Assembly (NCBI GenBank): GCA_000004985.1
Contig: GG738909.1
Source: Naegleria gruberi
Lineage: Eukaryota
Direction: 5' to 3' (one strand)
Length of the DNA: 64,000 bases
A model generated the notes under the pieces. The model had not been told where the DNA came from. It was given only the letters and a program-made list of their open reading frames with translations, and ran no database searches. The position numbers and the translations under genes were made by a program. Within the stretch, counting starts at the first letter, position 1. Each line of letters begins with the position of its first letter. Of this stretch, positions 1 through 64,000 are shown piece by piece.

Positions 1-60
1 TTTTATTGATTTCTGTGCCCAGTACAGTATGAGAGAATTGGCTGGTAGAGTTCACATATA

Positions 61-405
61 ATGAAAGATTTTGGACATAAACCAAATATACAACTCTTCA
101 ATATGCTAAATATGTACTTGAATGTTGGAAATTTTGAAAAAGCTCTAGAACTGTATAAAGAATTAAGAAATCAAGCCAATATTATCACTTGCAACATTCT
201 CATATCTGGATTAACTTTGAATGGGCAGGGTAAAGAAGCTATTAGGATATTCAAAGAAATGAATATAGCCCCTAATGGCACCACATTTGCTGCAGTGTTG
301 AATGCATGTAGTCATTGTGGATTAATTAAGGAAGGATTTCAAATCTATGAAAGTATGCAAACAAATCATGGTATTGAACCAGATGGTCGGACTTTTAATG
401 TTTGA
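61..405 (+). CDS. Pentatricopeptide-repeat (PPR) protein, C-terminal fragment. The gene is probably truncated by the window start, or its 5' exons lie upstream.
   Basis: The ORF translates to about three 35-aa PPR-like repeats (NIITCNILISGLTLNGQGKEAIRIFKEM...TFAAVLNACSHCGLIKEGFQIYESMQTNHGIEPD). An in-frame stop lies just upstream of the Met, so the true start or an intron is unresolved. Confidence 0.45.
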   Translation: MKDFGHKPNIQLFNMLNMYLNVGNFEKALELYKELRNQANIITCNILISGLTLNGQGKEAIRIFKEMNIAPNGTTFAAVLNACSHCGLIKEGFQIYESMQTNHGIEPDGRTFNV

Positions 406-426
406 CAACCAACCTACATTAAAAGT

Positions 427-1905
427 TATTGTAACCTTACAAAAAAACTATTATTGGAGAGATGGTGAACTTTGCTATTGTGGTAATTTCCCGCACTTTC
501 TATTTTCATTTTTCAACAACAAAAAAAACAAATCAAACAATTATTTAAATAATAATCTAAAACAATTGATAAGAAAGAAAATGTGTACTAATAATAATAA
601 TAATAATACTCTCACTGGTAAATTAATCATGAGAAAGAACAAGGAAGAAAGTATTGAAAAGGTTTTCCAATTAATTAATTTCGGAGGCTTGAATGAATCT
701 GTTAGAGAATTTGTTCAAGATTTGTCATCTGCTACTTCTTCTGATGAAGTGTTATTATCCACTTTCAAGATCAAGGCTATTGTTCCATCTTCTGAGAAGA
801 GAAAAACAATTTATATAATTAATAATGAAAATGATTTTTCTGAAATGATGAAATTAATTCAAGAAATTCCACAAGATAAACCAATTCTTTTCAGAGTAAT
901 GAAGAAGAAATTGAATCATGAAAAGAAGGAAAGAAAGGAAAAGAAAGAAAGAAAGGTCAAACTTCAATTGACTGAAGAACAATCTCAAAGTCTTTCCGAA
1001 AAGAAGCAACAAGTTGAATTATTGAAAGATGAAATTAAGATGAAGAAGGAACAAATCAAGACTATCAAATTTGAAATGAAATCTTTGAGAAAGTCATTCC
1101 ATCATGTCAATGTTAGCATTGACTCAAATGTTCCATCTACTATTAAGTCATCTCCAAACAAGGAAGAAAGACTTAAACTCAAACTTGAAAAGAAGGAAGA
1201 AAAGAAAGCTTTCAAATTGGAAAAGAAGTTACTCAAAGCTCAATACAAGCTTGAAAAGATTGCATTGAAGAAGCAAAGAAAGCAACAAGGAAATACTTCT
1301 ACTCAACCAGAAACTGTTTCAACTACCACAACTTCTAGTGAACCAACTGTTCCAATTAACGTACCTATTGTTGAACCAGTAATTGTTACTGTACCACCAG
1401 TTCAACAAGTAACAACTGAACCAGTTTCCAACAATGATGAGATTGTCACTCCAACTGTTGATGCAAGGCTCTTGTTGAAACTCCAAAAAAAGGAACAAAA
1501 GCATGCTTTGAAAATGGAAAAGAAACTTGAAAAACAAATAATCAAAGCTCAAAGAAAATTGGAGAAACAAGGTCAAAAGCAAGAGAGAAAGGAAAGAAAA
1601 TTGTTAGAAAAGCAACAAGTTACCACTCCTTCTCAAAATTAATATTAGTTTAGAATAATTTTAACAACTATCATCAGAGAACTATTCATCAATCGTAATT
1701 TCTCCCTCCACATTTGTTGTGTCTGAGAGAATGAATTGTGAAATAGATTTTACTGAGATAGTTTAATTGCACCAGTCAATCATGATATAGCTGGATTTAA
1801 GGATCATGAAACAAATCTAAACAATATCTTGTAAATAACAAAATAAATCAATGTTACACAATTGTATGGCAAGTTTTCTATTTATTGTGGGACTATTGTA
1901 AATAT
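427..1905 (+). repeat. Copy A of a roughly 1.5-kb segmental duplication. It is inverted relative to copy B at 30225-31714.
   Basis: About 95% nucleotide identity over 5' flank, CDS and roughly 260 nt of 3' flank, by eye alignment of reverse complements. The copies differ in (AAT)n length (6 vs 8 Asn codons) and a few substitutions. Confidence 0.8.
581..1642 (+). CDS. Lys/Glu-rich coiled-coil protein (about 353 aa) with a possible PB1-like N-terminal fold. This is duplicated gene copy A.
   Basis: ATG at 581 (MCTNNNNNN...) is in frame with track ORF 347..1642. The upstream extension of the track ORF is probably not coding. A near-identical paralogue lies on the minus strand at 30488..31555. 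Confidence 0.6.
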   Translation: MCTNNNNNNTLTGKLIMRKNKEESIEKVFQLINFGGLNESVREFVQDLSSATSSDEVLLSTFKIKAIVPSSEKRKTIYIINNENDFSEMMKLIQEIPQDKPILFRVMKKKLNHEKKERKEKKERKVKLQLTEEQSQSLSEKKQQVELLKDEIKMKKEQIKTIKFEMKSLRKSFHHVNVSIDSNVPSTIKSSPNKEERLKLKLEKKEEKKAFKLEKKLLKAQYKLEKIALKKQRKQQGNTSTQPETVSTTTTSSEPTVPINVPIVEPVIVTVPPVQQVTTEPVSNNDEIVTPTVDARLLLKLQKKEQKHALKMEKKLEKQIIKAQRKLEKQGQKQERKERKLLEKQQVTTPSQN

Positions 1906-1998
1906 GACAATGTACCAAAGGTTAGTTTAAAAAAAAGAAAACAAAGGTAAAGAAAAAGGAGTGAATACATTTATATTTCACACTTTAAGAAATTGAAT

Positions 1999-2116
1999 GG
2001 CTACGGCCATATCACGATGAATGCACCTCATCCCGTCCGATTTGAGAAGTTAAGCATCGTCGAGCCACATCAGTACTGAGGTTGGAGACAACTTGGGAAC
2101 CTGTGGTGCTGTAGTC
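1999..2116 (+). rRNA. 5S ribosomal RNA gene, copy 1 (118 nt)
   Basis: GGCTACGGCCATATCAC...GGTGCTGTAGTC. The 5' and 3' ends form helix I, and a TTTTTT RNA polymerase III terminator follows. Identical copies lie at 34416 and 45238. Confidence 0.85.
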
Positions 2117-2377
2117 TTTTTTCTTAAGAACAGAACTAAATGTAAGTTATCATATTCCTTCCGTTAAGTCTTGTCTTTTCACTCCTTAATTGCATATTTA
2201 TTTTGTAATGCGATCACACCGGCCAGAAATTTCATCATGAAAATTTTTTAGCCTTCAGAAAAAATTACTTGTCACCAAAACAAAAGAAAAATCAAGCAAA
2301 CTTGTTCACTCCAAGAAGAAGATCAAAGGTTAGCGATTTTGCAAGTGTAAATAAAGAGAACCAATAATAACAATAAC

Positions 2378-4228
2378 ATGAGAAAAAGAGAAGCATTGAT
2401 GGACGAGTTTTCCGATCCATCACCAAAGAAATTATTGGATGATGATGACGAGGAAACTTCTGATTTTATTGAACATAAGAAATCGACCAAGAAGAAGAGT
2501 AGTAGCAAGACAAAGAATCAACATAATAGAACATTCTCATCATCGAGTACGGGGAGTACAGGGAGTGGTGGTGGGGAAATGTAACTTTTGGATATGGAAA
2601 AAAGCAACAACACACAAGAACACAATCATCAACATCGAGTACAGGTTCTCCTGTTGGAGGAGGTTATCAATCATCGGGTATATATGATGGTGATTCCTCT
2701 CCTGTTGTTACATCAGATAATTATGATAATAATCGATTGAATTACTCTGCATCGAATAGTAATATTGATAAATACAAGGGAATAAGTTCAAGAGATATGG
2801 GAAAGGTTAATAGTATGCCATCAATTTCGGAATCATATGAAAATTCATCATCATCATCATACTCTAATGATCCACGTATTGGTACCATGAAGAATAATTA
2901 TTATGAACAGGCAAGAAAGAGACAAAACGAAGAGAGTGGTCCATACATTTTGCAAGTTATTGCCGATATGTTAAAGTATATTTATTCATCAATTACAGAA
3001 ACTGCCAATATTGGAGGATCTAGATTGACAAGTGCTGTCTCGGGAATGAATTTCAGACAGAATCAATCCAATGCAAACCCAAGAGCAGGAGGTGATTTCC
3101 CATCTCCAGAGATTTATTTAGAACCTGAAAAGAAGCAAATTTTGGAACAATTCAAAAAGTATTGCTCTAAAAAGTTCGATATTGAGAATGACAAGCATCA
3201 AAAACTGTTATTCTCACTCTACAAGTGTTGTACTCAGAAGAAGACTATTTTAACTGAGGGAGAACATTGGAAATTCTTGGGATTCCAAAACACAAAACCA
3301 GAAACTGGTAAGTAATCACTATTGTTCTTGTGTCATATTAATAATTATCTATTCAATCATGTTTCATAACTTTGCTTGTTCAATTTCATCAATAATTGGA
3401 TCGGAATAATTATTAATAACAGACTTTAGAGGAGCAGGTATTCTTGGGTTGAGAAATTTACTCTACTTCTCCAAACATTACAAGAAGAGATTCAAGAATT
3501 ACTTTGGAAAATGTACAAATGAGATTTCTGTCACTGATGATGGTACTTTCACAAGTTATCCATTTGTTATTGCTGGGTTGAATGTGACAATGTTGCTCTT
3601 GTCCTTCCTAGGTATTGGATTCCAAGCATCTAAGGTACATAATGTGACGGCCAAGAAGAATTTCATTGAACTTTTAACATCCGGAAGAGGAAAACCAGTT
3701 CTTGAAGAGGATGAAGACGAAGAGGAGGATGAAGATTCTACACCTGTAGTTACGGAAGGAACACTGCTTTCCTTTGATGACATTCCAGAACAAAAACCTA
3801 AAAAGAAGGGAATTAATATTTTGGATGATGAAATTTCACCTGTTGTGTGGGATAATAATTCTCTGTCGTGGGATGAACCAAATTCTGCCACTTCCTCGAA
3901 AAATGTTGCTGCTGGTAGTAATACTAAAAAGTCAACAGCTGGCACCAAGCTTGTTCCAGCTTCACCTGTAAAGATATCCCAAAAGACTGAAAAGAAGAAA
4001 AAGCCAAAGGCCAAGACTGAAACTCACCAATTTAATCTCGATCTTTTCAATGAAATGTATGTGGTCGGATTTACTTGCCTTCACAGAGAATGGCACAGAA
4101 CTAAGGCAACCTATTTTGATTTTGGACGTGTTCTTGATAATGCTCGTAAACATTTGGAAGATTTATTAGAATTGAGATTTAACAGTTTTGGAGATGTTAA
4201 GGAATTCAATCAATCATTGAAAAACTAA
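2378..4228 (+). CDS. ELMO/CED-12 domain protein. Model is join(2378..~2575, -1 frame change, ..3307, 3423..4228).
   Basis: ELMO signature WKFLGFQNTKPETG|DFRGAGILGLRNLLYF spans a GTAAGT...AG intron at 3308..3422 (115 nt), with phase verified. The 5' part switches frame near the G-run at 2566-2576 (see findings). Confidence 0.6.
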
Positions 4229-4341
4229 ACATTATTTTATTCTCTTCGTGATTTAACTCTTAACCACAAGCATGGACATGATTACTGACATGCTTTACAG
4301 CCTCATCATTTTGAAAGGAAATACGTTATTCGAACAAAACT

Positions 4342-4824
4342 TTATACACTCCTATTTACAGAATTTTCCAACCAATTCGAATTGGTGGAATCACAAATAC
4401 TCAACACCAAATATTCAAACTTGCTGAGCCATTTCATATTCAGGTGTTGTTTCCTTATTTTCTGAACAACATTTCGGTAGTGCAATGAACGAGCATTCTG
4501 TTTCTGTTCTTCCCTATCAACGTGCGTGTGTGAAGAATTCCTTCTCGTTGTCGTTTTTGTGGCCTTTCCTTTCGTCCAGTGCATGGCCAATAATCGTTTG
4601 ATGAGGATTTGTTCGAGTCTTGATGAGTGCTGTTGCTGTTTGATTGGCAAGTATGTTGCATCTGTTGATAATCTCCTTTCCAACTCTAAATCTTCGTCTG
4701 GATGTGATGAAAAGTTTTGTTGATGAGGACCTAGTTGAGTTGTGTGAATACTAATAGGAATTTCCATTACACTACTATCTTCCTCTTGTTGTTTAACAAT
4801 GGGACTAGTTGTTTCTATGGCCAT
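4342..4824 (-). CDS. Hypothetical protein (160 aa)
   Basis: ATG-initiated ORF with no recognisable domain. Confidence 0.3.
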   Translation of the reverse strand: MAIETTSPIVKQQEEDSSVMEIPISIHTTQLGPHQQNFSSHPDEDLELERRLSTDATYLPIKQQQHSSRLEQILIKRLLAMHWTKGKATKTTTRRNSSHTHVDREEQKQNARSLHYRNVVQKIRKQHLNMKWLSKFEYLVLSICDSTNSNWLENSVNRSV

Positions 4825-5132
4825 AAATTCGAGATTTTCTTTTTAGTAATTTAATTTTGCAAGTCTCAGCTTGTTGAGGTATTTAAGGGAATTTCCAAAT
4901 ATGAACATCCCACTTGATGCCTCAATAATTAACAAGCAATGAAATGGCCATTATCAAGGATGCCCTGATGGACCATCTACTCCCTAATGGATCCGTTGCA
5001 AAACATGATGGCATTTTAGTTATCCGTTGAACATCAGATGCATTCAATGATTGGCATTTGATTTCATTCTCTCAATTGACTAGAAAATTGATAGAATTAG
5101 ATAATTGAAAACATTAAGTAATCTGATATGCA

Positions 5133-5615
5133 TCAAAGTTTGTGTTTTTGTTTTATTGAATGAGCATGTGATGGAAATGTCGAATCAAAGAAATCTTCAA
5201 TAAAAGTGACATGTAAGGCGTCATTCTTTTCTTCATGGTTTGGATGGTTAGGAAAATGATATTTGGATAATCTATGTTGGAGAAGAGCTGTCTTGAATTC
5301 TCTCTCTATTTCTTTGAGGGTTGATTTTGACATTTGATTGAGGAAAGTGTCAAGTGATGATGTGTTGGCATCAAATCTAGTTTTGATGTAATATTGTACA
5401 GTGTAGTGTCGCCACAGGGTTGGGTTACTTCTTTCAATTTCGTCTATTAGTAAAGAGTGATGTTTCACGATGAGATTCGAACTGATTTCGTCGGCACTAT
5501 TCGAATCTGAAATGCCACCATTCTGTTCTATCGAATAGTGTCCATAATGTTTCATCAGATTGGAAATCTGTTCATTCGATTCCTCATGATGGCAGTTAAC
5601 ATGCTTATTTCCCAT
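5133..5615 (-). CDS. Hypothetical protein (160 aa) with an N-terminal MG motif, a possible myristoylation site
   Basis: ATG-initiated ORF with no recognisable domain. Confidence 0.35.
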   Translation of the reverse strand: MGNKHVNCHHEESNEQISNLMKHYGHYSIEQNGGISDSNSADEISSNLIVKHHSLLIDEIERSNPTLWRHYTVQYYIKTRFDANTSSLDTFLNQMSKSTLKEIEREFKTALLQHRLSKYHFPNHPNHEEKNDALHVTFIEDFFDSTFPSHAHSIKQKHKL

Positions 5616-7481
5616 TGTTGTTTAGTTTTTTTCTATTGGGAATTTAAAAATTTTAAACATTCAACATCTAACAAAGGAGAACGAAAGTTGATTCATTGTT
5701 AGAAATGGATTCAAACAGTATTGCTTTGGTGTATCTGGATTGAAAGAGCTACATCTCTTTGATGACTATTTTTGGAAAGAATCAATAAAAGGCAATTTTT
5801 GATAGTAGGCGAAACTTTTAAACCCTATTCGAAATGAAGTGTCACATTGAAATTCATGACAACCCCCATCTCTGCTCCAAAAACATTTTGAAATATGTTG
5901 AGAATAATAAAATTGGAAGAAAATCGACAAAAATTTCAAATAGAAATTCGAAATTGATTTCTTTTCATTCTCTAAATGGTGTGTAAAAGATTTCAAAATG
6001 CTGATGAGATTGATTGAAATGGTTGTTGAGCATTAAAAATGCTATTCATTGTTCATGAATTTGCAATCTTGTTCAATTGGCAAGTTTACAATAATTTTGA
6101 TAAGAATTTAAATAGAATTTACATACACAGAAATATTATTTATTGAATGATTCTAATCTAGTACGAGAATTGAAACTTTCCCTTACGAGTTTGCTAATTT
6201 TCTGCTCCAAATCCAAATATTGAAATTTTCACATGCACTACTGTATGAAAATCCAAAAAAATTTACAACACATGCACGCATGTGAATGATCCTATCACTG
6301 CTTTCCAATCCCTTGAAAGGTTTTACATCCACACGTCTACACTTTTCCTATCAAATTTCATCAATTCTACTCATTTTCATCATTTTCAATAAAATTCCTC
6401 TCTTGTTTGCGCATGTAAAATTCAAAAAATTCAAAAAATTGGAAAACAGCAAAAGAAAACAAAAGAAAATTAAACATTATCAACTTGGAAGGAAATTTTT
6501 ACATTGTTCGGATCGTAACGTAATTGTCCTTGCATGGTTCTCTTCTCTCTTCGATGGAGAATATAGAAAACCAAAGCACATGGACAACAAAAGATGAAGA
6601 GCAATACCCAGACCCAAAATGGAAACTTTTCAATGTGTCCAAGGAATTTTCCCCTCTGTGCATTGGTGGTGGATGAAGCCATGATGATGATGTGATTCGG
6701 TCTAGCAATTGAGTGGAAAGTGGTTTGATTTTTTTTTTACTGAATTTTTGTTATGATTGACGAGTGAAGTGATGTGAAATGTCATTATAGGCATAATGAA
6801 TGATTCGGATAACCGAACTGTTTATTGGATGACACAATGTTAGATTGTTACCATGTTTGATTCATTAAATATATAATTGCAAAGAAGAAAGTACTATATT
6901 CGTCAACTCTTTTTTGTCCATAGCAAAGATGCATCGATATTAAGCCAAATGCAGAATGAAGAAAGTTTATTCAATGGAATATCACAGCAAGGCAAACAAC
7001 AAGAAAGTGAGTTACGCAGTCGAGACTCTAAGGTTTTGTTTCATTGACATTCCAAGACTTCCTCAACTTGGCGGAGACATGCTGGTGAATCCAACAAGAA
7101 ATGCCAAACTTGGAATATTCCGCGTATTGGTGAACTTATTCTCCTTAATAACTCGACTAGTATCATTTAAGGATGTGCATATATCCAATTTTATCCATCC
7201 TTAGCCCGCCTTTTTTTGCCGCCATTTAGCATTACCAAATCAAAAAAAAACTAAGGGATTCATCCTCCGTAGAGAACAATTTGCTGAATCAAAGGACCAA
7301 ACAAACAATTAAACTTTCTCAATAAAGTATACTTTAAAAAACAAACAAAAGTTATTAAGAGCATTAATATATTAGCTTCATCACACTAATATATTACTAC
7401 GCCTCTCATTATATATATATTAATTGTAATAAGCATCATTATCAAGAAAATTAAATAATATCTTTCTATTAAGGAATAATT

Positions 7482-9043
7482 ATGAAGGTATTGAAAAGAT
7501 GGATCAAGATGATACCCTCCGAGTCTTCCAATCAATGTGAATGTTGTTGTACGTTTGATAGTAGCAAGGGAAATAGTAAGAGTGTTCTTCCGGTGATGGA
7601 AAGCACTTCCAGTGCATCTTGTTATCGAGTCTCCTTTGATGATATGTTGTGTGAAGATGTCATTGTTATAATTTGTTCCTTCTTGGGAGCAGAGGAGTTG
7701 TGGAATAATACTAGAAGGGTGAATACGAGTTTTAGAAATCAAACAATGAAGGATAGATTGTGGAAGGAACTGTATCATTTGAGGTGGGGCAATTTGAATG
7801 AATCTCTTGTTGTCAATTCATGTGTCTATCATCAGCAGATTGAGGCATCAATTCCTTGGTGGCAGATATACATGCAAAGGTTTGTACTGTTTTTCACTAT
7901 CTTGTTAACAAATTATCTTTTGATTTTTCACATAGACACAAATGGTTATCGTTCGAGTTTAATACATTGGAAAGAAAGTGTCCAACACTGAATGTGATGG
8001 AGGAACTGTTCTGCTCTGTGAATTGTCTGGAAAGTGGGATGGCATTCTATGAGAGATTACACTCACTTGGCAAAATCGCAAGCGAATGTGGTCTCCACTT
8101 GATTTCACAGCAACAAACAAAGAATACCAAGTCACAAGCTTCCACCAATCCACTGTATACAGTCCCTAAATCCAATGTTGAAGAATGCGTCATGTTTTGT
8201 AAACTATTCCTCAAGGCCTATTATGGAAAAGCAACAAGTTATGTTCAAGGTCCCAGCAGACTTTTCTCTGCCTTACTAAATTTGCAAGTGATCTTTTTAC
8301 TAGTCCAATCGTATTCTATAAGTGGAGAATACGACAAGACAATTGCCTACTCGACAGAGTGTTTGGATGGCATCCACACTATTAAGCAACAATACTCATC
8401 AGAATCGACAAGCTCTGATGAGCTTATGATGAGTAAGATTGAGGAAAAGTGCATCTTCTACAGAGGTTACTCATCCCACAAGTTGGGACTCTTCACTCAA
8501 GCAGAGAGGGATCTTGAGGTGGCAGAATCCGTGTACTCCGTTTCATCATGTGCACAAGAAGAGTACTGCTCCCCAATAAGAGAAGGTACCATTAACAATT
8601 CGAGAAAGTACTACCACCTCATGAATATTCAATTCACACTCATTAATAACCATATCAAACTGAAACAATTCCAACAATCTTTAGAGTATTTCATCAAATT
8701 GATTTCACTCATGAGAAGTGCCACAGATAGCCAGCAAATCATTGGAAAGTCTTCCATAACCATTGAATCAATGGATGAGAAATCATGGAACCTACTCAAT
8801 TTGTGGTTTCCTGGATTGCCATACTTTTTCCTTGCTGAATTTCTTTACAAACAACAGGACTACTTGTCCTCCAACATTCTCTTTGAGAAATATAGCAACT
8901 ATGAGCAAGGAAGAAAGCTTTCCGTGCATAAGCATCAAAAACAAACACCACCATCCAATCCTTCCAAAGATAAGCAATTGGTTCATGCCATGAGCAGAAT
9001 TAATCAAATAAATTCTGTCATCCAAAGTGATCAAGAATATTGA
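7482..9043 (+). CDS. F-box protein. Model is join(7482..7879,7936..9043).
   Basis: F-box motif VIVIICSFLGAEELWNNTRRVNTSFRNQTMKDRLWKELYHLRWG. A 56-nt intron (AG|GTTTGT...CATAG) joins track ORFs 7482..7991 and 7856..9043 in phase. Confidence 0.65.
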
Positions 9044-9078
9044 TCCACAGAAGTATTTATTCCAATATATAATATTAA

Positions 9079-9743
9079 TTAATGTTTTTCAGAGAGACGA
9101 CGAATAGGTTGATGCTTGGCATGTTGAGCTTGAGCAATTGATTCAATAGTTTTGGTCAAATAGTCCAAACTTGTTGTGATATTTTGTTTTTCATCATCAC
9201 TACTAGATCCATAATTATTCAATTGTGTTACATAGAAATTCAAATGATCTTGAGGTGACTTGACAAGTAAATCAACCAATTTACTTTCATCATTCTCAGT
9301 CAACCACTTTTTATAAGCATCATTTGTTTGTTTTTCTCTTTCCAAATAGGAAAGAATTTTAGGAACTGAACTATAATATTGTTTATAAGGAGCCAACAAT
9401 TGTGATGAAACAGTTGAAAATAACGATCCAAATCCTGCATAATTATTCTTATTGGAAAAATCTTCCAATCTTGTCAAGGTGAAATGATGTAATTTTGTAA
9501 TAATATTTAAACTACTAGAAATATTATGAAGATAATTTTCTTCTTGATGATGTTCTTCGGATTGATGACAAACGGAATGAACAAGAGGTGAAGATTCCTC
9601 ATCAGCGAGTGGTAATAAATATTTCTAATAATATTTAGGATAAATCTTGGTCAATTAATATTGAAACTAACCTGTATCAAAGTATTGAGTTGATCAATGT
9701 AGGACTTTTCGGCTTGAATCAAAGTTTGGACAATTTCTGACAT
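9079..9743 (-). CDS. Small Dbl-homology (RhoGEF)-like protein of about 205 aa. Model is complement(join(9079..9624,9672..9743)).
   Basis: Exon 1 (MSEIVQTLIQAEKSYIDQLNTLIQ) looks like a DH-domain start, followed by a 47-nt GTTAGT...TAG intron. A later DH-like block is LVDLLVKSPQDHLNFYVTQLNNY. Phases were checked. Confidence 0.5.
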
Positions 9744-9972
9744 TTTTTATTGGTTTTACTTTGTCATAAATCAATGTCAAATTTACAGAGCACCATTTTA
9801 GTGTTTTGGAGATAAAAATAATGCCAATAGATGTAATATCAAATTATTATTATTTTGTAATTCGTTCAACAAAAAACGTTAAATGATGAATTATTAGTTT
9901 TTTGTAACAATGCTAAAGCACAGTTGTTATGTAGACTGTATAAGTAGAGCATAGATTCAATCAACATGTATA

Positions 9973-10044
9973 TCCCGTGTAGTCCAATGGCTAGGATACC
10001 TGGCTTTCACCCAGGAGGTCCGGGTTCAATTCCCGGCATGGGAG
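9973..10044 (+). tRNA. tRNA-Glu (anticodon TTC)
   Basis: Cloverleaf: acceptor TCCCGTG/CATGGGA, anticodon loop CTTTCAC, T-arm GGTTCAATTCC. Confidence 0.85.
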
Positions 10045-10269
10045 GATAATTTTAGGTTTTGCCTTATTAATTTAAAGTGGGTTTGTCCAAACTACAGTTG
10101 TGTGTTTAAATTTTATTCAAATGAACAGAAATCCCCAGAACCTCAGAGTTCAGATATCGCAAACATGGATGATAGATAGCAAGACCAAATCTTGCCAAAA
10201 ACATTTTCACCTTAATAGGGATGTGCTCGGCAGGTCCTTATATACAAAATCCCCCTTTAGTCCATTAAA

Positions 10270-10578
10270 TTGTCCAAACTGATTCAGTTTCTGAATAACA
10301 AAAACAAAATGAGAGCATTTGTGATTGTAGACGAAACCTCTAAAACCAAAGATCGATGCAGCAACCCACTCCCAAAGACAAAAGCACCCAACAAACGAAA
10401 AGCCACCCAACAACCAGATTATTGTCACAACATCTTTCAGTGGCATTCGGCACCCTCTAACTCGATGGTAAATAATTTCAACAACAGCAGAGAATCTACC
10501 ATGATGCATTCCAAATATCTTCCCAACAATGATGATACCTATTTTGATGACTTGTGGGAAGCATTCATGAATGATTAA
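10270..10578 (+). CDS. Hypothetical small protein. An overlapping antisense ORF at 10207..10509 (-) encodes a putative TM peptide. Which strand is coding is unresolved.
   Basis: Two overlapping ORFs of about 100 codons on opposite strands, with no homology signal. Confidence 0.2.
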   Translation: MSKLIQFLNNKNKMRAFVIVDETSKTKDRCSNPLPKTKAPNKRKATQQPDYCHNIFQWHSAPSNSMVNNFNNSRESTMMHSKYLPNNDDTYFDDLWEAFMND

Positions 10579-10754
10579 TTATATTGCTTCATTCTCAATA
10601 ATAAACTTTCCAAAGTAAGCAAAGCAGTTGTTGAAATTACCCAATCTTCAAGATTCTCCGGATTACTAAACTCAATAAAAGACAACAACTCTCTTCTCCA
10701 ATTTCACAAAGTTGCGCTTTTACGAAACGAAAAAAAGTAAGAACGGAGCAAATA

Positions 10755-12988
10755 ATGAAACGAGTCTCTCGAATTGGGATTGAAGGAGAGCAGCAACAAG
10801 AACCTCAGCAACGTCGACAACAACAACCACAAACATCAACAACAGAATTAGCATCATCATGTCCGAACCTACATGTATTAGTACAGCACCAACACCAGCA
10901 CCATAATCCAGAGAAGTATCTTGCTGTTACTACATGTACTAATCTTCATACTAAAAGTCCTTCTTCTTCATCGTCATCAACATATGAACATGAGCATCAC
11001 ACACCAGTAACAAACATTGTCATGCAACAAGCAACAATATCGTTACCTTCTTCACCAGTTGTGAATAACGAATCATCTTTACCATCAACATGTTCAGCAA
11101 GGATAACATTACATCCCATCTCATGTAAACGTTGCAAAAGTAGACATACTAGATGTGATAGAGTCTTACCAGCATGTAGTTATTGTTTAAAGAACAATTT
11201 CGAATGCATGTATGAGACTCCAAAAAAGTTAAGGAAGAATTTCAATGCAGAGTTTGTCGATCTGAATGAGAAGACATCAAGTAGCATGCATGCATCAATC
11301 ACACATCCACAACAACCCAAGTCCAAGTATAAGGTCTATAAGTTCAAGTTGAATACCAAAACTAAAGCTGAAGATGAGGAACCAATGGAAGAATGTGAAA
11401 AATATTGTGTAATTGATGATAAACCAATGTCAGCAAGGAAATTAGTGGAAGAACATTCTCATGTGATGGTGATGGTGATGGTGATGGTGATTCCCATAGA
11501 GAAAATGCTACTTTTGAGTTTAGAAATGAAATCAGACTCTTTGCAAAGAACTTTCTTGAATCATCATTGGATTATTATTCGAAACATATTTCGTAAGTTG
11601 AAGTATTTGATTGGAAGAAGTAGTTACCAAGTTGTATATATGGAAGGTTTGGGAATGACATTATGACAAGGGCAGATGTGTTGACTTTGTTGGACTTGAC
11701 AAACTCGGAAAGTTTACAATTATTCCCAGATGATTTGTTAGCACTAATGTATGCCTCACAAGCATTGATTCTGTATTTTAAGGAAGAATGGCGAGAGGCA
11801 GAGGAATACTACAACAAGTGCATTCAAATATTGGAAGATGAAACCGAATCAAATAGGCTTCTTTGTCTTTCTACCACTTTTGAGAATAGGACAATGTTTT
11901 TCACATCGAATAGAATGGATTCTCAGTCTCTGTTCTTGATAGGAACTAGGTTAATATTGTGTCAGTACAAATTGTCGATGGGAGATTTGAAAGAAGCTGT
12001 AAAATTTGTTAGATTGGCAGATGTCATGCTGGATGAAAGGTTTCCTGTATTTAAGGAACAAAGTTTTTTACCAATCAATGCTAATGAAATACCTCAAAAT
12101 CTATTTGATGGAATATCAAAGGAGGAAATTCTAATTATCAAAAAGAGGATTCATTGTGGAATGCTTTTGGATGAATTGAAATTCACACTGGAAAACCTAA
12201 AAGAATACATACAACCTGAATCAATGGTTTCCTCTCCACTTTTCAATAATCAATCATTCATACTGAAAGAAAGTAGTACTTTCCAATTTTCTTCATTTGT
12301 GAATAGATTTGTCTTTGGAAATTCAATAGATATCAGAGGTAGATGTAAATATGAACTGCTGTGTTTGTTGCAGTCCCCTAATGTGATTTTTAGGAATCAG
12401 ACTAATGTACCCTTCTTAATAATAGGAATAGCTGAGAATAATGTGAAACATTTGGAAGAAGAAGCTTTGGAACAATTTGGAATTGGAAAAGTACAAGCTA
12501 TTTCACTGAATGAATCATCAAGTCTAGATTTAAACGAGTTTAATCAAGTAGTATTCGTGTTACAGAAAATATACTTGACTAGTTGCAGTCTGCTTGTTCT
12601 CCACGAAATAATAATCAACAGCTCCCAACAATTTACACAACAATGTGATAGTGAAATTGTTGAAAAGTGTAAAATATGGAGGAGTGCCTTTGCAGACGAG
12701 CTTAGTGATTATTATGCACTACTACCAACAGAAACAGTAAATATTTGCTTATTGGTTGTGGCTGTGTTCGTGGTGGCAAACATTCATGCTGACCTGATTC
12801 GAAGAGAGCTGCTCAACAAAACTCCTCCGCCCGCGTTACTTGTGCGTAGAATGAGGAATGATTTTAGATTGCTCTCACTTTTAAAGAGAAAGTTTTCCAA
12901 CTGGTTTGGAAGTTATCATAATAAGTTGTGCGAGAATATAGAAAACTTATTGAACGAAATTGCAATACTTAATAAAGAAAATTTATAA
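10755..12988 (+). CDS. Zn(II)2Cys6 binuclear-cluster transcription factor. Model is join(10755..11592,11676..12988).
   Basis: Zn2Cys6 motif CKRCKSRHTRCDRVLPACSYCLKNNFEC. An 83-nt GTAAGT...GCAG intron joins two track ORFs in phase. Includes a Gln-rich N-terminus and a (GTGATG)5 repeat coding VMVMVMVMV. Confidence 0.65.
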
Positions 12989-13043
12989 GTATTTCAGAAT
13001 GATAAGATTTCCAACATGGTGTCATACAATGTGACACACGGAT

Positions 13044-14729
13044 TTAGTATCTATGATGATCTGAATCTCTTCCTGGAGTGTTATGCTCTTGAATTGAGGC
13101 AACATTGAAAAAATCTTCATTTTTGTTTCCTTCCTGTTGACTGGTTGTCTTCAGGTAAATCTTTTTCAGTAATCTTTTGAATACACCACCAATTAAGGCA
13201 AGTAAAATACCCAACAGACCTATTCCACAAATAATAAAGAATATCAAAAAGAATTTAGAACCTGAATTTTTCAGTTTAAGATCGCCATATCCAATAGTTG
13301 TTAGTGTAATAAATACAAAGTAGAGACTATCACCAAACACCCAATCTTCAAATGCCATAAAGATGAGAGCTCCAACAATGGAATACGTTGCCACTAGGAA
13401 GAAGAAATATACAATTTGACTAAGAGGATGTTTCACAATTACAGAAACAACTCGTTCTATCCTACTAGTCTTTCTTTGAGTGGAATTGAAACTGCATGAC
13501 ATGCAGAGTTTGATGAAGAATACTATAATATTGGAAATTAAGGTGAGGAAGGATTTGGTGTTTTGCATTAACTTTTTAAATAATACTCCTGTCATGGCTC
13601 CCATCGTTGCCAATCCCAAAATACCAAATAAAACTACAAATAGTTTTCCTGCAACTGTTTGAGGAACAACATCTCCATATCCTACAGTAGTAACTATTTA
13701 GACGAAAGTTAAAAGAATTGTATGATTTGAAATTAACTTACACGTCACAGTACTAAAATACAAGCAATTAGTATAATACCAATGGTCAATATTGAATAAA
13801 TCATAGGTAATGTCTGTCTCATTAGAGGAAGTGGTAACGTTATTAATGGTAAAGTTACTGGTCATTTGATTCAGGGTTTGAGCTTCATAGGTTCCCTCAA
13901 TTAACCAAATTGGAACACTAGCAACAAGGAGGAAGATGAAAATTGATACTATCAACAATAAGGCATAGCAACAATTCTTGGAGAATTGCTTACAGGTAAT
14001 ATCTTCCACTTGGAAATATTCATCAGCTGTGTTATGTCGAGTTCTTTCACTACGTTTGTGATATCTGGATTGGTAATATTCATGATCTACTTTCTTTTCC
14101 TTCCTAAAGCTTTGATTGGACAAAGCCATATACTCATACCTAGCATTTAGACTTTCAAATAAAAAGTCTGAAACATGACACATTGCCATGCAGGTTTCTC
14201 TTTCATCCAATTCATTGTACTGTCCTGTTGTCTTTTTCCACATTAATGATTCAATATCTGAAACATCTGCCAACACTGTTTGAAAAACATCAAAATTCGA
14301 TATCGTTACTTGATAGTCCTTTTTGAAATAATCTTTAGACAGGTATTGTCTCGCCACTACACAATATCTTCCATCAGGGTATTTAGCTCTAGCCACTAAA
14401 AAGTCATCCTGTTCGTCCACATAATTTATTTTCATCCTCCTTGGTGAAATTAGCCTCCTATTGTTACTACTAGTTCCATCTGTATTATCGGTATACAATG
14501 AATTCTTATCAATTTTGACACTAGACAATTCATAATTTCCTGTCATCATTGATGGGTCTTCCGACAATCGTATAGGCACAGAAAGTTCTGGTAACTCTCT
14601 TCTCGATGATGATATTGATGGTGGTAAAAGTCCATCTTCACTATAACTTGAATTCATCACCTGAATATCTGGCACTTCATACGAATCTTTATCTAACAAA
14701 CTTTCCGTTAATTCTTTTCTTGATGACAT
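13044..14729 (-). CDS. Two-pore-domain (4TM/2P) potassium channel. Model is complement(join(13044..13693,13742..14729)).
   Basis: Two selectivity filters: TFTTVGYGD (spanning a 48-nt intron) and TLTTIGYGD. Each lies between hydrophobic helices. There is a long cytoplasmic N-terminus. Confidence 0.75.
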
Positions 14730-15309
14730 GATGTTTTTCTAGAACTATTACCCATGATGTGTCAAAAACAATGACTATTTGGTGTTGAAATAATGACACA
14801 GAGGGTGTGTTTCTAATTTTTTGTTTGGTGTGCTGATGGATAATCTAGAACGAATCATGAGGTGGCAAAAGTGAATGAACCCATTTTGGAGGAATAAAGG
14901 TCCGCAAAATATCTTCTTTACATGGAAGAATCCTTTGATTACCAAGCCATGATAATTTGCTTATAATCTTGCTAGCCTACTACAACAATTTTTTAATTCC
15001 GAACAATAATAAGGCTGTGATTCAAATATTGAGGAAGCCACTCTGGAAGTGACCGTTAAGAAGTTTTCTATTTGGCGCTATTTTTTTAAAAAATATTTAA
15101 AATAAAAAAGTGATACAATGTTTCACCATCACAACAACAGAACAAGGTTGACTCTTCGTATCCTTGTTTTGACCAACGTTTAAAAATGTCTACACAACAG
15201 GGTCAGTTTGTCTATGCGTGTGTCTATCGTAAATTGATCAAACACAAAGGAACAGCAGCAAATATTAGTAATGTTAATCATCACGAGGAAGAAATAATAA
15301 TTTTGGAAG

Positions 15310-15582
15310 ATGAACAGAACAAACCAGAGTATTCCATTGAACCGTAATGCCAGTGCTAATGCTCAGTCAGAATTCAAATCAATTTCTAATGAACCAATAC
15401 TAGAAGAAGAGAGAGTGAAGAATAATGGAATAGTAAGCAAAATCTTGACGTATTTTAATACAGAATATGTTGATCCACTAATCAAGCTTCAACAAGAGAT
15501 AGAAAGGGCAAGAGCTAACTGTCCAGATCGTGTGCTTATGTACAACCGTATAATTGGTACCGATAACAGATATGGTGACTGA
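15310..15582 (+). CDS. Small hypothetical ORF (90 aa) upstream of the cyclase gene. It could be a separate gene or non-coding.
   Basis: ATG ORF with no recognisable domain. Confidence 0.2.
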   Translation: MNRTNQSIPLNRNASANAQSEFKSISNEPILEEERVKNNGIVSKILTYFNTEYVDPLIKLQQEIERARANCPDRVLMYNRIIGTDNRYGD

Positions 15583-15985
15583 TTATTGTCCATATTCAGT
15601 TTCATACAAAACATCAGAGGACATTTCAGTGACAGAACAATTGACAAATGTGGATGATTAGTTGTTAATTGAGTATTTTATTGGCCTATAATGACATCAC
15701 CATAATAAGAGTAAGACCGCATGCAAGAATATTCTTCCTACAAAATACCACTATTTAATTAGAAAAACTACGAATAAGGTTGTGATGCTCCATAACGTTT
15801 TCCATAAGTTCATAAGTATTTTGTACCTGACTTCCTGAAAAGAAATATAATTTCATTTTACTACATCCTTATTAGTTTTATATGATTCCCGCCATACAAA
15901 TCTCATTGGTTATGATTTTGTTATTGAGCAAGGTATTTGATTATTTCATCAACTCAGCCAGTTCAATTTTAAAAAAACCAGAATA

Positions 15986-18900
15986 ATGACATCTCTCAAT
16001 GTTAATGTGTTTGACGATAGAGGTTCAAACAGTTCTCAAAGTAATTCGAGGGTGCTGCTCTCTCCACCTCAGGGAGCCAACAATTACTTACTAATTCCAA
16101 CCAGTAACTATGCAGGATCATCAGTATGTTCCTCTGACAGACATTCCAAAACTGACATTTCAGGTTCTGAAGTTAATGCGGTAACAAAACTGAAGAACTC
16201 GACTTTGGAGTTTGTACTCTTCATACAAGACAACCAAGTGAAGGAGGGAATCTATGGTTATGTGATAACCTTGTTGATTCACTTGTACATGTTTTGGATT
16301 GGAATTTTTCTACCAAATCTTGGACCAGAAATGATGTACGGAGATTGGGGAACATGGATTTTCTCAGTACTCAACTATGCTATTACTCTCTCATTTGAAA
16401 GGATCCCTTATAAGGGAGGTATTGTATTGGCTTTTATTGGAGTAGGTATTGTATTGGTATTTGTAATTCTATTGATCTGGACAATCTTTGCCTACAAGAC
16501 AACCTCCCAACATTTAAAGAACTCGAGAAGAGCTATTGCCATCTTTTCCAAAGTATTTCCATTCATATCAGTACCTCTCTTGTACTTGATGACATTCTCT
16601 CTTGATTGTAATTATACAGTAAGCTCATCAAATCTGAATAGATTTGAATTCTATTCCCATGAGGTGATCCAATGCCACGATACTAGCAATATTATATTTG
16701 TGGTGGTAATGATCTTGGCCATCCTGTTATTGATTATACTCAATGTATTCTCCATGCTCATTGTACCAAACTGCCATCCTCAAAATATAGCTCCATTTGT
16801 GACCGATAATCCAGTTTTCATGAGCTTGTTAGTTGCCTTCAATCTGTGGCAACTCTTTTTACACTTTATCATTCCAACACAATACTCTTTTATGAGAGCT
16901 ATTGTTCATAGTGTTGGATCTATTATTTTAATTATAATTTTTGCCAAGCTGATTCCATTCATTAGAAGAATTGAGAATAGTATTGTATTTGGTTGCCTGT
17001 TGGCTAGATTAGCTTCGAGTATTGGAGCTATTGTAACTTCTATTGTAAATAACCCATCCCTATCAAAGATACTGCCATCGGTGGATAATACACTTGGTGT
17101 TGGACTTGCAGGTCTAACTATTGGTTTGATTATTATTGGTTTTGTGCTTGGTTTCTCCCTTATGGAATTGTATACGAGATTTATTGTGAGATCTATTAGA
17201 AACTTTGTTCTGGAATGTATTCAATCAGATAATGATGAAACAAATCTAGATTCCAAAGAAACTGAAAAATACATTGAGAAAGAAGCACAAATTATTTATC
17301 AACAGTTGGTTGAGTCAAGAAAATTAAGGCACCTTAGAATATTCTTTAAATTTTCTATGAAATTCAAAGAAAAATATCCAACGGAAAAATCAGAAACGCC
17401 CACACAGCACAATCTACTCGATATTTATATTTGTATTGCTCTGATTAAGGGGTTCTCTTCCAATAACCAATTAGATAATGAGATTATCCTTCTCTCTAGT
17501 ATGATTATTGCAAATTATTTGCCAAACGAGGTCAATTCTACAACATTTGCTCAAGGACTTTTGAAGAAAGCTTTTAAAAGAAGACCATCCACTTACTATA
17601 ATTTATTAATTAGTCTAGCTCAAAAACAAGTAGAAGCAACGGTCTATCAAACCAATCCAGAGAGCAGAAACAATGTTGAAATGGCCAAGCTTATTGGTCA
17701 CTTAGAAAGAAGACAGGATGAATTACGAGCACTTCACAGAGCTTTCTGGAAGGAAATCATGCAAGAAAATATCAATCATGAAAAATGTGAATCTATTATT
17801 GTAAGGATTGGGATATTGTCTCATGAATGTGAAACTAAATTCAAGAATTTAATGCACATTTACAAAAACGACAAGACAGTTCTTCGATGTGTTGCTAAAT
17901 ATGTAGAATCTTTTAAATTCAATAAGGAAGCTGCTCAGGAATTATATTCTGAAGCAACAACAATTGAAGAAGAGGATTCCAAACGAATGAATGCCTCCTC
18001 TAAAAGAAGAATTAAAAAGAACCAAAAGAACAGAGTGCATCCTCAACAAATCAGTCACGCTTTTGAGACGTTATCTTATGGTGATGCTAATCATCATGAG
18101 GTAGAGTCCACTGTTGTAGGAGATTTGAATAACGATTTTGGTGGTGTTGAGAATAATCCAGAATTGAAGAAGGAGCTTCTGTTCAGGAATGCATTGGCCA
18201 TCTCACATAAGAATCATTCACATCTCACAATGTTTTTCATTTTCATTGTGCTATCCTTGCTAATTTTGGTTTCAACATTAGTAATGAGCTTGATGTTTTC
18301 GAATTATGTTACTGAGAGCGTACTTGTTGTGGATACTGCCTGTACACCGATTGCATCTGCTATTCGAATTGTTAGTGGAACAAGAAGTTATCAGAGCTCT
18401 CTATTGTTGTACAGTTCCAATTCATCAGCTTGGCCTTCATTATTGGCAGAATATGGCTACTCGAGCCTTTCTGAATTCAAGAAAGCTCACAAGAAAGAGC
18501 TAAGGGATAATATTGATTACTTAATTCTATTGAAAGAGCTAGCACAAACAGCCAAGTTTACCACTGATATGTACTCTGAATTTCATGAATACTACTATAG
18601 CTTTAATCAACCAAAGGCAAATACTAATGGTTTGGAAAAGATTTACAACTCTACCACAGCTATCAATATTACCATTGCAGATATTACTAATTTGGCTATA
18701 ACCTATTCAGAGCAGATTTACAAATTTGAAGATGAGGATTATCTACATACTTTCAGCAGTTATCCTTTCATGATACTATTCAACAATAGGAATATTATGA
18801 CAGCAGCTTATTCTTCATTCTGTTACAAATTTGTTGAGGAATCCAAGAGCTATACCAAGACGATTTCCAATACTTTTATTATTTACTACTCTTGCTCAAT

Positions 18901-21257
18901 TGTTGTTTATTTTACTTACACTGCTATTTATTTGTGCTTTGCAAGATTGGATTTGTCTTTTTTGAAAAAGCTTATTGTTTTATTGGAAAAGAATGTGTCA
19001 AAGCATGAAGCAGGAAAAATGTATCACAATTTGGGCAAGCTAGTCCAAGATGACAGCTCTGTAAGACCGGCCAAGAACTCTGCTTTATACCCTAGGAATG
19101 TTGTGGTAGGATTGGGAATTGTGACAGCAATCTGTGTTGCACTCTGTGCTGGTTTGTTCCTAGCTCAAACTCTCAGCAATTCTCAATACAGCTTTGAGTC
19201 CTATGTCACCATGAGGGATGCTTTCAATGCATTAGAAAACTCCCAATATATTGCAGAAGCGATAACTGAGGAATTCATTAATTTAAAAATTGCTGACAAA
19301 ACATTTATTAATGGATTGGTTTCATCTAATACTGAGCGTTCTGAATCTATTCAAGCATCAATTAAGAAATTAAGATTCTATTGGAATATGTGCATGTATG
19401 GGTCTAATTATTACCCAGATGAGACTCTTGTGATTGGTCTTTTCGAAAAGACTGATTTGATGATAAAGGGAGAAGCTAATTGTACATTTGAAAAGATGAT
19501 TTCACATAATTGCAGCATTGGTGTTGATAAATTGATCACAACTTACACGACTAAAGCCACACAACTCACAGAAGATATTGATCTCAAATCAACAACATTT
19601 GAATCATTATTTGATGACTATTTGGTAGTTAGTTTTTTCTCTACCTATGTAAGCAATTCATTACTGTCATTTTCAGATGTATTTGCTATGGCTGCCTCTG
19701 TTCCATCAGACAAGTTGGTGATTCCATTTGCCATTCTTGGATTTTTGACTTTGTTTATATTCTCGATTGGTATTTACATGTCAATGGGAAAGTATTTCAA
19801 TTCAGTCCAACAACTGCGTCTTCTTTTCAATTATCTACCTCTAGACTTGATGGACTCAAACGAAAATATTAAGAATTATATTGTACATCATCATCTTCCT
19901 GACTCATTCTCAAACATTTTTAGAAGAAAGAAAGGTTCTTCATCAGAGGGCGACTCAAAAGTTCGAAGCATTTTGAACGCATCTGTAGATGGAGCAGTGA
20001 TGTGCAGTGGAGAGAAGGTTGATATTGAAATATTCAATCCAGCAGCTCAAAAGATATTTGGATATAATCAAACAGAAACGATTGGCAGATCATTGTATCA
20101 ATTATTTGAAAAGAATGAGCAATCGAAAATTAAAAACCTCATTGATGAAATGTTAGTGAATGCAGCAAGAGGTGATTCGAAAGGAGATTCTATTGAATTG
20201 GAATGTATCAGAAAGAATCAAACAAGCTTCCCATCACGTGTCAATATTTTTGCCACTCTTCACAATTCTCAAAGTGTTGTCACTTGTTTCATTAAGGATA
20301 TTACAACAGAGAAGAAGCATAATTCATTATTGACAGAAGAAAAGAAACATTCTGAAGAATTATTATTGAATATTTTACCAAGTGCAGTGGCAAGTAAATT
20401 GAAATCAGGAGAAACTTATATTGCAGAGAAATTCAATGATGTTTCATGTTTTTTTAGTGACATGGTTGGATTTACAAAATTAAGTACTGGAATTCAAGCA
20501 TCTGAATTGGTTCAAATGTTGAATGAAATTGTAATTGGATTTGATGATTTGACAGACAAATATAATTTGGAAAAGATTAAAACGATTGGAGATTCATATT
20601 TTTGTGTGGGTGGATTACATGGATTAAATGCACAATCAGATCATCCTGAAAGAATTTTGAGATTTTCCATTGATACATTTGATGTTTTACAAAGATTTAA
20701 TTCAAAATCAGGAAAACAACCATCTGAACAAATTAATATTCGTGTTGGTATTAATACTGGAAGTGTTATTGCAGGTGTTATTGGGAGGAAGAAATTTGCC
20801 TATGTATGTTTTTAATTTCAACATTTTAACATTTTATTGTGTAAATTGTACATTTTCAATATTTCATATTAATATATTAATTAAATAGGATTTATGGGGA
20901 GATACAATTAATACAGCTTCAAGAATGGAATCTAATTCAATTCCAGGAAGAATTCAAATTTCCAGATCAACCTATGAAAGAGTTTATGATTTGGGTTTCA
21001 CTTTTGAAGAAAGACATTTAAATGTGAAAGGAAAGGGTGAATGTATTGCTTACATGTTGCATGAGAAACATCACACTCCAGCTCTTGTTCCATCCTTCAC
21101 TGACATGTTGAGAACAAGTTTAAACATTTTACAAAAGAAAAATTCTGCAAATCTTGAAACATTGAATGAACCCAAAACACCAACAAGAAACAATGATAAT
21201 ATTACCTTGACAATCAATCAAGAAGCCTACCTATCTCCAAATAATACTTTGGAGTAA
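15986..21257 (+). CDS. Polytopic PAS-domain class III adenylyl cyclase of about 1730 aa. Model is join(15986..20803,20889..21257).
   Basis: A 1609-codon exon encodes a multi-TM N-terminal block, further TM helices and a PAS-like segment. The cyclase core FFSDMVGFTKLS...KIKTIGDSYFCVGGL...GVIGRKKFAY|DLWGDTINTASRMES spans an 85-nt GTATGT...AG intron. Both metal Asp, the specificity Lys and Asp, and the transition-state Asn/Arg are present. Confidence 0.8.
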
Positions 21258-21840
21258 TTTATTTTGAGCTCTGTTATGAACAAAGATGAGTTCTAAATGA
21301 AAGACCTCCAGTGAATAGGCTTGCCAAACGAGGTGCAAGATTAAGCAACAAATCCCAAAATGAGAATTGATTGTGTTTACACTCCGTAATTCACATCAGC
21401 GGTGTTGCTCAGTTTGGAAGAAATTCAAATGGTTCATATTGAGATATTTCACTTTGATAGTTTGATAGGGATGAGTATATTCTGTATTGACTTAATAAAT
21501 TGTAGTTAACCATCAGTTTACTTCACAATAAAGATGTGTAAGTGTATTAATGTCTCTTGTATCAAAAACGACCTGAGAGACCACACTTTTCGGCATTTAA
21601 GGACTCTGTGCAACATTTGAATGATTTGGGTTAAGATTGAGTGCCTAAAGTAGGCAGTTTACTTCACATAATACGCACTTCTAGTTGCTTTCATGTGTTT
21701 CAGAGTAATAAGACGGTGCCATTTTCTGTTGTTCCAACTAAAGAATTTTTCACCACTGTCACATGCAAACCGCCCTCTATGAGAAAACTAATCTTATCAT
21801 ACGTAATTAGTCAACCAATTACTTTCCATCTCATAAAAAA

Positions 21841-22570
21841 ATGGTTAAAGGTTTACTTTTGACTCTTTTAGCAGTCCTTGTTGTCATTGTTGCTGTTGTA
21901 CATGCACAACAATCAACATGTGGTTCCTTGTCAAACAATTCTCGTTACATTAACCTTGTCGGTTCTTGGAGAGAAACTTCGAGTGGTAAGATTTGGACCA
22001 GTGTTCAACAGGGAAATCATTTCACTTGGACACAACAAGGTACCAATAGAAAGGCAACTGGTTTTGTTGGTAAGTAAACTATAGTTTCGAATGAACATGT
22101 CATTTGTGTTTGTGAAAATAGTTGCTCCATGTCAAATTTCTACTGCAGTTGCATATATTACATTTGATGGAAGTACTCATTGGAAAGTTAGTATTTCCTC
22201 CGATGGAGAAATTATTCGTGGACCTTCAGAAACTTTTACTAGAGTGAATGCTACTCAACCAGTTGCTCAACCAAGAGGTCAATATAAGGAAAAGTCAGGA
22301 AAGATTTGGACTGTCACTGGCTCTACTTGTCATGCTTTTACTTTGCGTAATCAAGGTAAGTTTCGAATAGTTTCAGATAATTAAAAATTCTTAATTGAAA
22401 CAGATGGAAGAACTGCTGAAGGTTTCTACTCAAATGATGAATCTACTGGATTGACTACTATCTATATTACATTCCATGATCCTACTGGAGATACTATTTT
22501 GAGATCAACTACTCCTAATATGGATATTTGGCAATTATCGAATGGTGATGTTTTCAGAAGAGTTGTTTAA
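21841..22570 (+). CDS. Small secreted protein with two internal repeats. Model is join(21841..22069,22122..22355,22404..22570).
   Basis: Signal peptide MVKGLLLTLLAVLVVIVAVVHA. Two GTAAGT...AG introns of 52 and 48 nt have consistent phase. The repeat SGKIWT..G occurs twice. Confidence 0.6.
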
Positions 22571-22579
22571 GGAAATAAA

Positions 22580-24305
22580 TTAATTTCCCACCAAAGAATA
22601 GTTCAATATTTTCAATTTTTTAGAAATATTAGAATTGACTATTTGGGAAATATCCAAATTAGAATGAATCACATTCAATTCAGTTAAAGTATTTCCAAGA
22701 TTGTCCACCAATTTGGATAGATCAGAAATATTCAAGTTTTTAACTCCATTCAGTGAAAGGCTTTGCAATTTTGGAGGAAATTTACAATCAGAAATCGCTG
22801 AAAGATTGCTGAAATTACAAAAATCCATTTTGAGAATTTTCAAATTTCTAAATTGTTGATTCTCAAAGAAATATTCAAAGTCCTCTTCTTTGAGAAGGTA
22901 ATTATTGCTCAAATCTAAATATTCCAAACTTTTAAATCTGTCATCCTTAACTAGATGTTGAAAAATATCGCTTGTCAAGAAACATGATTGTAAATCAATA
23001 AATTTCACATATTTGAAGGGAGTTTTCATAAACAGTTCAAGATTGGGTTTCTTGACCCTAATTCCGCCTTCATTCATAATTCCATTAAATTCACGGCAAA
23101 CTAATCTCATGTTCAGAATGTCATCCAAATCAAAGAATTCTGAAACAGAAAGAATTTCGTCTCGTTTCAAAGGTCTTGCTGTCCAGATAATTTCAATTTC
23201 TGGTTTGGAAAGAATTGCATCCATTAAATTGGTGAATCGAGTGGTTGGAATATTGACTTTCCAATTTGGATCAACTTTATCCAACCATTTGTCCACTTCT
23301 GAAGGTGTTGGAATGAAATTCAGATCGATCATATCAAATGCTGGTCTTCCAACAACTTCATTAAACATTCCAACTAGAGATTCTCTATGGAAACAACAAT
23401 CAACAACAAAGTGCTTGGCAATTTTAGATTCTCGATCCAAATTAAGAAACTTTTCAATGATAAAGTCTTTCACCTCATTTGGATCTGAATCATTTCCCTT
23501 AAAATCCTTAAAGAATGATGAAAGCTTGTATCCTCTCCTAATCTTTTCTCTCAACACTTCAAATTTTGTGAAAATTACATAAAGTCTCTTGATTTCCTTT
23601 CTTTCCAAAACACTCTGAAAAAGTCTATACGAATCGTCAAATCTATTCAAATCCGAAAGTTCATAACACAATTCATTGCACTGAGATAGAGAAATTACAA
23701 AGCAATGTTTACATTCTGAGCTCGTAATTAAATCTTCCCATCTACTTCTCTCACATCTCTGTCCGCCAGTATCGAAACATGTAACTCCACAAACAGTTCT
23801 TTCAACTATTCCAACAGTTTTCATATAGATTCTAGCATAATCCTTTGGTATTAATCTCTGTTTCATATACCTTTCTAATACATTTCTTTGATTGAAATAC
23901 GAAACTGTTTCACTAATTTCTGAAATACAATTTCCTTCAATTTCCTTTTCATGAATACATTTCTGAAATCCAGAATCGTGATACATTAAATAGAAATATT
24001 CATGTATTTCATCATCCAATTTCTTATTAGGTATTCTATTCTTTACCAGTGCAGAATCTTGAACTTTATCAAATGCTTGTCCAAATTTAGTAAAATCATT
24101 CCTGGATGGATTTATATCGGATAGGAATAGTTTAAAACACCAGGGAAGATGATTATATTTTGTGGTGTTGCAACGGGAAATTGTAGGGTTGTTCAATCCA
24201 AGCAAGGTATTAAACAATGTTGCTAAAATATAGAATATTCGAATCCTTTAGAATATTGTAATTTAATTTCTTACTTTTTCCTGATCCACCACTTCCCAAG
24301 AAAAC
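22580..24305 (-). CDS. G-protein alpha-like GTPase domain fused to a C-terminal F-box plus leucine-rich repeats. Model is complement(join(22580..24222,24275..24305)), with the 5' end uncertain.
   Basis: G-alpha motifs: P-loop FLGSGGSGKT (on the upstream exon across a 52-nt intron), switch I ARIYMKTVGIVERTV, and switch II/G3 CFDTGGQRCERSRW. The C-terminal helix region resembles G-alpha. The same ORF continues through an F-box-like EILSVSEFFDLDDILNMRLVCREFNGI into LRRs. A one-codon ATG first exon at 24349-24351 is possible. Confidence 0.55.
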
Positions 24306-24550
24306 CTTTGCAAAATAACTATGATTGTTAAATTGTGATTTTACTTACCATCTTGTCGTGTGATGCAAAATCTTCTCCCTCATTATGTGTTCATTTTTTT
24401 TGTGAAGTTTCGTCCAAGTTCTTAGAATGTTCCAAACTGACCAGTGGTGGCTACCGTCAATTATTAACAATAGTTCCATTGTTGACCTGATGTTTACTTT
24501 ACAAAAATTTCACAATAAATTGACTTGAGAAATTCAACAAATATTTATCC

Positions 24551-26872
24551 TTATTCAATTGTAGTCTTCATGGTGCTTTCCATAAATTTCAAGTAGATTT
24601 GAGTTGTAATCTCAGTCAATTCATCAAATATATCTTCAAAAGTTGGTCTCTCTTTTGGATCAATGTGTGTACATTTCATTCCCAATAAATGAATCTTTTG
24701 AGCTTGTTCTTGAGTGAGGAAATTGAACCTCTCCACCAATTGAACTACTGAAATAAAACTTCCAAAAACATCTGCCATATTGGCAGGTCTATATCCAGAA
24801 ATGAGTGTGTGCATTGTGACTCCAAAACTGAAAATATCCAAAGCTCTAAACACAAACACTGTGTCTTGTTGCTTATTTCTCAATTCTGGTGCCATGTAAT
24901 ATAATGTGCCAGCAGTGGTGCAGGAATAGGTTTCAGGTTTGTCCACTGTGAGAGAAACATCAAAATCTGACAATTTGACATTATCAATAATCTCAACTCC
25001 ATCAATTCTCATCTTTTTCACCAAAATATTATTTGGTTTAATGTCATAATGAATCACATTCTTGGAATGTAAATATTTCATTGTATCTGAAACCTTGACA
25101 AGGGAGAATAATATTTGAACAAGTTCAATAATTGTTGGTTCAGTTATTGAAAATGAAGATAATGAATCATCCATCTTTTCCATGAATAAATGTTCGATTC
25201 CATCTTGATTATAGTGATGTAACAATTTTACAACACCATCATGTTCACAAATTCCATTCATAATTTCAATCTCACTCGTTCCAATATTATTAGAAATTTT
25301 CTCTGCAACAGGAACATTATTCATCAACACTGAATATACAGCTCCATTTGCCCCATTTCCAAGATATGTTCTATTGGCTCTGTTAATGACAGCCCCTTCA
25401 ATGACTGTGGCTCTATTTAAAGTGATAGTTGAAAGAGTTTCTCTTTTCTTCAATCTGCAAGATAAAATATATGACATATTATATGAAAAATATTCTCCAA
25501 GAGACTTGAACTCATCCAATTTCCTATTCAGCATTAAATCAGCTTGTGGAGCCAACATATATTTGAGAATGCTATTATTTGTGATGATTTCTGATTGATT
25601 GTCCACAAGTTTTGGCAAAGTGTAAATGTTAATGAAATATCTGAATGGCTCAATCTCCCCTTCTGACAATAATTCAACCAATGATTCTGCTTCAACACCT
25701 GAACTGAGTAATATTCTGACATCATGGTGATTTCTCTAATTGTAGATGCGAGTTTTTATAAGTATTGGAAATTTTTACAAATAACAAACCTTAATTAGGT
25801 GATGAGCAATTAATAATCTCATAATTTTTGTAAAATTATTAGTTTTGGCAATTTCAAATGGTGTTTCTCCCTTTCTTGGTGTGAATATTGATTTTTTAGC
25901 AAACAAACTTACACACTAATAACCATAAATGGTATTCCAAATAATTTACACTCAAAAACTTACTGACTATTCAAAAAGTTAGTTGGTTATCTTTAATAAA
26001 TACATACACACTGTGAAATGGTTGAGAAATGATCGATTACGAAATCAACTTACATTCTTTTAATTGTTAATGCTTCATTGTGGAAATGAAATTAAACTTA
26101 CATGCTTTAAAATAATTAATTTGAAAAGTAATTGAAATACTTACACACTATAAAAACGTCAGTAAACTCCAATAGATCACTATCAACTTACACACTAATC
26201 AAATTATTCCTCTGCAAAACAACTAATAAGCATACTTACTCCCTAAAATCTCTTATTCGAAACTGTATATGCTAAACTTTACTTACTCCCTAAAACCATT
26301 CAAAATCTCAAATCTACAAATCTACTTACTCCATTCTTATAATCAACCAATGGCATACTCTTCAGTAAATATTTCACAACTTTAACTTGTCCATATTTGC
26401 AAGCAATGTACAACAAAGTTCTCGCTGGAGGATAGTTCTTATTCTTCTCTGGAATTAAAACATCAAGAAGTGATGGTAAATCTTTCATTCGACTCAATTC
26501 TTTCACATTTCCTTGTTTCACCCAATAGGCAGCCAATAATGCATTGTACATTTGTGGAAACAATCGAATAGTTGTTAGTGCTGGACTCCATTGGGATGGC
26601 TGCACCAATAGTTGGAAAATAGGATGAGATGGTTGTCGGAAAGGATAATTGGAAGGAAAAGAAAAAGTGAAAACAAATGGCTCCTCCTTTCAAATTCCAA
26701 TAATTCATTCATCATTGATCAATAAATTGATAAATCTATTCGAAATAAACTCACATCAACAATTTTAAAAGTTACTGTCCATTCCGAAAGTTCATTGTCA
26801 TTCTTAGGTTCGACAGTAAAGCCAGGATGTGTCAGTTGTTTAATATCTCGCAATTCTCTCTGTACTCTCTTC
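24551..26872 (-). CDS. UBC-like (non-catalytic) N-terminal domain, ankyrin repeats and a Ser/Thr protein kinase, about 582 aa. Model is complement(join(24551..25735,25790..25870,26330..26686,26750..26872)).
   Basis: Kinase motifs: LGNGANGAVY, VAEK, HYDIKPNNILV, DFD and YMAPE. Upstream exons encode MLKRVQRELRDI...SEWTVTFKIVD and ...QWSPALTT (an E2-like fold lacking the catalytic Cys) plus ankyrin-like repeats. Introns of 54, 459 and 63 nt have consistent phase. Single-gene linkage is inferred. Confidence 0.5.
25871..26329 (-). repeat. Intronic array of about 9-10 tandem units of roughly 45-50 bp. Each unit begins with a consensus 5' splice site (GTAAGT, read on the minus strand) and ends in AG.
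   Basis: On the plus strand, ACTTAC recurs every 45-50 nt (25908, 25958, 26049, 26098, 26140, 26187, 26234, 26282, 26324). The units are separated by 3-4 nt spacers (GGAG, TGT, TCA, CAT, AAT). Confidence 0.5.
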
Positions 26873-27786
26873 AACATTCTCACAAATTTTTTTTGATTTA
26901 TTTTGTTTGATTGGTGAATATTAATAGAAAGGAAAGAAACTGTATCAATTTTGATCTACCAATTGAACTAGCGAAACACATCTATTTAAACGAAGAGAAT
27001 TGTTAACTTTTCAGCAGCAACAACTTTATATTCAATCAAAAAGCAATAAAAAAAATAAAGAAACACTCGAGCAAAACCAACACGTGAAAGATGTCATTCA
27101 TTCTTTGTGATTAATCTTGTTGGTGGTACAAAACTTTTTGATGAGTTTCTTAATCAAGTTGACAAAGAGAAACATTCTCCAACAGATTTAGTTTCTCTAT
27201 TTGCATTGACTATTAATATTAATGTCAGTACTTTGGTTGATAAGATTCCCTCCATTACTCCAATTGACTTTCAACAGTAACATCACCACTTAATTCAAAC
27301 CTTACCAAATCAAAACAGATTTGTTAGGAATAATGGAGATTTATTGCTAACAGAAATTTTCCTGAAACTAGTGGACCATTACAACGAGAATGATTGGAAT
27401 TGTAGATTGGACCGAATGAATGATTTTTTCGACCAGAAATTGAAAGATCAACATGTCAAGATAGGGTTTTCTTTCGATGAAGCTCACCTATTATTCAAAC
27501 ATGCCCAACAAAAGGTGTAAGTCAATGGCCAACTAAAGGGGGGTCTCTTCCATGCTGTTTATGAACAAAATCGACAATTTAACAATCCTGTTTTTCTTGG
27601 CTCAACATTTAACATATCAGATGCCAATCTTGATGTCAGTCGAGAAGGAAGACAATTGGTTAGACGTGTTATTGGAACTCTTCAACCATGGCTGTTGCCA
27701 GGAGTTAACACAGCATTGACTCACTTGTTTCTGGTTCACCTCAAAACGTAACCATTTTACATAGAGAATTATTACAAAAATCATAT

Positions 27787-28700
27787 GTGAATTCAAATGA
27801 CAAATTTTCCATTATTAGAGATGCTCTAGATGTTGTTATTCAATACAAGAGAATGAAAAGTTTATCCAGACTGACATCCTTCCTTAATGAAACTAAATTG
27901 ATTGATATAAAAACACACCTATTACGATTATTATTCAACAAGAATCGCGTGTTTGATTTTCGAGAAATAGACTCTGAGTTGGAAAGCACCAATCATTCCT
28001 ATACTTATTCACAAGCATTCATTGAACACTCAATTGCCCATGTTTCGAAATTATGGTTGATGATATGTGGCAATTCATGTCATATGAGTTTAAAGGAACT
28101 GGTGAGGAATTTGAATTGTTCATGGGTATGCTTCTCCTACACGAAAGTACATCATTGAAAGGACAATCCTTTACAAAAAGTCCACTATTTAAAAGTATAA
28201 CAAACTCAACGTTGAACCTAGAATTGGAAGAATGGTCAATCAACATAAAAAGCTTGCTACATGATAGAAATCTCTCAAAGATAACACTTCAAATCACAGT
28301 TGGTAATAGGTTCACTCAATTGGCAAACAATTATTTTAGAAATTCTTTTATAAAACCATATGATGAAGCATGTCCAGATGGAATGTTTTATTTAAAACAT
28401 CATCAAGAAGAAAAGTATCAATTGGTAATATGTGCCATGACCTTAATTGCTGATCCTGTTACTGACAGGCTACAACCAGATAAGGCTCTCAATTTGCTCA
28501 AAACATTAGTTCTCTACTCTGGAAAAGATGAATCAGAAATTCACACAGAAAACTCTGCTATTGGATGGATTATTGCTCCAAATATGGATGCAAATACGAT
28601 CAGTCTAACAAATTTGCGAAATTTAAAGCAAACACCAACATCTCAAGCTCTATCTTCACTTGAAAATGGTTCTTTGAAATTAATGGTTACAGAGCTCTAG
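27787..28700 (+). CDS. Hypothetical protein, 3' portion of a multi-exon gene that starts near 27100. It contains an unresolved -1 frame change around 28026-28060.
   Basis: Track ORFs 27787..28158 and 28053..28700 overlap in different frames. Upstream candidate exons end in GTGTAAGT (~27530) and GTAACC (~27748). No domain was recognised. Confidence 0.35.
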
Positions 28701-28743
28701 TAACAATACAATTACCTTGTATTATGTTTCGAATAATCAAATT

Positions 28744-30048
28744 TTATTTAGTTTTTAAAGATTGTGAAAATGATTTGGTGTCTTCGGTTGAAATAACAGT
28801 CAATCTTCTATCAGTAGCAAACACTTGTGTTCCAGCATTAATAGGAATCTTGAATTCAACTCTAGGACTTACTGAACTATCGCCTGTTTTGAAGATGACC
28901 ATCCCAGTATCACACACCACAGCAAACTTTTCATCATCTACCAAACTAATGTGATTCGAACAATTTTTTGCATTATTTCCAGTAACATAGCTCAAATTAA
29001 TTTCATAAGATTTTGAAATATGAATTCCCTTAATAGAATAACTATATACGAATGGTGGTGAGTTTCTTGCTTTACACATAAAACTAAACGTCTGCGGGGT
29101 AGAAACAATGTTGGAACAATCATTCAAATCAATTGGAACTCCAAATTGATCTATTAAGGCAATAGATGAAGACTTGCCACCTGTATCCATAACACGACGT
29201 GCACTATAATTGACAATCATGTAAGATTTTGGTCCTTTTTGAATAGTAGCAACCAGAGTATTGTCGTAATAAGTTAAGGCAAAGTATTCTTGTCTTCCCT
29301 CAACATGGAACGTATCATTAACCGAATACCACAGGGATCCAGTTGCAGCACTAAATTGATAACCAAAAGCTTTACAAAATACGTGAATGTAATCCTCAAA
29401 AAGGAAGAGTTTAACATGTCCATTAAAATCTCTGTAATGTTCCCAAAGTTGTACACCTGTATCAGAGTTGTAACATATGAGAAGATTATTATTTACGACA
29501 GCAATTCCATTTCTTCCAGATTTAACAAGAATCATTCCATAGATAGTGGAATAACTTCTAGAGGTTGTGAAACTAAAGTGAGTACCATTCAATACGGAAG
29601 TTCTCAAAATAAAGTCCATATTTGTCTTGGGATTTCTTCTCACTGTGAAATAGTAATTGCCCTCTTGTTGATACAGTGGTGAGATCTCCTTAACTAATTC
29701 TCCTTCCTCTGAAGATGGAAATTGAACGATTGGTAACAAGGTTCCATTTACAAGATCAATAGCAATCAAGAAATCCATTCCAGTGGCAATATTATTGGCC
29801 ATTCCATATAGTTGCTTGCTTAATGGATCCATCACGACAGAACGTGGGAGAATTCTCCAACCGAGATGAGCAGTTTGATAGACAGTAGATGTTGCATCAT
29901 CTCTAACATATCGACTTCTCCACATGTTTCCATCAGGCATGGCCCAACTATCATCTAAACTAGCACCATAATCAAGGCACCAAATTCCCTCAATCAAGAC
30001 GAAAAAGCTAAGCAAACAAATAGTGAATGAAAACGGTGAGTTTTTCAT
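28744..30048 (-). CDS. Secreted protein of 434 aa with a signal peptide, possibly a beta-propeller or lectin-like fold
   Basis: Single ATG ORF with N-terminal hydrophobic signal MKNSPFSFTICLLSFFVLIEG. Confidence 0.55.
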   Translation of the reverse strand: MKNSPFSFTICLLSFFVLIEGIWCLDYGASLDDSWAMPDGNMWRSRYVRDDATSTVYQTAHLGWRILPRSVVMDPLSKQLYGMANNIATGMDFLIAIDLVNGTLLPIVQFPSSEEGELVKEISPLYQQEGNYYFTVRRNPKTNMDFILRTSVLNGTHFSFTTSRSYSTIYGMILVKSGRNGIAVVNNNLLICYNSDTGVQLWEHYRDFNGHVKLFLFEDYIHVFCKAFGYQFSAATGSLWYSVNDTFHVEGRQEYFALTYYDNTLVATIQKGPKSYMIVNYSARRVMDTGGKSSSIALIDQFGVPIDLNDCSNIVSTPQTFSFMCKARNSPPFVYSYSIKGIHISKSYEINLSYVTGNNAKNCSNHISLVDDEKFAVVCDTGMVIFKTGDSSVSPRVEFKIPINAGTQVFATDRRLTVISTEDTKSFSQSLKTK

Positions 30049-30224
30049 CGTCGATACACTTTGAAATATTTGTTTTTGTGTTTTGATGGTGCCCCTGTTT
30101 ATATTAACTGCGAGATGATTGTTTGTACGATGCTACAAGCTTACTAATATCTCATAAATCTGCTACCGTATTGAACGTTTACGGTTGTGATACAGTATTT
30201 GAATACAAAATACAATCTAACATG

Positions 30225-31714
30225 TGCAATAGTCTCACAATAAATAGAAAACTTGCCATACAATTGTGTAACATTGATTTATTTTGTTATTTACAAGATA
30301 TTGTTTAGATTTGTTTCATGATCCTTAAATCCAGCTATATCATGATTGACTGGTGCAATTAAAATATCTCAGTAAAATCTATTTCACAATTCATTCTCTC
30401 AGACACTACACAACAAATGTGGAGGGAGAAATTATGATTGATGAATACTTCTCTGATGATAGTTGTTAAAATTATTCTAAACTAATATTAATTTTGAGAA
30501 GGAGTGGCAACTTGTTGCTTTTCCAACAATTTTCTTTCCTTTCTCTCTTGCTTTTGAGCTTGTTTTTCCAATTTTCTTTGAGCTTTGATTATTTGCTTTT
30601 CAAGTTTCTTTTCCATTTTCCAAGCATGCTTTTGTTCCTTCTTTTGGAGTTTCAACAAGAGCTTTTCATCAACAGTTGGTGTGACAATATCAGCATTGTT
30701 GGAAACTGGTTCAGTTGATACTTGTTGAACTGGTGGTACAGTAACAATTACTGGTTCAACAATAGGTACGTTAATTGGAACAGTTGGTTCACTATAAGTT
30801 GTGGTAGTTGAAACAGTTTCTGGTTGAGTAGAAGTATTTCCTTGTTGCTTTCTTTGCTTCTTCAATGCAATCTTTTCAAGCTTGTATTGAGCTTTGATCA
30901 ACTTCTTTTCCAATTTAAATGCTTTCTTTTCTTCCTTCTTTTCAAGTTTGAGTTTAAGTCTTTCTTCCTTGTTTGGAGATGACTTAATAGTAGATGGAAC
31001 ATTTGAGTCAATGCTAACATTGACAGGATGGAATGACTTTCTCAAAGATTTCATTTCAAATTTTAGAGTCATGATTTGTTCCTTCTTCATCTTAATTTCA
31101 TCTTTCAATAATTCAATTTGTTGCTTCTTTTCGGAAAGACTTTGAGATTGTTCTTCAGTCAATTGAAGTTTGACCTTTCTTTCTTTCTTTTCCTTTCTTT
31201 CCTTCTTTTCATGATTCAATTTCTTCTTCATTACTCTGAAAAGAATTGGTTTATCTTGTGGAATTTCTTGAATTAATTTCATCATTTCAGAAAAATCATT
31301 TTCATTATTAATTATATAAATTGTTTTTCTCTTCTCAGAAGATGGAACAATAGCCTTGATCTTGAAAGTGGATAATAACACTTCATCAGAAGAAGTAGCA
31401 GATGGTAAATCTTGAACAAATTCTCTAACAGATTCATTCAAGCCTCCGAAATTAATTAATTGGAAAACCTTTTCAATACTTTCTTCCTTGTTCTTTCTCA
31501 TGATTAATTTACCAGTGAGAGTATTATTATTATTATTATTATTATTAGTACACATTTTCTTATCAATTGTTTTAGATTATTTAAATAATTGTTTGATTTG
31601 TTTTTTTTGTTGGTTGAAAAATGAAAATAGAAAGGGTGGGAAATTTTATTTCATTCCACAACAGCAAAGTTCACCATCTCTCCAAAAATAGTTTTTTTGT
31701 AAGGTTACAACAAC
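30225..31714 (-). repeat. Copy B of the roughly 1.5-kb segmental duplication, inverted relative to copy A at 427-1905
   Basis: Its reverse complement aligns with 427-1905, including the UTR-like flanks. Confidence 0.8.
30488..31555 (-). CDS. Lys/Glu-rich coiled-coil protein, duplicated gene copy B (355 aa)
   Basis: Near-identical to 581..1642. It has 8 Asn codons rather than 6 and a few substitutions (for example ADIVTPTVDEK vs DEIVTPTVDAR). Confidence 0.6.
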   Translation of the reverse strand: MCTNNNNNNNNTLTGKLIMRKNKEESIEKVFQLINFGGLNESVREFVQDLPSATSSDEVLLSTFKIKAIVPSSEKRKTIYIINNENDFSEMMKLIQEIPQDKPILFRVMKKKLNHEKKERKEKKERKVKLQLTEEQSQSLSEKKQQIELLKDEIKMKKEQIMTLKFEMKSLRKSFHPVNVSIDSNVPSTIKSSPNKEERLKLKLEKKEEKKAFKLEKKLIKAQYKLEKIALKKQRKQQGNTSTQPETVSTTTTYSEPTVPINVPIVEPVIVTVPPVQQVSTEPVSNNADIVTPTVDEKLLLKLQKKEQKHAWKMEKKLEKQIIKAQRKLEKQAQKQERKERKLLEKQQVATPSQN

Positions 31715-31786
31715 TTAATTAACGCCAATCTTGCTTCACCTTTAATAAAAACAAGAACAAATTTCCAATACTCAACTCTTTCAACT

Positions 31787-33321
31787 TTACAATGAATATT
31801 TACAAGGAACAGATTTGCAAATTTGTGCTAATTTAGAAAGTATGGTTGAGCAAAAAATTGGCTCTTCATAATAATCTTCCAATTGTTCTGCCCATTTACT
31901 TGCTTCCTCCTCATTTGTAAATTCAACTTTTTCAGTGCAATATTCAATCAAATCATTTAGTCCATGTTCGTGAGCTTTCTTCATGACGTTTAAGAGATTT
32001 CGATTGGGAATTTCCAAATGTTCCTTTCCGTAAATGTATTCAATAATGAAAAGAGTTTCGTATGGAAAGATTTCACTAGAATTCCAAGTACCATTCTCAC
32101 TTGAGAGAAATGCTTCAAAAAATAAGCTTTTTGACATGAGAATTGTTTTGTGACATTTCACGGTGAATGAAGTGAGGCCATCTTCTGATGTAATTGAAAT
32201 GTCAATGTCAGAATCACATTCTTTGGTGAATAATTCCCATAGTGGATTAGAAATGTCCTCTTTTTCTGTAATATCCAATTCAGTTATTGAGTTATTGGAA
32301 ACTAGAAGATTGTGTAAATTATTCAAATAAATTCCACATTCGAAATTTTCAATATAATACGCAACTTTTTGTTTTGCCTTTTCAGTAAAACCAAAACTTT
32401 CCAAATATCCCAAATTAACACCTTCGAATAAAATTTTCTTCCAATAAGTCAACTCATTCTCATCAGCTTTATCCAATAGAAAGAGTAATGCAAGTTTCCT
32501 CTCCAAAATAATCGACTCCTCCTCATCCAAATCATCAGGCAACACTTCAATACTATCATACATTAGCACATCCACAATAACTTGCAATTCTTCTCTTTCC
32601 AATTTTGACAATTGACTCAACAATTTCTCATTCAGAAAGACATTTTCAAAAAATGTTGGAAACATTACTTTCAATAAGGGAATAAAGGCAGTAATTTGAT
32701 TATTCGAATCATGATTGAACTTTTTCAATGAAATTCCAGATGTATAGTTTAGTATTTCGTAATGTTTTCTTTCGGATAGTTCATCATCATGAGGATCGAA
32801 ACTAGGATGCAGAGAAATGAGTTTGATGATCAATGGATTGTCGGCTATTCCAATTGGATACAAATAATCCCACTATTGATTATTGAGCTTCTTTGAAAGA
32901 ATCGAATACTTACTGTGTACTATTAATTGATGATAAATATTATTCGAAACAAAAACTTACTGGCTAATATCATGTTTTCCAATTTCCGATTTTTTAAAAT
33001 TTACTTACAACTACAACCTAGATTACAATTTACCAATTAATTAAATTTTCACAATTAAAATTATTCGAAACTTACACCAACATTAACATTCACATTCGGA
33101 ACACTTGCCAAAACTTTTGCCATTTCAAAATCATCCGAAACACAAGCATGCATAAATAATGGACAATAGGAAAAGTATGAATTTTCACAGGTGAAGGAAC
33201 GAATTTCTTTGTTAATTATTTCTTTGGAAAGTTTAGTTTTGAGCCATCTGAGTCCTTCTACATTCTTCTCACTAATAAAATTGACGCCTTTTAGTAAAAT
33301 CTCATCAAAGTTTGTTGACAT
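31787..33321 (-). CDS. Ankyrin-repeat / BTB(POZ)-domain protein. Model is complement(join(31787..32872,33076..33321)).
   Basis: Ankyrin-like first exon (MSTNFDEILLKGVNF...LFMHACVSDDFEMAKVL). The BTB-like region is FTVKCHKTILMSKSLFFEAFLSS. The intervening 203 nt carries a GTAAGT-repeat array, which is assumed to be one intron. Phase 0 at both junctions. Confidence 0.5.
32873..33075 (-). repeat. Second intronic array of tandem splice-donor-like units (4 x GTAAGT...AG of about 40-50 nt)
   Basis: On the plus strand, ACTTAC occurs at ~32910, 32958, 33010 and 33070. The units share the TTCGAATAA motif with the 25871-26329 array. Confidence 0.4.
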
Positions 33322-33552
33322 TTTTTTTTGATTTTAACAAACAGTTGACATTTGTTGGGTTAGTACCAACATTTACAACATTTGCAAATTGTTCAGATAT
33401 AATAAAATATTCACATTTCGAAAAATCGAATAAGGACGAGAAAATTCTTACAAATTTCAACACTTTTATTCTCTCAAGAAATATATTAAAACACTAAAAA
33501 AATTAACACCAAATTAAGGAGATATGGATGAAAACATCTGAACTTGGATCCT

Positions 33553-33960
33553 TTAACACCATCTAACACCTCCAACACAACCCAATCCACCACCATAACC
33601 AAAACCACCACCGTATCCAAAACCACCTCCATAACCACCATAAAATGGAATTCCATATCCTCCGTATCCACCATAGAATGGCATTGAATAAGCACTTCCA
33701 TAATTAGTTCCATAACTACTTGGTCCAGTATATGAAGATCCATAACTTGAGTATGGTTGTGAATTGACTGCATTCACTTGATTCAAATAGGATTGAGAAT
33801 TTTGTCCATATTGATTGTAATTTCCTCCAGTGACTCCATAGTTAGAACCAGCGCCTCCTGATGTACCATAATTAGTACCGTAATTGTTGCTATATTGACA
33901 GTTGACCAAGCAAGAAGCCAAAAGTAAGGTTGCCACGAGAGCAATGATGAATTTGTTCAT
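33553..33960 (-). CDS. Secreted Gly/Tyr/Ser-rich low-complexity protein (135 aa)
   Basis: Signal peptide MNKFIIALVATLLLASCLVNC followed by (GYGG)n/(SYG)n-type repeats. Confidence 0.5.
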   Translation of the reverse strand: MNKFIIALVATLLLASCLVNCQYSNNYGTNYGTSGGAGSNYGVTGGNYNQYGQNSQSYLNQVNAVNSQPYSSYGSSYTGPSSYGTNYGSAYSMPFYGGYGGYGIPFYGGYGGGFGYGGGFGYGGGLGCVGGVRWC

Positions 33961-34385
33961 TGTTTTTGAGATGTTTTTTATGTTTGAATTGAATTTGAAT
34001 GAGGATGTTGTTAGGTGGTTATTTATATGTTTGAAAGATTGTGTTTTGAGTACTAATAGTTTGTTTCCAAATGTAAAATTGACAAAAAAGGAGTGTCTGG
34101 TTAATTTGGAAAGGTTGTTGAGTAAAAATGGAGTTGACTAAAATGTAACATTTCATTTATGTTTAATAATGGAATAAGAGGTTTGTTAATCATTTTTTAT
34201 ATTGTTTGATGAAATATTTAAGGATAATAGCGAAAATGCCTCTTATTTAGCCAAGTATAGTGAAAATCTTAAATATGGAATCTCAATAAATTTGGATAAA
34301 AGAAGGGTTGGATTTGAATTCTTGGAGAGATGATACCTTTCGGATAGGTATCGATTTAAATAATAACCAGCACAATGGGGAAATA

Positions 34386-34415
34386 GTACATATTTCACAT
34401 TTTAAGTAATTGAAT
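34386..34415 (+). promoter_or_regulatory. Conserved roughly 30-nt element immediately upstream of each 5S gene, a putative RNA polymerase III upstream promoter element
   Basis: CATATTTCACATT(T/G)TAAGTAA(T/C)TGAAT is conserved at 34386-34415 and 45208-45237. A diverged version lies at 1968-1998. Downstream flanks are not conserved. Confidence 0.4.
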
Positions 34416-34533
34416 GGCTACGGCCATATCACGATGAATGCACCTCATCCCGTCCGATTTGAGAAGTTAAGCATCGTCGAGCCACATCAGTACTGAGGTT
34501 GGAGACAACTTGGGAACCTGTGGTGCTGTAGTC
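34416..34533 (+). rRNA. 5S ribosomal RNA gene, copy 2
   Basis: 118/118 identical to copy 1, followed by a TTTTTT terminator. Confidence 0.85.
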
Positions 34534-35128
34534 TTTTTTACTTTAACAGGTTTTTCAACATTAGCTGATTTTATGTTACGGTAGTCTTTTTGTCAACAAT
34601 GAAGTATTTGGTTATACCTAATTAGATGTTTTTGATGGTGATGATGCTGAAAGTCGCTTTTGAGTTTGAACTTTGTTAAACTCTTGAATGGAACCAGGCT
34701 TGAAATTTATTGAAATTAATCATTTCAACAGTTTGCATTTGAAATTTGCTTTGAATTATAATCAAGATTCTTTAATTTGTTGCTCCACAACTTGTCCATA
34801 TAATGAAATATCATGATTTGGTTGATATCAATATTTCAAGGAGATTGAGTGGCTCTTTTATAACATTCAATGATTTAAGGTTGGGAAATTTAAAACTGAA
34901 TTAATTCAGTGAACAAAGATAACGTTTGATGTCATCCTCGTTAACAAAACAAATTACAATAATAAATAATAATTGCACCACGTTACCCTTATTACTCTTC
35001 TTCCTCAAGGAGTTTTTCTATCCAATCGCGTAGAATATAGTCGGCATTCGGATACGATCGGTTTTAAGTCCCGCTCTAAGCAAGAACGTTCTATCATCAA
35101 AAAACTTCAATTTTTAAATTTAAAAAAA

Positions 35129-35512
35129 ATGTCCAGAATTATCACCAAGAAGGAATTGGAAGAACACGACGAAAATCACAAGGATCAATGGATTGCTGTT
35201 GATGGAAAGGTTTACACAATCACTGAATATAAACATGAACATCCAGGTGGTGAAGATATTTTGCTCGAACACGCTGGTGCTGATGCCAGTGAAGCTTTTG
35301 AAAATGTCGGACACAGCAAGGATGCCAGAAATAAGTTAAAGTCATTGCTTGTTGGTGAATTGGAAGGATACAAATCATCAGGAGCCAAGGATGAAGTTTC
35401 ATCATCAACAACAACTTCTGCATCATCAGGATCATCAGTTATGCCAATTATTGTTGGTCTTGTTGCTGTTGTTATTGCAGCTGGCGTTTACTTTACTAAA
35501 ATTGCACAATAA
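35129..35512 (+). CDS. Cytochrome b5 with a C-terminal membrane anchor
   Basis: Heme-binding HPGGEDIL...FENVGHS motifs and a C-terminal TM segment PIIVGLVAVVIAAGVYF. ATG at 35129. Confidence 0.85.
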   Translation: MSRIITKKELEEHDENHKDQWIAVDGKVYTITEYKHEHPGGEDILLEHAGADASEAFENVGHSKDARNKLKSLLVGELEGYKSSGAKDEVSSSTTTSASSGSSVMPIIVGLVAVVIAAGVYFTKIAQ

Positions 35513-35671
35513 ATTAATAAACAATTAAATATTTAAAATCTCCTAAAATTTATCTCCATTTGTTAAAATTGTTTGAATTGCTCAACAACAAGCTTTTTCA
35601 ATCTAAATAAATTTAAAATTCACTTTTTTTTAATACAAAAAACCTTGGAAGAATATGTGTCCTAAGTTAAA

Positions 35672-36478
35672 TTATTCCCTGAAAATAACAGTTCTATTCT
35701 TAATAGTACTCCACTTGAATCTCTTGTGAACCCATGAGAGAGCAATAACAAGTGACAATGAAGCCAAAACCTTCAAACCCATCTTCTTTCTTGGTTCAGT
35801 ATCTGGAGCAGCACAGTAAGTCAAATATGTACTGACGTCCTTAGCCATTTGTGAAACTGAAGCTGGAGTACCATCATCGAATTCAATAGCACCATCAGAG
35901 AGTGGAGGAGCCATACCAATAGCACCACCTGGGAAGTAAGCATTCCAATAGAGACCTTCTCTCAAAGAAACACCAGCAGGAGCATCCTCATAACCAGTCA
36001 ACAATGAGAAAATATAATCTTCATTATGTGGACGACCCTTGACAATGACTGACAAATCTGGTGGCAAAGCACCTCCGTTCATAGATCTAGCAGCTTGTTC
36101 GTTTTTGTATGGTGATTGCATGTAATCGAAAGCCTTGGCCTTACGAGTTGTTGGTTCTCCTTGGGAGTCTGGTTCACCTTCAACATCAACAGCAGCAGCC
36201 AAAACTTTGATTTCAGCATCAGTGAAAGCAACATTGAGATTACGGAAAGCAATTTCATTCATACCGTGGCAAGCACTACAGATTTCTCTATAAACTTTAT
36301 AACCTCTTCTAATGGAGGCAGCATCGAAAGAACCAGCGAGTTCCTTGTGTGGCCATGGTTGGGCTGGAGGAATAGCAGTACCATCAGAAGCTTCAACACT
36401 ATTCACATTGTTAAAGACGAGGAAACTACCAGCTGATAATCCAGTAGCAGCCATAAGGAGCTTTGGATTAGTGGCAAA
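35672..36478 (-). CDS. Cytochrome c1 (mitochondrial complex III). A probable 18-nt first exon lies at 36783..36800, spliced via a 304-nt intron.
   Basis: CSACHG heme-binding site, PPDLS and further cytochrome c1 signatures, and a C-terminal TM anchor. The upstream exon ATGTTCGCTTTCAAGAAG|GTTAGT...CAG| is in phase (inference). Confidence 0.8.
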   Translation of the reverse strand, partial: FATNPKLLMAATGLSAGSFLVFNNVNSVEASDGTAIPPAQPWPHKELAGSFDAASIRRGYKVYREICSACHGMNEIAFRNLNVAFTDAEIKVLAAAVDVEGEPDSQGEPTTRKAKAFDYMQSPYKNEQAARSMNGGALPPDLSVIVKGRPHNEDYIFSLLTGYEDAPAGVSLREGLYWNAYFPGGAIGMAPPLSDGAIEFDDGTPASVSQMAKDVSTYLTYCAAPDTEPRKKMGLKVLASLSLVIALSWVHKRFKWSTIKNRTVIFRE

Positions 36479-37303
36479 CTGTAGTTTAAAATTCCAATGT
36501 ATTAGTTATATCAACATTAATATTTGTCGTTAAACAAGACAAGAAGGAATAATATTATCGTTAACAAATATGATATCATTTAAAAGAGCAAATTGTTGTT
36601 TCATCATAATAAAAATTTGGAGCGTATTACATGTTGATGAGAATGTAGAGAGAGATGAAGAGATGAGTACAAGATGATGAAAAAGTATGTTATCATTCGC
36701 ACCGAGACCAAAACGAGACAATAGAGAATTTTAAAACAATAACAAGAGTTTAAACACACAACGCGGCAAATAGGCTACTAACCTTCTTGAAAGCGAACAT
36801 TTTTTCTGGTTAATTTTTTTATGTATTACAAAGTTGCAATCACAGGCACTTGCTGGTGTTTTTCTTCTCACCAAAAATGCCTTTAGATGAGCAAAAGGAG
36901 AATTATGATCATCAATTCAAAAGGACACACTGCTTTTAATTCTACCTTCTCAAGAAAATTGTCATGAAATATTAACAGAATGATCAAACTTTTATCATCA
37001 CCTTCATCATGTAAATTAACCCATTCAAGATATGATTTAAATTTTTAAAAATTAATTTGATATTGAATTAAAGTTTACGATTGGTGATGAGGTTTCAGAC
37101 TAACTGCACTACCTTTCAAACATTAATTTATTGTTCGTTAGAGACATTTAACGACAGTTGTCATACTCAATTATTCTCTATTGTCTCTCAATGCATTACC
37201 GCCAATATTTGAATGGCGCCAATAACAACTAGAAAAAAAAATTCATCATCTTACTTTGTGCTAGTAAGGAGGACGTTATAAAAAGAGAAAACTTTGATGA
37301 CTT

Positions 37304-38757
37304 ATGCCTTCTAATAGGGATTATAAACCATCTAAACTTGATCAGAGTATTAATTCATCCGTAATTAATAATATTAGTACAATACCAATCGATACTACCA
37401 ACAAGAATAATATTTCAGCTACTTTCCTTAATAGCCTTACATTTGATTTTTTTCCAACAGCTACAACAACCACAACATCCACATCAACAAGAAAACCTAT
37501 GAGTAAAACATCCGTAAAAGATGCAGTGGCTGCTCATGTCATTGAAACCAAAGTTCAGGAGATGGAATCAGAGCGAAGAAAGCTCTCACTAGAATGTGAT
37601 ACTTTGCGATCCGAAAATAAGTGGTATAGAAAGAAGCTCACCGAGACTGAACATAGCTTAAAAACAACTGAGGAGAAATTTGAAACGATTAAGAGTAGGT
37701 TTTTACTAATTTTCAAACATCATATTGATGATCAAAATATTTAGAATCATTCGATGAACAGCAAGTAATACTCTCAAGTTTGGAAAAGACTCTTTGTGAT
37801 ACGAAAAAGAAGGAGAAGAAGAGACAACAAAAACAAGAACAAAAGAAATTATTACTTCAACAAACATCAGATGAAGTGATCACACTCAGAGAAAAGGTAT
37901 GTTCATCCTTAATTAGTTATTCGCTTATTATGTCATTATTCAAATAATAGCTCGAAAGGAAAGAAACTAGAGCAAAAGCATTGGAAATTGAAGCTGAATA
38001 TCTTCAAAAACAATTAGGGGAGATACGAGACAAGAATTTGGATGATAAGCTAAGACAATATGAAAGTGATTTGTACAATGAAAGATTGGAGAAGGATATG
38101 GCTCAGGATCGAGTAAAGACTTTAGAGAAGGAAAAGGAAAAAGTTGAACACGAATTATTCGAGCTGAAAATAAGAGTTGAAAAGAGCTATGGTGATCTCG
38201 AATTTTGTAAAAAGAGAGAAACTGATCACAATTCTCAAATCAATATTCTAACAGTAGAGAACTCATCGTTCAAGGAAAAGATATCCTTCTTGGAACAAAA
38301 ACTGTTAAAATACAAACGAAATGCTAAGCAACAATCTCAAACAATTGAAAAGTTACAACAAAAACAGAAAGACCCCCTAAGTTTTAATGCCTGGGTTCAG
38401 ACAGAAGAATCATTCCCTTCGTTTGAACATTTAAAGACAAGAGACGAAACAATAACGTCACTAAATTCTGAACTTGATTCACTAGAAGATAAGAATAGAC
38501 AACTAAGAGCTCAATTAGAATATTATGCATCACATGCTCACAATCATTCCGAATACAATGAGGAACTGTTGAGAGAAAACCAAAATTTAAAGAATATCCT
38601 AAGTGAAATGAACAGAGGTAGAGCCAAAGATGAACAAAGAGTCCGAATGTTAGAAAGAGAATTGGAAATTAGAGATGTAGAAATTGAGAAGAGAAACAAA
38701 TTCATCAGGAAAATGAACGAATCATCAATGCATTATGTCAGAAACGAGTATGATTGA
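37304..38757 (+). CDS. Coiled-coil protein of about 450 aa. Model is join(37304..37694,37745..37896,37951..38757).
   Basis: Two introns, GTAGGT...TAG (50 nt) and GTATGT...TAG (54 nt), with phases checked. Heptad-rich Glu/Lys/Leu sequence. Confidence 0.6.
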
Positions 38758-38929
38758 ATGATGCAAAAATACCAATAAAATTTTTTGTAAAGTGTAACGG
38801 TTGGAAAGTGGATCCAAATTTTTTATGGCCGAGTTTTAAAAGTTGAGCCGTTGCGTTTATTTAAATGAAAAAGGACTGATCCAACACATTTCCAATAATA
38901 ACATTAACAAAAAAAACAACTCAACAACA

Positions 38930-39549
38930 ATGACTGCCAGAAAAGCCTCTTCTTCCTCTAAGAAAGATTCTTATGATCACCCAAAGTACACTGACATGGT
39001 TCTTGAAGCCATTATTCAATTGAGAAAGAGAAATGGTGCCAGTTTACCAGCTATTAAGAAGTACATGGAAGAAAAGTATGAACTTCCAGAAACCTACAAT
39101 ACTCACTTGAAGTTAGCCATCAAAAAGTTGGTCGAATCTGAAAAGTTGGTCAAGGTCAAGGGTTCTTACAAGGTTGAAGCTGATTACAAGAAGTCTTACA
39201 TGAAGGAAAATAAGATTGTCCTCGAAAAGAAGGAAAGTGATGATGAAGATGAAAAGGAAGATAAGAAGGACAAGAAATCCAAGAAATCGAAGAAGGAAGA
39301 ATCCGATGAATCATCTAAGAAGAAGAAGAAGATAAAAAGAAGAAGTCTACCAAGAAGACCGAAAAGAAAAAGTCCAAGAAGGATGAAAAGACTGCTCCAA
39401 GAGTTTCCAAGCCAAAGAAGACTACCAAGAAGAACTTGAAGGAATCTGCAAAGGTTGATGGTCCAAGAACTGAATCAAGAGTCAAGAAAGCCGCTTCTGC
39501 TACTAGAACTGCTAGATCCAAGGCTAAGCAAGCTGCCAGAGATGAATAA
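38930..39549 (+). CDS. Linker histone H1, with an apparent -1 frameshift inside an (AAG)5/A-rich run at ~39317-39333
   Basis: Globular domain YTDMVLEAIIQLRKRNGASLPAIKKYMEEKY. The frame-shifted continuation encodes a typical H1 tail (KKSTKKTEKKKSKKDEKTAPRVSKPKK...AKQAARDE*) with strong codon bias. Confidence 0.7.
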
Positions 39550-39901
39550 TTCTACTTCCGATATGATATGAACAACAAATACCTGTGTGAATGCAAATTG
39601 CAACACAACCCTAGGCACAATAGCATTGTAAATATTCCTCTAAGTACAACTCCTAATCATCACAAACAAACAACAATAAATATTTATTATCATCATTAAA
39701 TTAAAATTCACTGAGGGTTTTGAAAAGCATGTATCACAATATCATTTGTTTCTCTATTGTATCAATCAAATCATCAAAACTTATCAACCAACTTGTTCCG
39801 AAGAACAGACCTTGATTAATCAAGCATCAAATGTTCCCGCCTTATTATTAAAATAAATTTACGTTAAAAAAACATCTTTCGTACTTTAAATAACTGAAAA
39901 A

Positions 39902-41711
39902 ATGTCTATACGGGCCATGTCTACAAATGAGTTTGGCTCTCCAAGCAATATGAAGATGGTAGAGCCATCTTTAGGTTCTGTTAATAAGAGAACCTCAACA
40001 GCAAAACAAGGAGCACTTATTAAGAATGTCTCTGGCCGAAGATTACCTCACTCTTTTAATCAAATGAATATTCAACATCAACTCAATGTTCATACAGCAA
40101 AATTTGGAGTTATTGATGATGACGATGAAGAGGAACAGGAAAAGAAGGTTGTAAAGAAAAAGTCTAAACTGAAAAAAGAAGTACCTAGATTGCCTTCCGA
40201 AGAGTTAGCTTCTTCAAGTTACCTCAAATCACGATTAAGTCCAATCAATCACGAGTCGGAACAATTAAGTGGAAGAAGTAGTGCTTCTTCTGTCAGTTCT
40301 AGGTCTCACATTAATCCTCTATTGACTCCAATTTTAGATGAAGATTTTAAAAGAGAGAGATTTGAGGAAACATTAAACAAATCACTTAAAGAAAAGAGTT
40401 TTGAAGGTGAGCGAAAATCAGGACTCAGTTCTTTGAGGAGCAGTAATGATATGGATCTTGCTCCAATGTCGACAAGAAAGAGGGATGAAGAGTTACAGAG
40501 ATCTACATTGGAACCAATCAAGAGACCTCTTTCCAGAACATCGGATTCAAAATTGTTGGGAGCAAGCGTAACAACTACCCATTCTAATAGAGCCAAACTG
40601 TGCATTCAATCGTTGGCTGAGGGATATGTAGATGCTTTTGAGGAATTATTCTTATTGGCCCATAGAGATCCAGTGGTAAGTTTTCTAAAATATTGAATGG
40701 GGTGAATATTCTAATACTATACAATTAGCTTGTGGATGATATTACAGATACCTATTTTACGTTAACGGACGATAGACTCAGATCTATTAAGGAAATGCTT
40801 GTGAAGGCAGAATCTTATAAGAGAAGAGGAAAATTCGAAAAGGTTTATGATATTTTCAAACAAATTGCAGACTATTTTGAATCAGAAAGAGATTATAATA
40901 CAATGTACTATTTCTATGAATTGGGTGAAAATACAGCAAGGAGAGTAAGTTGTCAAACCTAATTGAATCATAACATTTTTCAAAGTCTTCAAATTCACAA
41001 TTAGAAGGACTATCAAAGGAAAATGCTGGTAAAATGTATGAAAGAATGGGGAAGGTCAACATGGCTGTTAAATATCACGAAGCTCATATGAGTTTAGCTC
41101 ACTCAGCAGGCGATCAAGTCCAAGAGGAGAGAGCAATCAATCAATTGTGGAGAGTGTACATGAAGATGGGAGAGGATTCAGAAAATCAATCGGATCTTCA
41201 TAACGCTTGTCTTTTCTATGAAAAGAGTTTAAAGAATGCAAAAATGCTGAAAGATAAGGAAATGATTTCCAATTCTTTATTCAAATTGGGAAATGTATAT
41301 AAATCTCTACAGGACTTTGAGAAGGCAATTGAGTACCAACAAATGTATACTACCGTATGTGAAGACATTGAGGATAAGAAGGGAAAGTCAGATTCATTTT
41401 GTGCTTTGGGAGAGCTTTATGAACAAACAAACGAAATCGATAAGGCAATCGAAACATATAATCAATTTTTATCTAGTGCAGAAGAAGCACAGGATGATGA
41501 CAGAATTGGTACAGCATGTATTAAACTTGGTATGGCCTTGGGGAGTAAGGGCCAACATGACGAAAGTATCGCCTTTTTTGAGAGAAGTTTTGAACTTGCC
41601 AAGAAAACCAAAGATAATGCCAAGATTGGTGAAGCCAAAGTGAGATTGGGTTTTGCAAAAGGTAACGCCTCGATGCAAAAACACATGATGTCTCTGAATA
41701 AAAACTTTTAA
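39902..41711 (+). CDS. TPR-repeat protein. Model is join(39902..40675,40729..40944,40986..41711).
   Basis: Introns GTAAGT...TTAG (53 nt) and GTAAGT...CAAAG (41 nt, tentative) restore a continuous frame. The C-terminal half has TPR-like repeats (AIEYQQMY..., AIETYNQFL..., SIAFFERSFELA). Confidence 0.55.
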
Positions 41712-42697
41712 TTATTATGTACATTATTTTGACCTGTTTCTTGCATGGCCTGATTCATTAAGCCAGCAACAATTTTTTCCAACATTGGATTTCCTCCATT
41801 GATATCTTGAATTAATTTTACAAGTTCTATATGTACAAGCTTTAGCTTTTCTACTGTTACAGAGAAACTGTTGGTTTCTGTCATCAGTTCCAAAGCATAA
41901 TCCTTTAAAATTTTGTCTGATGATTTTTGTTTCAAAATGTTGAGAAGACGAGTGTCACCTGATTTGAATTGTTCCAAAATACAGTGAATAATTGGGTAAG
42001 AGAACTTTCCCTCTGTTAAATCTTCACAATAACTCTTATTTGTATGATAAATATCACTTTGCAAGTTCAGATAGTCATCCAAAATTTGGAAGAGAACTGA
42101 CAATGAATTAACAAGTGGAGTAAAATCATATGTTTTGCTATCCTTCTGGGTTGAACTTGCTTTCATCAATCCAACTCCAAGTCTAAACAATCCACCAGTC
42201 TTATTTTGCACCATTACAAGATAATCTTGTTCCGAAGGACAAATTCCATTGTCTCTCCAATAAATATCACAACCTTGACCTTCATGTAATAAGAGCAATT
42301 CATCCATAAAGACAGTGATTGCCTCGGAAAATGATTGTTGGTCACTAAAGCTTGAATTTAACTTTTGAATATCCTTCAAAGCTTCAAAATATACATAATT
42401 TGCACAATTGATGGTTGCAGGAGTGCCATAGATGAGGTGAGCACATGGTTTTCCTCTTCTCAATTTACTATTATCTTCAATATCATCAACTAGTAAACTG
42501 GCATTGTGCAATTTATCAATAATACTCTTAATTACATTCAATTCATCTTCGGAAAGTTTAAACCACTCATTAAAAGCATCAATTAACTTGGAACGAAAAC
42601 CCTTTCCATTAGTATTATTAATCAAATAAGAATATGGATCCAAATGAGGCTTTACAGTTCCATTCTTTAATTTCTCATGATGGTCATTCGAATTCAT
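41708..42697 (-). CDS. Geranylgeranyl diphosphate synthase (trans-prenyltransferase)
   Basis: First Asp-rich motif LLVDDIEDNSKLRRG, second Asp-rich motif ILDDYLN, and a GKPCAHLIYG-type segment. Single exon. Confidence 0.85.
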   Translation of the reverse strand: MNSNDHHEKLKNGTVKPHLDPYSYLINNTNGKGFRSKLIDAFNEWFKLSEDELNVIKSIIDKLHNASLLVDDIEDNSKLRRGKPCAHLIYGTPATINCANYVYFEALKDIQKLNSSFSDQQSFSEAITVFMDELLLLHEGQGCDIYWRDNGICPSEQDYLVMVQNKTGGLFRLGVGLMKASSTQKDSKTYDFTPLVNSLSVLFQILDDYLNLQSDIYHTNKSYCEDLTEGKFSYPIIHCILEQFKSGDTRLLNILKQKSSDKILKDYALELMTETNSFSVTVEKLKLVHIELVKLIQDINGGNPMLEKIVAGLMNQAMQETGQNNVHNN

Positions 42698-43219
42698 TCT
42701 TTTCTCTATACACTATATTTTACACTTCCGATAATTGTTGTGAAAAATTCTCTCTCTTCTATTTACAAAGCCACACACGTAAAACAAAGACTAAATCTCC
42801 CCTTTACGTTTTGATGTTTTTTTTTTAATTTTTAATTAAATAAATTGGTGGTTCCTTGTTCACTCGTCCAAATAGTTAATTTTTGACGTGATTGAAAAAT
42901 TGAAAACACAAGTTGTTGCAACACGTTGGATGGAAACGTTGAACAATGTTCGAACGTACTTCTTTTTTTAATGGTTGGCTAGATGACGTTTTAGATTCAA
43001 TGGAAAATGTTTACAATGGATAATAGAATAATACTTAAATGTATTATATTAAAATAGACCTATTTTGGTGCTTGCAAATTTGCAATGATGTTTAATTAGG
43101 ACCTTGTAGTGCTCCATATTCACTCAGATTGATTCTGTTTCTTGCAAGAAAAGTAATTTACCTGCTCTATCGTGTTGGGCCTTTCTTATTCTTTTTACAA
43201 TGAATAATTTCTCTTTTGG

Positions 43220-44704
43220 TCACTCAATAAAACCATAATTTTTCTTTTTCAGTTGCTTTTTCATACGTTTCAGATACTTGTTTCCATTGTCTATTCCATT
43301 ATCATATACATTTAAATGTTTTAATTTCTTCATTTTGGATAGGTATTTCACTCCTGAATCTTCAATAAAATTCTCAGAAATATCCAGACGTGTTAAGTGT
43401 TTCAATTTAGATAAGGATTTAGCACCTTCAGTTTCAATACTATTTCTATGAACATCAAGTTCAGTCAATTTTTCCAGCTTGCTTATAGATTCAGCTCCTT
43501 CATTTCCAATTGAAATTTCAGAAATCCAAAGTTTAATCAATTGATTCAATCCACTTATTAGTTTTGCCCCCTCATCTCCTAAATTATTAGCTGATATATC
43601 TAAAAAAGTTAAATTTGTCATTTCACTAATTGATTTGGTGCCATCTATTCCTATTAAAGTTGAGTGCATATAAAGTGTTTTCAATTGTTTCATTTCACTT
43701 ATTACCTTTGCACCAGCGTCACCAATCCAGTTGTCACCAATATTCAGACTGATCAGTTGTTTCAAAGAGGTTATTGATTGGACTCCATCAACTGAAACAA
43801 TTTGTATTGCATGAGCTGACAAATTAGTTAATTGTTTCAATTCACATATAAACTTAATTCCTTCCTCATCAATTCCATTTAATCCAACACTCAGATCAGT
43901 CAAATTTTTCATTTGACTAATACATTTGCATCCTTCTGTCCTTATTTCGTTATGATCTATGTCAAGTTTTGTTAGTTGACTTAGTTCTATCAAAGATTTT
44001 ACACCACTATCATCAATACCATTTTCACTTATTTCAAGGCTTGTCAATTGTTTCATTCCAATCATTGATTCAATACCCAAGTTTGTGATCTTACACTTAC
44101 TAATATTTAGAATAGTCAGTTTTTCAAGTTTTGATAAATATTCAACAGCCTTATAACCAATATCATTATAGCCAATACTCAATTCCGTAAGATTAATCAA
44201 ATTACCAATTGATTGAGTTGCTTCCGAACTAATCACATTACTTATCAGATCAAGTTTCTTCAATTGGTCCATCTTACTAATAATTTTAGCACCATCATCA
44301 TCAATTAAATAGGAATCAAATACCAGAGTTTGCAAATTCTTAAACTTCCCAAATACCTTTAAACTTTCATTACATATTTTCGATTCCTCCGTAAAGTGCA
44401 CTCCACAAATACATTCCAAAAATTGGCTCCTTTCCATTAATTTAATTCTTTCCTCATCAATGGGCTGTTTAAATTTCAAATAAATTTCCGAACGTTCCTT
44501 GATTACTCTCATCCATTGTCTTGATATACGAGTGTAATTTTTCAAAACAAACCAATTTGAATATTTACCTCCTATAAGAAAGGAAATAATTTCAAAACAA
44601 ATGTCATCGGGAAATTCTTTAATTTCATGCTGATGACTGATTATTACTTGGTTATTCTCTTCTGTGAAGTTGGGATCAATTCCTGTTTCTCGTAATCGTT
44701 TCAT
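43220..44704 (-). CDS. Leucine-rich-repeat protein (RNI/RanGAP-like LRRs), about 495 aa
   Basis: Many 28-aa LRRs (LxxLxxLxLxxNxIgdeGak). The start is inferred at the internal Met (MKRLRETG). The longer track ORF to 44911 runs antisense through tRNA-Gln and is not credible as coding. Confidence 0.55.
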   Translation of the reverse strand: MKRLRETGIDPNFTEENNQVIISHQHEIKEFPDDICFEIISFLIGGKYSNWFVLKNYTRISRQWMRVIKERSEIYLKFKQPIDEERIKLMERSQFLECICGVHFTEESKICNESLKVFGKFKNLQTLVFDSYLIDDDGAKIISKMDQLKKLDLISNVISSEATQSIGNLINLTELSIGYNDIGYKAVEYLSKLEKLTILNISKCKITNLGIESMIGMKQLTSLEISENGIDDSGVKSLIELSQLTKLDIDHNEIRTEGCKCISQMKNLTDLSVGLNGIDEEGIKFICELKQLTNLSAHAIQIVSVDGVQSITSLKQLISLNIGDNWIGDAGAKVISEMKQLKTLYMHSTLIGIDGTKSISEMTNLTFLDISANNLGDEGAKLISGLNQLIKLWISEISIGNEGAESISKLEKLTELDVHRNSIETEGAKSLSKLKHLTRLDISENFIEDSGVKYLSKMKKLKHLNVYDNGIDNGNKYLKRMKKQLKKKNYGFIE

Positions 44705-44810
44705 TTTTTTTATTGTAAAAACAAATCGACTCTTTCGCAATAGCAGCGAGCCAAAACCAAGCCTAACCTTAATTGATGTAAGATTTACTGCCTTTTTACA
44801 ATAATGTGCT

Positions 44811-44881
44811 CGTCTCGTGGTGTAATGGTAGCATAGTGGACTTTGAATCCATTGACGGAGGTTCGATTCCTCCCGAGACGG
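44811..44881 (+). tRNA. tRNA-Gln (anticodon TTG)
   Basis: Acceptor CGTCTCG/CGAGACG, anticodon loop CTTTGAA, T-arm GGAGGTTCGATTCCTCC. Confidence 0.8.
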
Positions 44882-45237
44882 TAAACGTGGCGAGCCATAC
44901 GAATTTTGCATGTGGACGATAACTATTTTTTTACTTTCCTGGTATAGCCATTTCTTGAAATACCATTAGAATCGAAAATATTAATTGGGTTTTTTGAAAT
45001 TGTTCAGATATTTATGTAATGTACAAAAGGAATTCAAAGAAGAGGAATATTAACTTTCTATTGGAATTCTAGTGATATTTTTGAGACTTTGCATATTTCT
45101 ATTGGGAATACTATTTTGGACGCTTTTCAGTTTAACAATATCTTTAGAAATTCGTTCCTATTGCGATAAAGGAATATTCTTTATATTCATTGTATTAAGG
45201 GAAAATTGTTCATATTTCACATTGTAAGTAACTGAAT

Positions 45238-45355
45238 GGCTACGGCCATATCACGATGAATGCACCTCATCCCGTCCGATTTGAGAAGTTAAGCATCGTC
45301 GAGCCACATCAGTACTGAGGTTGGAGACAACTTGGGAACCTGTGGTGCTCTAGTC
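45238..45355 (+). rRNA. 5S ribosomal RNA gene, copy 3
   Basis: One substitution relative to copies 1 and 2 (GCTCTAGTC vs GCTGTAGTC near the 3' end), followed by a T-run. Confidence 0.85.
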
Positions 45356-45505
45356 TTTTTATATTCATTTTGACTTTTGTGAAATTAGTCTTGGTTTTTA
45401 TTCATTTAATACTTGAATTAATACTATTGATAGCTATGTAAAAAATATTTTAAAATAATTTCCTGAAACATTCATGAATAGTGTATATTTACTTTGAATA
45501 TAATG

Positions 45506-45578
45506 GGGATGTAGCTCACATGGTAGAGCGCTTCTTTAGCATGGAAGAGGTACGGGGATCGATACCCCGCATCTCCAC
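45506..45578 (+). tRNA. tRNA-Ala (anticodon AGC)
   Basis: GGGGATGTAGCTCA...TTAGCAT...GGGATCGATACCCC...CATCTCCA. It has the G3:U70 Ala identity pair, and a T-run follows. Confidence 0.85.
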
Positions 45579-45890
45579 TTCTATCTTTTTTGTACTTTTT
45601 ACAGCACATTAATTATTTACTGTTCTTTGCATGTTCCTTGACCACATGAAACTCTACACAAAAACTATTTATTCGATTGAAAACCAATAAACTACCACAT
45701 TAAACTCTAAAAAAATGCAAGTATTTGAATTTAAGAAATCCATTAAGAACAATCCATTCGCCCTTACAACCGATTCCTTAACAATTTTGTTGAACAAGAT
45801 TATTTAGCAGAGGCGTTATTTGCTTTATACTTTTTAATAGAGAATGAAAGTTCATTTCCTATCACTATTACTTTCTTAAAGTTCCATGAA

Positions 45891-46688
45891 TTGAATAGGG
45901 AAGAAATGGATTATCTAAATGAGCACTGTCCTAGATTTGGAATTACTGACGAACACATTAGCATGTATTCAGATATTGCAGAGAGATACATTTCCTTTGA
46001 TAAGTATAGTACATGCCCAATTGTTTCTGTATTGCAAAAAGAACTTCCTTTCGTTCATAGTGTTTCAGCAAGTCCAAATCAATTTTCACATGGAAAGACA
46101 GATTTGGTTATTAAGAAATATTCCTTTGAGAAAAGTTATGAGTATGTGATTAATGAGCTAGAATTTCATAGAAAGTATAGTCATCCAAATATATAGTACC
46201 ATATTAGTTTAAAAAAGGATGAAATTACTCTGGTCATGGAATACAAGAATGGAACTGGTTATACACCAAAGAATTTTAAAGATATTCAAAGTTACATGAG
46301 TCAATTATTGAATGCATGTGCCTACATGAGACATAATTTTGTAACTCATCACAATTTGAAACCTGATAATATCGTTTATGATAGAAATGATTCAGTGCTG
46401 AAAATAATTGATGTTGAATATTGTAGACATGTTGCTGGACGATTTAATATTGGAAATCCATTTTACAAAGCTCCTGAAAAAGAGAATTACGGCACTGTAG
46501 GACCATCCTCTGATATGTACAGTGTTGGAATTATTTTTCGAAATATTGTTAAATCTAATTATTATGAAAAGACAAGAGAATCAGGTCAATTAGCAGATGC
46601 TTTGATTTTGAAAATGCTTTCGAAATATAAGGAGGTCAGAATTGATCCATTAAGAGCACTTGAACATGAATTTTTTACAATAAATTAA
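45891..46688 (+). pseudogene. Protein-kinase-like gene with degenerate catalytic motifs and an in-frame TAG at 46194-46196. It is either a pseudokinase pseudogene or a base-call error.
   Basis: Kinase subdomains in one frame: ...YSHPNI*YHISLKKDEITLVMEY...HHNLKPDNIV (HRD replaced by HHN)...IIDVEY (DFG replaced by DVE)...APEKENYGT...DMYSVGII. The stop interrupts a conserved block. Confidence 0.5.
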
Positions 46689-47129
46689 TTTGATTGAAGA
46701 CCAATCAGAGCAGCTGCAGATTGTTATACGAGAAGGAGTTCTTCGGGATGTTCTGTTGACTGTGCTTGTTTTATGTGGAAAGGAGTGAGTGAATTCAATT
46801 TGAATCATGATTTGAAGATTTACACAACAAGTCATAATCATGAAGGTATTGGTTTTGTTGGTGGATTCATGTTAATGTTAGATAAGTATCAATTCACTCA
46901 AATTGGAACCTTGTCTAGAAGTGAATTTCCCTGCAGGAGGAACTAGTGCAATAATTCCATCTGGTGCGAATATTCTCAAGAATGATTATACACTTACTGC
47001 ATTACTATTTGGAAAATTGATTTATTTGTTTGAATTGAATGAGAAAAAGTTTGTGAATCTCCATAAATATGAAGATTGCCAAATCGAAAAAGATGTAAAT
47101 TAAAAAGTGTAAACTATTCTAAGAAGAAT

Positions 47130-48176
47130 TTATTGCTTTACAAAAAGTGCCCAATCAACTCTTGGAATGATGCTGTCATTTGAGTTATTGTGCAATCTGG
47201 CACACATATGTCCTGCATACAATTCAGTCTTGTAAATTGTTCCATTATCATCAACAGTTACAGGAACAGATACGTAACCTCTTGAAATATCTTGCATGTC
47301 CATGATTGGCCACTCACTTTTAACATCTTTAGCTGATTTTACATCTCCTCTCCAAACACCAGCATCAGAAAATGCAGAAAAAACTCCAATCCATCCACTG
47401 ATATAGGTTGGTCCTGATCCTCCTCCAAATACATGAGCAATTCTGTTCCACCACTTGGTATCTGGATTACCAGAGGCACTTTTAACAAATTGCTCCAAAA
47501 CAGGAAGCAACATGTCAGACCACTTTTTCATAAGTTTGGCCTTTGTATCAAATTCAATTAATCTCTTTGCCCTTTCGTACAAATTTTGCCAATCTTCTTT
47601 CTCTCCCAATAAGGTTACACTTGGTAAGCCACAACGCAAAACATACTTGTAATCAAAGTAGTTCTTGGTTGTTGACATTAACACAACAGCACCAACCATT
47701 TTTTCCAAATTTGTTGTGGTAGAAAAATCTGGCATGATCCAATCTCTCACTGATGGATCTTTGATATTCTTTGCAATTTGTTCAGTCATTCTCAAAGTTA
47801 AATCCGCACAATCGGCAGTGAAGAGAGTTCCACCTCCCACAACAACCAATTCCTTTTTACCATCAAAGTCAACAAATTTGCTTCTCAATTCTTCTGATTT
47901 TGAGTTGACATAATTAGCAAATTGAGTTGCAATTGCAATCCAAACATCATCAGGTCTAATGACTAAATTATGATGTTCTGAATATGCCAAAATTGCTGAG
48001 TGAATAAATGAATTATTTCCAACTGTCAGGAAATCAGGACTTGAGCTACAGCTTGATTTTACCAAGGTGAATTTTTCCTTGGTTTTTGTTGGATCGGGAA
48101 GAATCTGCTTGATCTCAAAAGCTGGAAGGGAAACTTCGTTTGGTTTCTTTGTGGAGACAGTAAATGTGATGGGCAT
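47130..48176 (-). CDS. Hypothetical conserved protein (348 aa), single exon
   Basis: ATG ORF with balanced composition and no motif I can name. Confidence 0.5.
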
Positions 48177-48373
48177 ATTTTTTTTCAGTGTGTTGTTTAA
48201 CCAAGTTCCAAATCACAAGTCAACCAAAAATTGACATTCAAAATTGAAATGTTACTGAATTGACATTACAAAGACAAAGGAAGAAGAAGTATTGATAAAA
48301 GTTATTAAAAGGTACTACTTCCATTCATATTGTTATTTAATTTTGTGAGGAATTTACATGAATTTATTTACAA

Positions 48374-49552
48374 CTAATTAGTGAGTGAAAAAGTGCAAAA
48401 TTTGCAGATCGAGTAAGCAAATGAGTCCAATATGCATGAAAAGGAGGATTTCTTCATGGAATTTTCAATATCATCAAGATAGGTGAGCATATCATTATCA
48501 GACCAAGGTTTGAGGAATGGCATTAACACAGTTTCAATCATTGTCTTGATTACTGATTTCTTGGAGTGGTATTCAGGAAGGAGGTGGTTGGAATGTTGAA
48601 ATCTCTTTGAAATGATGCACCAAGTACAATATCCATTCATTACTTCATCGATGGATTCAAATTGTTTGGAATTGTCTGGGTTGGAAGATTTGATTGTTTC
48701 CATTCGCTGCAATTTCTCTTTGATTAATTCCAATACTTCATTGAGGGATGACTCAAAATCTTCAACTGGGAGTTCTTTTAGTTGGCTGTATGACAAGCCC
48801 TCCTTGAATCCCTTATTCAAAATGATAAAATTGTTAACTACCTTCTTGGCATCTTTAGCGATTGAGGCAACATCATTGAACAAACTGATAATGTCACAAG
48901 CCAAGTGGTTATATTCGATTACATGATCACATGTGTCGATTTCTGGAATGCCTTTAAAGAAATTATTAATTGTAAAGAAAAGAGAGGACATTGAGTCGAC
49001 TCTTCTCTCTTCCAAAAAGGCAAGTAAGGTTTCTTCTGAGACTAGTCCATTATTTTCACATTCATTCTTTGCCTTCTCTATGAGATTGGTTCCAATAGTC
49101 AAGAATTCCAAAACCTTTCCTCTGATACCATCGAATCTACTGTCTTTGATCAGATTATAGACGAGCGTCCCCATCTTATGAGCAGGATTTGTTGCTTGTA
49201 CTGATTCACCTCTGAATATCTTGCAATGTGATTTCATCTCTTCAATAGAAATGTCTGTAATCTTCTCGTCACATGCATCATCAACAATGGAAATGTATGC
49301 AACCAAAGGAATTACAATCTCTGCAAATAACTTTTCGTCTTCTTTGACCATAGTATTAAAGCAGAGAACCAACCACTGTGAAAGATCATATGATCCACAG
49401 TATGTGTACTTGTTGTCTCTGAATTGTAAATCGTTACCAATTAGATTGCTGAAAAGGAGAGAACAATGTTGATCAGATTTCTTCTTATCCAAAGGAACGA
49501 AAATTGCTGACTTGATTTGATTAAAATTGACTTGGGCTTGCATTTTGGTTGT
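48374..49552 (-). CDS. Microbial-type (class I) terpene synthase, about 392 aa
   Basis: Asp-rich DDxxD motif IVDDACDE and a downstream NSE/DTE-like NDVASIAKD motif, in an all-helical-looking protein. The start is inferred at the internal Met MQAQVNF. Confidence 0.55.
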   Translation of the reverse strand, partial: TTKMQAQVNFNQIKSAIFVPLDKKKSDQHCSLLFSNLIGNDLQFRDNKYTYCGSYDLSQWLVLCFNTMVKEDEKLFAEIVIPLVAYISIVDDACDEKITDISIEEMKSHCKIFRGESVQATNPAHKMGTLVYNLIKDSRFDGIRGKVLEFLTIGTNLIEKAKNECENNGLVSEETLLAFLEERRVDSMSSLFFTINNFFKGIPEIDTCDHVIEYNHLACDIISLFNDVASIAKDAKKVVNNFIILNKGFKEGLSYSQLKELPVEDFESSLNEVLELIKEKLQRMETIKSSNPDNSKQFESIDEVMNGYCTWCIISKRFQHSNHLLPEYHSKKSVIKTMIETVLMPFLKPWSDNDMLTYLDDIENSMKKSSFSCILDSFAYSICKFCTFSLTN

Positions 49553-49768
49553 TGTTGTGTGAAATATATTATTGTTTGGTTGTTTTTTTTTGTTGTGAAA
49601 TACAGCTATCTGATCGTGTGTTAATAATAGCTTAATGCAAAATATTTTCACCCACTTTTGCTTGAAGCAAGTTTTTTTGCGACGGATGGTATCTTGCTAC
49701 AAATATCTTTGCTTCAAAACCACCCGAAAATATTCAATCATATGTTGTTTAAATTTTATTAACCAGAT

Positions 49769-49859
49769 GGTGAGTTGGTCGAGTGGTCTAAGACGACACG
49801 TTAAGGTATGCCTAATACCGTGTTCCGCAAGGGCGTGGGTTCAAATCCCACACTCATCA
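49769..49859 (+). tRNA. tRNA-Leu (class II, anticodon AAG) with a probable 11-nt intron at 49807-49817
   Basis: Acceptor GGTGAGT/ACTCATC, D-arm GTCGAGTGGTCTAAGAC, anticodon stem ACACG/CGTGT enclosing TTAAGG plus insert, long variable arm, T-arm GTGGGTTCAAATCCCAC. Confidence 0.7.
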
Positions 49860-50035
49860 ATTTTTTATCTCATCTCAAGCTGATCAATTTGAAAAGTGAA
49901 GTATTCAGAATATTGTATTTTATAGAGCAACTGAACTGAATGAAGAATAATGATATTAGTGTTCGTAGGTGATTGGTTTCAAAGATTAAGAAAGGTGAAA
50001 TATTCCAAAATGAAAAAACTTAAATACTTTTTACT

Positions 50036-51709
50036 CTACTTTTTCTTGTAGTTTTGCATCAACTTTGTCTGTATTTTGTTACAACCATCCTTTTCACACT
50101 TTTCACATTCACAAACAAAAATATAGGGAAGAATAGACTCTGCTCTCTTCTGGGCACTCAGTGAAGGATTCACATAGGAAATAAACAATTGTTCACCTTT
50201 CTTAATCTTTCTCAAAGCTACCAAAGAGCATTTTCCATTTTCGTATCTATATTCCACATTTGGAACACAACTGTGATTCGTGTATACAATTGTTTTTGGA
50301 AGTGTTGAACTAAGAGCAACACCATTAGACATTGCATCACCATATTTAAAACTGTTATTTCCAATCTTATCCAATGATACATGATAGCTCAGTTTTCCAA
50401 TTAAATCATTTAAAATATTTGGCCAAGCAATTAAGCATTTAAAACTTGAATTATTTTCTTCTAATTTTTCAATAAACTGAACATATCTAATCTCTTGTTG
50501 TTTTAATTCACCTTGTGGATAAACTATCTGCAATAACATCCCCAAAAACTTGATAGCATACAAATGATTCTTTGCTGAATTAGTGCTGCCACTGACAATC
50601 ATCTTGTTTATATTCCTCATATCAAAGCCACACAATTTTCTATGATATTTATCCCATGCTTCACTTCTACATTCCATTGAACAATAATATTCCATTCCAC
50701 AATTGTTTTTGCATGGTATTTTCTTTTTAAGCTTATTCAAGCAATTATTGCAAGTATTTTCAGTGTCCAATGTAACACATAGAAATGGTTTCTCAGAAAG
50801 AACTACTTGCCCAGATTTCAATTCACTCGATGCATACATGCCTCTGCCATATTGTTCAGTAGTTATAACATGTGCATGGAGGGGTGAGCACTCTTTCAAT
50901 AGACCTTGTACAACTTGGTCGTCTGTTTCAGTTCGATTGCCAAGAATGTTTTCTAATTTTCTTTTGAAAGTTGGAATTGGAAATTTAAAATCAAGAGGTT
51001 GAGATGGTGTTTGATCATTTTGATTTGTTTTAATTTCATTGAGTATCCAATCTTTCTTTTCGTTCAATTGTTTTGTTTTTTCATTCTCAATCGATTGGAT
51101 TTGATAATTTTGAATTTGAACATTGATGTTTTGAAGAGCAAGTGTATAATTTTTCATTGCTATAAAGGCATTAATCATTCCATCAACTGCATCATCACCT
51201 TGTTCCAAACTTTGTGGGAATTCCAGCTTTTCCAAAACAAAAAACGAATCCAAAAGTGCCATTGCTGGATATCCTAAAGCAATTAATATTTTGGCTCTAC
51301 AATTTAAGGCCATCTTTAAATGTTCATAGACATAATGTGGACCAATCGAATCATTAGTATTGGAAGAATCACTTGGACTATCTGTTGATTGTAATTCTCT
51401 GTATAGAAATTTACTATATTTAACAATTCTTCGTTGAAAGAATGTTTGTTGTTGATTGACCCTCTTGAGAGTTAAATCGGTTGTTTCTTCCTCTTCTTTG
51501 ATCATGGTTTTCATGGCTTTGGATTGAGCTTGTTCTACGAGTATTTGGATTGCCTTTTCAATTTCCTCATAGGCTTCAGGAAAAGATCCACTTTCAAATA
51601 GAGTATTCCCTTTAGTGAAGAAGGTCATGTAATTATTTTCTTCATCTTGTTGTTGTTGATTGGAAGGTTCAGTTGGAGGCAGATTTGTTATTGTTTCCAT
51701 TCCTTCCAT
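50036..51709 (-). CDS. SET and MYND domain (SMYD-like) protein-lysine methyltransferase with N-terminal TPR-like region
   Basis: MYND zinc finger CNNCLNKLKKKIPCKNNCGMEYYCSMECRSEAWDKYHRKLC. SET motifs NHSCVPNVEY and ELFISY. Single exon. Confidence 0.8.
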   Translation of the reverse strand: MEGMETITNLPPTEPSNQQQQDEENNYMTFFTKGNTLFESGSFPEAYEEIEKAIQILVEQAQSKAMKTMIKEEEETTDLTLKRVNQQQTFFQRRIVKYSKFLYRELQSTDSPSDSSNTNDSIGPHYVYEHLKMALNCRAKILIALGYPAMALLDSFFVLEKLEFPQSLEQGDDAVDGMINAFIAMKNYTLALQNINVQIQNYQIQSIENEKTKQLNEKKDWILNEIKTNQNDQTPSQPLDFKFPIPTFKRKLENILGNRTETDDQVVQGLLKECSPLHAHVITTEQYGRGMYASSELKSGQVVLSEKPFLCVTLDTENTCNNCLNKLKKKIPCKNNCGMEYYCSMECRSEAWDKYHRKLCGFDMRNINKMIVSGSTNSAKNHLYAIKFLGMLLQIVYPQGELKQQEIRYVQFIEKLEENNSSFKCLIAWPNILNDLIGKLSYHVSLDKIGNNSFKYGDAMSNGVALSSTLPKTIVYTNHSCVPNVEYRYENGKCSLVALRKIKKGEQLFISYVNPSLSAQKRAESILPYIFVCECEKCEKDGCNKIQTKLMQNYKKK

Positions 51710-53361
51710 ATTTGTGAAGATTTGGTTGTTATTGTAAAGGTATTTTGTTGTTATGGTTGTTCAGACACAAAGATTGAAATATTATTGATCAATTGTTGAT
51801 GACGGTATTTATTTGCGTTGGAAATGATCTATTTCACGGGTGGATTTGTTTATAGTGTTTTTTTTGGAAAAACAAGCAAGACTTTGTTCTTCAAGATTGA
51901 ATCTAAAATACGTGGTTAATTGTTAAAAGGAATCTTTTTGTTTGAATCTTTTTAGCGCCCAATCTCAAATATTTGAGAATATTGGAATAAACAGTTAAGT
52001 GAGTTTTTTGTTGTTATTTTAATTTTTCATCACGAAATTTTGCATCGCCAACCATGATTCGTTATTCTACTATTCTAATAGTGTTAATTTTTCTAACAGA
52101 ATTGTTTTATCCGCCTAAATGTTGCCTGTTTGTTTTGTTGGATTAGGAAAAGGAAATGGTCTACTGCACAACCAAGCCACAGGTTGAGTAACTGTAAATC
52201 GAGTTCAATATACCTTAGTCATAAAAACATCATATCAAAATCAACAAGAGGGAAAACTTGATTGTAAAATCACAATTAATCAATATTCCAGGTTAATTCT
52301 ATGTAAAAAAGCTGTGGCCTCATTCAAGATTAATTCGTGTAGTGCGCATAAGAATCCCACAAAATTCTTAACAATGTGGATTCTCGAAACAAAAAAACAA
52401 ATCAATAGTATTGGTTGTGCTGCCGACATTCACAATCATTATCAAATTCATTATCTTTTGATCATCCTCGGATTTGTGTTTTTTACATTCCCATTATTAT
52501 ATAAATAGTATTATCCTAATAGTATTTAAATAGTATTATTAATCTAGTGATAGTATTTTGCCTCTAAATTGTTCATCAACCTAAATATTAATATTAATTG
52601 TTATTACACAACATCAATAATATTGCCTGGCAGCACAATCAATCATATTCTAACCAATATAATTATTTGCCTCATATTCCTCCATTGTACCAACACTACA
52701 AAGAATCAAATCCAAAGCCTAATATTATTATCTAACAGACAATATTAATTCAATTTCTAATCCTCCCTCAATCCAACCCAATCTAATAACCAACCCAAAT
52801 CTCAAAAGCTTTTTGGTCATCCTCCAGAGTATTGATTTTGATCTTTCATTCAATCAAAATCCTGCACCTCAGTCAAAATCCCATACAACCTCATTTTGTG
52901 AGTTTTCTTTTTGATTGAACCGATTCCAACACCGCTACTTGGCGCCAATTTTTTTTGTCCAAATAAGTTGTGGTTCGTCCCTTATTATCCAGCCTGTTTT
53001 TCTACACTACCATAGAAGAGCAAAACAAAACTTGTTCTAGAATATTCATCCGGTCTATTCTGATATCAATATTTGTGTAATTTTACCTCCTCGCTCACTT
53101 TTAAACACTGAACAAAAATCAGAGTTCATTTGGCAAAACTTGGCTTCTCCTCTCTTACTTGTTCATAACTCGATTGGTGTTTTTTCATTCAGATATATAA
53201 TCCACTCACCAAGACACACAGAGATTTTGAACATTCCCCATTATTACTTCCCTATCCTTTCTTTAAAATCCAATCAAAAACCACTATCCGATCCAATTGA
53301 CGATAGAAACTTTTCCATAGCAAACCAACACAAGCTATTCTTAAATTCAGCAAACAAAAAA

Positions 53362-54786
53362 ATGGATCAGCGCAGAAACGTCCAACCTTGCGGAAGTTTT
53401 ACATCAACTTCTTCCCATCTTTCCTCTGCTCCCCTGATGCCATCATCAACCAGCAGCTGTTCAGGTATTGCTTCGAGTAGTAGCAGTATGGGAAACAGCC
53501 AAGGTTTAACGAGTTGCCGTGTCAATAATTCTTCTGGTAATACCGATGCTAATAACATGATGATGAATATGCCTTTAGGATTGGCCCAACGATCAATGCA
53601 ATTTGTTCAACAAAAGAATGACAATATACGTAAAGATTCAATGAAGAGTGTCATTACAAAGCAAAGGAAGACAAAGGATTTGAATTTAGGTGGTTCCTCC
53701 TCCTCTTCAGAACTTAAAAACAGATTATCACCTTCTAAACATTCAGATTCTTCTATCAACATTTTGAATTATCAATATAGAACACCCTTCTCTCTCTTAC
53801 AACTTGATGAAGACATTAGGAGTCGATTGGTGGTTAAGAAGGCTAGTACGCCACCAATTTTTGACTTTATCAGGGGATTAAACAATTCCCTGTTTGAAGA
53901 ACAACAAGCAGATGTAATGATGATGGATGATGAATTTCGTTCAGTTGATATGATTGATACACTTTCTCCTTCTGTTACTTCCTCTTCTCCTGTAAATTAT
54001 CCAACTTCCACTAAACCATCAAGTCCTTCCTCCTCGACACCAATAACTTCTGGTATTATCCTAAGTGATGATGAAGAAGAGTCGTCTTATTCTCTCCTCC
54101 CTCTCAAGAAGATGATTAACCACCAACAAGATGTACATAATGAGAATAAGAAGGTTGACCCAACCGAAGAGAAGGATAAAAAGTTGTATCTTTCCATTGA
54201 ACAAAATCTTCCTGCAATGGTTGATATTTTCACGTTAGATCACCACCATTTACTTGATAGTAGCATTGTTTTCTCCATTCAAAATGTATGCAATAGAAAT
54301 TCAATCAGAATTGATCCATGCTTTAATATTCCAAGTTTAGTGAGAGGAGAACAATTTGCTCTCAATGTACAAAACAGACATTCAAAGTCTGTTAGATTTT
54401 GCATAATGTTTAGAGATCCTTCAGGTACTCATATTTCAGTCTATCCAAAGAAATTAAAAGTTTTGCAATCAGAGAATGACTTGGAATTACTCCCTTCCAA
54501 AGAACAAACCTGCCAAGTATTCGATAGTGCTATGCTACCAAATGTTAACGAAGTAGATGGAGCTTGTAGAGTTTCTCTTATTTTAATGGCCACAACTCAT
54601 GTAAAGTTCAATAATGCAATCGCTGAAATATGCTCAAGAATTCAAGGTATTGAGAAGAATCCAAACTCTTTGAAGGCTTCAATTATGGACAGAGACTTAC
54701 ATCAAAATCATCCTCTGCTTGAAACATCTTCTTCATTCAAAAGAGTTTCTCTCAAATCAATCGAGCTAATGATAAGGAATAGGTAA
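53362..54786 (+). CDS. Ser/Thr-rich hypothetical protein, about 474 aa
   Basis: First ATG of the long track ORF 53140..54786, which itself starts at a TTG. Low-complexity N-terminal half. Confidence 0.45.
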   Translation: MDQRRNVQPCGSFTSTSSHLSSAPLMPSSTSSCSGIASSSSSMGNSQGLTSCRVNNSSGNTDANNMMMNMPLGLAQRSMQFVQQKNDNIRKDSMKSVITKQRKTKDLNLGGSSSSSELKNRLSPSKHSDSSINILNYQYRTPFSLLQLDEDIRSRLVVKKASTPPIFDFIRGLNNSLFEEQQADVMMMDDEFRSVDMIDTLSPSVTSSSPVNYPTSTKPSSPSSSTPITSGIILSDDEEESSYSLLPLKKMINHQQDVHNENKKVDPTEEKDKKLYLSIEQNLPAMVDIFTLDHHHLLDSSIVFSIQNVCNRNSIRIDPCFNIPSLVRGEQFALNVQNRHSKSVRFCIMFRDPSGTHISVYPKKLKVLQSENDLELLPSKEQTCQVFDSAMLPNVNEVDGACRVSLILMATTHVKFNNAIAEICSRIQGIEKNPNSLKASIMDRDLHQNHPLLETSSSFKRVSLKSIELMIRNR

Positions 54787-54841
54787 ACCAAAAGTCACAG
54801 GGAAATTACAGACTGGGTACAAATAAAATTCCTTAGATTTA

Positions 54842-57800
54842 TTACTCTTGAATACTTCTTAGTTGTTTGATACTAGATTTCATTTCCTTGATTATTTCTT
54901 CACACTTTGTGAATTTGCTTACTGTATCCTTTTGTTGTTTGACTGAAGGAACAGCACACTTCCATAATTCTAATTCTTGTTCAAGTAATTTGCAAGTCTT
55001 CTTGTAATGATACTTTTCTTGCTTTGCCTTCTCAATAGCATAGATTAATGTTTGAATATGGGATAGAATCTTGTCCTTTGATGGTTTGACACCAATATCA
55101 GAAATAATTTGATTCTTCTTCTTTTCTTGTTGCAATTCATTGAGCTTTTCTCTGAGGTCAGAAATTTCTGCCTTACCCATTTCGAGTTCATTCTTCATCA
55201 TTGAAACTTCGATTGAAGGTGTTTCACTTGCAGCTGGGGCTTCCGTCAATTCCTTAACTTGTTGTTCTAAGGTTTCCTTCTCCTTTTGTAATCGTTTTAC
55301 AAGTTCGTTATCTATTGCAGGCTCTTGCTTAGCTGTTTTTTCTAATAAAGCAATTGTCTTCTTTTCCAATTCCTTCTTCAGTTTAATAATTTCCTTATCT
55401 TTTTCTTGAGATGTAACCTCCCAAGATTTACACTTTTTAGAGAGATCAATTGCATCCCTCTTGATTTCCTTCAACTCGGCTTCCTTTTCCTTGAGTGTTT
55501 TAAGAGACTTTTCAAGAGTATCTTTCTTTTCTTGGGATTCCTTTTCTAGAGATTTGTGTTGTTTTTGCAAGTCGTGGAGTTCCTTTTCAATAGAGCTTCT
55601 CCTGGAAATTTCCTTCTCAATACTATCCTTACTCTTCCTCAGATCTTCAGATAATTGTTTAATCTTGGATGATTGATTACTTGTTTGAGAGTTTAGTTGT
55701 GAAATTTCCTCTTCAGATTTTTCTTTTAGAATATTAAGCTCAGTTTCACAACTTTCCTTCATTACTCCAATTTCATCTTGATAGGATTTTTTAACACTTT
55801 CCATTTCTCTTTCATATCTCGTTTTTAGTTCATTCAAATCAAATTCGTATTTTTCCTTTTGATTAATGATTTCTGTTTTGCTTGCTTCTTGGAGTTTCTT
55901 GATTTCACTTTCATATATTTCCTTAAGTTTTTGAATTTCACTTCTTTGTTCTAATGTTGTTTTATCCAAGTTTGAAAGCAAGGTGTTTTCCAACTGAGAT
56001 TTGTTTTCCATTTCTGTATGTAATTGTTCATGCAAATTATCTTTTTCTTCAGTTAGGGAATTAACAGTATTATTCAAGTTATATACAATTTTAAGAGTAT
56101 TTTCCAATTCTGATCTTGTAGAATCCCTATCTTGTGTTGTGTTTTGTAATTCCTCTTTTAATTTAGAAAGTTCTTGATTGGTGGTATTCAATTTCTCGTT
56201 CAATTTTTTGCTTTCTTCCTCTAAAGTAATTTGGGCCTCTTTCTCCTTATTATATTCAGCCAATTCTTTGGTCATATCATCAGTCTTTTGCAAAAGAGTT
56301 TTCAAGAGACTTTCTTTATCTGTTAACTGTTGAGTAAGATCGGACTTGGTTTCTTGTAAAGTTTTGGATACATCTTCGAACTTTTCTTGCAAATCATTGA
56401 ATTTTGAATTGAGGGAAGAGTGTTCTTTTTGTTTTGCCTCTAATTGAAGTTGCAGGGAAATCACAGTTTCATTCGAGTTTCTCAACTCATCTTGAATTTT
56501 CTTGATGGTTTCTAGAGCTTGTTGGTAATTGTTGTCAAGTCTATTCTTCTCTTCTTCAAGCTTGTTATTTTCAACAACCAAAGTCTCGTGGTTGGAGGAG
56601 GCATCATGCTTCATTTTCTCCAAAAGAGATTCAACATTATTCTTTTTTTGTGTTAAATGAGAGATTTGATCATCTTTTGTTGTAATTACTTCATCTTTAG
56701 ATGTAATAATTGATCTCAAGTCTTCAAGCTCTTTAATTCTCTCCTCCAATTGATTCTTATGTTCATTTAGCGCAAGTTTAAGTTCTTCTATTTGTTTTTC
56801 TGAAGACATGTAATTGGATTCAATCAATTTTTTAAGATTAGCAACAGTTTCATTTTCAGAATGCAATTCGTTAGTGAGGTCCAAAATAGTATTACTTCTT
56901 TCTGAAAGTGTGGATTGCAATTCAGCAAACTGTGAGGATATCTTTTCATACTTCTCTTCAGATTCTTTAACCATTTGTTGCACGTCATTGGAGCTCTTGT
57001 TCATATCTATTTGATTTTGATTGACAATATTTGTCAATCGGTCAATTTCTGATGTTAATTTTAAGGATTTTTCTCTTTCTGAATGCAAATCTTGGGAAAT
57101 TTCATGAATTGAAACCTTCAATTCAGACTCTGAAATTGAAAGTTGTTGAATTTGGGATTCCTTTCCCTCAACTTCTTTTTCCTTCGTCTTAATTCGATCT
57201 TCAACCTCTGCCAATTTCTTATTATGTTCTAATTCTGTTTGCTGGAGTTGTTTTTCAATTTCTGTCAATCTTTGTTTAAGGTCTTCTTCAGAAGCTGTTG
57301 ATTTTTCTTTAAAGATATTGAATTCATTTTGGAAAGATTGTTTCAATGATCTTTCTTCCTCTATTTGAGATAAAAGTTTTGTTTCTGTTTGCTCGTGGTT
57401 TAGAGAAAATGTGTTTTTAAGATCGGCTATTTTAGACTTGTAATTTTCTCTTTCGAGAGAAAAAGTTTGATTATATTGAGCCATCTCTTTCTTCAAACTT
57501 TCGATTTGATGCTCCAAATCATCCTTTGTTCTTACCATTTTCTTTTCTAACAGTTCTTTTTCTTTTTGAGAATTCAGCAACTTTGTTTGATCCTCTTTCA
57601 AAGTTTCTTTGAGGGTAATGATTGAATCTTGTAATTGCATATTTTGATTATTTGTTTCTTTTAGTTTTTCTAATGTTGCATCTTCATTGTTCTTTGATTC
57701 AATTAGAGTTTGTTCAAGAAGAGAAATTTGCTCTCTCATTAAATTGTTATGCTCTCCAAGTTCTGACTTTCCTGAATGTTCAACCTTTAACTTATCAGCT

Positions 57801-59598
57801 AAATCTTTGCATTCCTTTTCCAAGGAATGTTGCTTTTCTAATGTCTGCTCGAGTAAGGTTTGTTTTTCAGCCATTATGTTGTTAGTATTTTGTAATTGTG
57901 ATTCGAAAGAGGCCTTTTCATCCTGTAAGTGGTGTACTTCTTTTTGAAGTTTACGCTCCAAATCCGCTCTCTTTTTCTTTTCAACCTCGATACTATCTAA
58001 AAGCTCTTCCATTTGGCTAGCATGTTTAATGGTTAGATCTTCAATGATTTTTTGATATTCCTCTTCTGAAGATTTAAGAACCTCTTCAGATTTAACCATA
58101 TCATTCTTCTCCTTTTCGTGTTGATCACGTAAGTTTTCTAAATCTTGTTTTAATTGTTTCTCTCTTTCTGTTGTTACATTCAAACTGGTTTGAAGGGTTT
58201 CCATTTGATGCATCTTTTCATTTAATTGTGATTTAAACTCAGTAACAATCTTATTTCTTTCCTCAATCAAATGTGATGATATTTTTCCAATTTCTGTGGA
58301 AGTGAACGATCCTAAGGTAGATCCAGTCTTTTGAATTTGTTCCAAATATTCCGTTCTGATGTCTACTTGATTTTTCTTCAAGTCTTTGAATTCCTTGGAT
58401 ACTTTTAACAGCTTTGATTTAACAGATTCATTATTGGATTTAAGCTTGAAAATTATTGTTTCATAGGCTTGTTTCAACTTCTCAATCTCTTGTGTGTCAA
58501 TTTGGGGTTGCTGGACTGGAGGAACCTCTGATGGTTTTGATGGTTGTGGTGTGACAGTTGCTGGTTGTTGTGGTTGTTGAACTAGTTGGGCGGTTGTTTG
58601 TGATTTTGGTTGAGGAATCTTTTTCAAAATACAAGACGAAGTTTGTTCCATTGTTTTCTTGGCTGCTTCTGCTGCCGAAACATGTGGAGAACAGTTGGCA
58701 AGTATGATTGCTCTAAAGTCATCAGTTAATAATTGAGAAAATACTGTCGAGAATAAGGTATTGGCATCATTTCTGATTCCCTTTAAATAATCTGATAATG
58801 GAACCATTTCTTCCAATCCAACATCTACAAAAGACAAGTTTGAAGTGATAACTCCTTCTAATCTGAAAGTATAAATTAGTGTTCCTGGAGAGGCATCTTG
58901 TTGGTCTTCTTTCAAAACAATTTTCATTGCTTCATTCAGGTCCTTCATATTACGAATAACACTATTATCTGATATTGTGTTCATATCCCAAATCCTTATT
59001 AAAACTTACTCTTTGATAATTCCACCAAACCATTTTGTTTTACTTTAATGACTAAAAGTCTCAAAGTTGTTCCTAGCATCACTTGGTCAATAATATGTTT
59101 GAAACACCTGTAGAGGAGAGCATCATTTGGTCCAATTTCTTCCGAATCCCAATTTCTCGTTCCAATAATTGAGAATGATTTTCCACTGTATTTTGCACCA
59201 CAACTCACAACTACATTGCTGCATCCGGATAGAATATCTATATTGTTCGATAACATTAAGTGTTAAGGTAACTTAGTACTTACCTGCAACAATTGAAGAT
59301 CCAATGGCATCAAATATTTGTTCTGGAGTTGTACTCATTGGGAAAACCTTATCAAAATCAAACTTTACAGGTTTATCCACTCCGTACTTTACATTTGATT
59401 AACAATTAGCCTTAATTTCCAACTCACCTTCAAGAGAACATTCTTCAAAGACTTGTGGAAGGCTACACTACATTGGGCCTTTTTATCAGTTTCATCACTC
59501 ATTTCAAACTTAATAAAAGGCCTAAATCTACAATATTTGACCAAGTCAGCCCTTGGTTCGTCGACTGCAGAAGTAACCTCACTTTCAGTAACAGACAT
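54842..59598 (-). CDS. Kinesin-like protein with a divergent motor domain and a roughly 1300-aa coiled-coil tail, about 1542 aa. Model is complement(join(54842..58968,59010..59237,59284..59386,59428..59598)).
   Basis: Motor landmarks: KYCRFRPF, FDFDKVF, and P-loop GAKYSGKS. The switch I-like DASPGTLIYTF and switch II-like SNLSFVDVGLEE are both degenerate. Three short GT-AG introns (41, 46 and 41 nt) have verified phases. The rest is continuous heptad repeats. Confidence 0.7.
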
Positions 59599-59936
59599 TT
59601 TTTTAAAGGTGAGGGCAATTTGCTTTCTGAAACTGGCGCTGCCGTAAACTCACTGTTTTTTGCAGTGAAGAATCAGAACTAATAATATTTTTCTAATAAT
59701 GATGAATATTGTATGGCACAGAGTATTTGTTCCATCTTTCTGCTGTGTTGTTGCTATTAGTGTAATCTAATTATTATTATTTGTTGTCATAGCAATTTCT
59801 TTCGGATGCCAGCAAAATCCATCAAGAAGAAAAATTAAAATATTTATCAACCGCCAAAAAATCATCAACTTGGCGAAATTTTTTGATAACGGCAACCTAG
59901 GTTAAATAACACTTCTTATATCGTCATCATATAATT

Positions 59937-61577
59937 ATGAAACGAAAACATCAAGCAACTATTGTAACACCAACCCCAGTTGAAGATGATGGTCATCGTG
60001 TTCCTGATCAACATGTAACAAACTATGATATTTTCGAACACTATTCAAAGAAAGCTAAAAATTCAATTTTTCAGAAGGACGACCTGGAGACAGATCGTTT
60101 CCACTGCGATTATTGCAAGAAGGACATTTCATCATCGTTGAGAATACGTTGTGCTGAGTGTGATGAATTTGATTTGTGTGCTGATTGCTTTTTTGTTGGT
60201 GTAGAAACAAAAGAACATAAGAATGATCATGCCTATCGGGTGATGGAATATTTGCAAGCTCCTCTCCTATCTACAACATGGACAGCTGATGAAGAATTAC
60301 AACTCCTTGAAGGAATCTCCCAGAAGGGTCTAGGAAATTGGTTAGATATTGCCGAACACATAGGCAAGCAAAAATCAAAATATGAATGTGAATATCACTA
60401 TTGGACACTCTATGTAGATAGGCCAATTGCAAAGAGAAGAGCCTTATTGGAGAAGATTAAAACTCAGAAAGTTGTTGATGATTCAACGGGTTCATCAAGT
60501 GAAGACACTGAAATTTATGTACCTGTTCCAGATACTAAAGCTCCAATTCAAAATGAAAAGATGAACATTTCCAAGAAGGATCTGAAAAAAGATGATGATG
60601 GTATCATTTGGTCTGTAAGAAAGGAGTTATCCCTTCCACCAGTGAATATGCAAACTATTTTCAATGAGAATGTAAAGGCGCATCCAGAATGTGCCAAGTT
60701 TGTGATGGGAACTCTCCTTTCTAGGGAGCCAATTATTGTTGGTAATAGAAAGAATGTTCAGCAATTGGGTCAAGATATAGGTTATCTGCCTCTGAGAGCA
60801 GATTTTGAGACAGATTTCGATTACTGTGCTGAAGATATCATTGCAGAGTTGGAAATTCTCCCTACTGACACACCTGAAGAAAAGGAAAAGAAACTAGATT
60901 ATTTGAGATTATACGAATTTAGATTAAGTGAAAGAGAACGAAGAAAAAAGTTTGCTGTTGAAAGGGGTTTATTCGATTGGAAGAGAATCAGTGCTGTTGA
61001 AAAGAAGAGAAACAAGATGGAAAAAGAATTGTATCAACGATATAGACCATTTGCCAGATTCCTGGACGATCAAGATGAGTTTGACTCTTTCATGGCTGGG
61101 GTTATTCAAGAGACTAAGATAAGAAATAGAATTCAACAACTTAAAGAATATAGAGCTAATGGTTTAACATCTTTGGAACAATGTGACTTGTTTGAATCTG
61201 AAAACAAAAAGAGAGAAGCAGATTTTGACCTGAAGAAAGCTAGAGAGGGTAATATCAAATCTCCTTCAATTAAGAGAAATGCAGAGGTAATTACTGGTAC
61301 ACCAAAAGATCCAAACATGGTTGGTATTGAAATGTTGTCAAAGAGGGAACGTAGTTTCTGTGTTGGTTTACAACTCTATCCAAAGCATTACATACTTATT
61401 AAGGATGTTTTGATAAGAGAATCGGTGCAATTAGGATTTGTCTCAAAGGCAACAGCTTGTAAATTATTTACTGATTTTGAAAAGGACGTTATTTCAAAAA
61501 TTCACGACTTTTTTGTTTCAAATAATTGGATTCTTGGTGCTCCACAAGCTACACAAGAAGGCAGTTCAGGTAAATAA
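59937..61577 (+). CDS. Transcriptional adaptor ADA2 (ZZ zinc finger + SANT + SWIRM)
   Basis: ZZ finger CDYCKKDISSSLRIRCAECDEFDLCADCF...H, SANT domain WTADEELQLLEGISQKGLGNWLDIAEHIG, and a C-terminal SWIRM-like region. Single exon. Confidence 0.85.
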   Translation: MKRKHQATIVTPTPVEDDGHRVPDQHVTNYDIFEHYSKKAKNSIFQKDDLETDRFHCDYCKKDISSSLRIRCAECDEFDLCADCFFVGVETKEHKNDHAYRVMEYLQAPLLSTTWTADEELQLLEGISQKGLGNWLDIAEHIGKQKSKYECEYHYWTLYVDRPIAKRRALLEKIKTQKVVDDSTGSSSEDTEIYVPVPDTKAPIQNEKMNISKKDLKKDDDGIIWSVRKELSLPPVNMQTIFNENVKAHPECAKFVMGTLLSREPIIVGNRKNVQQLGQDIGYLPLRADFETDFDYCAEDIIAELEILPTDTPEEKEKKLDYLRLYEFRLSERERRKKFAVERGLFDWKRISAVEKKRNKMEKELYQRYRPFARFLDDQDEFDSFMAGVIQETKIRNRIQQLKEYRANGLTSLEQCDLFESENKKREADFDLKKAREGNIKSPSIKRNAEVITGTPKDPNMVGIEMLSKRERSFCVGLQLYPKHYILIKDVLIRESVQLGFVSKATACKLFTDFEKDVISKIHDFFVSNNWILGAPQATQEGSSGK

Positions 61578-62284
61578 ACCTTGATTTCATGGTCAACATT
61601 ATCCCACCAAATTTTATTTTAAAAAAAATAATTGAAAATATTTTTAGAGAAATTAATGGAAGTGCCTCCTTTTAGAATAAGGGTAGAGTATGAGCAACAC
61701 GAAATAGTATCTCATCCATTGGTGCAATCTATTTACCAACGAGTGGATAGAAAAATTCGTATTTTAAGGCTTGGCCAATCTCGTATGTGATCTACCATTA
61801 AAATTGTCAAAATCATGACTGACACTATGAACATTATTCCAATCAAATGGAAAAGGCCTGTATGTAAGGTCAATTTACTGTGACCTATTGAATCCATCTC
61901 TATTTTGGTGAAATGGGAATCATGAGACTCAATACCTTGCTAAAATTAAAGATCTTTGAATCGTATACTGCTTTCGTATTAGTTGACTACTTGGATATGG
62001 AAAGCCCTTGTTAGATTCATTTTAAATGAATCAACATTAGACTGTAGTTTGAACATGAATCAATTTTGGACTTCGCTCAACATTCCAATTATGGTTTTTG
62101 TTAAATCAATTAATTTCCCAAAACAACATAATACACTCTCAAACTCATTGGCGGATTAATAAAAGGAATTTTAAACACACTTTCATTTCATTTATCAATC
62201 CATTCAAGTCACATCGACCAATAATGGTTCATACCATAAAACCATCAATAGAAATTGATCTGTGTTCAACAAGAACACTAAAAA

Positions 62285-63517
62285 ATGTCGCAATTCAAAG
62301 CACTTGTTTCAAACATTGCTGTTTTATTGATTCTTTCATTGAGCAGTGTTTTGATTCTTGCTCACAATGGTGAAGATCATTCACTCCCAAAACCAAATCT
62401 ACCTGCAGAGAATAATCTTCCTTCCAAGTATTTCCATTTCAAGCCAACTCGTATTAGACGTTACTATATTCAAGCTGAGAAGGTTGAGTGGAATTATGGA
62501 CCTTATGGAAAGGACATGTTCATGGGAATGGATTTTTCAGCAGACAATCGTCCATCCAACACTACCATTGGTCTCAAATATCTCAAAGCAAAGTATATCG
62601 AATATACTGACAAGACTTTCTCCACAAAGAAAGCTCAAGCTCCACATTTGGGAATTGTTGGTCCAATTATAAGAGCTGAAGTTGGTGAACAAATTAGAAT
62701 TCTCTTCAAGAATGCTTTGGAATTCCCAGCAGGTATCCATCCACACGGAGTTCATTATGATAAACAATCTGAAGGAGCTGCCTATGTAGATAACGATAAG
62801 GACATGTCATTTGCAACTCCTGGAAGTGGTGATGCTGTAGCTGCCGGAGCAACTTTCGAATATATTTTCAATGTACCAGATCGTGCAGGTCCTCTTGATA
62901 ATAGTCCATTAAGCTCCATTCCGTGGATGTATCACTCCCATGCTTTGGATGAACCAGCAGAAACTCAAGCTGGCTTGATTGGTTTCATTGTCATTACTAG
63001 AAAGGGATTTGCTAGAAAGAATGGTTCTCCAAAGGATGTTGACAGAGAATTCTTTGTCATGCCTAAAATATTTGATGAACAAACAAGTTTCTTTTTAGAT
63101 CAAAACATTCAAAAGTATTTGAATGCAAGTGGTCAATTGACTGAAGCTCAATATAAGGCATTTAAGGCAGGTGGTTTAACTGCTAGTAATCAAAAGGATT
63201 CCATCAATGGCTACATGAGTGTCAATAATATTGGAGGATTTGACATGTGTCAAGGTGAAAGAGTTAGATGGTATGTTGGTACAATTGGTAATGTTGATTT
63301 GCATCCTGTCCATTGGCATGGTAACGTTGGACTCGAAGATGGCATCAGATTGGTCGACACTGTCTTTGTAGGCCCTGGAATTGCAAGAGCTTTGGATATG
63401 GATGTTGATAATCCTGGAAATTGGTTATTCCACTGTCACATTGATAACCATCATATGGATGGTATGGTTGATATTTTCAAAGTATATCACAAACATTCTG
63501 ATTTCTGTAAAAAGTAA
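62285..63517 (+). CDS. Secreted multicopper oxidase, ceruloplasmin/hephaestin-like cupredoxin domains (410 aa)
   Basis: Signal peptide, then copper ligand motifs HPHGVHY, WMYHSHA, HPVHWHG and HCHIDNHHMDGM. Confidence 0.75.
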   Translation: MSQFKALVSNIAVLLILSLSSVLILAHNGEDHSLPKPNLPAENNLPSKYFHFKPTRIRRYYIQAEKVEWNYGPYGKDMFMGMDFSADNRPSNTTIGLKYLKAKYIEYTDKTFSTKKAQAPHLGIVGPIIRAEVGEQIRILFKNALEFPAGIHPHGVHYDKQSEGAAYVDNDKDMSFATPGSGDAVAAGATFEYIFNVPDRAGPLDNSPLSSIPWMYHSHALDEPAETQAGLIGFIVITRKGFARKNGSPKDVDREFFVMPKIFDEQTSFFLDQNIQKYLNASGQLTEAQYKAFKAGGLTASNQKDSINGYMSVNNIGGFDMCQGERVRWYVGTIGNVDLHPVHWHGNVGLEDGIRLVDTVFVGPGIARALDMDVDNPGNWLFHCHIDNHHMDGMVDIFKVYHKHSDFCKK

Positions 63518-63691
63518 ATTCTCCAAATATTCTAATCCAAGAAGAATGAAAATTCATCTTATTGTTTGATTTGAATTGCTACTAAGCACTGTACAATTTC
63601 GTATTGTAAAGAATGCAAGAAGCGATGGAATTGATACATTTTCAATTTACAAGCAAATTAGTGTGATTTAGCTTTATATTATTACAAAAAA

Positions 63692-64000
63692 ATGGAATCA
63701 CAAGAAAGTGCAATTTCGGAGCAGAAGCAGAAAATCGAATCAATATCATCAGAAATAACATTGATATCAACACCATTTCCATACCGTGATGTCACCTTGA
63801 AAATATTTAGTTATTGCTCTCTGGAAAGTATTCTCTTGGGAGTACAATTATTGAATAAGGATATGCAGAGTGTAGTATTGAATCAATCCGAGATTATCTG
63901 GCAAGAGAATTTAGATCGATTGGAGGAGAGAGAGAAAATTAAATATAAAAACAAGGCCTTTGAAAAGGTTGAAAAAGGCTCGGAATTGAGAAGTCAGATC
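63692..64000 (+). CDS. F-box protein, N-terminal fragment (runs off the window end)
   Basis: ATG at 63692. F-box-like FPYRDVTLKIFSYCSLESILLGVQLLNKDM. The ORF is open to 64000. Confidence 0.45.
   Translation, partial: MESQESAISEQKQKIESISSEITLISTPFPYRDVTLKIFSYCSLESILLGVQLLNKDMQSVVLNQSEIIWQENLDRLEEREKIKYKNKAFEKVEKGSELRSQI

What the first reader, a model, noticed from the sequence alone, without database searches (positions are those of the whole stretch)
24551..26872. One gene appears to combine a Cys-less UBC-like fold, ankyrin repeats and an active-looking protein kinase
In-phase splicing links MLKRVQRELRDI...SEWTVTFKIVD / ...YPFRQPSHPIFQLLVQPSQWSPALTT to ankyrin repeats and a kinase (VAEK, HYDIKPNN, DFD, APE). 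The UBC-like part has an E2/UEV-like fold signature but lacks about 14 aa including the catalytic Cys. A UEV-ankyrin-kinase combination is unusual.
Basis: inference. Interest (0 to 1): 0.55.

Follow-up and report, generated by a model that had tools for sequence, protein, structure and literature searches.

The report
Dead E2 head on ankyrin-kinase gene
In the amoeba Naegleria gruberi, one gene very likely joins a decayed, cysteine-less piece of a ubiquitin-conjugating enzyme to ankyrin repeats and an intact-looking protein kinase; the combination is a one-off curiosity, and the oddest part is a run of ten tiny introns separated by 3-base exons inside the gene.

Summary
On the minus strand, 26877-24551 reads as one in-phase gene of 581 aa (590 with microexons). 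Residues 1-95 are homologous to UBC4/5-type E2 enzymes. They lack 5 aa plus 14 aa, including the catalytic Cys, and lack helices 3-4. Two to three ankyrin repeats, a linker and a complete kinase domain (VAEK, HYD, DFD, APE) follow.

The window is Naegleria gruberi. The public model of this locus (D2VY37, 474 aa) already joins ankyrin and kinase. It starts at Met87, so it omits the E2-like head.

Evidence that the head is coding:
- E2 homology continues across intron 1 in phase.
- The same open exon runs from the head into the ankyrin repeat.
- Codon usage looks coding.
- The first ATG matches the E2 N-terminus.

No transcript evidence was available. The head is a truncated relic, and its fold is unproven. 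No other protein with this head was found among 1.8 billion representatives.

It is ten complete 40-48 nt introns separated by nine 3-nt exons. A second such run lies 6.5 kb away. I found no description of such runs.

Main finding: moderate interest, a new variant of known kinds.

The parts
26755..26877 (-). Exon 1. ATG at 26877-26875. Residues 1-41 correspond to E2 helix 1 and strands 1-2.
   Evidence: UQ_con profile positions 1-35 score 17.6 bits for this exon alone. MLKRVQREL aligns with the E2 N-terminus LKRIQKEL. Codon score is 0.27, against 0.29 +/- 0.14 for in-frame genes. An A-rich leader lies upstream.
26687..26754 (-). Intron 1: 68 nt, GTGAGT...AAAG, phase 0. It sits at the site of the 5-aa E2 gap.
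   Evidence: Retention gives a stop (ORF 26719-26883). Removing it joins UQ_con positions 1-35 to 47-63 in frame, and the score rises to 30.2 bits. It contains TTTCGAATA.
26525..26686 (-). Exon 2, E2-like part (residues 42-95): strand 3, YPFRQP loop, deletion site, QWSPALT and helix 2. The annotated start Met87 (ATG 26551-26549) lies inside it.
   Evidence: Codon score is 0.20. The public protein P0043 begins MYNALL.
26594..26629 (-). Residues 61-72 (SHPIFQLLVQPS). This is the place where 14 E2 residues, including the catalytic Cys, are missing; HPN is degenerate.
   Evidence: Two alignments score almost equally, with gaps of 8+6 or a single gap of 14. The Cys falls in a gap in both, and in two of the three HMMER alignments printed; in the third it pairs with Gln.
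26330..26524 (-). Exon 2, ankyrin part (residues 96-160), ending ...DYKNG. It is continuous with the E2-like part.
   Evidence: Ank_3 and Ank hits at residues 130-150; Ank_2 at 113-183. There is no stop between the two parts.
25871..26329 (-). Run of ten mini-introns (40-48 nt; nine GTAAGT and one GTATGT, each ending AG) separated by nine 3-nt exons: GGA GGA TGT TGT CAT AAT TGT TCA TGT (GGCCHNCSC).
   Evidence: It is not a tandem repeat and the introns show no mutual similarity. GC content is 27%, like other introns. The downstream half is conserved in an independent metagenome contig. Six of the nine microexons are threaded by the public model.
25790..25870 (-). Exon 3 (residues 161-187, GETPFEIAKTNNFTKIMRLLIAHHLIK): the second ankyrin repeat. 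The public model skips it.
   Evidence: Ank_2 scores 40.6 bits with this exon and 23.8 without it. In whole proteins the scores are 36.6 versus 26.0. Codon score is 0.32.
25736..25789 (-). Last intron: 54 nt, GTTTGT...TAG, phase 0.
   Evidence: An in-frame TAA appears if it is retained. It is conserved in L001.
24551..25735 (-). Exon 4: end of the ankyrin region, a linker of about 120 aa, the kinase domain and stop TAA (24553-24551).
   Evidence: Continuous ORF. It is intact in strain contig L001, with substitutions only.
24617..25366 (-). Protein kinase domain (residues 311-560): Gly loop LGNGANGAV, VAEK, helix-C Glu, HYDIKPNN, DFD, APE, DPKERP.
   Evidence: Pkinase 112 bits and PK_Tyr_Ser-Thr 91 bits. 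The HYD/DFD variants are shared with paralogue P0002.

Best explanation
This is one lineage-specific Naegleria gruberi gene, at the locus of NAEGRDRAFT_73958 (D2VY37). Its full product is about 581-590 aa.

The first ~95 residues are a relic of a UBC4/5-type ubiquitin-conjugating enzyme. It probably came from a fusion of the 5' part of an E2 gene, start codon included, to an ankyrin-kinase gene. The relic cannot carry ubiquitin: it has no cysteine, the active-site loop is deleted and HPN is degenerate. It has also lost helices 3-4, and E2 helix 2 runs straight into the ankyrin repeats.

The kinase is the working enzyme. All catalytic residues are present. It is a non-RD (HYD) kinase with a DFD variant that a paralogue also carries.

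Inferred, not shown: the ankyrin repeats and the E2 relic act as targeting or regulatory modules. The relic keeps the residues that real E2s use to contact E1 and E3 enzymes: helix-1 K3/R4/R7, F57-R58 in YPFRQP, and S75-P76-A77. It may therefore dock the kinase onto RING, U-box or HECT ligases as a decoy E2. Equally, it may be a tolerated N-terminal fossil.

To make the full-length mRNA, the spliceosome must clear a run of ten mini-introns. This probably leaves some or all of nine single-codon exons in an ankyrin loop.
For: Source organism: three window ORFs are exact N. gruberi proteins.

E2 homology:
- UQ_con 30.2 bits, above the cut-off of 27.
- PDB E2 chains at E = 6.9e-6, aligned over residues 2-83.
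- Best hit among 1.84e9 representatives is an E2, E = 2.9e-6.

The head belongs to the gene:
- Exon 1 alone scores 17.6 bits and the exon 2 head alone 9.6 bits, on consecutive profile positions. Joined they score 30.2.
- The head and the ankyrin repeat share one open exon.
- The three gaps against E2s are all in frame.
- Codon-usage scores of all exons are 0.20-0.32, against 0.29 +/- 0.14 for real genes and -0.75 off frame.
- About 86 codons upstream of Met87 are open in a 33% GC genome.
- The ATG at 26877 aligns with the E2 N-terminus and has an A-rich leader like neighbouring starts; Met87 does not.

Ankyrin to kinase link:
- Ank_2 scores 40.6 bits spliced and 23.8 unspliced.
- The public model P0043 joins exon 2 to exon 4.

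Kinase: 112 bits with all motifs present. The paralogue P0002 shares HYD and DFD.
Against: - No transcript, EST or peptide evidence could be reached.
- The public model starts at Met87 and omits the head.
- The head is an orphan: no second protein shows this deleted variant or this architecture.
- Its fold is unverified. AlphaFold gives pLDDT 50-56 overall and is good only for residues 1-55. That model used an E2 alignment, so it is not independent.
- Comparison with a 98% identical strain gives 12 non-synonymous and 6 synonymous changes in exons 3-4. I estimate dN/dS at about 0.6, which is too few changes to show constraint. The strain contig does not reach the head.
- The apparent retention of E3-contact residues is partly a detection bias, because those are the most conserved E2 motifs.
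Confidence: 0.62

Rival explanations
1. The public annotation is right about the start. The protein begins at Met87 and is an ordinary ankyrin-kinase. The E2-like sequence upstream is an untranslated relic, either 5' UTR with a short upstream ORF or the remains of a neighbouring E2 pseudogene.
For: The public model P0043 starts at MYNALL. The head has no relatives carrying the same deletions. Its fold prediction is weak beyond residue 55. No constraint is measurable.
Against: - The head is strongly diverged from all E2s (27-45% identity), yet has kept about 86 codons open with only in-frame gaps.
- Its codon usage is coding-like.
- Its ATG coincides with the E2 N-terminus and has a typical A-rich leader.
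- If transcription starts upstream, 26877 is the first AUG and is in frame after splicing.
- The model IDs run consecutively along the scaffold, which looks like an ab initio set that simply took the first ATG of the exon-2 ORF (inference).
Confidence: 0.25
2. There are two products. The mini-intron run is mostly not cleared, so the upstream part gives a 170-aa protein of E2 relic plus ankyrin, ending ...DYKNGVSRFVDLRF*. The kinase is made separately from Met247 (MLAPQ...).
For: Retaining nine of the ten mini-introns gives a stop or a frameshift. Ten consecutive splicing events are demanding. Prokaryote-style gene calling on the strain contig starts the kinase at MLAPQ.
Against: An ankyrin repeat is split by the run and continues in phase in exon 3. 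The 59 codons of exon 4 upstream of MLAPQ are open and coding-like. All microexons are multiples of 3. The public model spans the run.
Confidence: 0.08
3. The whole locus is a decaying pseudogene of the expanded N. gruberi kinase family.
For: I estimate dN/dS at about 0.6 from 12 non-synonymous and 6 synonymous changes. No orthologue was found in other species; the nearest relative is a 41% identical paralogue.
Against: The 1746-nt reading frame across four exons is intact. All kinase catalytic residues are present. A second strain has no frameshift or stop. All splice signals are intact.
Confidence: 0.05

Closest known systems
N. gruberi predicted protein D2VY37 / XP_002671040.1 (NAEGRDRAFT_73958), the public model of this locus
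   Same: Same locus. The ankyrin exon 2 (from Met87) and the kinase exon 4 are identical. It also crosses the mini-intron run.
   Different: It is 474 aa. It lacks residues 1-86, the E2-like head. It uses six of the nine 3-nt exons (GCHNSC) and skips exon 3, which lowers Ank_2 to 26.0 bits, below the cut-off.
UBC4/5 (UBE2D) class ubiquitin-conjugating enzymes
   Same: They are the best sequence matches. Shared features are helix 1, strands 1-3, the YPF(K/R)xP loop, QWSPALT and helix 2. Identity to UBE2D2 is 30/77.
   Different: The head has no catalytic Cys, HPN is degenerate, 5+14 residues are missing, and helices 3-4 are absent and replaced by ankyrin repeats. It cannot form a thioester.
UEV proteins (Mms2/UEV1A, TSG101): inactive E2 variants
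   Same: They are cysteine-less E2-derived modules used for binding rather than catalysis. UEVs also lack the C-terminal E2 helices (my own knowledge).
   Different: No Pfam UEV hit was found. UEVs keep a complete four-stranded core, whereas here the active-site segment is deleted. UEVs are not fused to kinases.
GCN2 (RWD domain plus kinase)
   Same: This is the known precedent for a non-catalytic UBC-like (RWD) fold at the N-terminus of a protein kinase (my own knowledge).
   Different: The RWD profile scores only 12-14.6 bits against a cut-off of 22.8. There is no pseudokinase or HisRS-like region. The kinase is not GCN2-like; the best PDB matches are CDPK, ASK1 and RIPK1 at 50-62 bits.
Ankyrin-kinase proteins: N. 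gruberi paralogue P0002; ILK, TNNI3K, plant STY/HT1-type TKLs
   Same: N-terminal ankyrin repeats are followed by a kinase. P0002 is 41% identical in the kinase domain and shares HYD and DFD.
   Different: None of them has an E2-derived head. P0002 has an unrelated N-terminus.

Membership tests
Ubiquitin-conjugating enzyme (Pfam UQ_con, PF00179) | Profile match at or above the curated cut-off (27 bits) | tested here: met
   30.2 bits for residues 1-118 alone. The score is 26.0 bits within the full protein, so the match is marginal. It covers only profile positions 1-63 of 140.
Ubiquitin-conjugating enzyme (Pfam UQ_con, PF00179) | Catalytic cysteine downstream of HPN | tested here: not met
   There is no Cys in residues 1-136. 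The Cys falls in a 14-residue gap in the pairwise alignments and in two of the three printed HMMER alignments. HPN is replaced by HPI or QPS.
Ubiquitin-conjugating enzyme (Pfam UQ_con, PF00179) | Complete core fold: helix 1, four strands, helices 2-4 | tested here: not met
   E2 homology ends at about residue 95 (helix 2), and ankyrin repeats follow. AlphaFold is confident only for helix 1 and three strands. Foldseek aligns about 60 residues at 3.1 A with E >= 0.03.
UEV (inactive E2 variant) | Folded E2-like domain lacking the Cys, recognised by the UEV profile | tested here: inconclusive
   The Cys is absent, so that part is met. No Pfam UEV hit appeared at E <= 10. The fold is not established.
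UEV (inactive E2 variant) | Binds ubiquitin or a partner E2/E3 | not testable with these tools
   This needs binding assays. The residues matching E2 E3-contact positions (K3/R4/R7, F57/R58, S75-P76-A77) are present, but that is only a lead.
RWD domain | Profile match at the curated cut-off (22.8 bits) | tested here: not met
   12.0-14.6 bits.
Ankyrin repeat | Profile match at the curated cut-off | tested here: met
   Ank_2 scores 36.6-40.6 bits (cut-off 27.3), Ank_3 28.6-34, and Ank 25.8-30.6.
Eukaryotic protein kinase (Pkinase, PF00069), active type | Profile match plus catalytic residues: strand-3 Lys, helix-C Glu, catalytic Asp and Asn, metal-binding Asp, APE | tested here: met
   112 bits over profile positions 6-259 of 263. 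Residues K333, E in SEIEIM, D418, N423, D444 and APE 469-471 are present.
Eukaryotic protein kinase (Pkinase, PF00069), active type | Canonical HRD and DFG triplets | tested here: not met
   The triplets are HYD and DFD. Both are shared with paralogue P0002, so this is a family trait. Activity itself cannot be tested here.

The most novel reading that the evidence does not exclude
The 459 nt between the two ankyrin exons (26329-25871) is a new kind of gene structure. It holds ten complete spliceosomal introns of 40-48 nt, removed one after another, and separated by nine single-codon exons. All exons are in phase 0. Any subset of them could therefore be kept, giving 0-9 extra residues (GGCCHNCSC) in an ankyrin loop. 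Alternatively, the run could act as a splicing gate in front of the kinase. A second run, with exons of 9, 3 and 6 nt, in a nearby ankyrin-BTB gene suggests a genome-wide phenomenon in Naegleria, produced by some process that multiplies introns.
Probability: 0.4. Interest if true: 0.7.

Novelty: new variant of a known kind. Interest (0 to 1): 0.42.

Why it matters
If the head is translated, this would be an E2-derived, catalytically dead module recruited to a protein kinase. Apart from the RWD domain of GCN2, I know of no precedent. It would be a natural test of whether a pseudo-E2 can tether a kinase to ubiquitin ligases.

It also corrects a public gene model. D2VY37 lacks 86 N-terminal residues and an ankyrin exon.

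The run of single-codon exons matters more. Single 3-nt exons are known in animals. A chain of nine, found twice in 64 kb, would challenge ideas about the minimum exon size and about how introns multiply. It would also explain why gene finders struggle at such loci.

Tried and rejected
- Word-indexed search with residues 1-247 found nothing at E <= 10.
- A metagenome scan for relatives of the kinase ORF found only distant kinases, 24-30% identical.
- Contig look-ups for N. gruberi proteins P0002 and P0031 returned nothing, so the annotated exon structure and paralogue introns could not be read.
- Exact look-ups of my 581-aa and 590-aa models were not in the collection. No transcript-derived protein of this gene exists there; the cluster of P0001 holds only P0001 and D2VY37.
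- Single-sequence AlphaFold of residues 1-231 was uninformative, with pLDDT 50. A 5-sequence alignment gave only a partial, non-independent model.
- dN/dS against strain contig L001 rested on too few changes.
- The mini-intron run as a tandem repeat: rejected. TRF finds only a 23-nt array of an 8-nt unit, and the introns are not similar to each other, mean z = 0.4.
- The mini-introns as hairpins, mirtrons or a known RNA family: rejected. Folding z-scores are near 0 and Rfam finds nothing.
- Literature searches for Naegleria microexons, runs of 3-nt exons, or UEV-ankyrin-kinase proteins found nothing relevant.
Full report
**Source of the window.** GC content is 33.5%. Three of its intron-less ORFs are exact matches to Naegleria gruberi proteins EFC38297, EFC38303 and EFC38263, all on one 250-kb scaffold. 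The neighbourhood fits this organism. It holds a PAS-cyclase gene, LRR proteins, a BTB protein, and a G-alpha gene fused to an F-box and LRRs.

**The observation.** I rebuilt the gene as follows:
- exon 1, 26877-26755
- intron 1, 68 nt
- exon 2, 26686-26330
- a 459-nt interval, 26329-25871
- exon 3, 25870-25790
- a 54-nt intron
- exon 4, 25735-24551

All junctions are in phase and the product is 581 aa. Pfam finds Pkinase at 112 bits, Ank_2 at 36.6 bits and UQ_con at 26.0 bits in the full protein. UQ_con scores 30.2 bits, above its cut-off of 27, on residues 1-118 alone.

**The E2-like head is truly E2-derived.**
- phmmer against PDB returns 118 E2 chains, best E = 6.9e-6. Most are UBC4/5 (UBE2D) type, aligned over residues 2-83.
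- A filter-free HMMER scan of 1.84 billion representative proteins with residues 1-110 returns six hits at E <= 1e-3. Five are E2-type proteins (best 43.6 bits, E = 2.9e-6); the sixth, P0038, is an unrelated repeat protein. None has ankyrin or kinase parts.
- There is a 5-residue gap at YQGGV. A further 14 residues are missing between the YPFRQP loop and QWSPALT. Alignments with gaps of 8+6 or a single gap of 14 score almost the same. The catalytic Cys lies in the gap in both, and in two of the three HMMER alignments printed; in the third it pairs with Gln.
- The first cysteine of the protein is residue 137.
- E2 homology ends in helix 2, at about residue 95. Helices 3-4 are replaced by ankyrin repeats.

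'Fold' is not shown. AlphaFold without an alignment gives pLDDT 50. With four E2 sequences added, only residues 1-55 (helix 1 and three strands) reach pLDDT 72-81. Foldseek then finds E2s only, but at E >= 0.03 and over about 60 residues. That model is biased by its own alignment. No UEV profile hit appeared, and RWD is below its cut-off.

**Is it one gene? Head to ankyrin.** This link does not depend on a splice. The E2-like part and the strongest ankyrin repeat lie in the same open exon 2. Exon 1 alone matches UQ_con positions 1-35 (17.6 bits). The exon 2 head alone matches positions 47-63 (9.6 bits). Joined, they score 30.2 bits. So intron 1 links consecutive parts of one domain in phase.

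**Ankyrin to kinase.**
- The repeat interrupted after ...DYKNG continues in exon 3 (GETPFEIAK...). The Ank_2 score is 40.6 bits for the spliced sequence and 23.8 for the unspliced one.
- Exon 4 is open for 59 codons upstream of its first Met.
- All exons have codon-usage scores of 0.20-0.32 in the proposed frame. Real genes of the window score 0.29 +/- 0.14, and off-frame sequence scores -0.75.

**The locus is already annotated.** P0001, a metagenome protein 97% identical to the kinase, shares its cluster with D2VY37 / XP_002671040.1 (NAEGRDRAFT_73958), which is 474 aa.
- That model also joins exon 2 to exon 4.
- It starts at Met87 (ATG 26551), the first ATG of the exon 2 ORF, so it omits the E2-like head.
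- It skips exon 3, which drops Ank_2 to 26.0 bits, below the cut-off.
- Model IDs run consecutively along the scaffold (73958, 73960, 73972). From that I infer an ab initio model set, so I do not count it as transcript evidence.

**Evidence that the head is translated.**
- About 86 codons upstream of Met87 are open in an AT-rich genome, although the head has diverged to 27-45% identity from any E2.
- All three gaps are in frame.
- The ATG at 26877 aligns with the E2 N-terminus.
- Its leader is A-rich like other starts in the window; the sequence before Met87 is not.

**Evidence against.** No transcript data could be reached. The only comparative sequence is a 98% identical strain from metagenome ERZ929261. 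It does not reach the head, and it gives 12 non-synonymous against 6 synonymous changes in exons 3-4, which is uninformative.

**The kinase.** Gly loop, VAEK lysine, helix-C glutamate, HYDIKPNN, DFD, APE and the subdomain XI arginine are all present. HRD is HYD and DFG is DFD. The N. gruberi paralogue P0002 has ankyrin plus kinase and is 41% identical in the kinase domain. It has the same two variants, so they are a family trait. The domain belongs to no well-defined family. The best solved structures are CDPK, ASK1 and RIPK1 at 50-62 bits. No orthologue turned up in other species.

**Likely working.**
- Shown: a dead E2 relic, 2-3 ankyrin repeats and a catalytically complete kinase lie in one reading frame.
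- Inferred: the gene arose by fusion of the 5' part of a UBC4/5-type gene to an ankyrin-kinase gene. The kinase is the effector, and the N-terminal modules target or regulate it.
- Speculative: the relic keeps residues matching the E1/E3 contact sites of UbcH5-type E2s. These are K3/R4/R7 in helix 1, F57-R58, and S75-P76-A77 (the assignment of contacts is from my own knowledge). It could therefore act as a decoy E2 that docks on RING, U-box or HECT ligases.

These are also the motifs that make the homology detectable, so I give the decoy idea about 0.2. The downstream neighbour fuses G-alpha to an F-box. This shows that the genome readily joins signalling domains to ubiquitin-system modules.

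The 459-nt interval between exons 2 and 3 is not a plain intron. It consists of ten units, nine beginning GTAAGT and one GTATGT, each ending AG and 40-48 nt long. Most have a plausible branch site. They are separated by exactly 3 nt each: GGA GGA TGT TGT CAT AAT TGT TCA TGT.
- It is not a tandem repeat, and the units are not similar to one another.
- The units do not fold into hairpins and match no Rfam family.
- Their composition is intron-like, 27% GC.
- The downstream half is conserved in the independent strain contig.
- Retaining any unit except the last gives a stop or a frameshift.

A second run of four units, with exons of 9, 3 and 6 nt, lies at 33075-32873 in an ankyrin-BTB gene. No N. 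gruberi protein was found for that gene. The strain contig conserves this run too, and its only microexon change is synonymous, GTT to GTC. A systematic scan finds only these two chains in the window, of lengths 10 and 4. Shuffled sequence never gives more than 3.

All twelve small exons are multiples of 3. This argues that at least some are kept in mRNA under selection for the reading frame. The public model in fact threads six of them (GCHNSC). Whether they are kept constitutively, in combinations, or skipped altogether needs RNA data. Single 3-nt exons are known in animals. I found no report of such chains.

**Verdict.** The architecture is real at the DNA level and is unique in the databases searched. 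Expression of the head and its fold remain unproven. It is a new variant built from known parts, of moderate interest. The microexon run inside it deserves its own follow-up.

Noticed in passing
window 25871-26329 (-): A run of ten complete mini-introns (40-48 nt) separated by nine 3-nt exons (GGA GGA TGT TGT CAT AAT TGT TCA TGT), inside an ankyrin loop of the gene under study. It is not a tandem repeat, the units are not similar to each other, and part of it is conserved in a second strain. The public model D2VY37 threads six of the microexons.
   Followed up: partly
window 32873-33075 (-); gene about 31787-33321 (-): A second run of four short introns, with exons of 9, 3 and 6 nt (VVV, P, YT). 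It follows a weak ankyrin-like repeat in a gene that ends in a BTB domain. No N. gruberi protein for this gene was found; only a 94% identical metagenome fragment turned up. The run is conserved in contig L013, with one synonymous microexon change.
   Followed up: partly
window 26737, 26254, 33062, 32941 (-), 22361 (+), and 4 other sites: The near-palindromic motif TTTCGAATA occurs 9 times, against about 1 expected (0 of 100 shuffles reach 9). Five of the nine lie inside short introns. Three of those are within 15 nt of the 5' splice site, and two directly follow GTAAG. This may be an intron-family signature or a regulatory site.
   Followed up: partly
window 22580-24383 (-): The downstream neighbour fuses a G-protein alpha domain (120 bits) to an F-box (22 bits, cut-off 20.5) and leucine-rich repeats. 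This is another fusion of a signalling domain with a ubiquitin-system module. It has two short introns of about 43 and 52 nt near its 5' end.
   Followed up: partly
window 25790-25870 and 26551 (-): The public model D2VY37 (474 aa) probably mis-annotates the gene. It starts at an internal Met and skips an 81-nt exon that completes an ankyrin repeat (Ank_2 26.0 versus 36.6 bits).
   Followed up: yes
window 33556-33960 (-): A small ORF with a signal-peptide-like start (MNKFIIALVATLLLASCLV...) followed by a Gly/Tyr-rich low-complexity sequence (YGGYGGYG..., GFGYGGG...). It may be a secreted or wall-type protein.
   Followed up: no
L001, L002, L013 (ENA ERZ929261 / run ERR1078381): A public metagenome contains a Naegleria gruberi-like strain about 98% identical in DNA to this window, introns included. 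The intergenic stretch 24384-24550 is more diverged (6%) than exons and introns (1.2-1.9%).
   Followed up: partly
window 15986-20815 (+): A 1609-codon ORF with TPR, PAS and an adenylate/guanylate cyclase catalytic domain that runs to the ORF end. The gene probably continues beyond an intron.
   Followed up: no

What the first reader, a model, noticed from the sequence alone, without database searches (positions are those of the whole stretch)
32873..33075. Second GTAAGT-repeat array in the ankyrin/BTB gene intron, sharing a motif with the first
Four GTAAGT...AG units of about 40-50 nt are separated by 9, 4 and 6 nt. They lie between the ankyrin exon (...NVNVG) and the BTB exon (WDYLYPIG...). 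The units contain TTCGAATAA, which is also seen in the 25.9-26.3 kb array. That suggests a dispersed intron-resident repeat family carrying functional-looking donor sites.
Basis: seen in the sequence. Interest (0 to 1): 0.6.

Follow-up and report, generated by a model that had tools for sequence, protein, structure and literature searches.

The report
Trains of mini-introns with one-codon exons
In two Naegleria gruberi genes, a stretch first read as a repeat inside an intron looks instead like a row of 4 or 10 normal-sized tiny introns separated by exons only 3 to 9 bases long, an arrangement I could not find described in the literature I searched and one that still needs RNA evidence.

Summary
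The window is Naegleria gruberi and the feature lies on the minus strand. At 33075..32873 there are four GTAAGT...AG units of 58, 45, 41 and 41 nt. Their spacers are 9, 3 and 6 nt, not 9, 4 and 6.

The 26.3-25.9 kb array has ten such units of 40-48 nt, separated by nine spacers of exactly 3 nt. All 12 spacers are multiples of three, and both arrays start and end in codon phase 0. Any donor-acceptor pairing therefore keeps the reading frame.

Unit interiors are no more alike than shuffled sequence, and Tandem Repeats Finder (TRF) sees no period. This is not a repeat family. The shared TTCGAATAA belongs to a 9-mer that is enriched in ordinary introns of the window as well.

Unit sizes match ordinary introns nearby. 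A close strain (dS 0.02-0.05) keeps every unit that its contigs cover. A metagenome contig from a different organism (17% GC) carries five mini-introns with four single-codon exons at the same place in an ankyrin repeat. There the one-codon exons are needed for the canonical repeat length.

Best reading: tandem spliceosomal introns with in-frame microexons. No RNA data were available, so splicing is inferred, not shown.

The parts
33076..33321 (-). Exon 1 of the unannotated BTB gene (MSTNFDE...NVNVG). It carries a weak ankyrin-like repeat that ends at the array.
   Evidence: ORF and frame. Ank_3 is sub-threshold, E 0.022.
33018..33075 (-). Array 2 unit 1: a 58-nt intron-like unit, GTAAGTTTCGAATAA...CTAG.
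   Evidence: The close strain has GTGAGT at this donor.
33009..33017 (-). Spacer / candidate microexon GTTGTAGTT (VVV), 9 nt.
   Evidence: The one substitution in the close strain, GTT to GTC, is synonymous. A closer AG (TGTAG) would give a 2-nt spacer, so this boundary is the least certain.
32964..33008 (-). Array 2 unit 2: 45 nt, GTAAGT...TTAG.
32961..32963 (-). Spacer / candidate microexon CCA (P), 3 nt.
32920..32960 (-). Array 2 unit 3: 41 nt. It contains GTTTCGAATAA.
32914..32919 (-). Spacer / candidate microexon TACACA (YT), 6 nt.
32873..32913 (-). Array 2 unit 4: 41 nt, GTAAGT...ATAG.
31787..32872 (-). Last exon of the BTB gene (WDYLYPIG... to the stop codon). The BTB domain lies at residues 303-398 of the isoform that skips all microexons.
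25871..26329 (-). Array 1: ten intron-like units of 40, 44, 45, 44, 40, 45, 43, 41, 48 and 42 nt (nine start GTAAGT, one GTATGT). They are separated by nine 3-nt spacers, GGA GGA TGT TGT CAT AAT TGT TCA TGT (GGCCHNCSC). The array lies inside an ankyrin repeat of an ankyrin-kinase gene.
   Evidence: Ank_2 spans residues 27-97, E 4.8e-9.
26330..26551 (-). Upstream ankyrin exon of the array-1 gene (MYNALL...VDYKNG). The start codon is provisional.
24551..25870 (-). Downstream part of the array-1 gene. It comprises exon GETPFEIAK...HHLIK (25870-25790), an ordinary 54-nt GTTTGT...TAG intron (25789-25736), and the kinase exon to the stop codon.
   Evidence: Pkinase E 3e-32.

Best explanation
Each GTAAGT...AG unit is an ordinary short U2-type spliceosomal intron. 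The arrays are 'intron trains': 4 or 10 introns in a row, separated by in-frame microexons of one to three codons. They sit at the loop between ankyrin(-like) repeats.

Inferred mechanism. Each donor pairs with the nearest branch point and acceptor (intron definition). Two spliceosomes cannot sit 3 nt apart, so the introns must be removed one after another. Each removal joins the tiny exon to the growing upstream exon and restores a normal context for the next donor.

All spacers are 3n and both ends are in phase 0. Skipping any subset of microexons, or the loss of an internal site by mutation, still gives an intact protein that differs only by a few loop residues.

Inferred origin. An intron was multiplied locally together with the adjacent codon. 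The site tolerates this because it is a surface loop.

Shown here: the sequence anatomy, the frame rule, the resemblance to ordinary introns, retention in a close strain, and a second-organism example. Not shown: any RNA-level splicing.
For: 1. Splice signals. 13 of 14 units start GTAAGT and one starts GTATGT. All end in AG (10 TAG, 3 AAG, 1 CAG).
2. Size. Units are 40-58 nt (median 43.5). Eleven ordinary predicted introns in the same window are 41-85 nt (median 53) and use the same acceptor types.
3. Composition. Units are 24-27% GC against 32-34% for the exons, and they carry stop codons in all frames.
4. Frame rule.
   - 12 of 12 spacers are multiples of three, (1/3)^12 = 1.9e-6.
   - In array 1 an AG sits exactly 3 nt before each of nine donors.
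   - Background donor pairs elsewhere in the window have spacers of 4, 5, 6, 7, 10, 14 and 15 nt.
   - Both the include-all and the skip-all mRNAs give uninterrupted ORFs.
5. Non-random spacer codons. TGT occurs in 4 of 9 spacers (P about 1e-6 from codon usage, 1e-4 from trinucleotide frequency). GGA occurs twice and is also the codon on both flanks. Either the spacers are translated, or the codon was copied along with the intron.
6. Conservation. A strain with dS 0.02-0.05 keeps all four units of array 2 and the last four and a half units of array 1. Both donor substitutions keep the GT, and the one spacer change is synonymous. The host ORFs are intact, with dN/dS of 0.24 and 0.51.
7. Independent example. 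Contig L051 (17% GC) carries GADVNAKN | K | W | N | S | [11 protein letters not shown]..., with five introns of 35-44 nt and four 3-nt exons at the same ankyrin position. The four codons restore the canonical 5-residue hairpin. The units there resemble each other (13.5 against 10.3 +/- 0.6, P<0.001), which fits local duplication.
8. Alternatives excluded. There is no repeat periodicity, no RNA structure (z 0.2 and 0.5) and no Rfam hit, so a repeat or an ncRNA is unlikely.
Against: - No transcript evidence of any kind was available.
- Nine consecutive 3-nt exons are sterically awkward for known spliceosomes.
- For both Naegleria arrays, my manual alignment shows the skip-all isoform giving the canonical ankyrin spacing (array 2 exactly, array 1 one residue short). 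The microexon residues would therefore be extra loop residues, which fits the single-composite-intron rival equally well. Pfam scores do not distinguish the isoforms.
- The 9-nt spacer of array 2 has an alternative AG that would leave 2 nt.
- Divergence from the close strain is too low to show constraint on the arrays: 2 changes in 203 nt and 4 in 218 nt, about the synonymous rate.
- Naegleria unit interiors show no trace of duplication. Junction identity beyond the repeated codons is not significant (P 0.07-0.25).
- Both host genes are fast-evolving, lack detectable orthologues and appear to be unannotated.
- Only three arrays are known so far.
Confidence: 0.5

Rival explanations
1. Each array is one composite intron (203 nt or 459 nt). 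It is normally removed from the first donor to the last acceptor, or stepwise in a recursive-like way, with the tiny spacers discarded. The internal GTAAGT/AG pairs are redundant or intermediate sites. Their 3n spacing only makes occasional use harmless.
For: - Skip-all isoforms keep the ORF.
- By my manual alignment to the ankyrin consensus, skip-all isoforms give the canonical inter-repeat spacing.
- In the close strain one internal donor is weakened to GTAGGT.
- The arrangement resembles recursive splice sites.
Against: - Ordinary introns in this window are 41-85 nt. A 459-nt intron would be an outlier.
- In an intron-definition system the nearest acceptor should win.
- Sites that are never used would not be expected to keep nine perfect AG-NNN-GTAAGT junctions, nor the non-random TGT and GGA spacer codons.
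- In L051 skipping would leave a hairpin of 1 residue instead of 5.
Confidence: 0.27
2. The arrays are evolutionary debris in decaying or barely expressed genes. They could be the leftover introns of deleted ankyrin-repeat exons ('ghost exons'), or an insertion that is poorly spliced. On this view they have no present function and the genes are on the way to becoming pseudogenes.
For: - Neither gene has an exact N. gruberi protein in the protein database, and neither has orthologues beyond a close strain.
- dN/dS is 0.24 and 0.51, against 0.04 for a neighbouring gene.
- The UBC-like exon upstream of array 1 has a frame break.
- The model would explain why unit interiors are unrelated and why the site is an ankyrin repeat boundary.
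Against: - ORFs of 443-504 codons stay intact across both arrays in two strains, and dN/dS is below 1.
- Every splice signal and every 3n spacer is retained.
- Repeated deletions that each leave exactly 3 nt have no obvious mechanism.
- In L051 the leftover codons do not match the exon ends, apart from AAT.
Confidence: 0.13
3. The units are copies of a dispersed, intron-resident repeat or introner-like mobile family marked by GTAAGTTTCGAATAA.
For: - GTAAGTTTCGAATA occurs at the start of u1 and of an unrelated intron at +22356.
- TTTCGAATR is enriched 6-fold in the window and concentrated in introns.
- GGA/GGA and TGT/TGT flank three units like 3-bp target duplications.
Against: - Unit interiors are no more alike than shuffles.
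- u1 against the +22356 intron is not significant once the motif is removed.
- No terminal inverted repeats were found.
- 11 of 14 units lack matching flanks.
- The motif's position within introns varies, and it also occurs in exons.
Confidence: 0.07

Closest known systems
Animal and plant microexons, including single 3-nt exons (Drosophila homothorax PMC7392893; human MAP4K5 PMC8632122; plant microexons PMC8831610)
   Same: They are exons of 3 nt and up, flanked by normal splice sites and kept in frame, and they usually encode surface-loop residues.
   Different: Known cases are isolated, or a few per gene, and lie between long introns. They often need dedicated factors or exon-definition tricks. 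Here up to nine one-codon exons follow one another, each separated by a minimal intron of about 44 nt, in a genome with fewer than one intron per gene (10.1101/2024.01.08.573270).
Schistosome micro-exon genes (MEGs), PMC10526429
   Same: They have runs of symmetric (3n) micro-exons, so exon skipping keeps the frame and can generate protein variants.
   Different: MEG exons are 3-81 bp and are interspersed with long introns of up to 5 kb. They make up most of a secreted protein. Here the run is a local insert in one loop of an intracellular-type protein (ankyrin-kinase or BTB), and the introns are minimal.
Recursive splicing at ratchet points (Drosophila Ubx and other long introns; vertebrate RS-exons). 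From my own knowledge, not checked in a paper here.
   Same: A 3' splice site lies next to a GTAAGT donor. Removal is stepwise, from 5' to 3', and each step regenerates a usable donor context.
   Different: Ratchet points have a zero-length exon (AG|GTAAGT) and subdivide introns of tens of kilobases. Here the spacers are 3-9 nt, each segment is about 45 nt, and the spacers would stay in the mRNA.
Introners and introner-like elements (PMC3609843, PMC4457414)
   Same: They are a route by which many new introns with strong splice sites appear in genes.
   Different: Introners are recognisable multi-copy families with alignable sequence, and often with target-site duplications. The units here share only splice signals and, in three of them, a 9-mer.
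Stwintrons, nested spliceosomal twin introns of fungi (PMC8469720)
   Same: They are complex intervening sequences that need consecutive splicing reactions.
   Different: In a stwintron one intron interrupts a splice signal of another (nested). Here the introns are side by side and each is complete.

Membership tests
U2-type GT-AG spliceosomal intron (each unit) | 5' GTRWGT-type donor and 3' AG acceptor | tested here: met
   13 units start GTAAGT and 1 starts GTATGT. All 14 end in AG.
U2-type GT-AG spliceosomal intron (each unit) | Length and composition typical of the host genome's introns | tested here: met
   Units are 40-58 nt, against 41-85 nt for 11 predicted ordinary introns of the window. 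GC is 0.24-0.27, against 0.32-0.34 for the exons. The ordinary introns are themselves predictions.
U2-type GT-AG spliceosomal intron (each unit) | Removal restores a continuous reading frame | tested here: met
   Include-all and skip-all mRNAs both translate without stop codons.
U2-type GT-AG spliceosomal intron (each unit) | Excision observed in RNA | not testable with these tools
   No transcript data are reachable. No transcript-derived protein for either gene is in the protein database.
Microexon | Exon of 30 nt or less, bounded by an acceptor and a donor, with a length that preserves the frame | tested here: met
   Spacers are 9, 3 and 6 nt and nine of 3 nt. All are 3n and none is a stop codon.
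Microexon | Inclusion in mature mRNA | not testable with these tools
   There is only indirect support. TGT is non-randomly frequent among the spacers, and L051 needs its microexons for the canonical ankyrin length.
Recursive-splicing ratchet point | Zero-length exon, with AG directly abutting GTAAGT, inside a very long intron | tested here: not met
   Spacers are 3-9 nt. The whole arrays are 203 and 459 nt.
   The mean pair score is 7.02, against 7.04 for shuffles. TRF finds no period of about 45 nt. The repeat finder returns only 12-28-nt matches centred on junctions, and these are not significant once the repeated codons are allowed for.
   There are only two arrays in the 64 kb window. A 21.7 kb N. 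fowleri locus has none.
Introner / introner-like element | Multi-copy family with target-site duplications or terminal repeats | tested here: inconclusive
   No alignable copies were found and no terminal inverted repeats. Identical 3-nt flanks occur for only 3 of 14 units. Genome-wide copy number was not tested.
Schistosome-type micro-exon gene | Runs of symmetric micro-exons separated by long introns in a secreted protein | tested here: not met
   Symmetric micro-exons are present. However, the introns are 40-58 nt and the host proteins are ankyrin-kinase and BTB. Signal peptides were not tested.
Ankyrin repeat (context of the arrays) | Pfam Ank family hit above the gathering score on the flanking exon | tested here: inconclusive
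   Array 1 meets it (Ank_2 37-42 bits against 27.3). Array 2 does not (Ank_3 15.7 bits against 22.3). L051 meets it (Ank 87 bits).
BTB/POZ domain (downstream exon of the finding) | Pfam PF00651 above the gathering score | tested here: met
   30.4 bits against 20.5, E 4.6e-7, residues 303-398.

The most novel reading that the evidence does not exclude
Naegleria gruberi, and at least one unrelated AT-rich protist, constitutively splice 'intron trains': up to ten minimal introns separated by single-codon exons. If so, a spliceosome can handle 3-nt exons in series by intron definition alone. Introns would also be able to multiply locally, one codon at a time, in an otherwise intron-poor genome. 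Because every donor-acceptor combination is in frame, the trains could generate a combinatorial set of loop variants at the binding surface of ankyrin-repeat proteins, up to 2^9 for array 1.
Probability: 0.35. Interest if true: 0.8.

Novelty: new variant of a known kind. Interest (0 to 1): 0.62.

Why it matters
If the internal sites are used, these loci would be the most extreme run of microexons that I found any record of. Nine consecutive one-codon exons would give a natural test of the minimum exon size and of the steric limits on neighbouring spliceosomes.

They would also document a way of gaining introns that is neither an introner burst nor scattered single gains. Instead, introns would multiply locally at one site, in a genome that averages fewer than one intron per gene.

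There is a practical point too. Neither host gene has a matching protein in the public N. gruberi protein set. Gene finders apparently fail on such structures, so similar loci may be hidden in this genome and in others.

All three arrays sit at the hairpin between ankyrin repeats. This suggests either a mechanistic link to repeat-gene recombination or simply that the loop tolerates insertions. A genome-wide census could tell these apart.

Tried and rejected
- **Repeat family.** All-against-all alignment of the unit interiors against shuffles, TRF and the repeat finder found no homology beyond the junctions. A column-shuffle test showed that the 15-16-nt junction identities are explained by the repeated spacer codons plus composition (P 0.07-0.25). 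I therefore dropped the idea of 'junction cassettes'.
- **Introner link.** I tested u1 against the +22356 intron. The match is not significant once the 8-nt motif is removed.
- **RNA gene or structure.** Rfam gave no hit at the arrays. Folding z-scores are 0.2 and 0.5.
- **Constraint from a relative.** The only relatives are contigs of one close strain, and the divergence is too low to be informative. No more distant orthologues exist in 5.8 billion proteins.
- **More Naegleria sequence.** The look-up of encoding contigs has no record of the N. gruberi genome, not even for the exact NCBI protein P0002. A 21.7 kb N. fowleri locus has no array, and its one zero-spacer candidate was an exon.
- **Wider pattern scans.** The viral collection returned only true tandem repeats and chance hits. 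L039 proved to be a continuous phage ORF. Only L051 was a real array.
- **A third array.** A candidate at 59283 is an ordinary kinesin-like exon that contains GTGAGT.
- **Literature.** Searches on tandem introns, intron arrays, 3-nt exons, intron duplication, and Naegleria with introners or microexons found no description of such arrays.
Full report
**Source and orientation.** The window is Naegleria gruberi. The ADA2-like ORF at 59937-61577 is 100% identical to the NCBI 'predicted protein [Naegleria gruberi]', with N. fowleri next at 57% and Acrasis kona at 41%. GC is about 33%. The finding lies on the minus strand, where the plus-strand ACTTAC motifs read GTAAGT.

**Checking the observation.**
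- On the minus strand the upstream ORF (ATG at 33321) ends ...NVNVG with its last codon at 33078-33076.
- Four units follow, each starting GTAAGT and ending AG: 33075-33018 (58 nt), 33008-32964 (45 nt), 32960-32920 (41 nt) and 32913-32873 (41 nt).
- The downstream ORF resumes at 32872 with WDYLYPIG.
- The spacers are GTTGTAGTT, CCA and TACACA, that is 9, 3 and 6 nt.
- The downstream exon carries a BTB domain (E 4.6e-7).
- The upstream exon gives only a sub-threshold ankyrin hit, and that hit ends exactly at the array (E 0.022).
- The clustering of GTAAGT is far beyond chance.
- An independent metagenome contig from a close strain, L001, has the same four units with two substitutions. The arrangement is therefore real DNA and not an assembly artefact.

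**The first array.**
- The 26.3-25.9 kb array is the same kind of object on a larger scale. It has ten units of 40, 44, 45, 44, 40, 45, 43, 41, 48 and 42 nt, spanning 26329-25871.
- Nine spacers of exactly 3 nt separate them: GGA GGA TGT TGT CAT AAT TGT TCA TGT.
- The last unit has to end at AAAG (25871) for the frame to continue into GETPFEIAK....
- This array lies inside a Pfam-supported ankyrin repeat of an ankyrin-kinase gene.

**The frame rule.**
- All 12 spacers are multiples of three, none is a stop codon, and both arrays begin and end in codon phase 0.
- The mRNA with all microexons and the mRNA with none are therefore both open. They read ...NVNVG(VVVPYT)WDYLYPIG... and ...DYKNG(GGCCHNCSC)GETPFEIAK....
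- By chance 12 of 12 has a probability of 1.9e-6.
- In array 1 an AG sits exactly 3 nt before each of nine donors.
- Other donor pairs in the window have spacers of 4, 5, 6, 7, 10, 14 and 15 nt.
- The weakest point is the 9-nt spacer of array 2. A nearer AG there would leave 2 nt.

**Not a repeat family.**
- With splice signals removed, the 14 interiors are no more alike than shuffled sequence (7.02 against 7.04 +/- 0.19).
- TRF finds no period near 45 nt.
- The repeat finder returns only short matches centred on the junctions. A column-shuffle test shows that these follow from the repeated spacer codons and from composition.
- The repeated codons themselves are non-random. TGT fills 4 of 9 spacers (P about 1e-6 to 1e-4).

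**The TTCGAATAA motif.**
- The shared TTCGAATAA is part of TTTCGAATR, which occurs 12 times in the window against 1.8 expected.
- Six copies lie in introns, always in the sense orientation. Three of those are ordinary single introns of other genes.
- Other copies lie in exons and in a 3' region.
- The best unit-to-intron match rests on this motif alone.

**Resemblance to ordinary introns.**
- Eleven predicted ordinary introns of the window are 41-85 nt. They use GTAAGT, GTATGT, GTTTGT or GTGAGT donors and TAG, CAG or AAG acceptors.
- The units fall in the same size range, use the same signals, are more AT-rich than the exons, and have stop codons in every frame.
- No RNA family or unusual fold is present.

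**The host genes.**
- Neither gene has an exact match among the N. gruberi proteins in the database, although other N. gruberi proteins are present there. Apart from the close strain, the BTB gene has no relative at E <= 0.001 and the kinase gene has only two distant kinase-domain hits at about 30% identity.
- Against that strain the ORFs stay intact. dN/dS is 0.24 (9 synonymous, 9 non-synonymous changes) and 0.51 (6 and 12), compared with 0.04 for a neighbouring gene. dS is 0.02-0.05.
- The arrays differ by 2 in 203 nt and 4 in 218 nt, which is too few to show constraint.
- Two of these changes fall in donors, GTAAGT to GTGAGT and GTAAGT to GTAGGT. Both keep the GT.

**A second organism.**
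- A pattern scan of viral contigs gave only tandem repeats and chance matches.
- The L051 coding sequence reads [29 protein letters not shown] | K | W | N | S | [18 protein letters not shown]..., with five introns of 40, 35, 38, 44 and 36 nt and four 3-nt exons.
- The four codons bring the inter-repeat hairpin to the canonical five residues. Without them only one residue would remain.
- The L051 units resemble one another significantly, as expected after local duplication.
- All three known arrays thus sit at the hairpin between ankyrin(-like) repeats. A motif scan finds only one canonical ankyrin helix start in the whole window, and it directly follows array 1.

**Interpretation.**
- The best-supported reading is a train of independent short spliceosomal introns separated by in-frame microexons. 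The introns would be removed one after another, and the arrangement is tolerated because the extra residues fall in a surface loop.
- The main rival is a single composite intron whose internal sites are intermediates or spares. That rival is favoured by my manual alignment, in which the skip-all isoforms of both Naegleria genes give canonical ankyrin spacing.
- The rival is disfavoured by the short-intron habit of this genome, by the perfect internal junctions, by the non-random spacer codons, and by L051.
- The origin, whether local intron-plus-codon duplication, repeated insertion at one site, or leftover introns of deleted repeat exons, is not resolved for Naegleria.

**Comparison with known systems.**
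- Single 3-nt exons, schistosome micro-exon genes, recursive splice sites, stwintrons and introners each share one aspect.
- None of them combines minimal introns with serial one-codon exons (PMC7392893, PMC8632122, PMC10526429, PMC8469720, PMC3609843).
- Full-text searches found no description of such arrays.
- The N. gruberi genome is reported to average fewer than one intron per gene (10.1101/2024.01.08.573270). Ten introns within 459 nt is therefore very unusual for it.

**Verdict.** The 'repeat family' interpretation is replaced by 'intron train with microexons'. That reading rests on sequence alone and can be tested with existing RNA-seq.

Noticed in passing
window 22085, 22361 (+); 26254, 26737, 32941, 33062 (-); also 5826, 11198, 11576, 28727, 32337, 62854: The 9-mer TTTCGAATR occurs 12 times against 1.8 expected. 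Half of the copies lie inside short introns, always in the sense orientation and at variable distance from the splice sites. Twice it directly follows the donor, as GTAAGTTTCGAATA. It could be an intronic RNA or DNA element of N. gruberi. Its function is unknown.
   Followed up: partly
window 26876-26560 (-): Upstream of the array-1 ankyrin exon lies a UBC (E2)-like exon (MLKRVQRELRDIKQL...), followed by a 68-nt intron. After that the UBC-like sequence changes frame by +1 between ...YFPTI and QWSPALTTI, and the active-site segment is missing. This could be a degenerate domain, a pseudo-exon or a 1-nt assembly error, so the true start of the ankyrin-kinase gene is uncertain.
   Followed up: partly
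window 24551-26551 and 31787-33321 (-): Neither array-bearing gene has an identical protein among the N. gruberi entries of the protein database, although a neighbouring gene (ADA2) does. They appear to be unannotated in the reference proteome, possibly because gene finders cannot model 3-nt exons.
   Followed up: partly
L051 1-1425 (JGI metagenome contig Ga0207864_1037532): The contig is 17% GC and carries near-identical tandem ankyrin-repeat exons. The coding frame upstream of the first intron runs through an in-frame TAA with no ATG after it. This hints at an upstream exon or a ciliate-type genetic code. The contig ends just after another GTAAGT that follows ...DINAKT, so a second intron train may follow. 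The organism is not identified.
   Followed up: partly
L001, L002, L003 (ENA ERZ929261 / run ERR1078381, project PRJEB11402): A public metagenome contains a Naegleria strain 97-98% identical in DNA to the reference at both loci. It could be mined for more of its genome.
   Followed up: no
window 1999-2117, 34416-34534, 45238-45356 (+): Three dispersed 5S rRNA genes lie within 64 kb, all on the plus strand (105, 105 and 98 bits). One is about 1.1 kb upstream of the BTB gene's start codon.
   Followed up: no
window 44810-44882 (+) and 49768-49860 (+): The tRNA-Gln gene overlaps the first 100 nt of the mechanical ORF 43220-44911 (-), an LRR protein. That ORF's real start must therefore lie further in. 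The 93-nt tRNA at 49768 has an unresolved anticodon in ARAGORN and probably contains an intron.
   Followed up: no
window 21843-22570 (+): A small secreted-looking protein gene has two short introns (52 and 48 nt), and both carry the TTTCGAAT motif near their 5' ends.
   Followed up: partly

Follow-up and report, generated by a model that had tools for sequence, protein, structure and literature searches.

A frame break, most likely of technical origin, in linker histone H1 of Naegleria gruberi

The DNA analyzed here (hereafter "the window") is a stretch of 64,000 nucleotides from contig GG738909.1 of the Naegleria gruberi assembly. It has a G+C content of 33% and contains eukaryotic genes with short GT..AG introns. 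On its plus strand, it carries a gene for a linker histone in which the reading frame changes partway through the coding sequence. From ATG to TAA, this gene measures 620 nt; that length is not a multiple of three, and the gene therefore either lacks one base or has two too many. Its parts are as follows, with frames denoted by the position of the first base of a codon modulo 3.

38930 to 39549, + strand: whole H1 gene, from the ATG at 38930 to the TAA ending at 39549 (620 nt)
38930 to 39316, + strand: 5' coding part in frame ≡2, running from the N-terminus MTARKASSSS through the globular domain and a mixed acidic/basic linker to ...EESDESS (the orthologues have the N-terminus MTARKAS, and the public protein is identical)
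38978 to 39172, + strand: winged-helix globular domain GH1, residues 17–81 (Pfam PF00538)
39316 to 39318, + strand: TAA in frame ≡1 that bounds the tail frame upstream, from the reading of the ORFs
39317 to 39345, + strand: zone in which the frame changes from ≡2 to ≡1, delimited by the scores of repaired proteins against the orthologue P0001
39319 to 39549, + strand: C-terminal tail in frame ≡1, (EEEED)KKKKSTKKTEKKKSKKDEKTAPRVSKPKKTTKKNLKESAKVDGPRTESRVKKAASATRTARSKAKQAARDE, including the stop TAA at 39547–39549
39346 to 39439, + strand: wrong-frame (≡2) stretch of the public gene model, ...SLPRRPKRKSPRRMKRLLQEFPSQRRLPRRT, ending at the TGA at 39437–39439

The ORF that opens at the ATG at 38930 (≡2 mod 3) begins MTARKASSSSKKDSYDHPKYTDMVLEAIIQLRKRNGASLPAIKKYMEEKYELPETYNTHLKLAIKKLVESEKLVKVKGSYKV... 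and is closed by the TGA at 39437–39439, before which it reads ...KKKKKIKRRSLPRRPKRKSPRRMKRLLQEFPSQRRLPRRT. Frame ≡1, read from 39319, gives EEEEDKKKKSTKKTEKKKSKKDEKTAPRVSKPKKTTKKNLKESAKVDGPRTESRVKKAASATRTARSKAKQAARDE, and its last residues are ...SKAKQAARDE*. These two frames are open together at 39319–39436; the third frame contains many stops. The break zone is made up of a purine-only (AAG)5-A run (AAGAAGAAGAAGAAGA), a T at 39333, and then AAAAAGAAGAAG. The string AAGAAGAAGAAGAAGATAAAAAG occupies 39317–39339, and the longest run of A in the zone has five members.

Does this interrupted gene encode a linker histone? Residues 17–81 matched the Pfam family Linker_histone (PF00538) with 76.3 bits, compared to a cutoff of 22.4 (E 2.2e-21), and solved globular domains of H1.0/H5 (structures such as 6hq1, 5nl0, and 1hst) matched at E values of 1e-9 to 1e-6. 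The basic tail expected of the H1/H5 proteins emerges after repair of the frame: the last 71 residues of the restored frame-1 tail have a net charge of +21 and a pI of 10.8. The deposited frame instead yields a different basic tail of 40 residues. Naegleria H1 shares the winged-helix globular domain with the H1/H5 family and, like it, is built of three parts, the last a basic C-terminal tail. Whereas the tail of animal H1 is rich in Ala, Pro, and Lys, the Naegleria protein is unusual in having a long spacer of about 50 mixed acidic and basic residues after the globular domain, followed by a short, conserved terminal module rich in Lys, Arg, Ser, and Thr. We identify the gene as the linker histone H1 of N. 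gruberi (locus NAEGRDRAFT_53171); it is apparently the only H1 gene of the organism. The winged helix of the H1 globular domain binds to the nucleosome near the dyad and, judging from what is known of the family, the basic C-terminal module of Naegleria H1 would bind to linker DNA and neutralize it.

The frame-2 translation of 38930–39439 is identical to the public protein from this locus (EFC38260.1, XP_002671004.1, UniProt D2VY45), a "predicted protein" of 169 residues. To which of the two frames, then, does the C-terminus of H1 belong? Three close orthologues carry the globular domain and a frame-1-type tail in one ORF. The first, P0001, derives from a metagenomic Naegleria; it has 204 residues, is 77% identical to the N. 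gruberi protein, and is encoded at locus L001 by an uninterrupted gene of 615 nt. The second, P0003, is also from a metagenomic Naegleria (192 residues, 56% identical; locus L002, an uninterrupted gene of 579 nt), and the third is the H1 orthologue of N. fowleri, CAG4709913.1 (P0163), with 200 residues and likewise no interruption. The P0001 locus is syntenic with that of N. gruberi: its upstream ORF of 258 residues is 86% identical to the upstream ORF in the window. From the N-terminal MTARKAS.. through the globular domain to the mixed-charge spacer, all three proteins correspond to N. gruberi H1, with which they also share a C-terminal module, ..APRV.KP..KKKNLKESSKVEGPRT..R.KK....AR..R.K.RD..R... 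While their genes are uninterrupted, the 620-nt N. gruberi copy requires a one-base repair.

The conservation of the tail extends beyond these close relatives. The frame-1 tail of N. gruberi aligned with those of P0001, P0003, P0163, P0013, P0015, P0017, and P0039, and the consensus of the conserved C-terminal module is ...APRVSKP..KKNLKESxKxxGPRTxxRxKKAxxxARTxRxKxR.... An exhaustive, profile-free search showed that distant relatives, with identities of 35–39%, keep the C-terminal pattern LK...(12–14 residues)...R.KKA...AR..R.K.R. The tails of H1 proteins are usually conserved in composition only, and the sequence-conserved Naegleria module is thus unusual. The end of the module, (N/P)LK(E/S)..(V/I)......R.KKA...AR..R.K.R, is encoded at 39400–39546 and is conserved in sequence in the same seven proteins, one of which (P0039) bears the JGI label "histone H1/5".

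Analyses at the nucleotide level point in the same direction. When P0001 was compared to the window with tblastn, two HSPs were obtained, one in frame 2 at 38930–39388 (E 1e-71) and the other in frame 1 at 39319–39546 (E 8e-30). In the region in which both frames are open (39319–39436), codons were scored by the usage of the gene itself, which gave log-odds of 71.6 bits in frame 1 compared to 7.2 bits in frame 2; in this region, frame 2 resorts to the rare codons ATA, CTA, CCG, AGG, CTG, GAG, and AGC. A comparison of the last 51 codons of frame 1 between N. gruberi and L001 resulted in a dS of 0.62, a dN of 0.13, and a dN/dS of 0.20, while the identical DNA compared in frame 2 had a dN/dS of 1.09. 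At the local base composition, a stretch of 76 stop-free codons such as that in frame 1 would arise by chance with a probability of about 0.002. By the measure of these alignments and substitution rates, H1 ancestrally continued into the frame-1 tail, which is under purifying selection, and the true protein is predicted to have about 205–206 residues.

We used P0001 as a yardstick to locate the break. Hybrid proteins that switched frames at successive codons scored 804–811 against it for switches at 39317–39337; for shifts after 39338, the score dropped steadily, falling to 706 at 39434. The introduction of all one-base insertions and two-base deletions in 39310–39344 gave 68 distinct repaired proteins, and the best 40 of the 68 scored 804–818 against P0001, a spread of at most 14 points. 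Single-event repairs at 39316–39344 all lay within 804–818, and those within about 39316–39345 fit the orthologues equally well, placing the lesion in the run with no single base that can be named as its site. A DNA alignment made with MAFFT was arbitrary within this low-complexity part of the H1 gene. One added base would lead to a protein of 206 residues, for example by a reading of TCT AAG GAA GAA GAA GAA GAT AAA AAG... or by the extension of the A5 run to six A; the removal of two bases, for example the AT at 39332–39333, would lead to one of 205 residues. The first atypical codon of frame 2 is the ATA at 39332, and codon usage mildly favors a shift before it. Such a shift would lengthen the acidic patch (EEEED), a feature comparable to SEDEKKEKKK in P0001.

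Much of what an earlier note on this DNA had proposed is in keeping with these results. Its assignment of the globular domain and acidic linker to frame ≡2 and of a tail ending ...AKQAARDE* to frame ≡1 agrees with the ORFs described above, which run from the ATG at 38930 to the TGA at 39437–39439 and from 39319 to the TAA at 39547–39549, respectively. It had also held that the H1 frame breaks in an AAG/A-rich run, and indeed a tail of the frame-1 type is present in the orthologues, and one indel within the run is enough to restore the ORF. The interval that it gave for the switch, 39317–39333, captured the run; its exact limits were too narrow, as homology allows a slightly wider zone of about 39316–39345, and 39333 is the single T. 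Likewise, one inserted base does restore the H1 reading frame as claimed, although the product would have 206 residues and not the 205 stated, a length that belongs to the two-base deletion. The description of the tail as K/A/P-rich must be abandoned: the abundant residues of the restored tail are K, S, T, and E, and only 9 Ala and 3 Pro occur among its 77 residues.

What caused the break? Overall, this feature is most likely an ordinary single-base frame break in a known gene, with a technical origin. Our preferred explanation, which we consider probable though far from certain, is that the missing base reflects a consensus error in the draft assembly. In the deposited sequence, the repeat at 39317–39345 would lack one base (or, with lower likelihood, have two too many), putting the tail out of frame. 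The most likely cause would be that the draft consensus gives a wrong count for a short run (G/GG, AA/AAA, or A5/A6), and the automatic gene model would then have carried on in the wrong frame. Because AAG repeats become AGA repeats when shifted, the result would be a plausible-looking but spurious arginine-rich tail.

Several considerations bear on this explanation. The reference sequence of N. gruberi NEG-M is a Sanger draft of roughly eightfold coverage. In drafts of this type, low-complexity runs are expected to contain an occasional single-base consensus error, and such errors are more common than a frameshift that has become fixed in a conserved single-copy gene. Of the ORF breaks inspected in the window, only that in H1 lacks a credible splice site; the two others have GT..AG boundaries. 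The complete lack of secondary decay fits either an artefact or a very recent event. On the other side of the ledger, the runs are short: with a longest A run of 5, the zone is no classic hard case for Sanger chemistry. The fact that H1 is dispensable in several unicellular eukaryotes also counts against a technical origin. We sought an independent copy of the break site as well. A scan of JGI metagenome contigs for the exact flanks across the site produced no match, and a protein-guided scan of metagenome contigs retrieved only a 44%-identical relative, L003. Exact look-ups in the assembly index with the frame-2 product, the protein P0002, and both neighboring ORFs returned no contig and hence no independent N. 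gruberi copy.

The main competitor of a consensus error is a real lesion in NEG-M, fixed or present in one assembled allele, that arose by a recent one-base deletion in the repeat; we regard it as possible, but the less probable of the two. In this case, the protein would have a normal globular domain followed by a 40-residue arginine-rich neo-tail, and the conserved C-terminal module would be lost. The deposited sequence itself displays the lesion, slippage in short runs is the commonest kind of real indel, and NEG-M is a long-cultured axenic line in which a real lesion could have arisen. Moreover, neither a second, intact copy of N. gruberi H1 nor a model of it from an alternative haplotype emerged from our protein searches. 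The frame-2 continuation has 40 open codons, with a predicted pI of 12 and a net charge of +20 in its 40 residues, and DNA binding might persist; as the shifted tail is still so strongly basic, a real lesion could be tolerated. Against a real lesion stands the condition of the frame-1 tail: its 76 codons are free of stops, its codon bias is undiminished, and its dN/dS is 0.20. With no sign of decay in that tail, a real lesion could only have occurred very recently. Such a lesion would also strip a module that is conserved down to relatives of 35–39% identity from what is apparently the only H1, and consensus errors in draft assemblies are a priori more frequent.

That the deposited sequence is correct, and that NEG-M lives with an arginine-rich neo-tail on its only H1, is therefore a proposition that we entertain tentatively. 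If the lesion were real, some full-length H1 might nonetheless be made through a low level of slippage at A AAA AGA. The locus would then constitute a natural experiment on whether the function of the H1 tail depends on its charge composition rather than on its sequence. Even so, it would amount to a mildly interesting, charge-preserving frameshift in a histone tail and not to a new kind of biology.

Programmed recoding, by which the genome would be correct and the frame would be changed during expression to yield full-length H1 all the same, is very unlikely. It could take the form of a -1 shift of the ribosome (e.g., by slippage of tRNA-Lys in the P site on A AAA AGA at 39334–39340) or of polymerase slippage on the A/G run. 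The passage from frame 2 to frame 1 does call for a -1 shift, the permitted zone includes the partial heptamer A AAA AGA, and tracts of lysine codons promote ribosome sliding. However, programmed -1 frameshift sites consist of an X XXY YYZ heptamer and a downstream structure. No such heptamer occurs in the zone in the zero frame, which offers only the partial matches A AAA AGA at 39334 and A AAA AGT at 39367; the longest A run is again only 5. Pseudoknot-free folding of the 124 nt from the site onward yielded a minimum free energy of -11.1 kcal/mol, compared to a mean of -10.4 for shuffled sequences (z = -0.29). The site contains no zero-frame stop or rare codon to pause ribosomes, AGA being the preferred Arg codon, and the three close orthologues are all single ORFs with no conserved recoding site. 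With no slippery heptamer, downstream structure, or conserved site, we reject programmed frameshifting. Put differently, N. gruberi H1 resembles the known programmed -1 sites (A AAA AAG, as in E. coli dnaX) and cases of poly(A)-track sliding in its -1 direction, its A-richness, and its many lysine codons, but it has neither the canonical heptamer nor a run of at least 11 A, and it lacks both a stimulatory structure and conservation. Frameshifting in the +1 direction, of the Euplotes or yeast type, was discarded as a candidate: the +1 frame has many stops, and only a shift of -1 or +2 would join the two parts of the gene.

Less likely still is an old, decaying H1 pseudogene with its function covered by an intact paralogue elsewhere, for which the frame break alone speaks. 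The gene has one lesion only, its tail evolves with a dN/dS of 0.20, its codon bias is intact, and synteny with the orthologous locus is preserved. The single lesion, the dN/dS ratio, and the intact codon bias together exclude an old pseudogene. We found no second N. gruberi H1 in the window (by tblastn), among the hits of the word-indexed search with the full-length protein, or among the ten best non-orthologous representatives whose names were looked up. These results also bear on the alternatives raised in the earlier note: a base-call or assembly error and a genuine frameshift both stand, whereas its notion of a pseudogene accompanied by a working paralogue gains no support from the sets just named.

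The least likely reading of all is a short spliceosomal intron that bridges the frames. Short introns with the same effect on the frame probably do occur in the window, where two were considered:

7880 to 7935: putative intron of 56 nt with the donor GTTTGT, T-rich, recognized by its GT..AG boundaries only
20804 to 20888: intron of 85 nt, GTATGT..TAG, T-rich; its removal restores the cyclase motif FAY|DLWGDT

In the H1 gene, the sole GT..AG candidate of compatible length (≡2 mod 3) is 39345–39403, with 59 nt. Its donor, GTCTAC, is unlike the window's donors GTATGT and GTTTGT, and its sequence is purine-rich and of the coding type, not T-rich. Further, it aligns codon for codon with orthologue coding sequence, including the conserved APRV, and the orthologues have no intron at this position. 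As for insertional RNA editing of nuclear mRNA, we know of no precedent in this lineage.

We return, then, to a consensus error as the preferred explanation, and to its effect on the public gene model. The last 35–40 or so residues of that model (...IKRRSLPRRPKRKSPRRMKRLLQEFPSQRRLPRRT) are most likely a wrong-frame, arginine-rich artefact, as judged from the comparisons above. The wrong-frame end of NAEGRDRAFT_53171 had no counterpart in any orthologue that we aligned, and the conserved C-terminal pattern is wholly absent from the public N. gruberi protein. The 169-residue model would thus have about 35–40 wrong residues at its end and lack about 75 real ones, including the conserved C-terminal module. 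Such a faulty model affects the mapping of peptides and modifications, analyses of tail composition, and alignments. Comparative studies of chromatin draw on the proteome of N. gruberi, which serves as the reference species for free-living heteroloboseans. The main use of the present finding is consequently the correction of the H1 model from 169 to 205–206 residues, which is easily made, although the practical value of the finding is modest.

Our literature search located no paper citing the accessions of the NAEGRDRAFT_53171 locus. The annotation to which this model belongs has been put to use: one study searched histone peptides against it (doi 10.1101/2021.11.30.470311), and the supplement of that study names PXD031991, a data set of N. 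gruberi histone proteomics. The portion of the supplement available as readable text contains no H1 peptides of N. gruberi.

Other features of the window deserve brief description. The 85-nt intron at 20804–20888 splits the catalytic domain of a large adenylate/guanylate cyclase, encoded at 15986–21257, which has TPR domains of the TmcB type and PAS domains. Two open stretches, 10635–11663 in frame 2 and 11624–12985 in frame 1, overlap by 40 nt, the first encoding a Zn2Cys6 binuclear cluster domain of the fungal type; a short intron between the two, rather than a frameshift, is suggested by a GTAAGT at about 11594. The window also contains the following RNA genes.

1999 to 2117, + strand: 5S rRNA gene
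34416 to 34534, + strand: 5S rRNA gene
45238 to 45356, + strand: 5S rRNA gene (Rfam scores of the three, 98–105 bits)
9973 to 10044: tRNA-Glu (TTC)
44810 to 44882: tRNA-Gln (TTG)
45505 to 45578: tRNA-Ala (AGC)
49768 to 49860: tRNA gene of 93 nt

Each of the three 5S rRNA genes resides in a repeat of about 155 bp, the copies of which are 96–98% identical; they are dispersed among protein genes and do not form a tandem array. ARAGORN did not assign an anticodon to the 93-nt tRNA gene, the last of the four tRNA genes, probably owing to an intron. The tRNA-Gln gene overlaps the end of an ORF on the opposite strand (43220–44911), and the start of that ORF therefore probably lies further in. An inverted duplication of about 1.5 kb, with 95.9% identity, relates 423–1898 to 31716–30227, and its arms are about 28 kb apart. 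It spans most of the ORFs at 347–1642 (+ strand) and 30488–31555 (- strand), neither of which contains a Pfam domain. Finally, the ORF at 48374–49651 (- strand) has a weak match to the C-terminal domain of terpene synthase family 2, with 26.7 bits compared to a cutoff of 23.7.

What the first reader, a model, noticed from the sequence alone, without database searches (positions are those of the whole stretch)
54842..59598. Kinesin-like protein with intact P-loop but degenerate switch I/II, plus a giant coiled coil
The N-terminal approximately 240 aa follow kinesin order (CRFRPF, FDFDKVF, GxxxxGKS). Where SSRSH should be it reads DASPGT, and DLAGSE reads DVGLEE. This likely abolishes ATP hydrolysis and motility. 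The motor is split by three 41-46-nt introns. The tail is about 1300 aa of uninterrupted heptads. It could be a pseudo-motor scaffold rather than a working motor.
Basis: partly seen in the sequence, partly recalled or inferred. Interest (0 to 1): 0.6.

Follow-up and report, generated by a model that had tools for sequence, protein, structure and literature searches.

The report
Dead kinesin head on long coil
This Naegleria-type amoeba gene encodes a 1542-residue protein whose kinesin-like head keeps the ATP-binding pocket but has lost the parts needed to burn ATP and grip microtubules, so it is most likely a conserved non-motor scaffold.

Summary
A four-exon gene on the minus strand (59598-54842; GT-AG introns of 41, 46 and 41 nt) encodes 1542 aa.

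- **Kinesin homology.** Residues about 20-285 are a real but shrunken kinesin domain: Pfam Kinesin 50.7 bits, and a family profile against KIF5B gives 99.2% probability over KIF5B residues 5-316.
- **Retained motifs.** RxRP (CRFRP) and the P-loop (GAKYSGKS) are kept.
- **Lost motifs.** ASPGT aligns to SSRSH and DVGLEE to DLAGSE. About 26 residues of L11/alpha4 and about 21 of beta5/L8 are missing. No canonical motif occurs in any frame of the locus.
- **Conservation.** The same pattern recurs in five other lineages: a syntenic Naegleria lovaniensis gene with the same intron positions, three metagenomic lineages, and partial fragments of a fifth. The head (54% identity to N. lovaniensis) and the C-terminal 90 aa (63%) are far better conserved than the stalk (25%). 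It is therefore a selected pseudo-motor, not a pseudogene.
The head spans about 285 aa, not 240. The tail is about 1217 aa of segmented coiled coil, not 1300 aa of uninterrupted heptads.

I found no description of this family. It is a new variant of the known class of non-catalytic kinesins. Its function is inferred, not shown.

The parts
54842..59598 (-). Whole coding region, start codon to stop codon, 1542 aa after splicing
   Evidence: four exons, 4629-nt CDS, no internal stop
59428..59598 (-). Exon 1 (aa 1-57). It holds the RxRP motif and is the most conserved block of the family
   Evidence: (73% identity to N. lovaniensis)
59387..59427 (-). Intron 1, 41 nt, GTGAGT..AG, phase 0
   Evidence: Same position in N. 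lovaniensis, where it is 80 nt. ORF fragments of four relatives read through into GTx at this point
59284..59386 (-). Exon 2 (aa 58-92), contains FDFDKVF
59238..59283 (-). Intron 2, 46 nt, GTAAGT..AG, phase 1
   Evidence: Same position in N. lovaniensis, where it is 50 nt
59010..59237 (-). Exon 3 (aa 92-168), contains the P-loop
58969..59009 (-). Intron 3, 41 nt, GTAAGT..AG, phase 1
   Evidence: Same position in N. lovaniensis, where it is 43 nt. Reading through hits a stop codon
54842..58968 (-). Exon 4 (aa 168-1542 plus stop): C-terminal half of the head, linker, stalk and C-terminal block
58616..59541 (-). Kinesin-derived head, aa 20-285 (genomic span includes the three introns). It has 266 residues against 318 for the equivalent part of KIF5B
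   Evidence: Pfam PF00225. hhalign 99.2% across KIF5B 5-316. Lengths
59515..59532 (-). N1 motif CRFRPF (RxRP, adenine pocket), retained
   Evidence: Aligned to KIF5B CRFRPL. The RFR is invariant in the family; the following Pro is Thr in L004
59176..59199 (-). P-loop GAKYSGKS (GxxxxGK[ST]), retained, followed by an aromatic residue (F113)
   Evidence: Orthologues read GGQGTGKT, GGPKSGKT and GAESTGKS, but GGKYSGRS in N. lovaniensis
58880..58897 (-). DASPGT at the switch I position; ASPGT aligns to SSRSH
   Evidence: Profile alignment and MAFFT; hhalign agrees on the region but puts a gap inside this stretch, so its register is uncertain by 1-2 residues
58808..58825 (-). DVGLEE at the switch II position (DLAGSE). 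The Asp is kept; the catalytic Gly is replaced by Leu
   Evidence: Orthologues read DATLDD, DIGLEE, DLNMLD, DLHQND and DLIQEH
58646..58699 (-). ANCSPHVSAAEAAKKTME, the family signature at beta8/alpha6 of the kinesin fold
   Evidence: Nearly invariant among relatives. Aligns to KIF5B ICCSPSSYNESETKSTLL
58496..58615 (-). Pro/Gln-rich linker, aa 286-325, between the head and the coiled coil. There is no kinesin-type neck coil next to alpha6
   Evidence: 10% identity to N. lovaniensis
55121..58495 (-). Coiled-coil stalk, aa 326-1450: rich in E, K, L and Q, segmented heptads, no internal repeats
   Evidence: 25% identity to N. lovaniensis
54845..55120 (-). Conserved C-terminal region, aa 1451-1542. 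Its core is KILSHIQTLIYAIEKAKQEKYHYKKTCKLLEQELE (54971-55081)
   Evidence: 63% identity to N. lovaniensis. Recognisable in the L002 and L004 orthologues. No match in Pfam or PDB

Best explanation
The gene encodes a non-catalytic kinesin-like protein, a 'pseudo-kinesin'. It belongs to a small conserved family found in Naegleria and in a few unidentified environmental protists.

Shown:
- The N-terminal head (about aa 20-285) descends from a kinesin motor domain along its whole length.
- It keeps the adenine and phosphate-binding pocket: RxRP, GxxxxGK[ST] and the aromatic residue after the P-loop.
- It has no switch I SSRSH and no switch II glycine.
- It lacks about 26 residues of L11/alpha4 and about 21 of beta5/L8.
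- Its segment from switch II to beta8 is acidic.
- It is joined to the stalk by a roughly 40-residue flexible linker instead of a neck linker plus neck coil.

Inferred:
- The head may still hold a nucleotide as a structural or regulatory ligand. It cannot sense the gamma-phosphate, hydrolyse ATP at a useful rate, or couple nucleotide state to microtubule binding, so it does not walk.
- The stalk of about 1125 residues forms a segmented parallel coiled-coil dimer, roughly 150-170 nm long if fully extended.
- That dimer would carry two heads at one end and the conserved 90-residue C-terminal block at the other.
- The protein would then act as a long tether or scaffold. The strongly conserved N-terminal lobe of the head (aa 20-90) and the C-terminal block would be its two binding surfaces.

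The partners and the cellular site are unknown.
For: Homology: Pfam Kinesin 50.7 bits. Family profile against PDB kinesin-1, E 4e-14. hhalign 99.2%, E 3e-19, over KIF5B 5-316. A low-confidence AF2 model of the L002 orthologue's partial head has the kinesin order of secondary-structure elements, and its top Foldseek hits are all kinesin-1, E 3e-8.

Dead catalytic site: the motifs align to SSRSH and DLAGSE, and no canonical motif lies in any frame.

Family-wide pattern: N. lovaniensis, L002, L004 and L006 all have degenerate switches, as do fragments P0001 and P0002. Three other heads and fragment P0006 keep GxxxxGK[ST]; N. lovaniensis has K->R, which argues that even the Walker lysine is dispensable.

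Loss of the microtubule interface: the segment from switch II to beta8 is 46-48 aa with net charge -4 to -8 in all five full-length heads. In KIF5B it is 73 aa with net charge 0.

Selection: a 1542-codon ORF with conserved intron positions and conserved synteny with ADA2. Identity to N. lovaniensis is 54% in the head, 63% in the C-terminus and 25% in the stalk. Of 59 invariant head columns, 34 lie in aa 23-86.

Stalk: 3.5-residue periodicity and heptad scores well above those of shuffles.
Against: - No biochemical, expression or localisation data exist for this protein.
The model of the window's own isolated C-terminal half was low-confidence and gave no significant fold match.
- Residue-level placement of the switch I remnant is uncertain by 1-2 positions between the alignments.
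- Retention of the P-loop in most lineages could mean that some nucleotide turnover persists.
- Some non-catalytic kinesin domains still bind microtubules, for example Vik1 and Cik1, so binding through another surface is not excluded.
- Dimerisation and the extended length are inferred from heptad statistics only.
Confidence: 0.62

Rival explanations
1. Static (rigor-type) microtubule binder or cross-linker. The head no longer hydrolyses ATP but still binds the microtubule lattice, as reported for KIF26/VAB-8-type kinesins or the Vik1/Cik1 motor-homology domains. The coiled coil would then link microtubules to another structure.
For: The head is of kinesin origin. The heads of the window and of N. 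lovaniensis are mildly basic, pI 8.1-8.4. Non-catalytic kinesin-fold domains that bind microtubules do exist (PMC4338441). Naegleria builds elaborate microtubule arrays de novo (bioRxiv 10.1101/2024.01.08.573270).
Against: The canonical interface is gone. L11/alpha4 is shortened by about 26 residues and beta5/L8 by about 21. The remaining alpha4-L12-alpha5 segment is acidic in every full-length head, and the L002 head has net charge -21. The YRDSK-type motif is not conserved. The most conserved surface is the N-terminal lobe, not the tubulin-facing side.
Confidence: 0.2
2. Non-catalytic partner of a working kinesin. The protein would heterodimerise through its stalk with a catalytic kinesin and tune that motor, in the way Vik1 and Cik1 tune Kar3.
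For: There is a precedent for non-catalytic heads that enable processivity (PMC4338441). The protein has a long dimerisation-competent stalk.
Against: No paralogue with a matching stalk was seen. The exhaustive search with the C-terminal half of the head found only orthologues. Unlike Vik1 and Cik1, the head keeps a P-loop and sits at the N-terminus. A 40-residue flexible linker would decouple the two heads.
Confidence: 0.08
3. A working motor with unorthodox catalytic residues.
For: RxRP and the P-loop are intact in the window and in most orthologues.
Against: These losses are known to abolish kinesin-1 activity (established mutagenesis, cited from my own knowledge): the switch I Ser-Ser-Arg, the switch II Gly (replaced by Leu or Met in all lineages) and L11/alpha4. 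N. lovaniensis even has Arg in place of the Walker Lys. There is no neck linker or neck coil.
Confidence: 0.06
4. A decaying pseudogene or an artefact of gene modelling.
For: The Pfam match covers only half of the domain. The public N. lovaniensis model is broken.
Against: The 4629-nt ORF is uninterrupted and has consistent GT-AG introns. Orthologues exist in at least five other lineages, and the head is conserved far better than the stalk. A second strain or allele carries an identical exon 1 product. The defects in the N. lovaniensis model are annotation errors and homopolymer assembly errors.
Confidence: 0.02

Closest known systems
Kinesin-1 heavy chain (KIF5; PDB 1MKJ, 1BG2)
   Same: It is the best-scoring canonical relative in every search. 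Both have an N-terminal head followed by a long coiled-coil stalk and a conserved C-terminal region. Both have a Cys-Arg-Phe-Arg-Pro beta1 motif and a GxxxxGK[ST] P-loop.
   Different: This protein has no SSRSH and no DLAGSE, and beta5/L8 and L11/alpha4 are shortened. It has no neck linker or neck coil. Its C-terminal block does not match the full-length kinesin-1 chains in PDB. The margin over kinesin-8, -4, -12 and -7 is only a few bits, so subfamily membership is unresolved.
Kinesin-11: KIF26A/B and C. elegans VAB-8 (atypical kinesins)
   Same: The head is N-terminal, kinesin-like and highly divergent. VAB-8 is listed among the sequences too divergent for kinesin phylogenies (PMC2867816). 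The KIF26 proteins are described as atypical or unconventional kinesins that act in signalling (PMC5590807). That KIF26A lacks ATPase activity comes from my own knowledge.
   Different: Kinesin-11 is a metazoan family with a long, mostly disordered tail rather than a 1200-residue coiled coil, and it is reported to bind microtubules. I ran no direct sequence comparison, and a shared origin is unlikely given the taxonomic distance.
Costal2 / KIF7 (kinesin-4 derived)
   Same: It is a kinesin-derived scaffold with a coiled-coil stalk. It was excluded from the kinesin phylogeny as atypical and possibly non-motile, binding microtubules independently of ATP (PMC2867816).
   Different: It is a metazoan Hedgehog-pathway scaffold from a different kinesin family. 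I did not test whether it carries comparable deletions.
Vik1 / Cik1 motor-homology domains (partners of yeast Kar3)
   Same: The kinesin fold is used as a non-catalytic module at the end of a coiled coil (PMC4338441).
   Different: Their motor-homology domain is C-terminal, has no nucleotide-binding site at all (from my own knowledge) and works only as a heterodimer with a catalytic kinesin-14. Here the head is N-terminal and keeps the RxRP and P-loop pocket.
Smy1 (S. cerevisiae divergent kinesin-1-like protein)
   Same: It is a divergent N-terminal kinesin-like head on a coiled coil, and it is cited as a divergent kinesin in PMC2867816. That its role is independent of microtubules comes from my own knowledge.
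   Different: Smy1 still scored at least 100 on the Pfam model, high enough to be included in kinesin trees (PMC2867816). This head scores about 50 bits and has larger deletions. The protein here is also much longer.

Membership tests
Kinesin superfamily (Pfam PF00225 motor domain) | Significant match to the kinesin motor-domain profile | tested here: met
   50.7 bits against a gathering cut-off of 29.3, E 1.7e-13, but only profile positions 1-145 of 327 align. hhalign against KIF5B gives 99.2% over the whole domain.
Kinesin superfamily (Pfam PF00225 motor domain) | N1 RxRP and N2 P-loop GxxxxGK[ST] (nucleotide pocket) | tested here: met
   CRFRP at aa 23-27 and GAKYSGKS at aa 105-112 align to KIF5B CRFRP and GQTSSGKT.
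Kinesin superfamily (catalytically active motor) | Switch I NxxSSRSH | tested here: not met
   QQDASPGT lies at that position. hhalign agrees on the region but not on the exact register. No such motif occurs in any frame of 54000-60500.
Kinesin superfamily (catalytically active motor) | Switch II DxxGxE (DLAGSE) with the gamma-phosphate-sensing Gly | tested here: not met
   The sequence is DVGLEE. The Asp and the last Glu are kept, but the Gly position is Leu. It is Leu, Met, Gln or Gln in the orthologues.
Kinesin superfamily (catalytically active motor) | Full-length L11-alpha4-L12-alpha5 microtubule-binding and relay element | tested here: not met
   The segment from switch II to beta8 is 46 aa with net charge -4, against 73 aa with net charge 0 in KIF5B. 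All five full-length heads show the same pattern.
Kinesin superfamily (catalytically active motor) | ATPase activity stimulated by microtubules, and motility | not testable with these tools
   This needs purified protein.
Kinesin-1 | Neck linker followed directly by a neck coiled coil after alpha6 | tested here: not met
   After ...TMEQTSSCILKKI comes a 40-residue Pro/Gln-rich linker (aa 286-325) before the heptads start.
Kinesin-1 | Conserved kinesin-1 tail region | tested here: not met
   A profile of the C-terminal block did not hit the full-length kinesin-1 chains present in PDB (8RHB, 9PMB). The best hit was Beclin-2, E 0.1.
Kinesin-1 | Placement inside the kinesin-1 clade in a motor-domain phylogeny | not tested
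   I only have score ranking: kinesin-1 55.7 bits, KIF18A 53, KIF4 48.7 and KIF15 48.3. Sequences scoring below 100 on the Pfam model were excluded from the reference phylogeny (PMC2867816).
Vik1/Cik1-type motor-homology domain | C-terminal kinesin fold with no nucleotide-binding motifs, in an obligate heterodimer with a kinesin-14 | tested here: not met
   The head is N-terminal and keeps RxRP and the P-loop. Heterodimerisation is not testable here.
New Naegleria-type pseudo-kinesin family (defined here) | Four features together: the N-terminal signature YCRFRPFIKxE..D[KR]KxQCSVAFHK..KN.LLKYGV.[KR]P.KFDF[DE][KR]VF; the beta8/alpha6 signature NCSPH[VI]SA.E..KTME; degenerate switches; and a coiled coil of more than 1000 aa with a conserved C-terminal block | tested here: met
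   Alignments A1, A2, A5 and A3. Members are the window, N. lovaniensis L001, L002, L004/L005, L006, and fragments P0001, P0002, P0006-P0013, P0015 and P0017.

The most novel reading that the evidence does not exclude
An old, selectively maintained family of kinesin heads that still bind adenine nucleotide but have lost both the hydrolysis machinery and the tubulin interface. The kinesin fold would have been converted into a nucleotide-loaded protein-protein interaction module at the tip of a tether about 150 nm long. Its new binding surface would lie on the N-terminal beta1 lobe (aa 20-90), and its function would not involve microtubules. That would make it a 'pseudo-enzyme' counterpart among cytoskeletal motors to pseudokinases that need ATP only for stability.
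Probability: 0.3. Interest if true: 0.65.

Novelty: new variant of a known kind. Interest (0 to 1): 0.45.

Why it matters
Non-catalytic relatives of motors show which parts of the kinesin fold can be reused for other work. Most known cases come from animals or yeast: KIF26/VAB-8, Costal2, Vik1/Cik1 and Smy1.

This family comes from a distant branch of eukaryotes, the Heterolobosea. It keeps the nucleotide pocket while deleting the switch II/alpha4 relay, and its strongest conservation lies on the N-terminal lobe. That pattern gives a clear, testable question: does a kinesin head that cannot hydrolyse ATP or dock on tubulin still use nucleotide binding, and for what?

Naegleria assembles basal bodies, flagella and a divergent mitotic spindle from scratch. 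An uncharacterised 1542-residue kinesin-derived tether is therefore a reasonable candidate component of one of those structures.

There are also practical points. Kinesin surveys that discard low-scoring Pfam matches miss this family. The public N. lovaniensis gene model for it is wrong.

Tried and rejected
- **Word-indexed protein search** with the spliced head found nothing. Exact look-ups of the window ORFs found nothing.
- **C-terminal half of the head alone against PDB:** no kinesin hit; the best hit was a methyltransferase, E 0.6. That half is recognisable only through profiles.
- **AF2 of the window's isolated aa 169-290:** mean pLDDT 60 in one of five models, and Foldseek gave nothing significant. 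This is inconclusive and I did not use it as evidence.
- **AF2 of the L002 partial head:** pLDDT 48.8. I use it only as weak support.
- **C-terminal block against Pfam and PDB:** only noise from coiled-coil proteins. I therefore reject the idea that it is a kinesin-1 tail.
- **Hidden exon carrying SSRSH or DLAGSE:** rejected by a six-frame scan. An SSRSH at 40295 lies in an unrelated Ser-rich ORF.
- **Internal duplication in the stalk:** none at E <= 1e-3.
- **Literature search for 'pseudokinesin':** nothing relevant. The Naegleria microtubule papers do not mention this gene.
- **P0004 from the exhaustive search** is a bacterial-type repeat protein and a chance hit.

Full report
**What is in the sequence**

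The feature is a gene on the minus strand. Reading the reverse strand and splicing three short GT..AG introns gives a 4629-nt CDS without internal stops. The introns are 59427-59387 (41 nt), 59283-59238 (46 nt) and 59009-58969 (41 nt). The CDS encodes 1542 aa. Without splicing, each exon runs into a stop codon, so the introns are required.

The window has 30-37% G+C. The neighbouring genes are:
- an intronless ADA2-type gene, divergent from this one, at 59937-61577;
- a SET/MYND gene;
- a PAS-domain adenylate/guanylate cyclase;
- a terpene-synthase-like ORF;
- a DUF4419 gene.

The closest named relative of the gene is in Naegleria lovaniensis, which belongs to Heterolobosea, Discoba. A Logan assembly, ERR1078381, carries the same locus with 15 mismatches in 1689 nt. 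The window therefore comes from a Naegleria species. The G+C content fits N. gruberi, but that is from my memory and I did not test it.

**Is the head a kinesin?**

Yes, but a reduced one.
- Pfam Kinesin (PF00225) scores 50.7 bits, E 1.7e-13, above the gathering cut-off of 29.3. Only profile positions 1-145 of 327 align, matching aa 24-169.
- phmmer against PDB gives kinesin-1 as the best hit, E 5e-8, again for the N-terminal half.
- The C-terminal half on its own finds no kinesin.
- Once orthologues were collected, a family profile hit kinesin-1 at E 4e-14 and aligned through beta8/alpha6.
- hhalign of the four full-length heads then in hand (L006 was found later) against KIF5B gave 99.2% probability, E 3e-19, over family columns 15-291 and KIF5B residues 5-316.

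The whole region of about aa 20-285 is therefore kinesin-derived, not only the first 240 aa.

**The motifs**

In the MAFFT alignment with KIF5B and in the profile alignment:

| Kinesin element | KIF5B | This protein |
|---|---|---|
| N1 (RxRP) | CRFRP | CRFRP, retained |
| P-loop | GQTSSGKT-H | GAKYSGKS-F, retained |
| Switch I | SSRSH | ASPGT |
| Switch II | DLAGSE | DVGLEE |
| beta8 | ICCSPS | ANCSPH |

hhalign shifts the switch I remnant by one or two residues, but it shows no SSRSH-like motif either. A regular-expression scan of all six frames of 54000-60500 found no switch I or switch II motif other than these remnants.

- about 21 residues of beta5/L8;
- about 7 residues before switch I;
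- about 26-27 residues covering L11 and the first half of alpha4.

The head has 266 residues, against 318 for the equivalent part of KIF5B. The segment from switch II to beta8 is 46 aa with net charge -4. In KIF5B it is 73 aa with net charge 0. After alpha6 comes a Pro/Gln-rich linker of 40 residues (aa 286-325) instead of a neck linker and neck coil.

**Relatives**

An exhaustive phmmer search with aa 169-290 against 1.84 billion representative proteins found three true relatives:
- P0001, 70% identical;
- P0002, 46% identical;
- P0003, which is N. lovaniensis XP_044548368/KAG2382689, annotated 'Kinesin motor domain-containing protein'.

The N. lovaniensis locus (L001) is syntenic, with an ADA2 gene upstream. 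It has introns at the same three positions in the head. The public model there is wrong in three ways. The start is truncated. A false intron removes the switch region. Assembly frameshifts cut off the conserved C-terminus. When rebuilt, its head reads GGKYSGRS (Walker Lys replaced by Arg), ENLPGT and DATLDD.

Profile searches and one metagenome scan gave exon-sized fragments and three further loci that could be spliced:
- **L002:** 1655 aa, same architecture; GGQGTGKT, DPKENCT, DLNMLD.
- **L004/L005:** GGPKSGKT, SNDGTYV, DLHQND.
- **L006:** GAESTGKS, QSRCSRV, DLIQEH.

Their intron positions differ from those of Naegleria, so they come from other protist lineages. I could not identify those lineages.

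All full-length members share these features:
- the N-terminal signature YCRFRPFIKxE..D[KR]KxQCSVAFHK..KN.LLKYGV..P.KFDF..VF;
- the NCSPH[VI]SA.E..KTME signature;
- the shortened, acidic switch II-to-beta8 segment, 46-48 aa with net charge -4 to -8;
- a coiled coil of more than 1000 aa.

A conserved C-terminal block was also found in the four lineages whose 3' end is available: the window, N. lovaniensis, L002 and L004. The L006 contig ends before it.

**Selection**

Identity between the window protein and N. lovaniensis varies sharply by region:

| Region | Identity |
|---|---|
| Head | 54% (65% in the first 100 aa) |
| Linker | 10% |
| Stalk | 25% |
| C-terminal 92 aa | 63% |

Of the 59 columns invariant among four full-length heads, 34 lie in aa 23-86. 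That stretch covers beta1, the beta1a-c lobe, beta2 and the start of alpha1. In working kinesins the most conserved parts are the switch regions and alpha4. Here the constraint has moved to another face of the domain. This pattern, the intact long ORF and the conserved introns together rule out a pseudogene.

**Structure prediction**

- A model of P0016, the L002 head from alpha2 onwards, has low confidence (mean pLDDT 48.8). Its secondary-structure order is helix, two strands, helix, two strands, short helix, helix, strand, helix. That matches alpha2-beta4-beta5-alpha3-beta6-beta7-alpha4-alpha5-beta8-alpha6 of kinesin. All top Foldseek hits are kinesin-1 motor domains, E 3e-8, TM about 0.4. 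I treat this as weak support.
- The model of the window's own aa 169-290 reached pLDDT 60 in one of five models and gave no significant fold match. It is inconclusive.

**The tail**

Residues 326-1542 consist of 16% Glu, 15% Lys, 12% Leu and 8% Gln, with five Pro residues, all after aa 1384. Power at a 3.5-residue period is several times the random expectation in most 56-residue windows. In a heuristic heptad score, 62% of tail residues lie in windows above the 95th percentile of composition-matched shuffles. The figure for the head is 11%. There are at least 13 register changes and several gaps. The stalk contains no internal sequence repeats. It is therefore a long but segmented coiled coil, about 1217 aa including the C-terminal block. 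It is not 1300 aa of uninterrupted heptads. The C-terminal block matches nothing in Pfam or PDB, including the full-length kinesin-1 chains.

**How it most likely works**

Shown:
- the head is of kinesin origin;
- the adenine and phosphate pocket is retained (RxRP, GxxxxGK[ST], aromatic residue after the P-loop) in five of six lineages;
- switch I, the switch II glycine, L11/alpha4 and L8 are lost in all lineages;
- the neck is flexible;
- the N-terminal lobe and the C-terminal block are under selection.

From established kinesin enzymology, cited from my own knowledge: the switch I serines and arginine and the switch II glycine and glutamate form the gamma-phosphate sensor and the closed 'phosphate tube' needed for hydrolysis. 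L11-alpha4-L12-alpha5 is the main tubulin-binding surface. It is also the relay between the nucleotide site and the microtubule.

Inference:
- The head cannot hydrolyse ATP productively.
- It cannot couple nucleotide state to microtubule affinity and cannot step.
- At most it holds a nucleotide as a structural ligand. The K->R change in N. lovaniensis suggests that even this may be dispensable.
- The protein is best read as a dimeric rod-shaped tether or scaffold. The head's N-terminal lobe and the C-terminal block would be its two interaction sites.

Rivals:
- a static microtubule binder, which is possible but disfavoured by the deleted and acidic interface;
- a non-catalytic partner of a real kinesin, for which I found no candidate;
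- an unorthodox active motor;
- a pseudogene.

**Comparison with what is known**

Kinesin-1 is the closest canonical family by score, but only by a few bits over kinesin-8, -4, -12 and -7. The neck and tail features of kinesin-1 are not met. The reference kinesin phylogeny excluded sequences scoring below 100 on the Pfam model. It names Cos2 and VAB-8 as excluded atypical cases and Smy1 as a divergent kinesin that was still included (PMC2867816). This family scores about 50-110 bits, so most of its members would fall in that excluded, unclassified bin.

Functionally it belongs with the known non-catalytic kinesin-like proteins: KIF26/VAB-8 (PMC5590807), Costal2, Smy1 and Vik1/Cik1 (PMC4338441). 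It differs from each of them in lineage, in domain order or architecture, and in its combination of a kept P-loop with a deleted switch II/alpha4 relay. I found no paper that describes it. The only public label is an automatic one.

**Verdict**

The finding is a new variant of a known kind and is of moderate interest.

Noticed in passing
L001 5898-10024 (N. lovaniensis PYSW02000023.1): The public gene model XP_044548368/KAG2382689 for the orthologue is mis-built. The start is truncated and loses CRFRPF. A false intron removes the switch I/II stretch. Assembly frameshifts, near 5898-5929 and at an A-run near 9806, cut off the conserved C-terminal 72 aa.
   Followed up: yes
L002 8001-8477 (JGI metagenome 3300062347, protein P0005): The first exon of a distant orthologue is named 'DNA replication protein DnaC' by the source. 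This is most likely a P-loop-driven misannotation by a prokaryotic pipeline run on a eukaryotic contig.
   Followed up: partly
window 53140-54786 (+): A 548-aa Ser-rich ORF with no Pfam match converges on the kinesin-like gene. Only 55 nt separate the two stop codons, so the 3' ends must be very short or overlap.
   Followed up: no
window 59599-59936: A 338-nt region lies between the divergent start codons of the kinesin-like gene and an intronless ADA2-type gene (59937-61577; ZZ, SANT and SWIRM domains). An ADA2 gene is also upstream in N. lovaniensis, though a 356-aa gene sits between them there.
   Followed up: partly
window 15986-20815 (+): A 1609-aa ORF combines TmcB-type TPR repeats, a PAS domain and an adenylate/guanylate cyclase catalytic domain. 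The cyclase match stops at profile position 126 of 183 at the end of the ORF, so an intron probably follows.
   Followed up: no
window 47130-49651 (-): Two ORFs lie next to each other: a DUF4419 protein (E 6e-107) and a terpene-synthase-like protein (PF19086, E 5e-6). This is an unusual pair for a protist genome.
   Followed up: no
L003 1-1689 = window 59043-60731: A Logan assembly of run ERR1078381 carries the same locus with 15 mismatches in 1689 nt and an identical exon 1 product. It is a second strain or allele of the same species.
   Followed up: partly
L001 6360-6372 (N. lovaniensis P-loop): The Walker A lysine is arginine (GGKYSGRS, codon CGA) in N. lovaniensis. The window and three other heads, plus fragment P0006, keep lysine. 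This suggests that constraint on nucleotide binding is relaxed in at least one lineage.
   Followed up: partly
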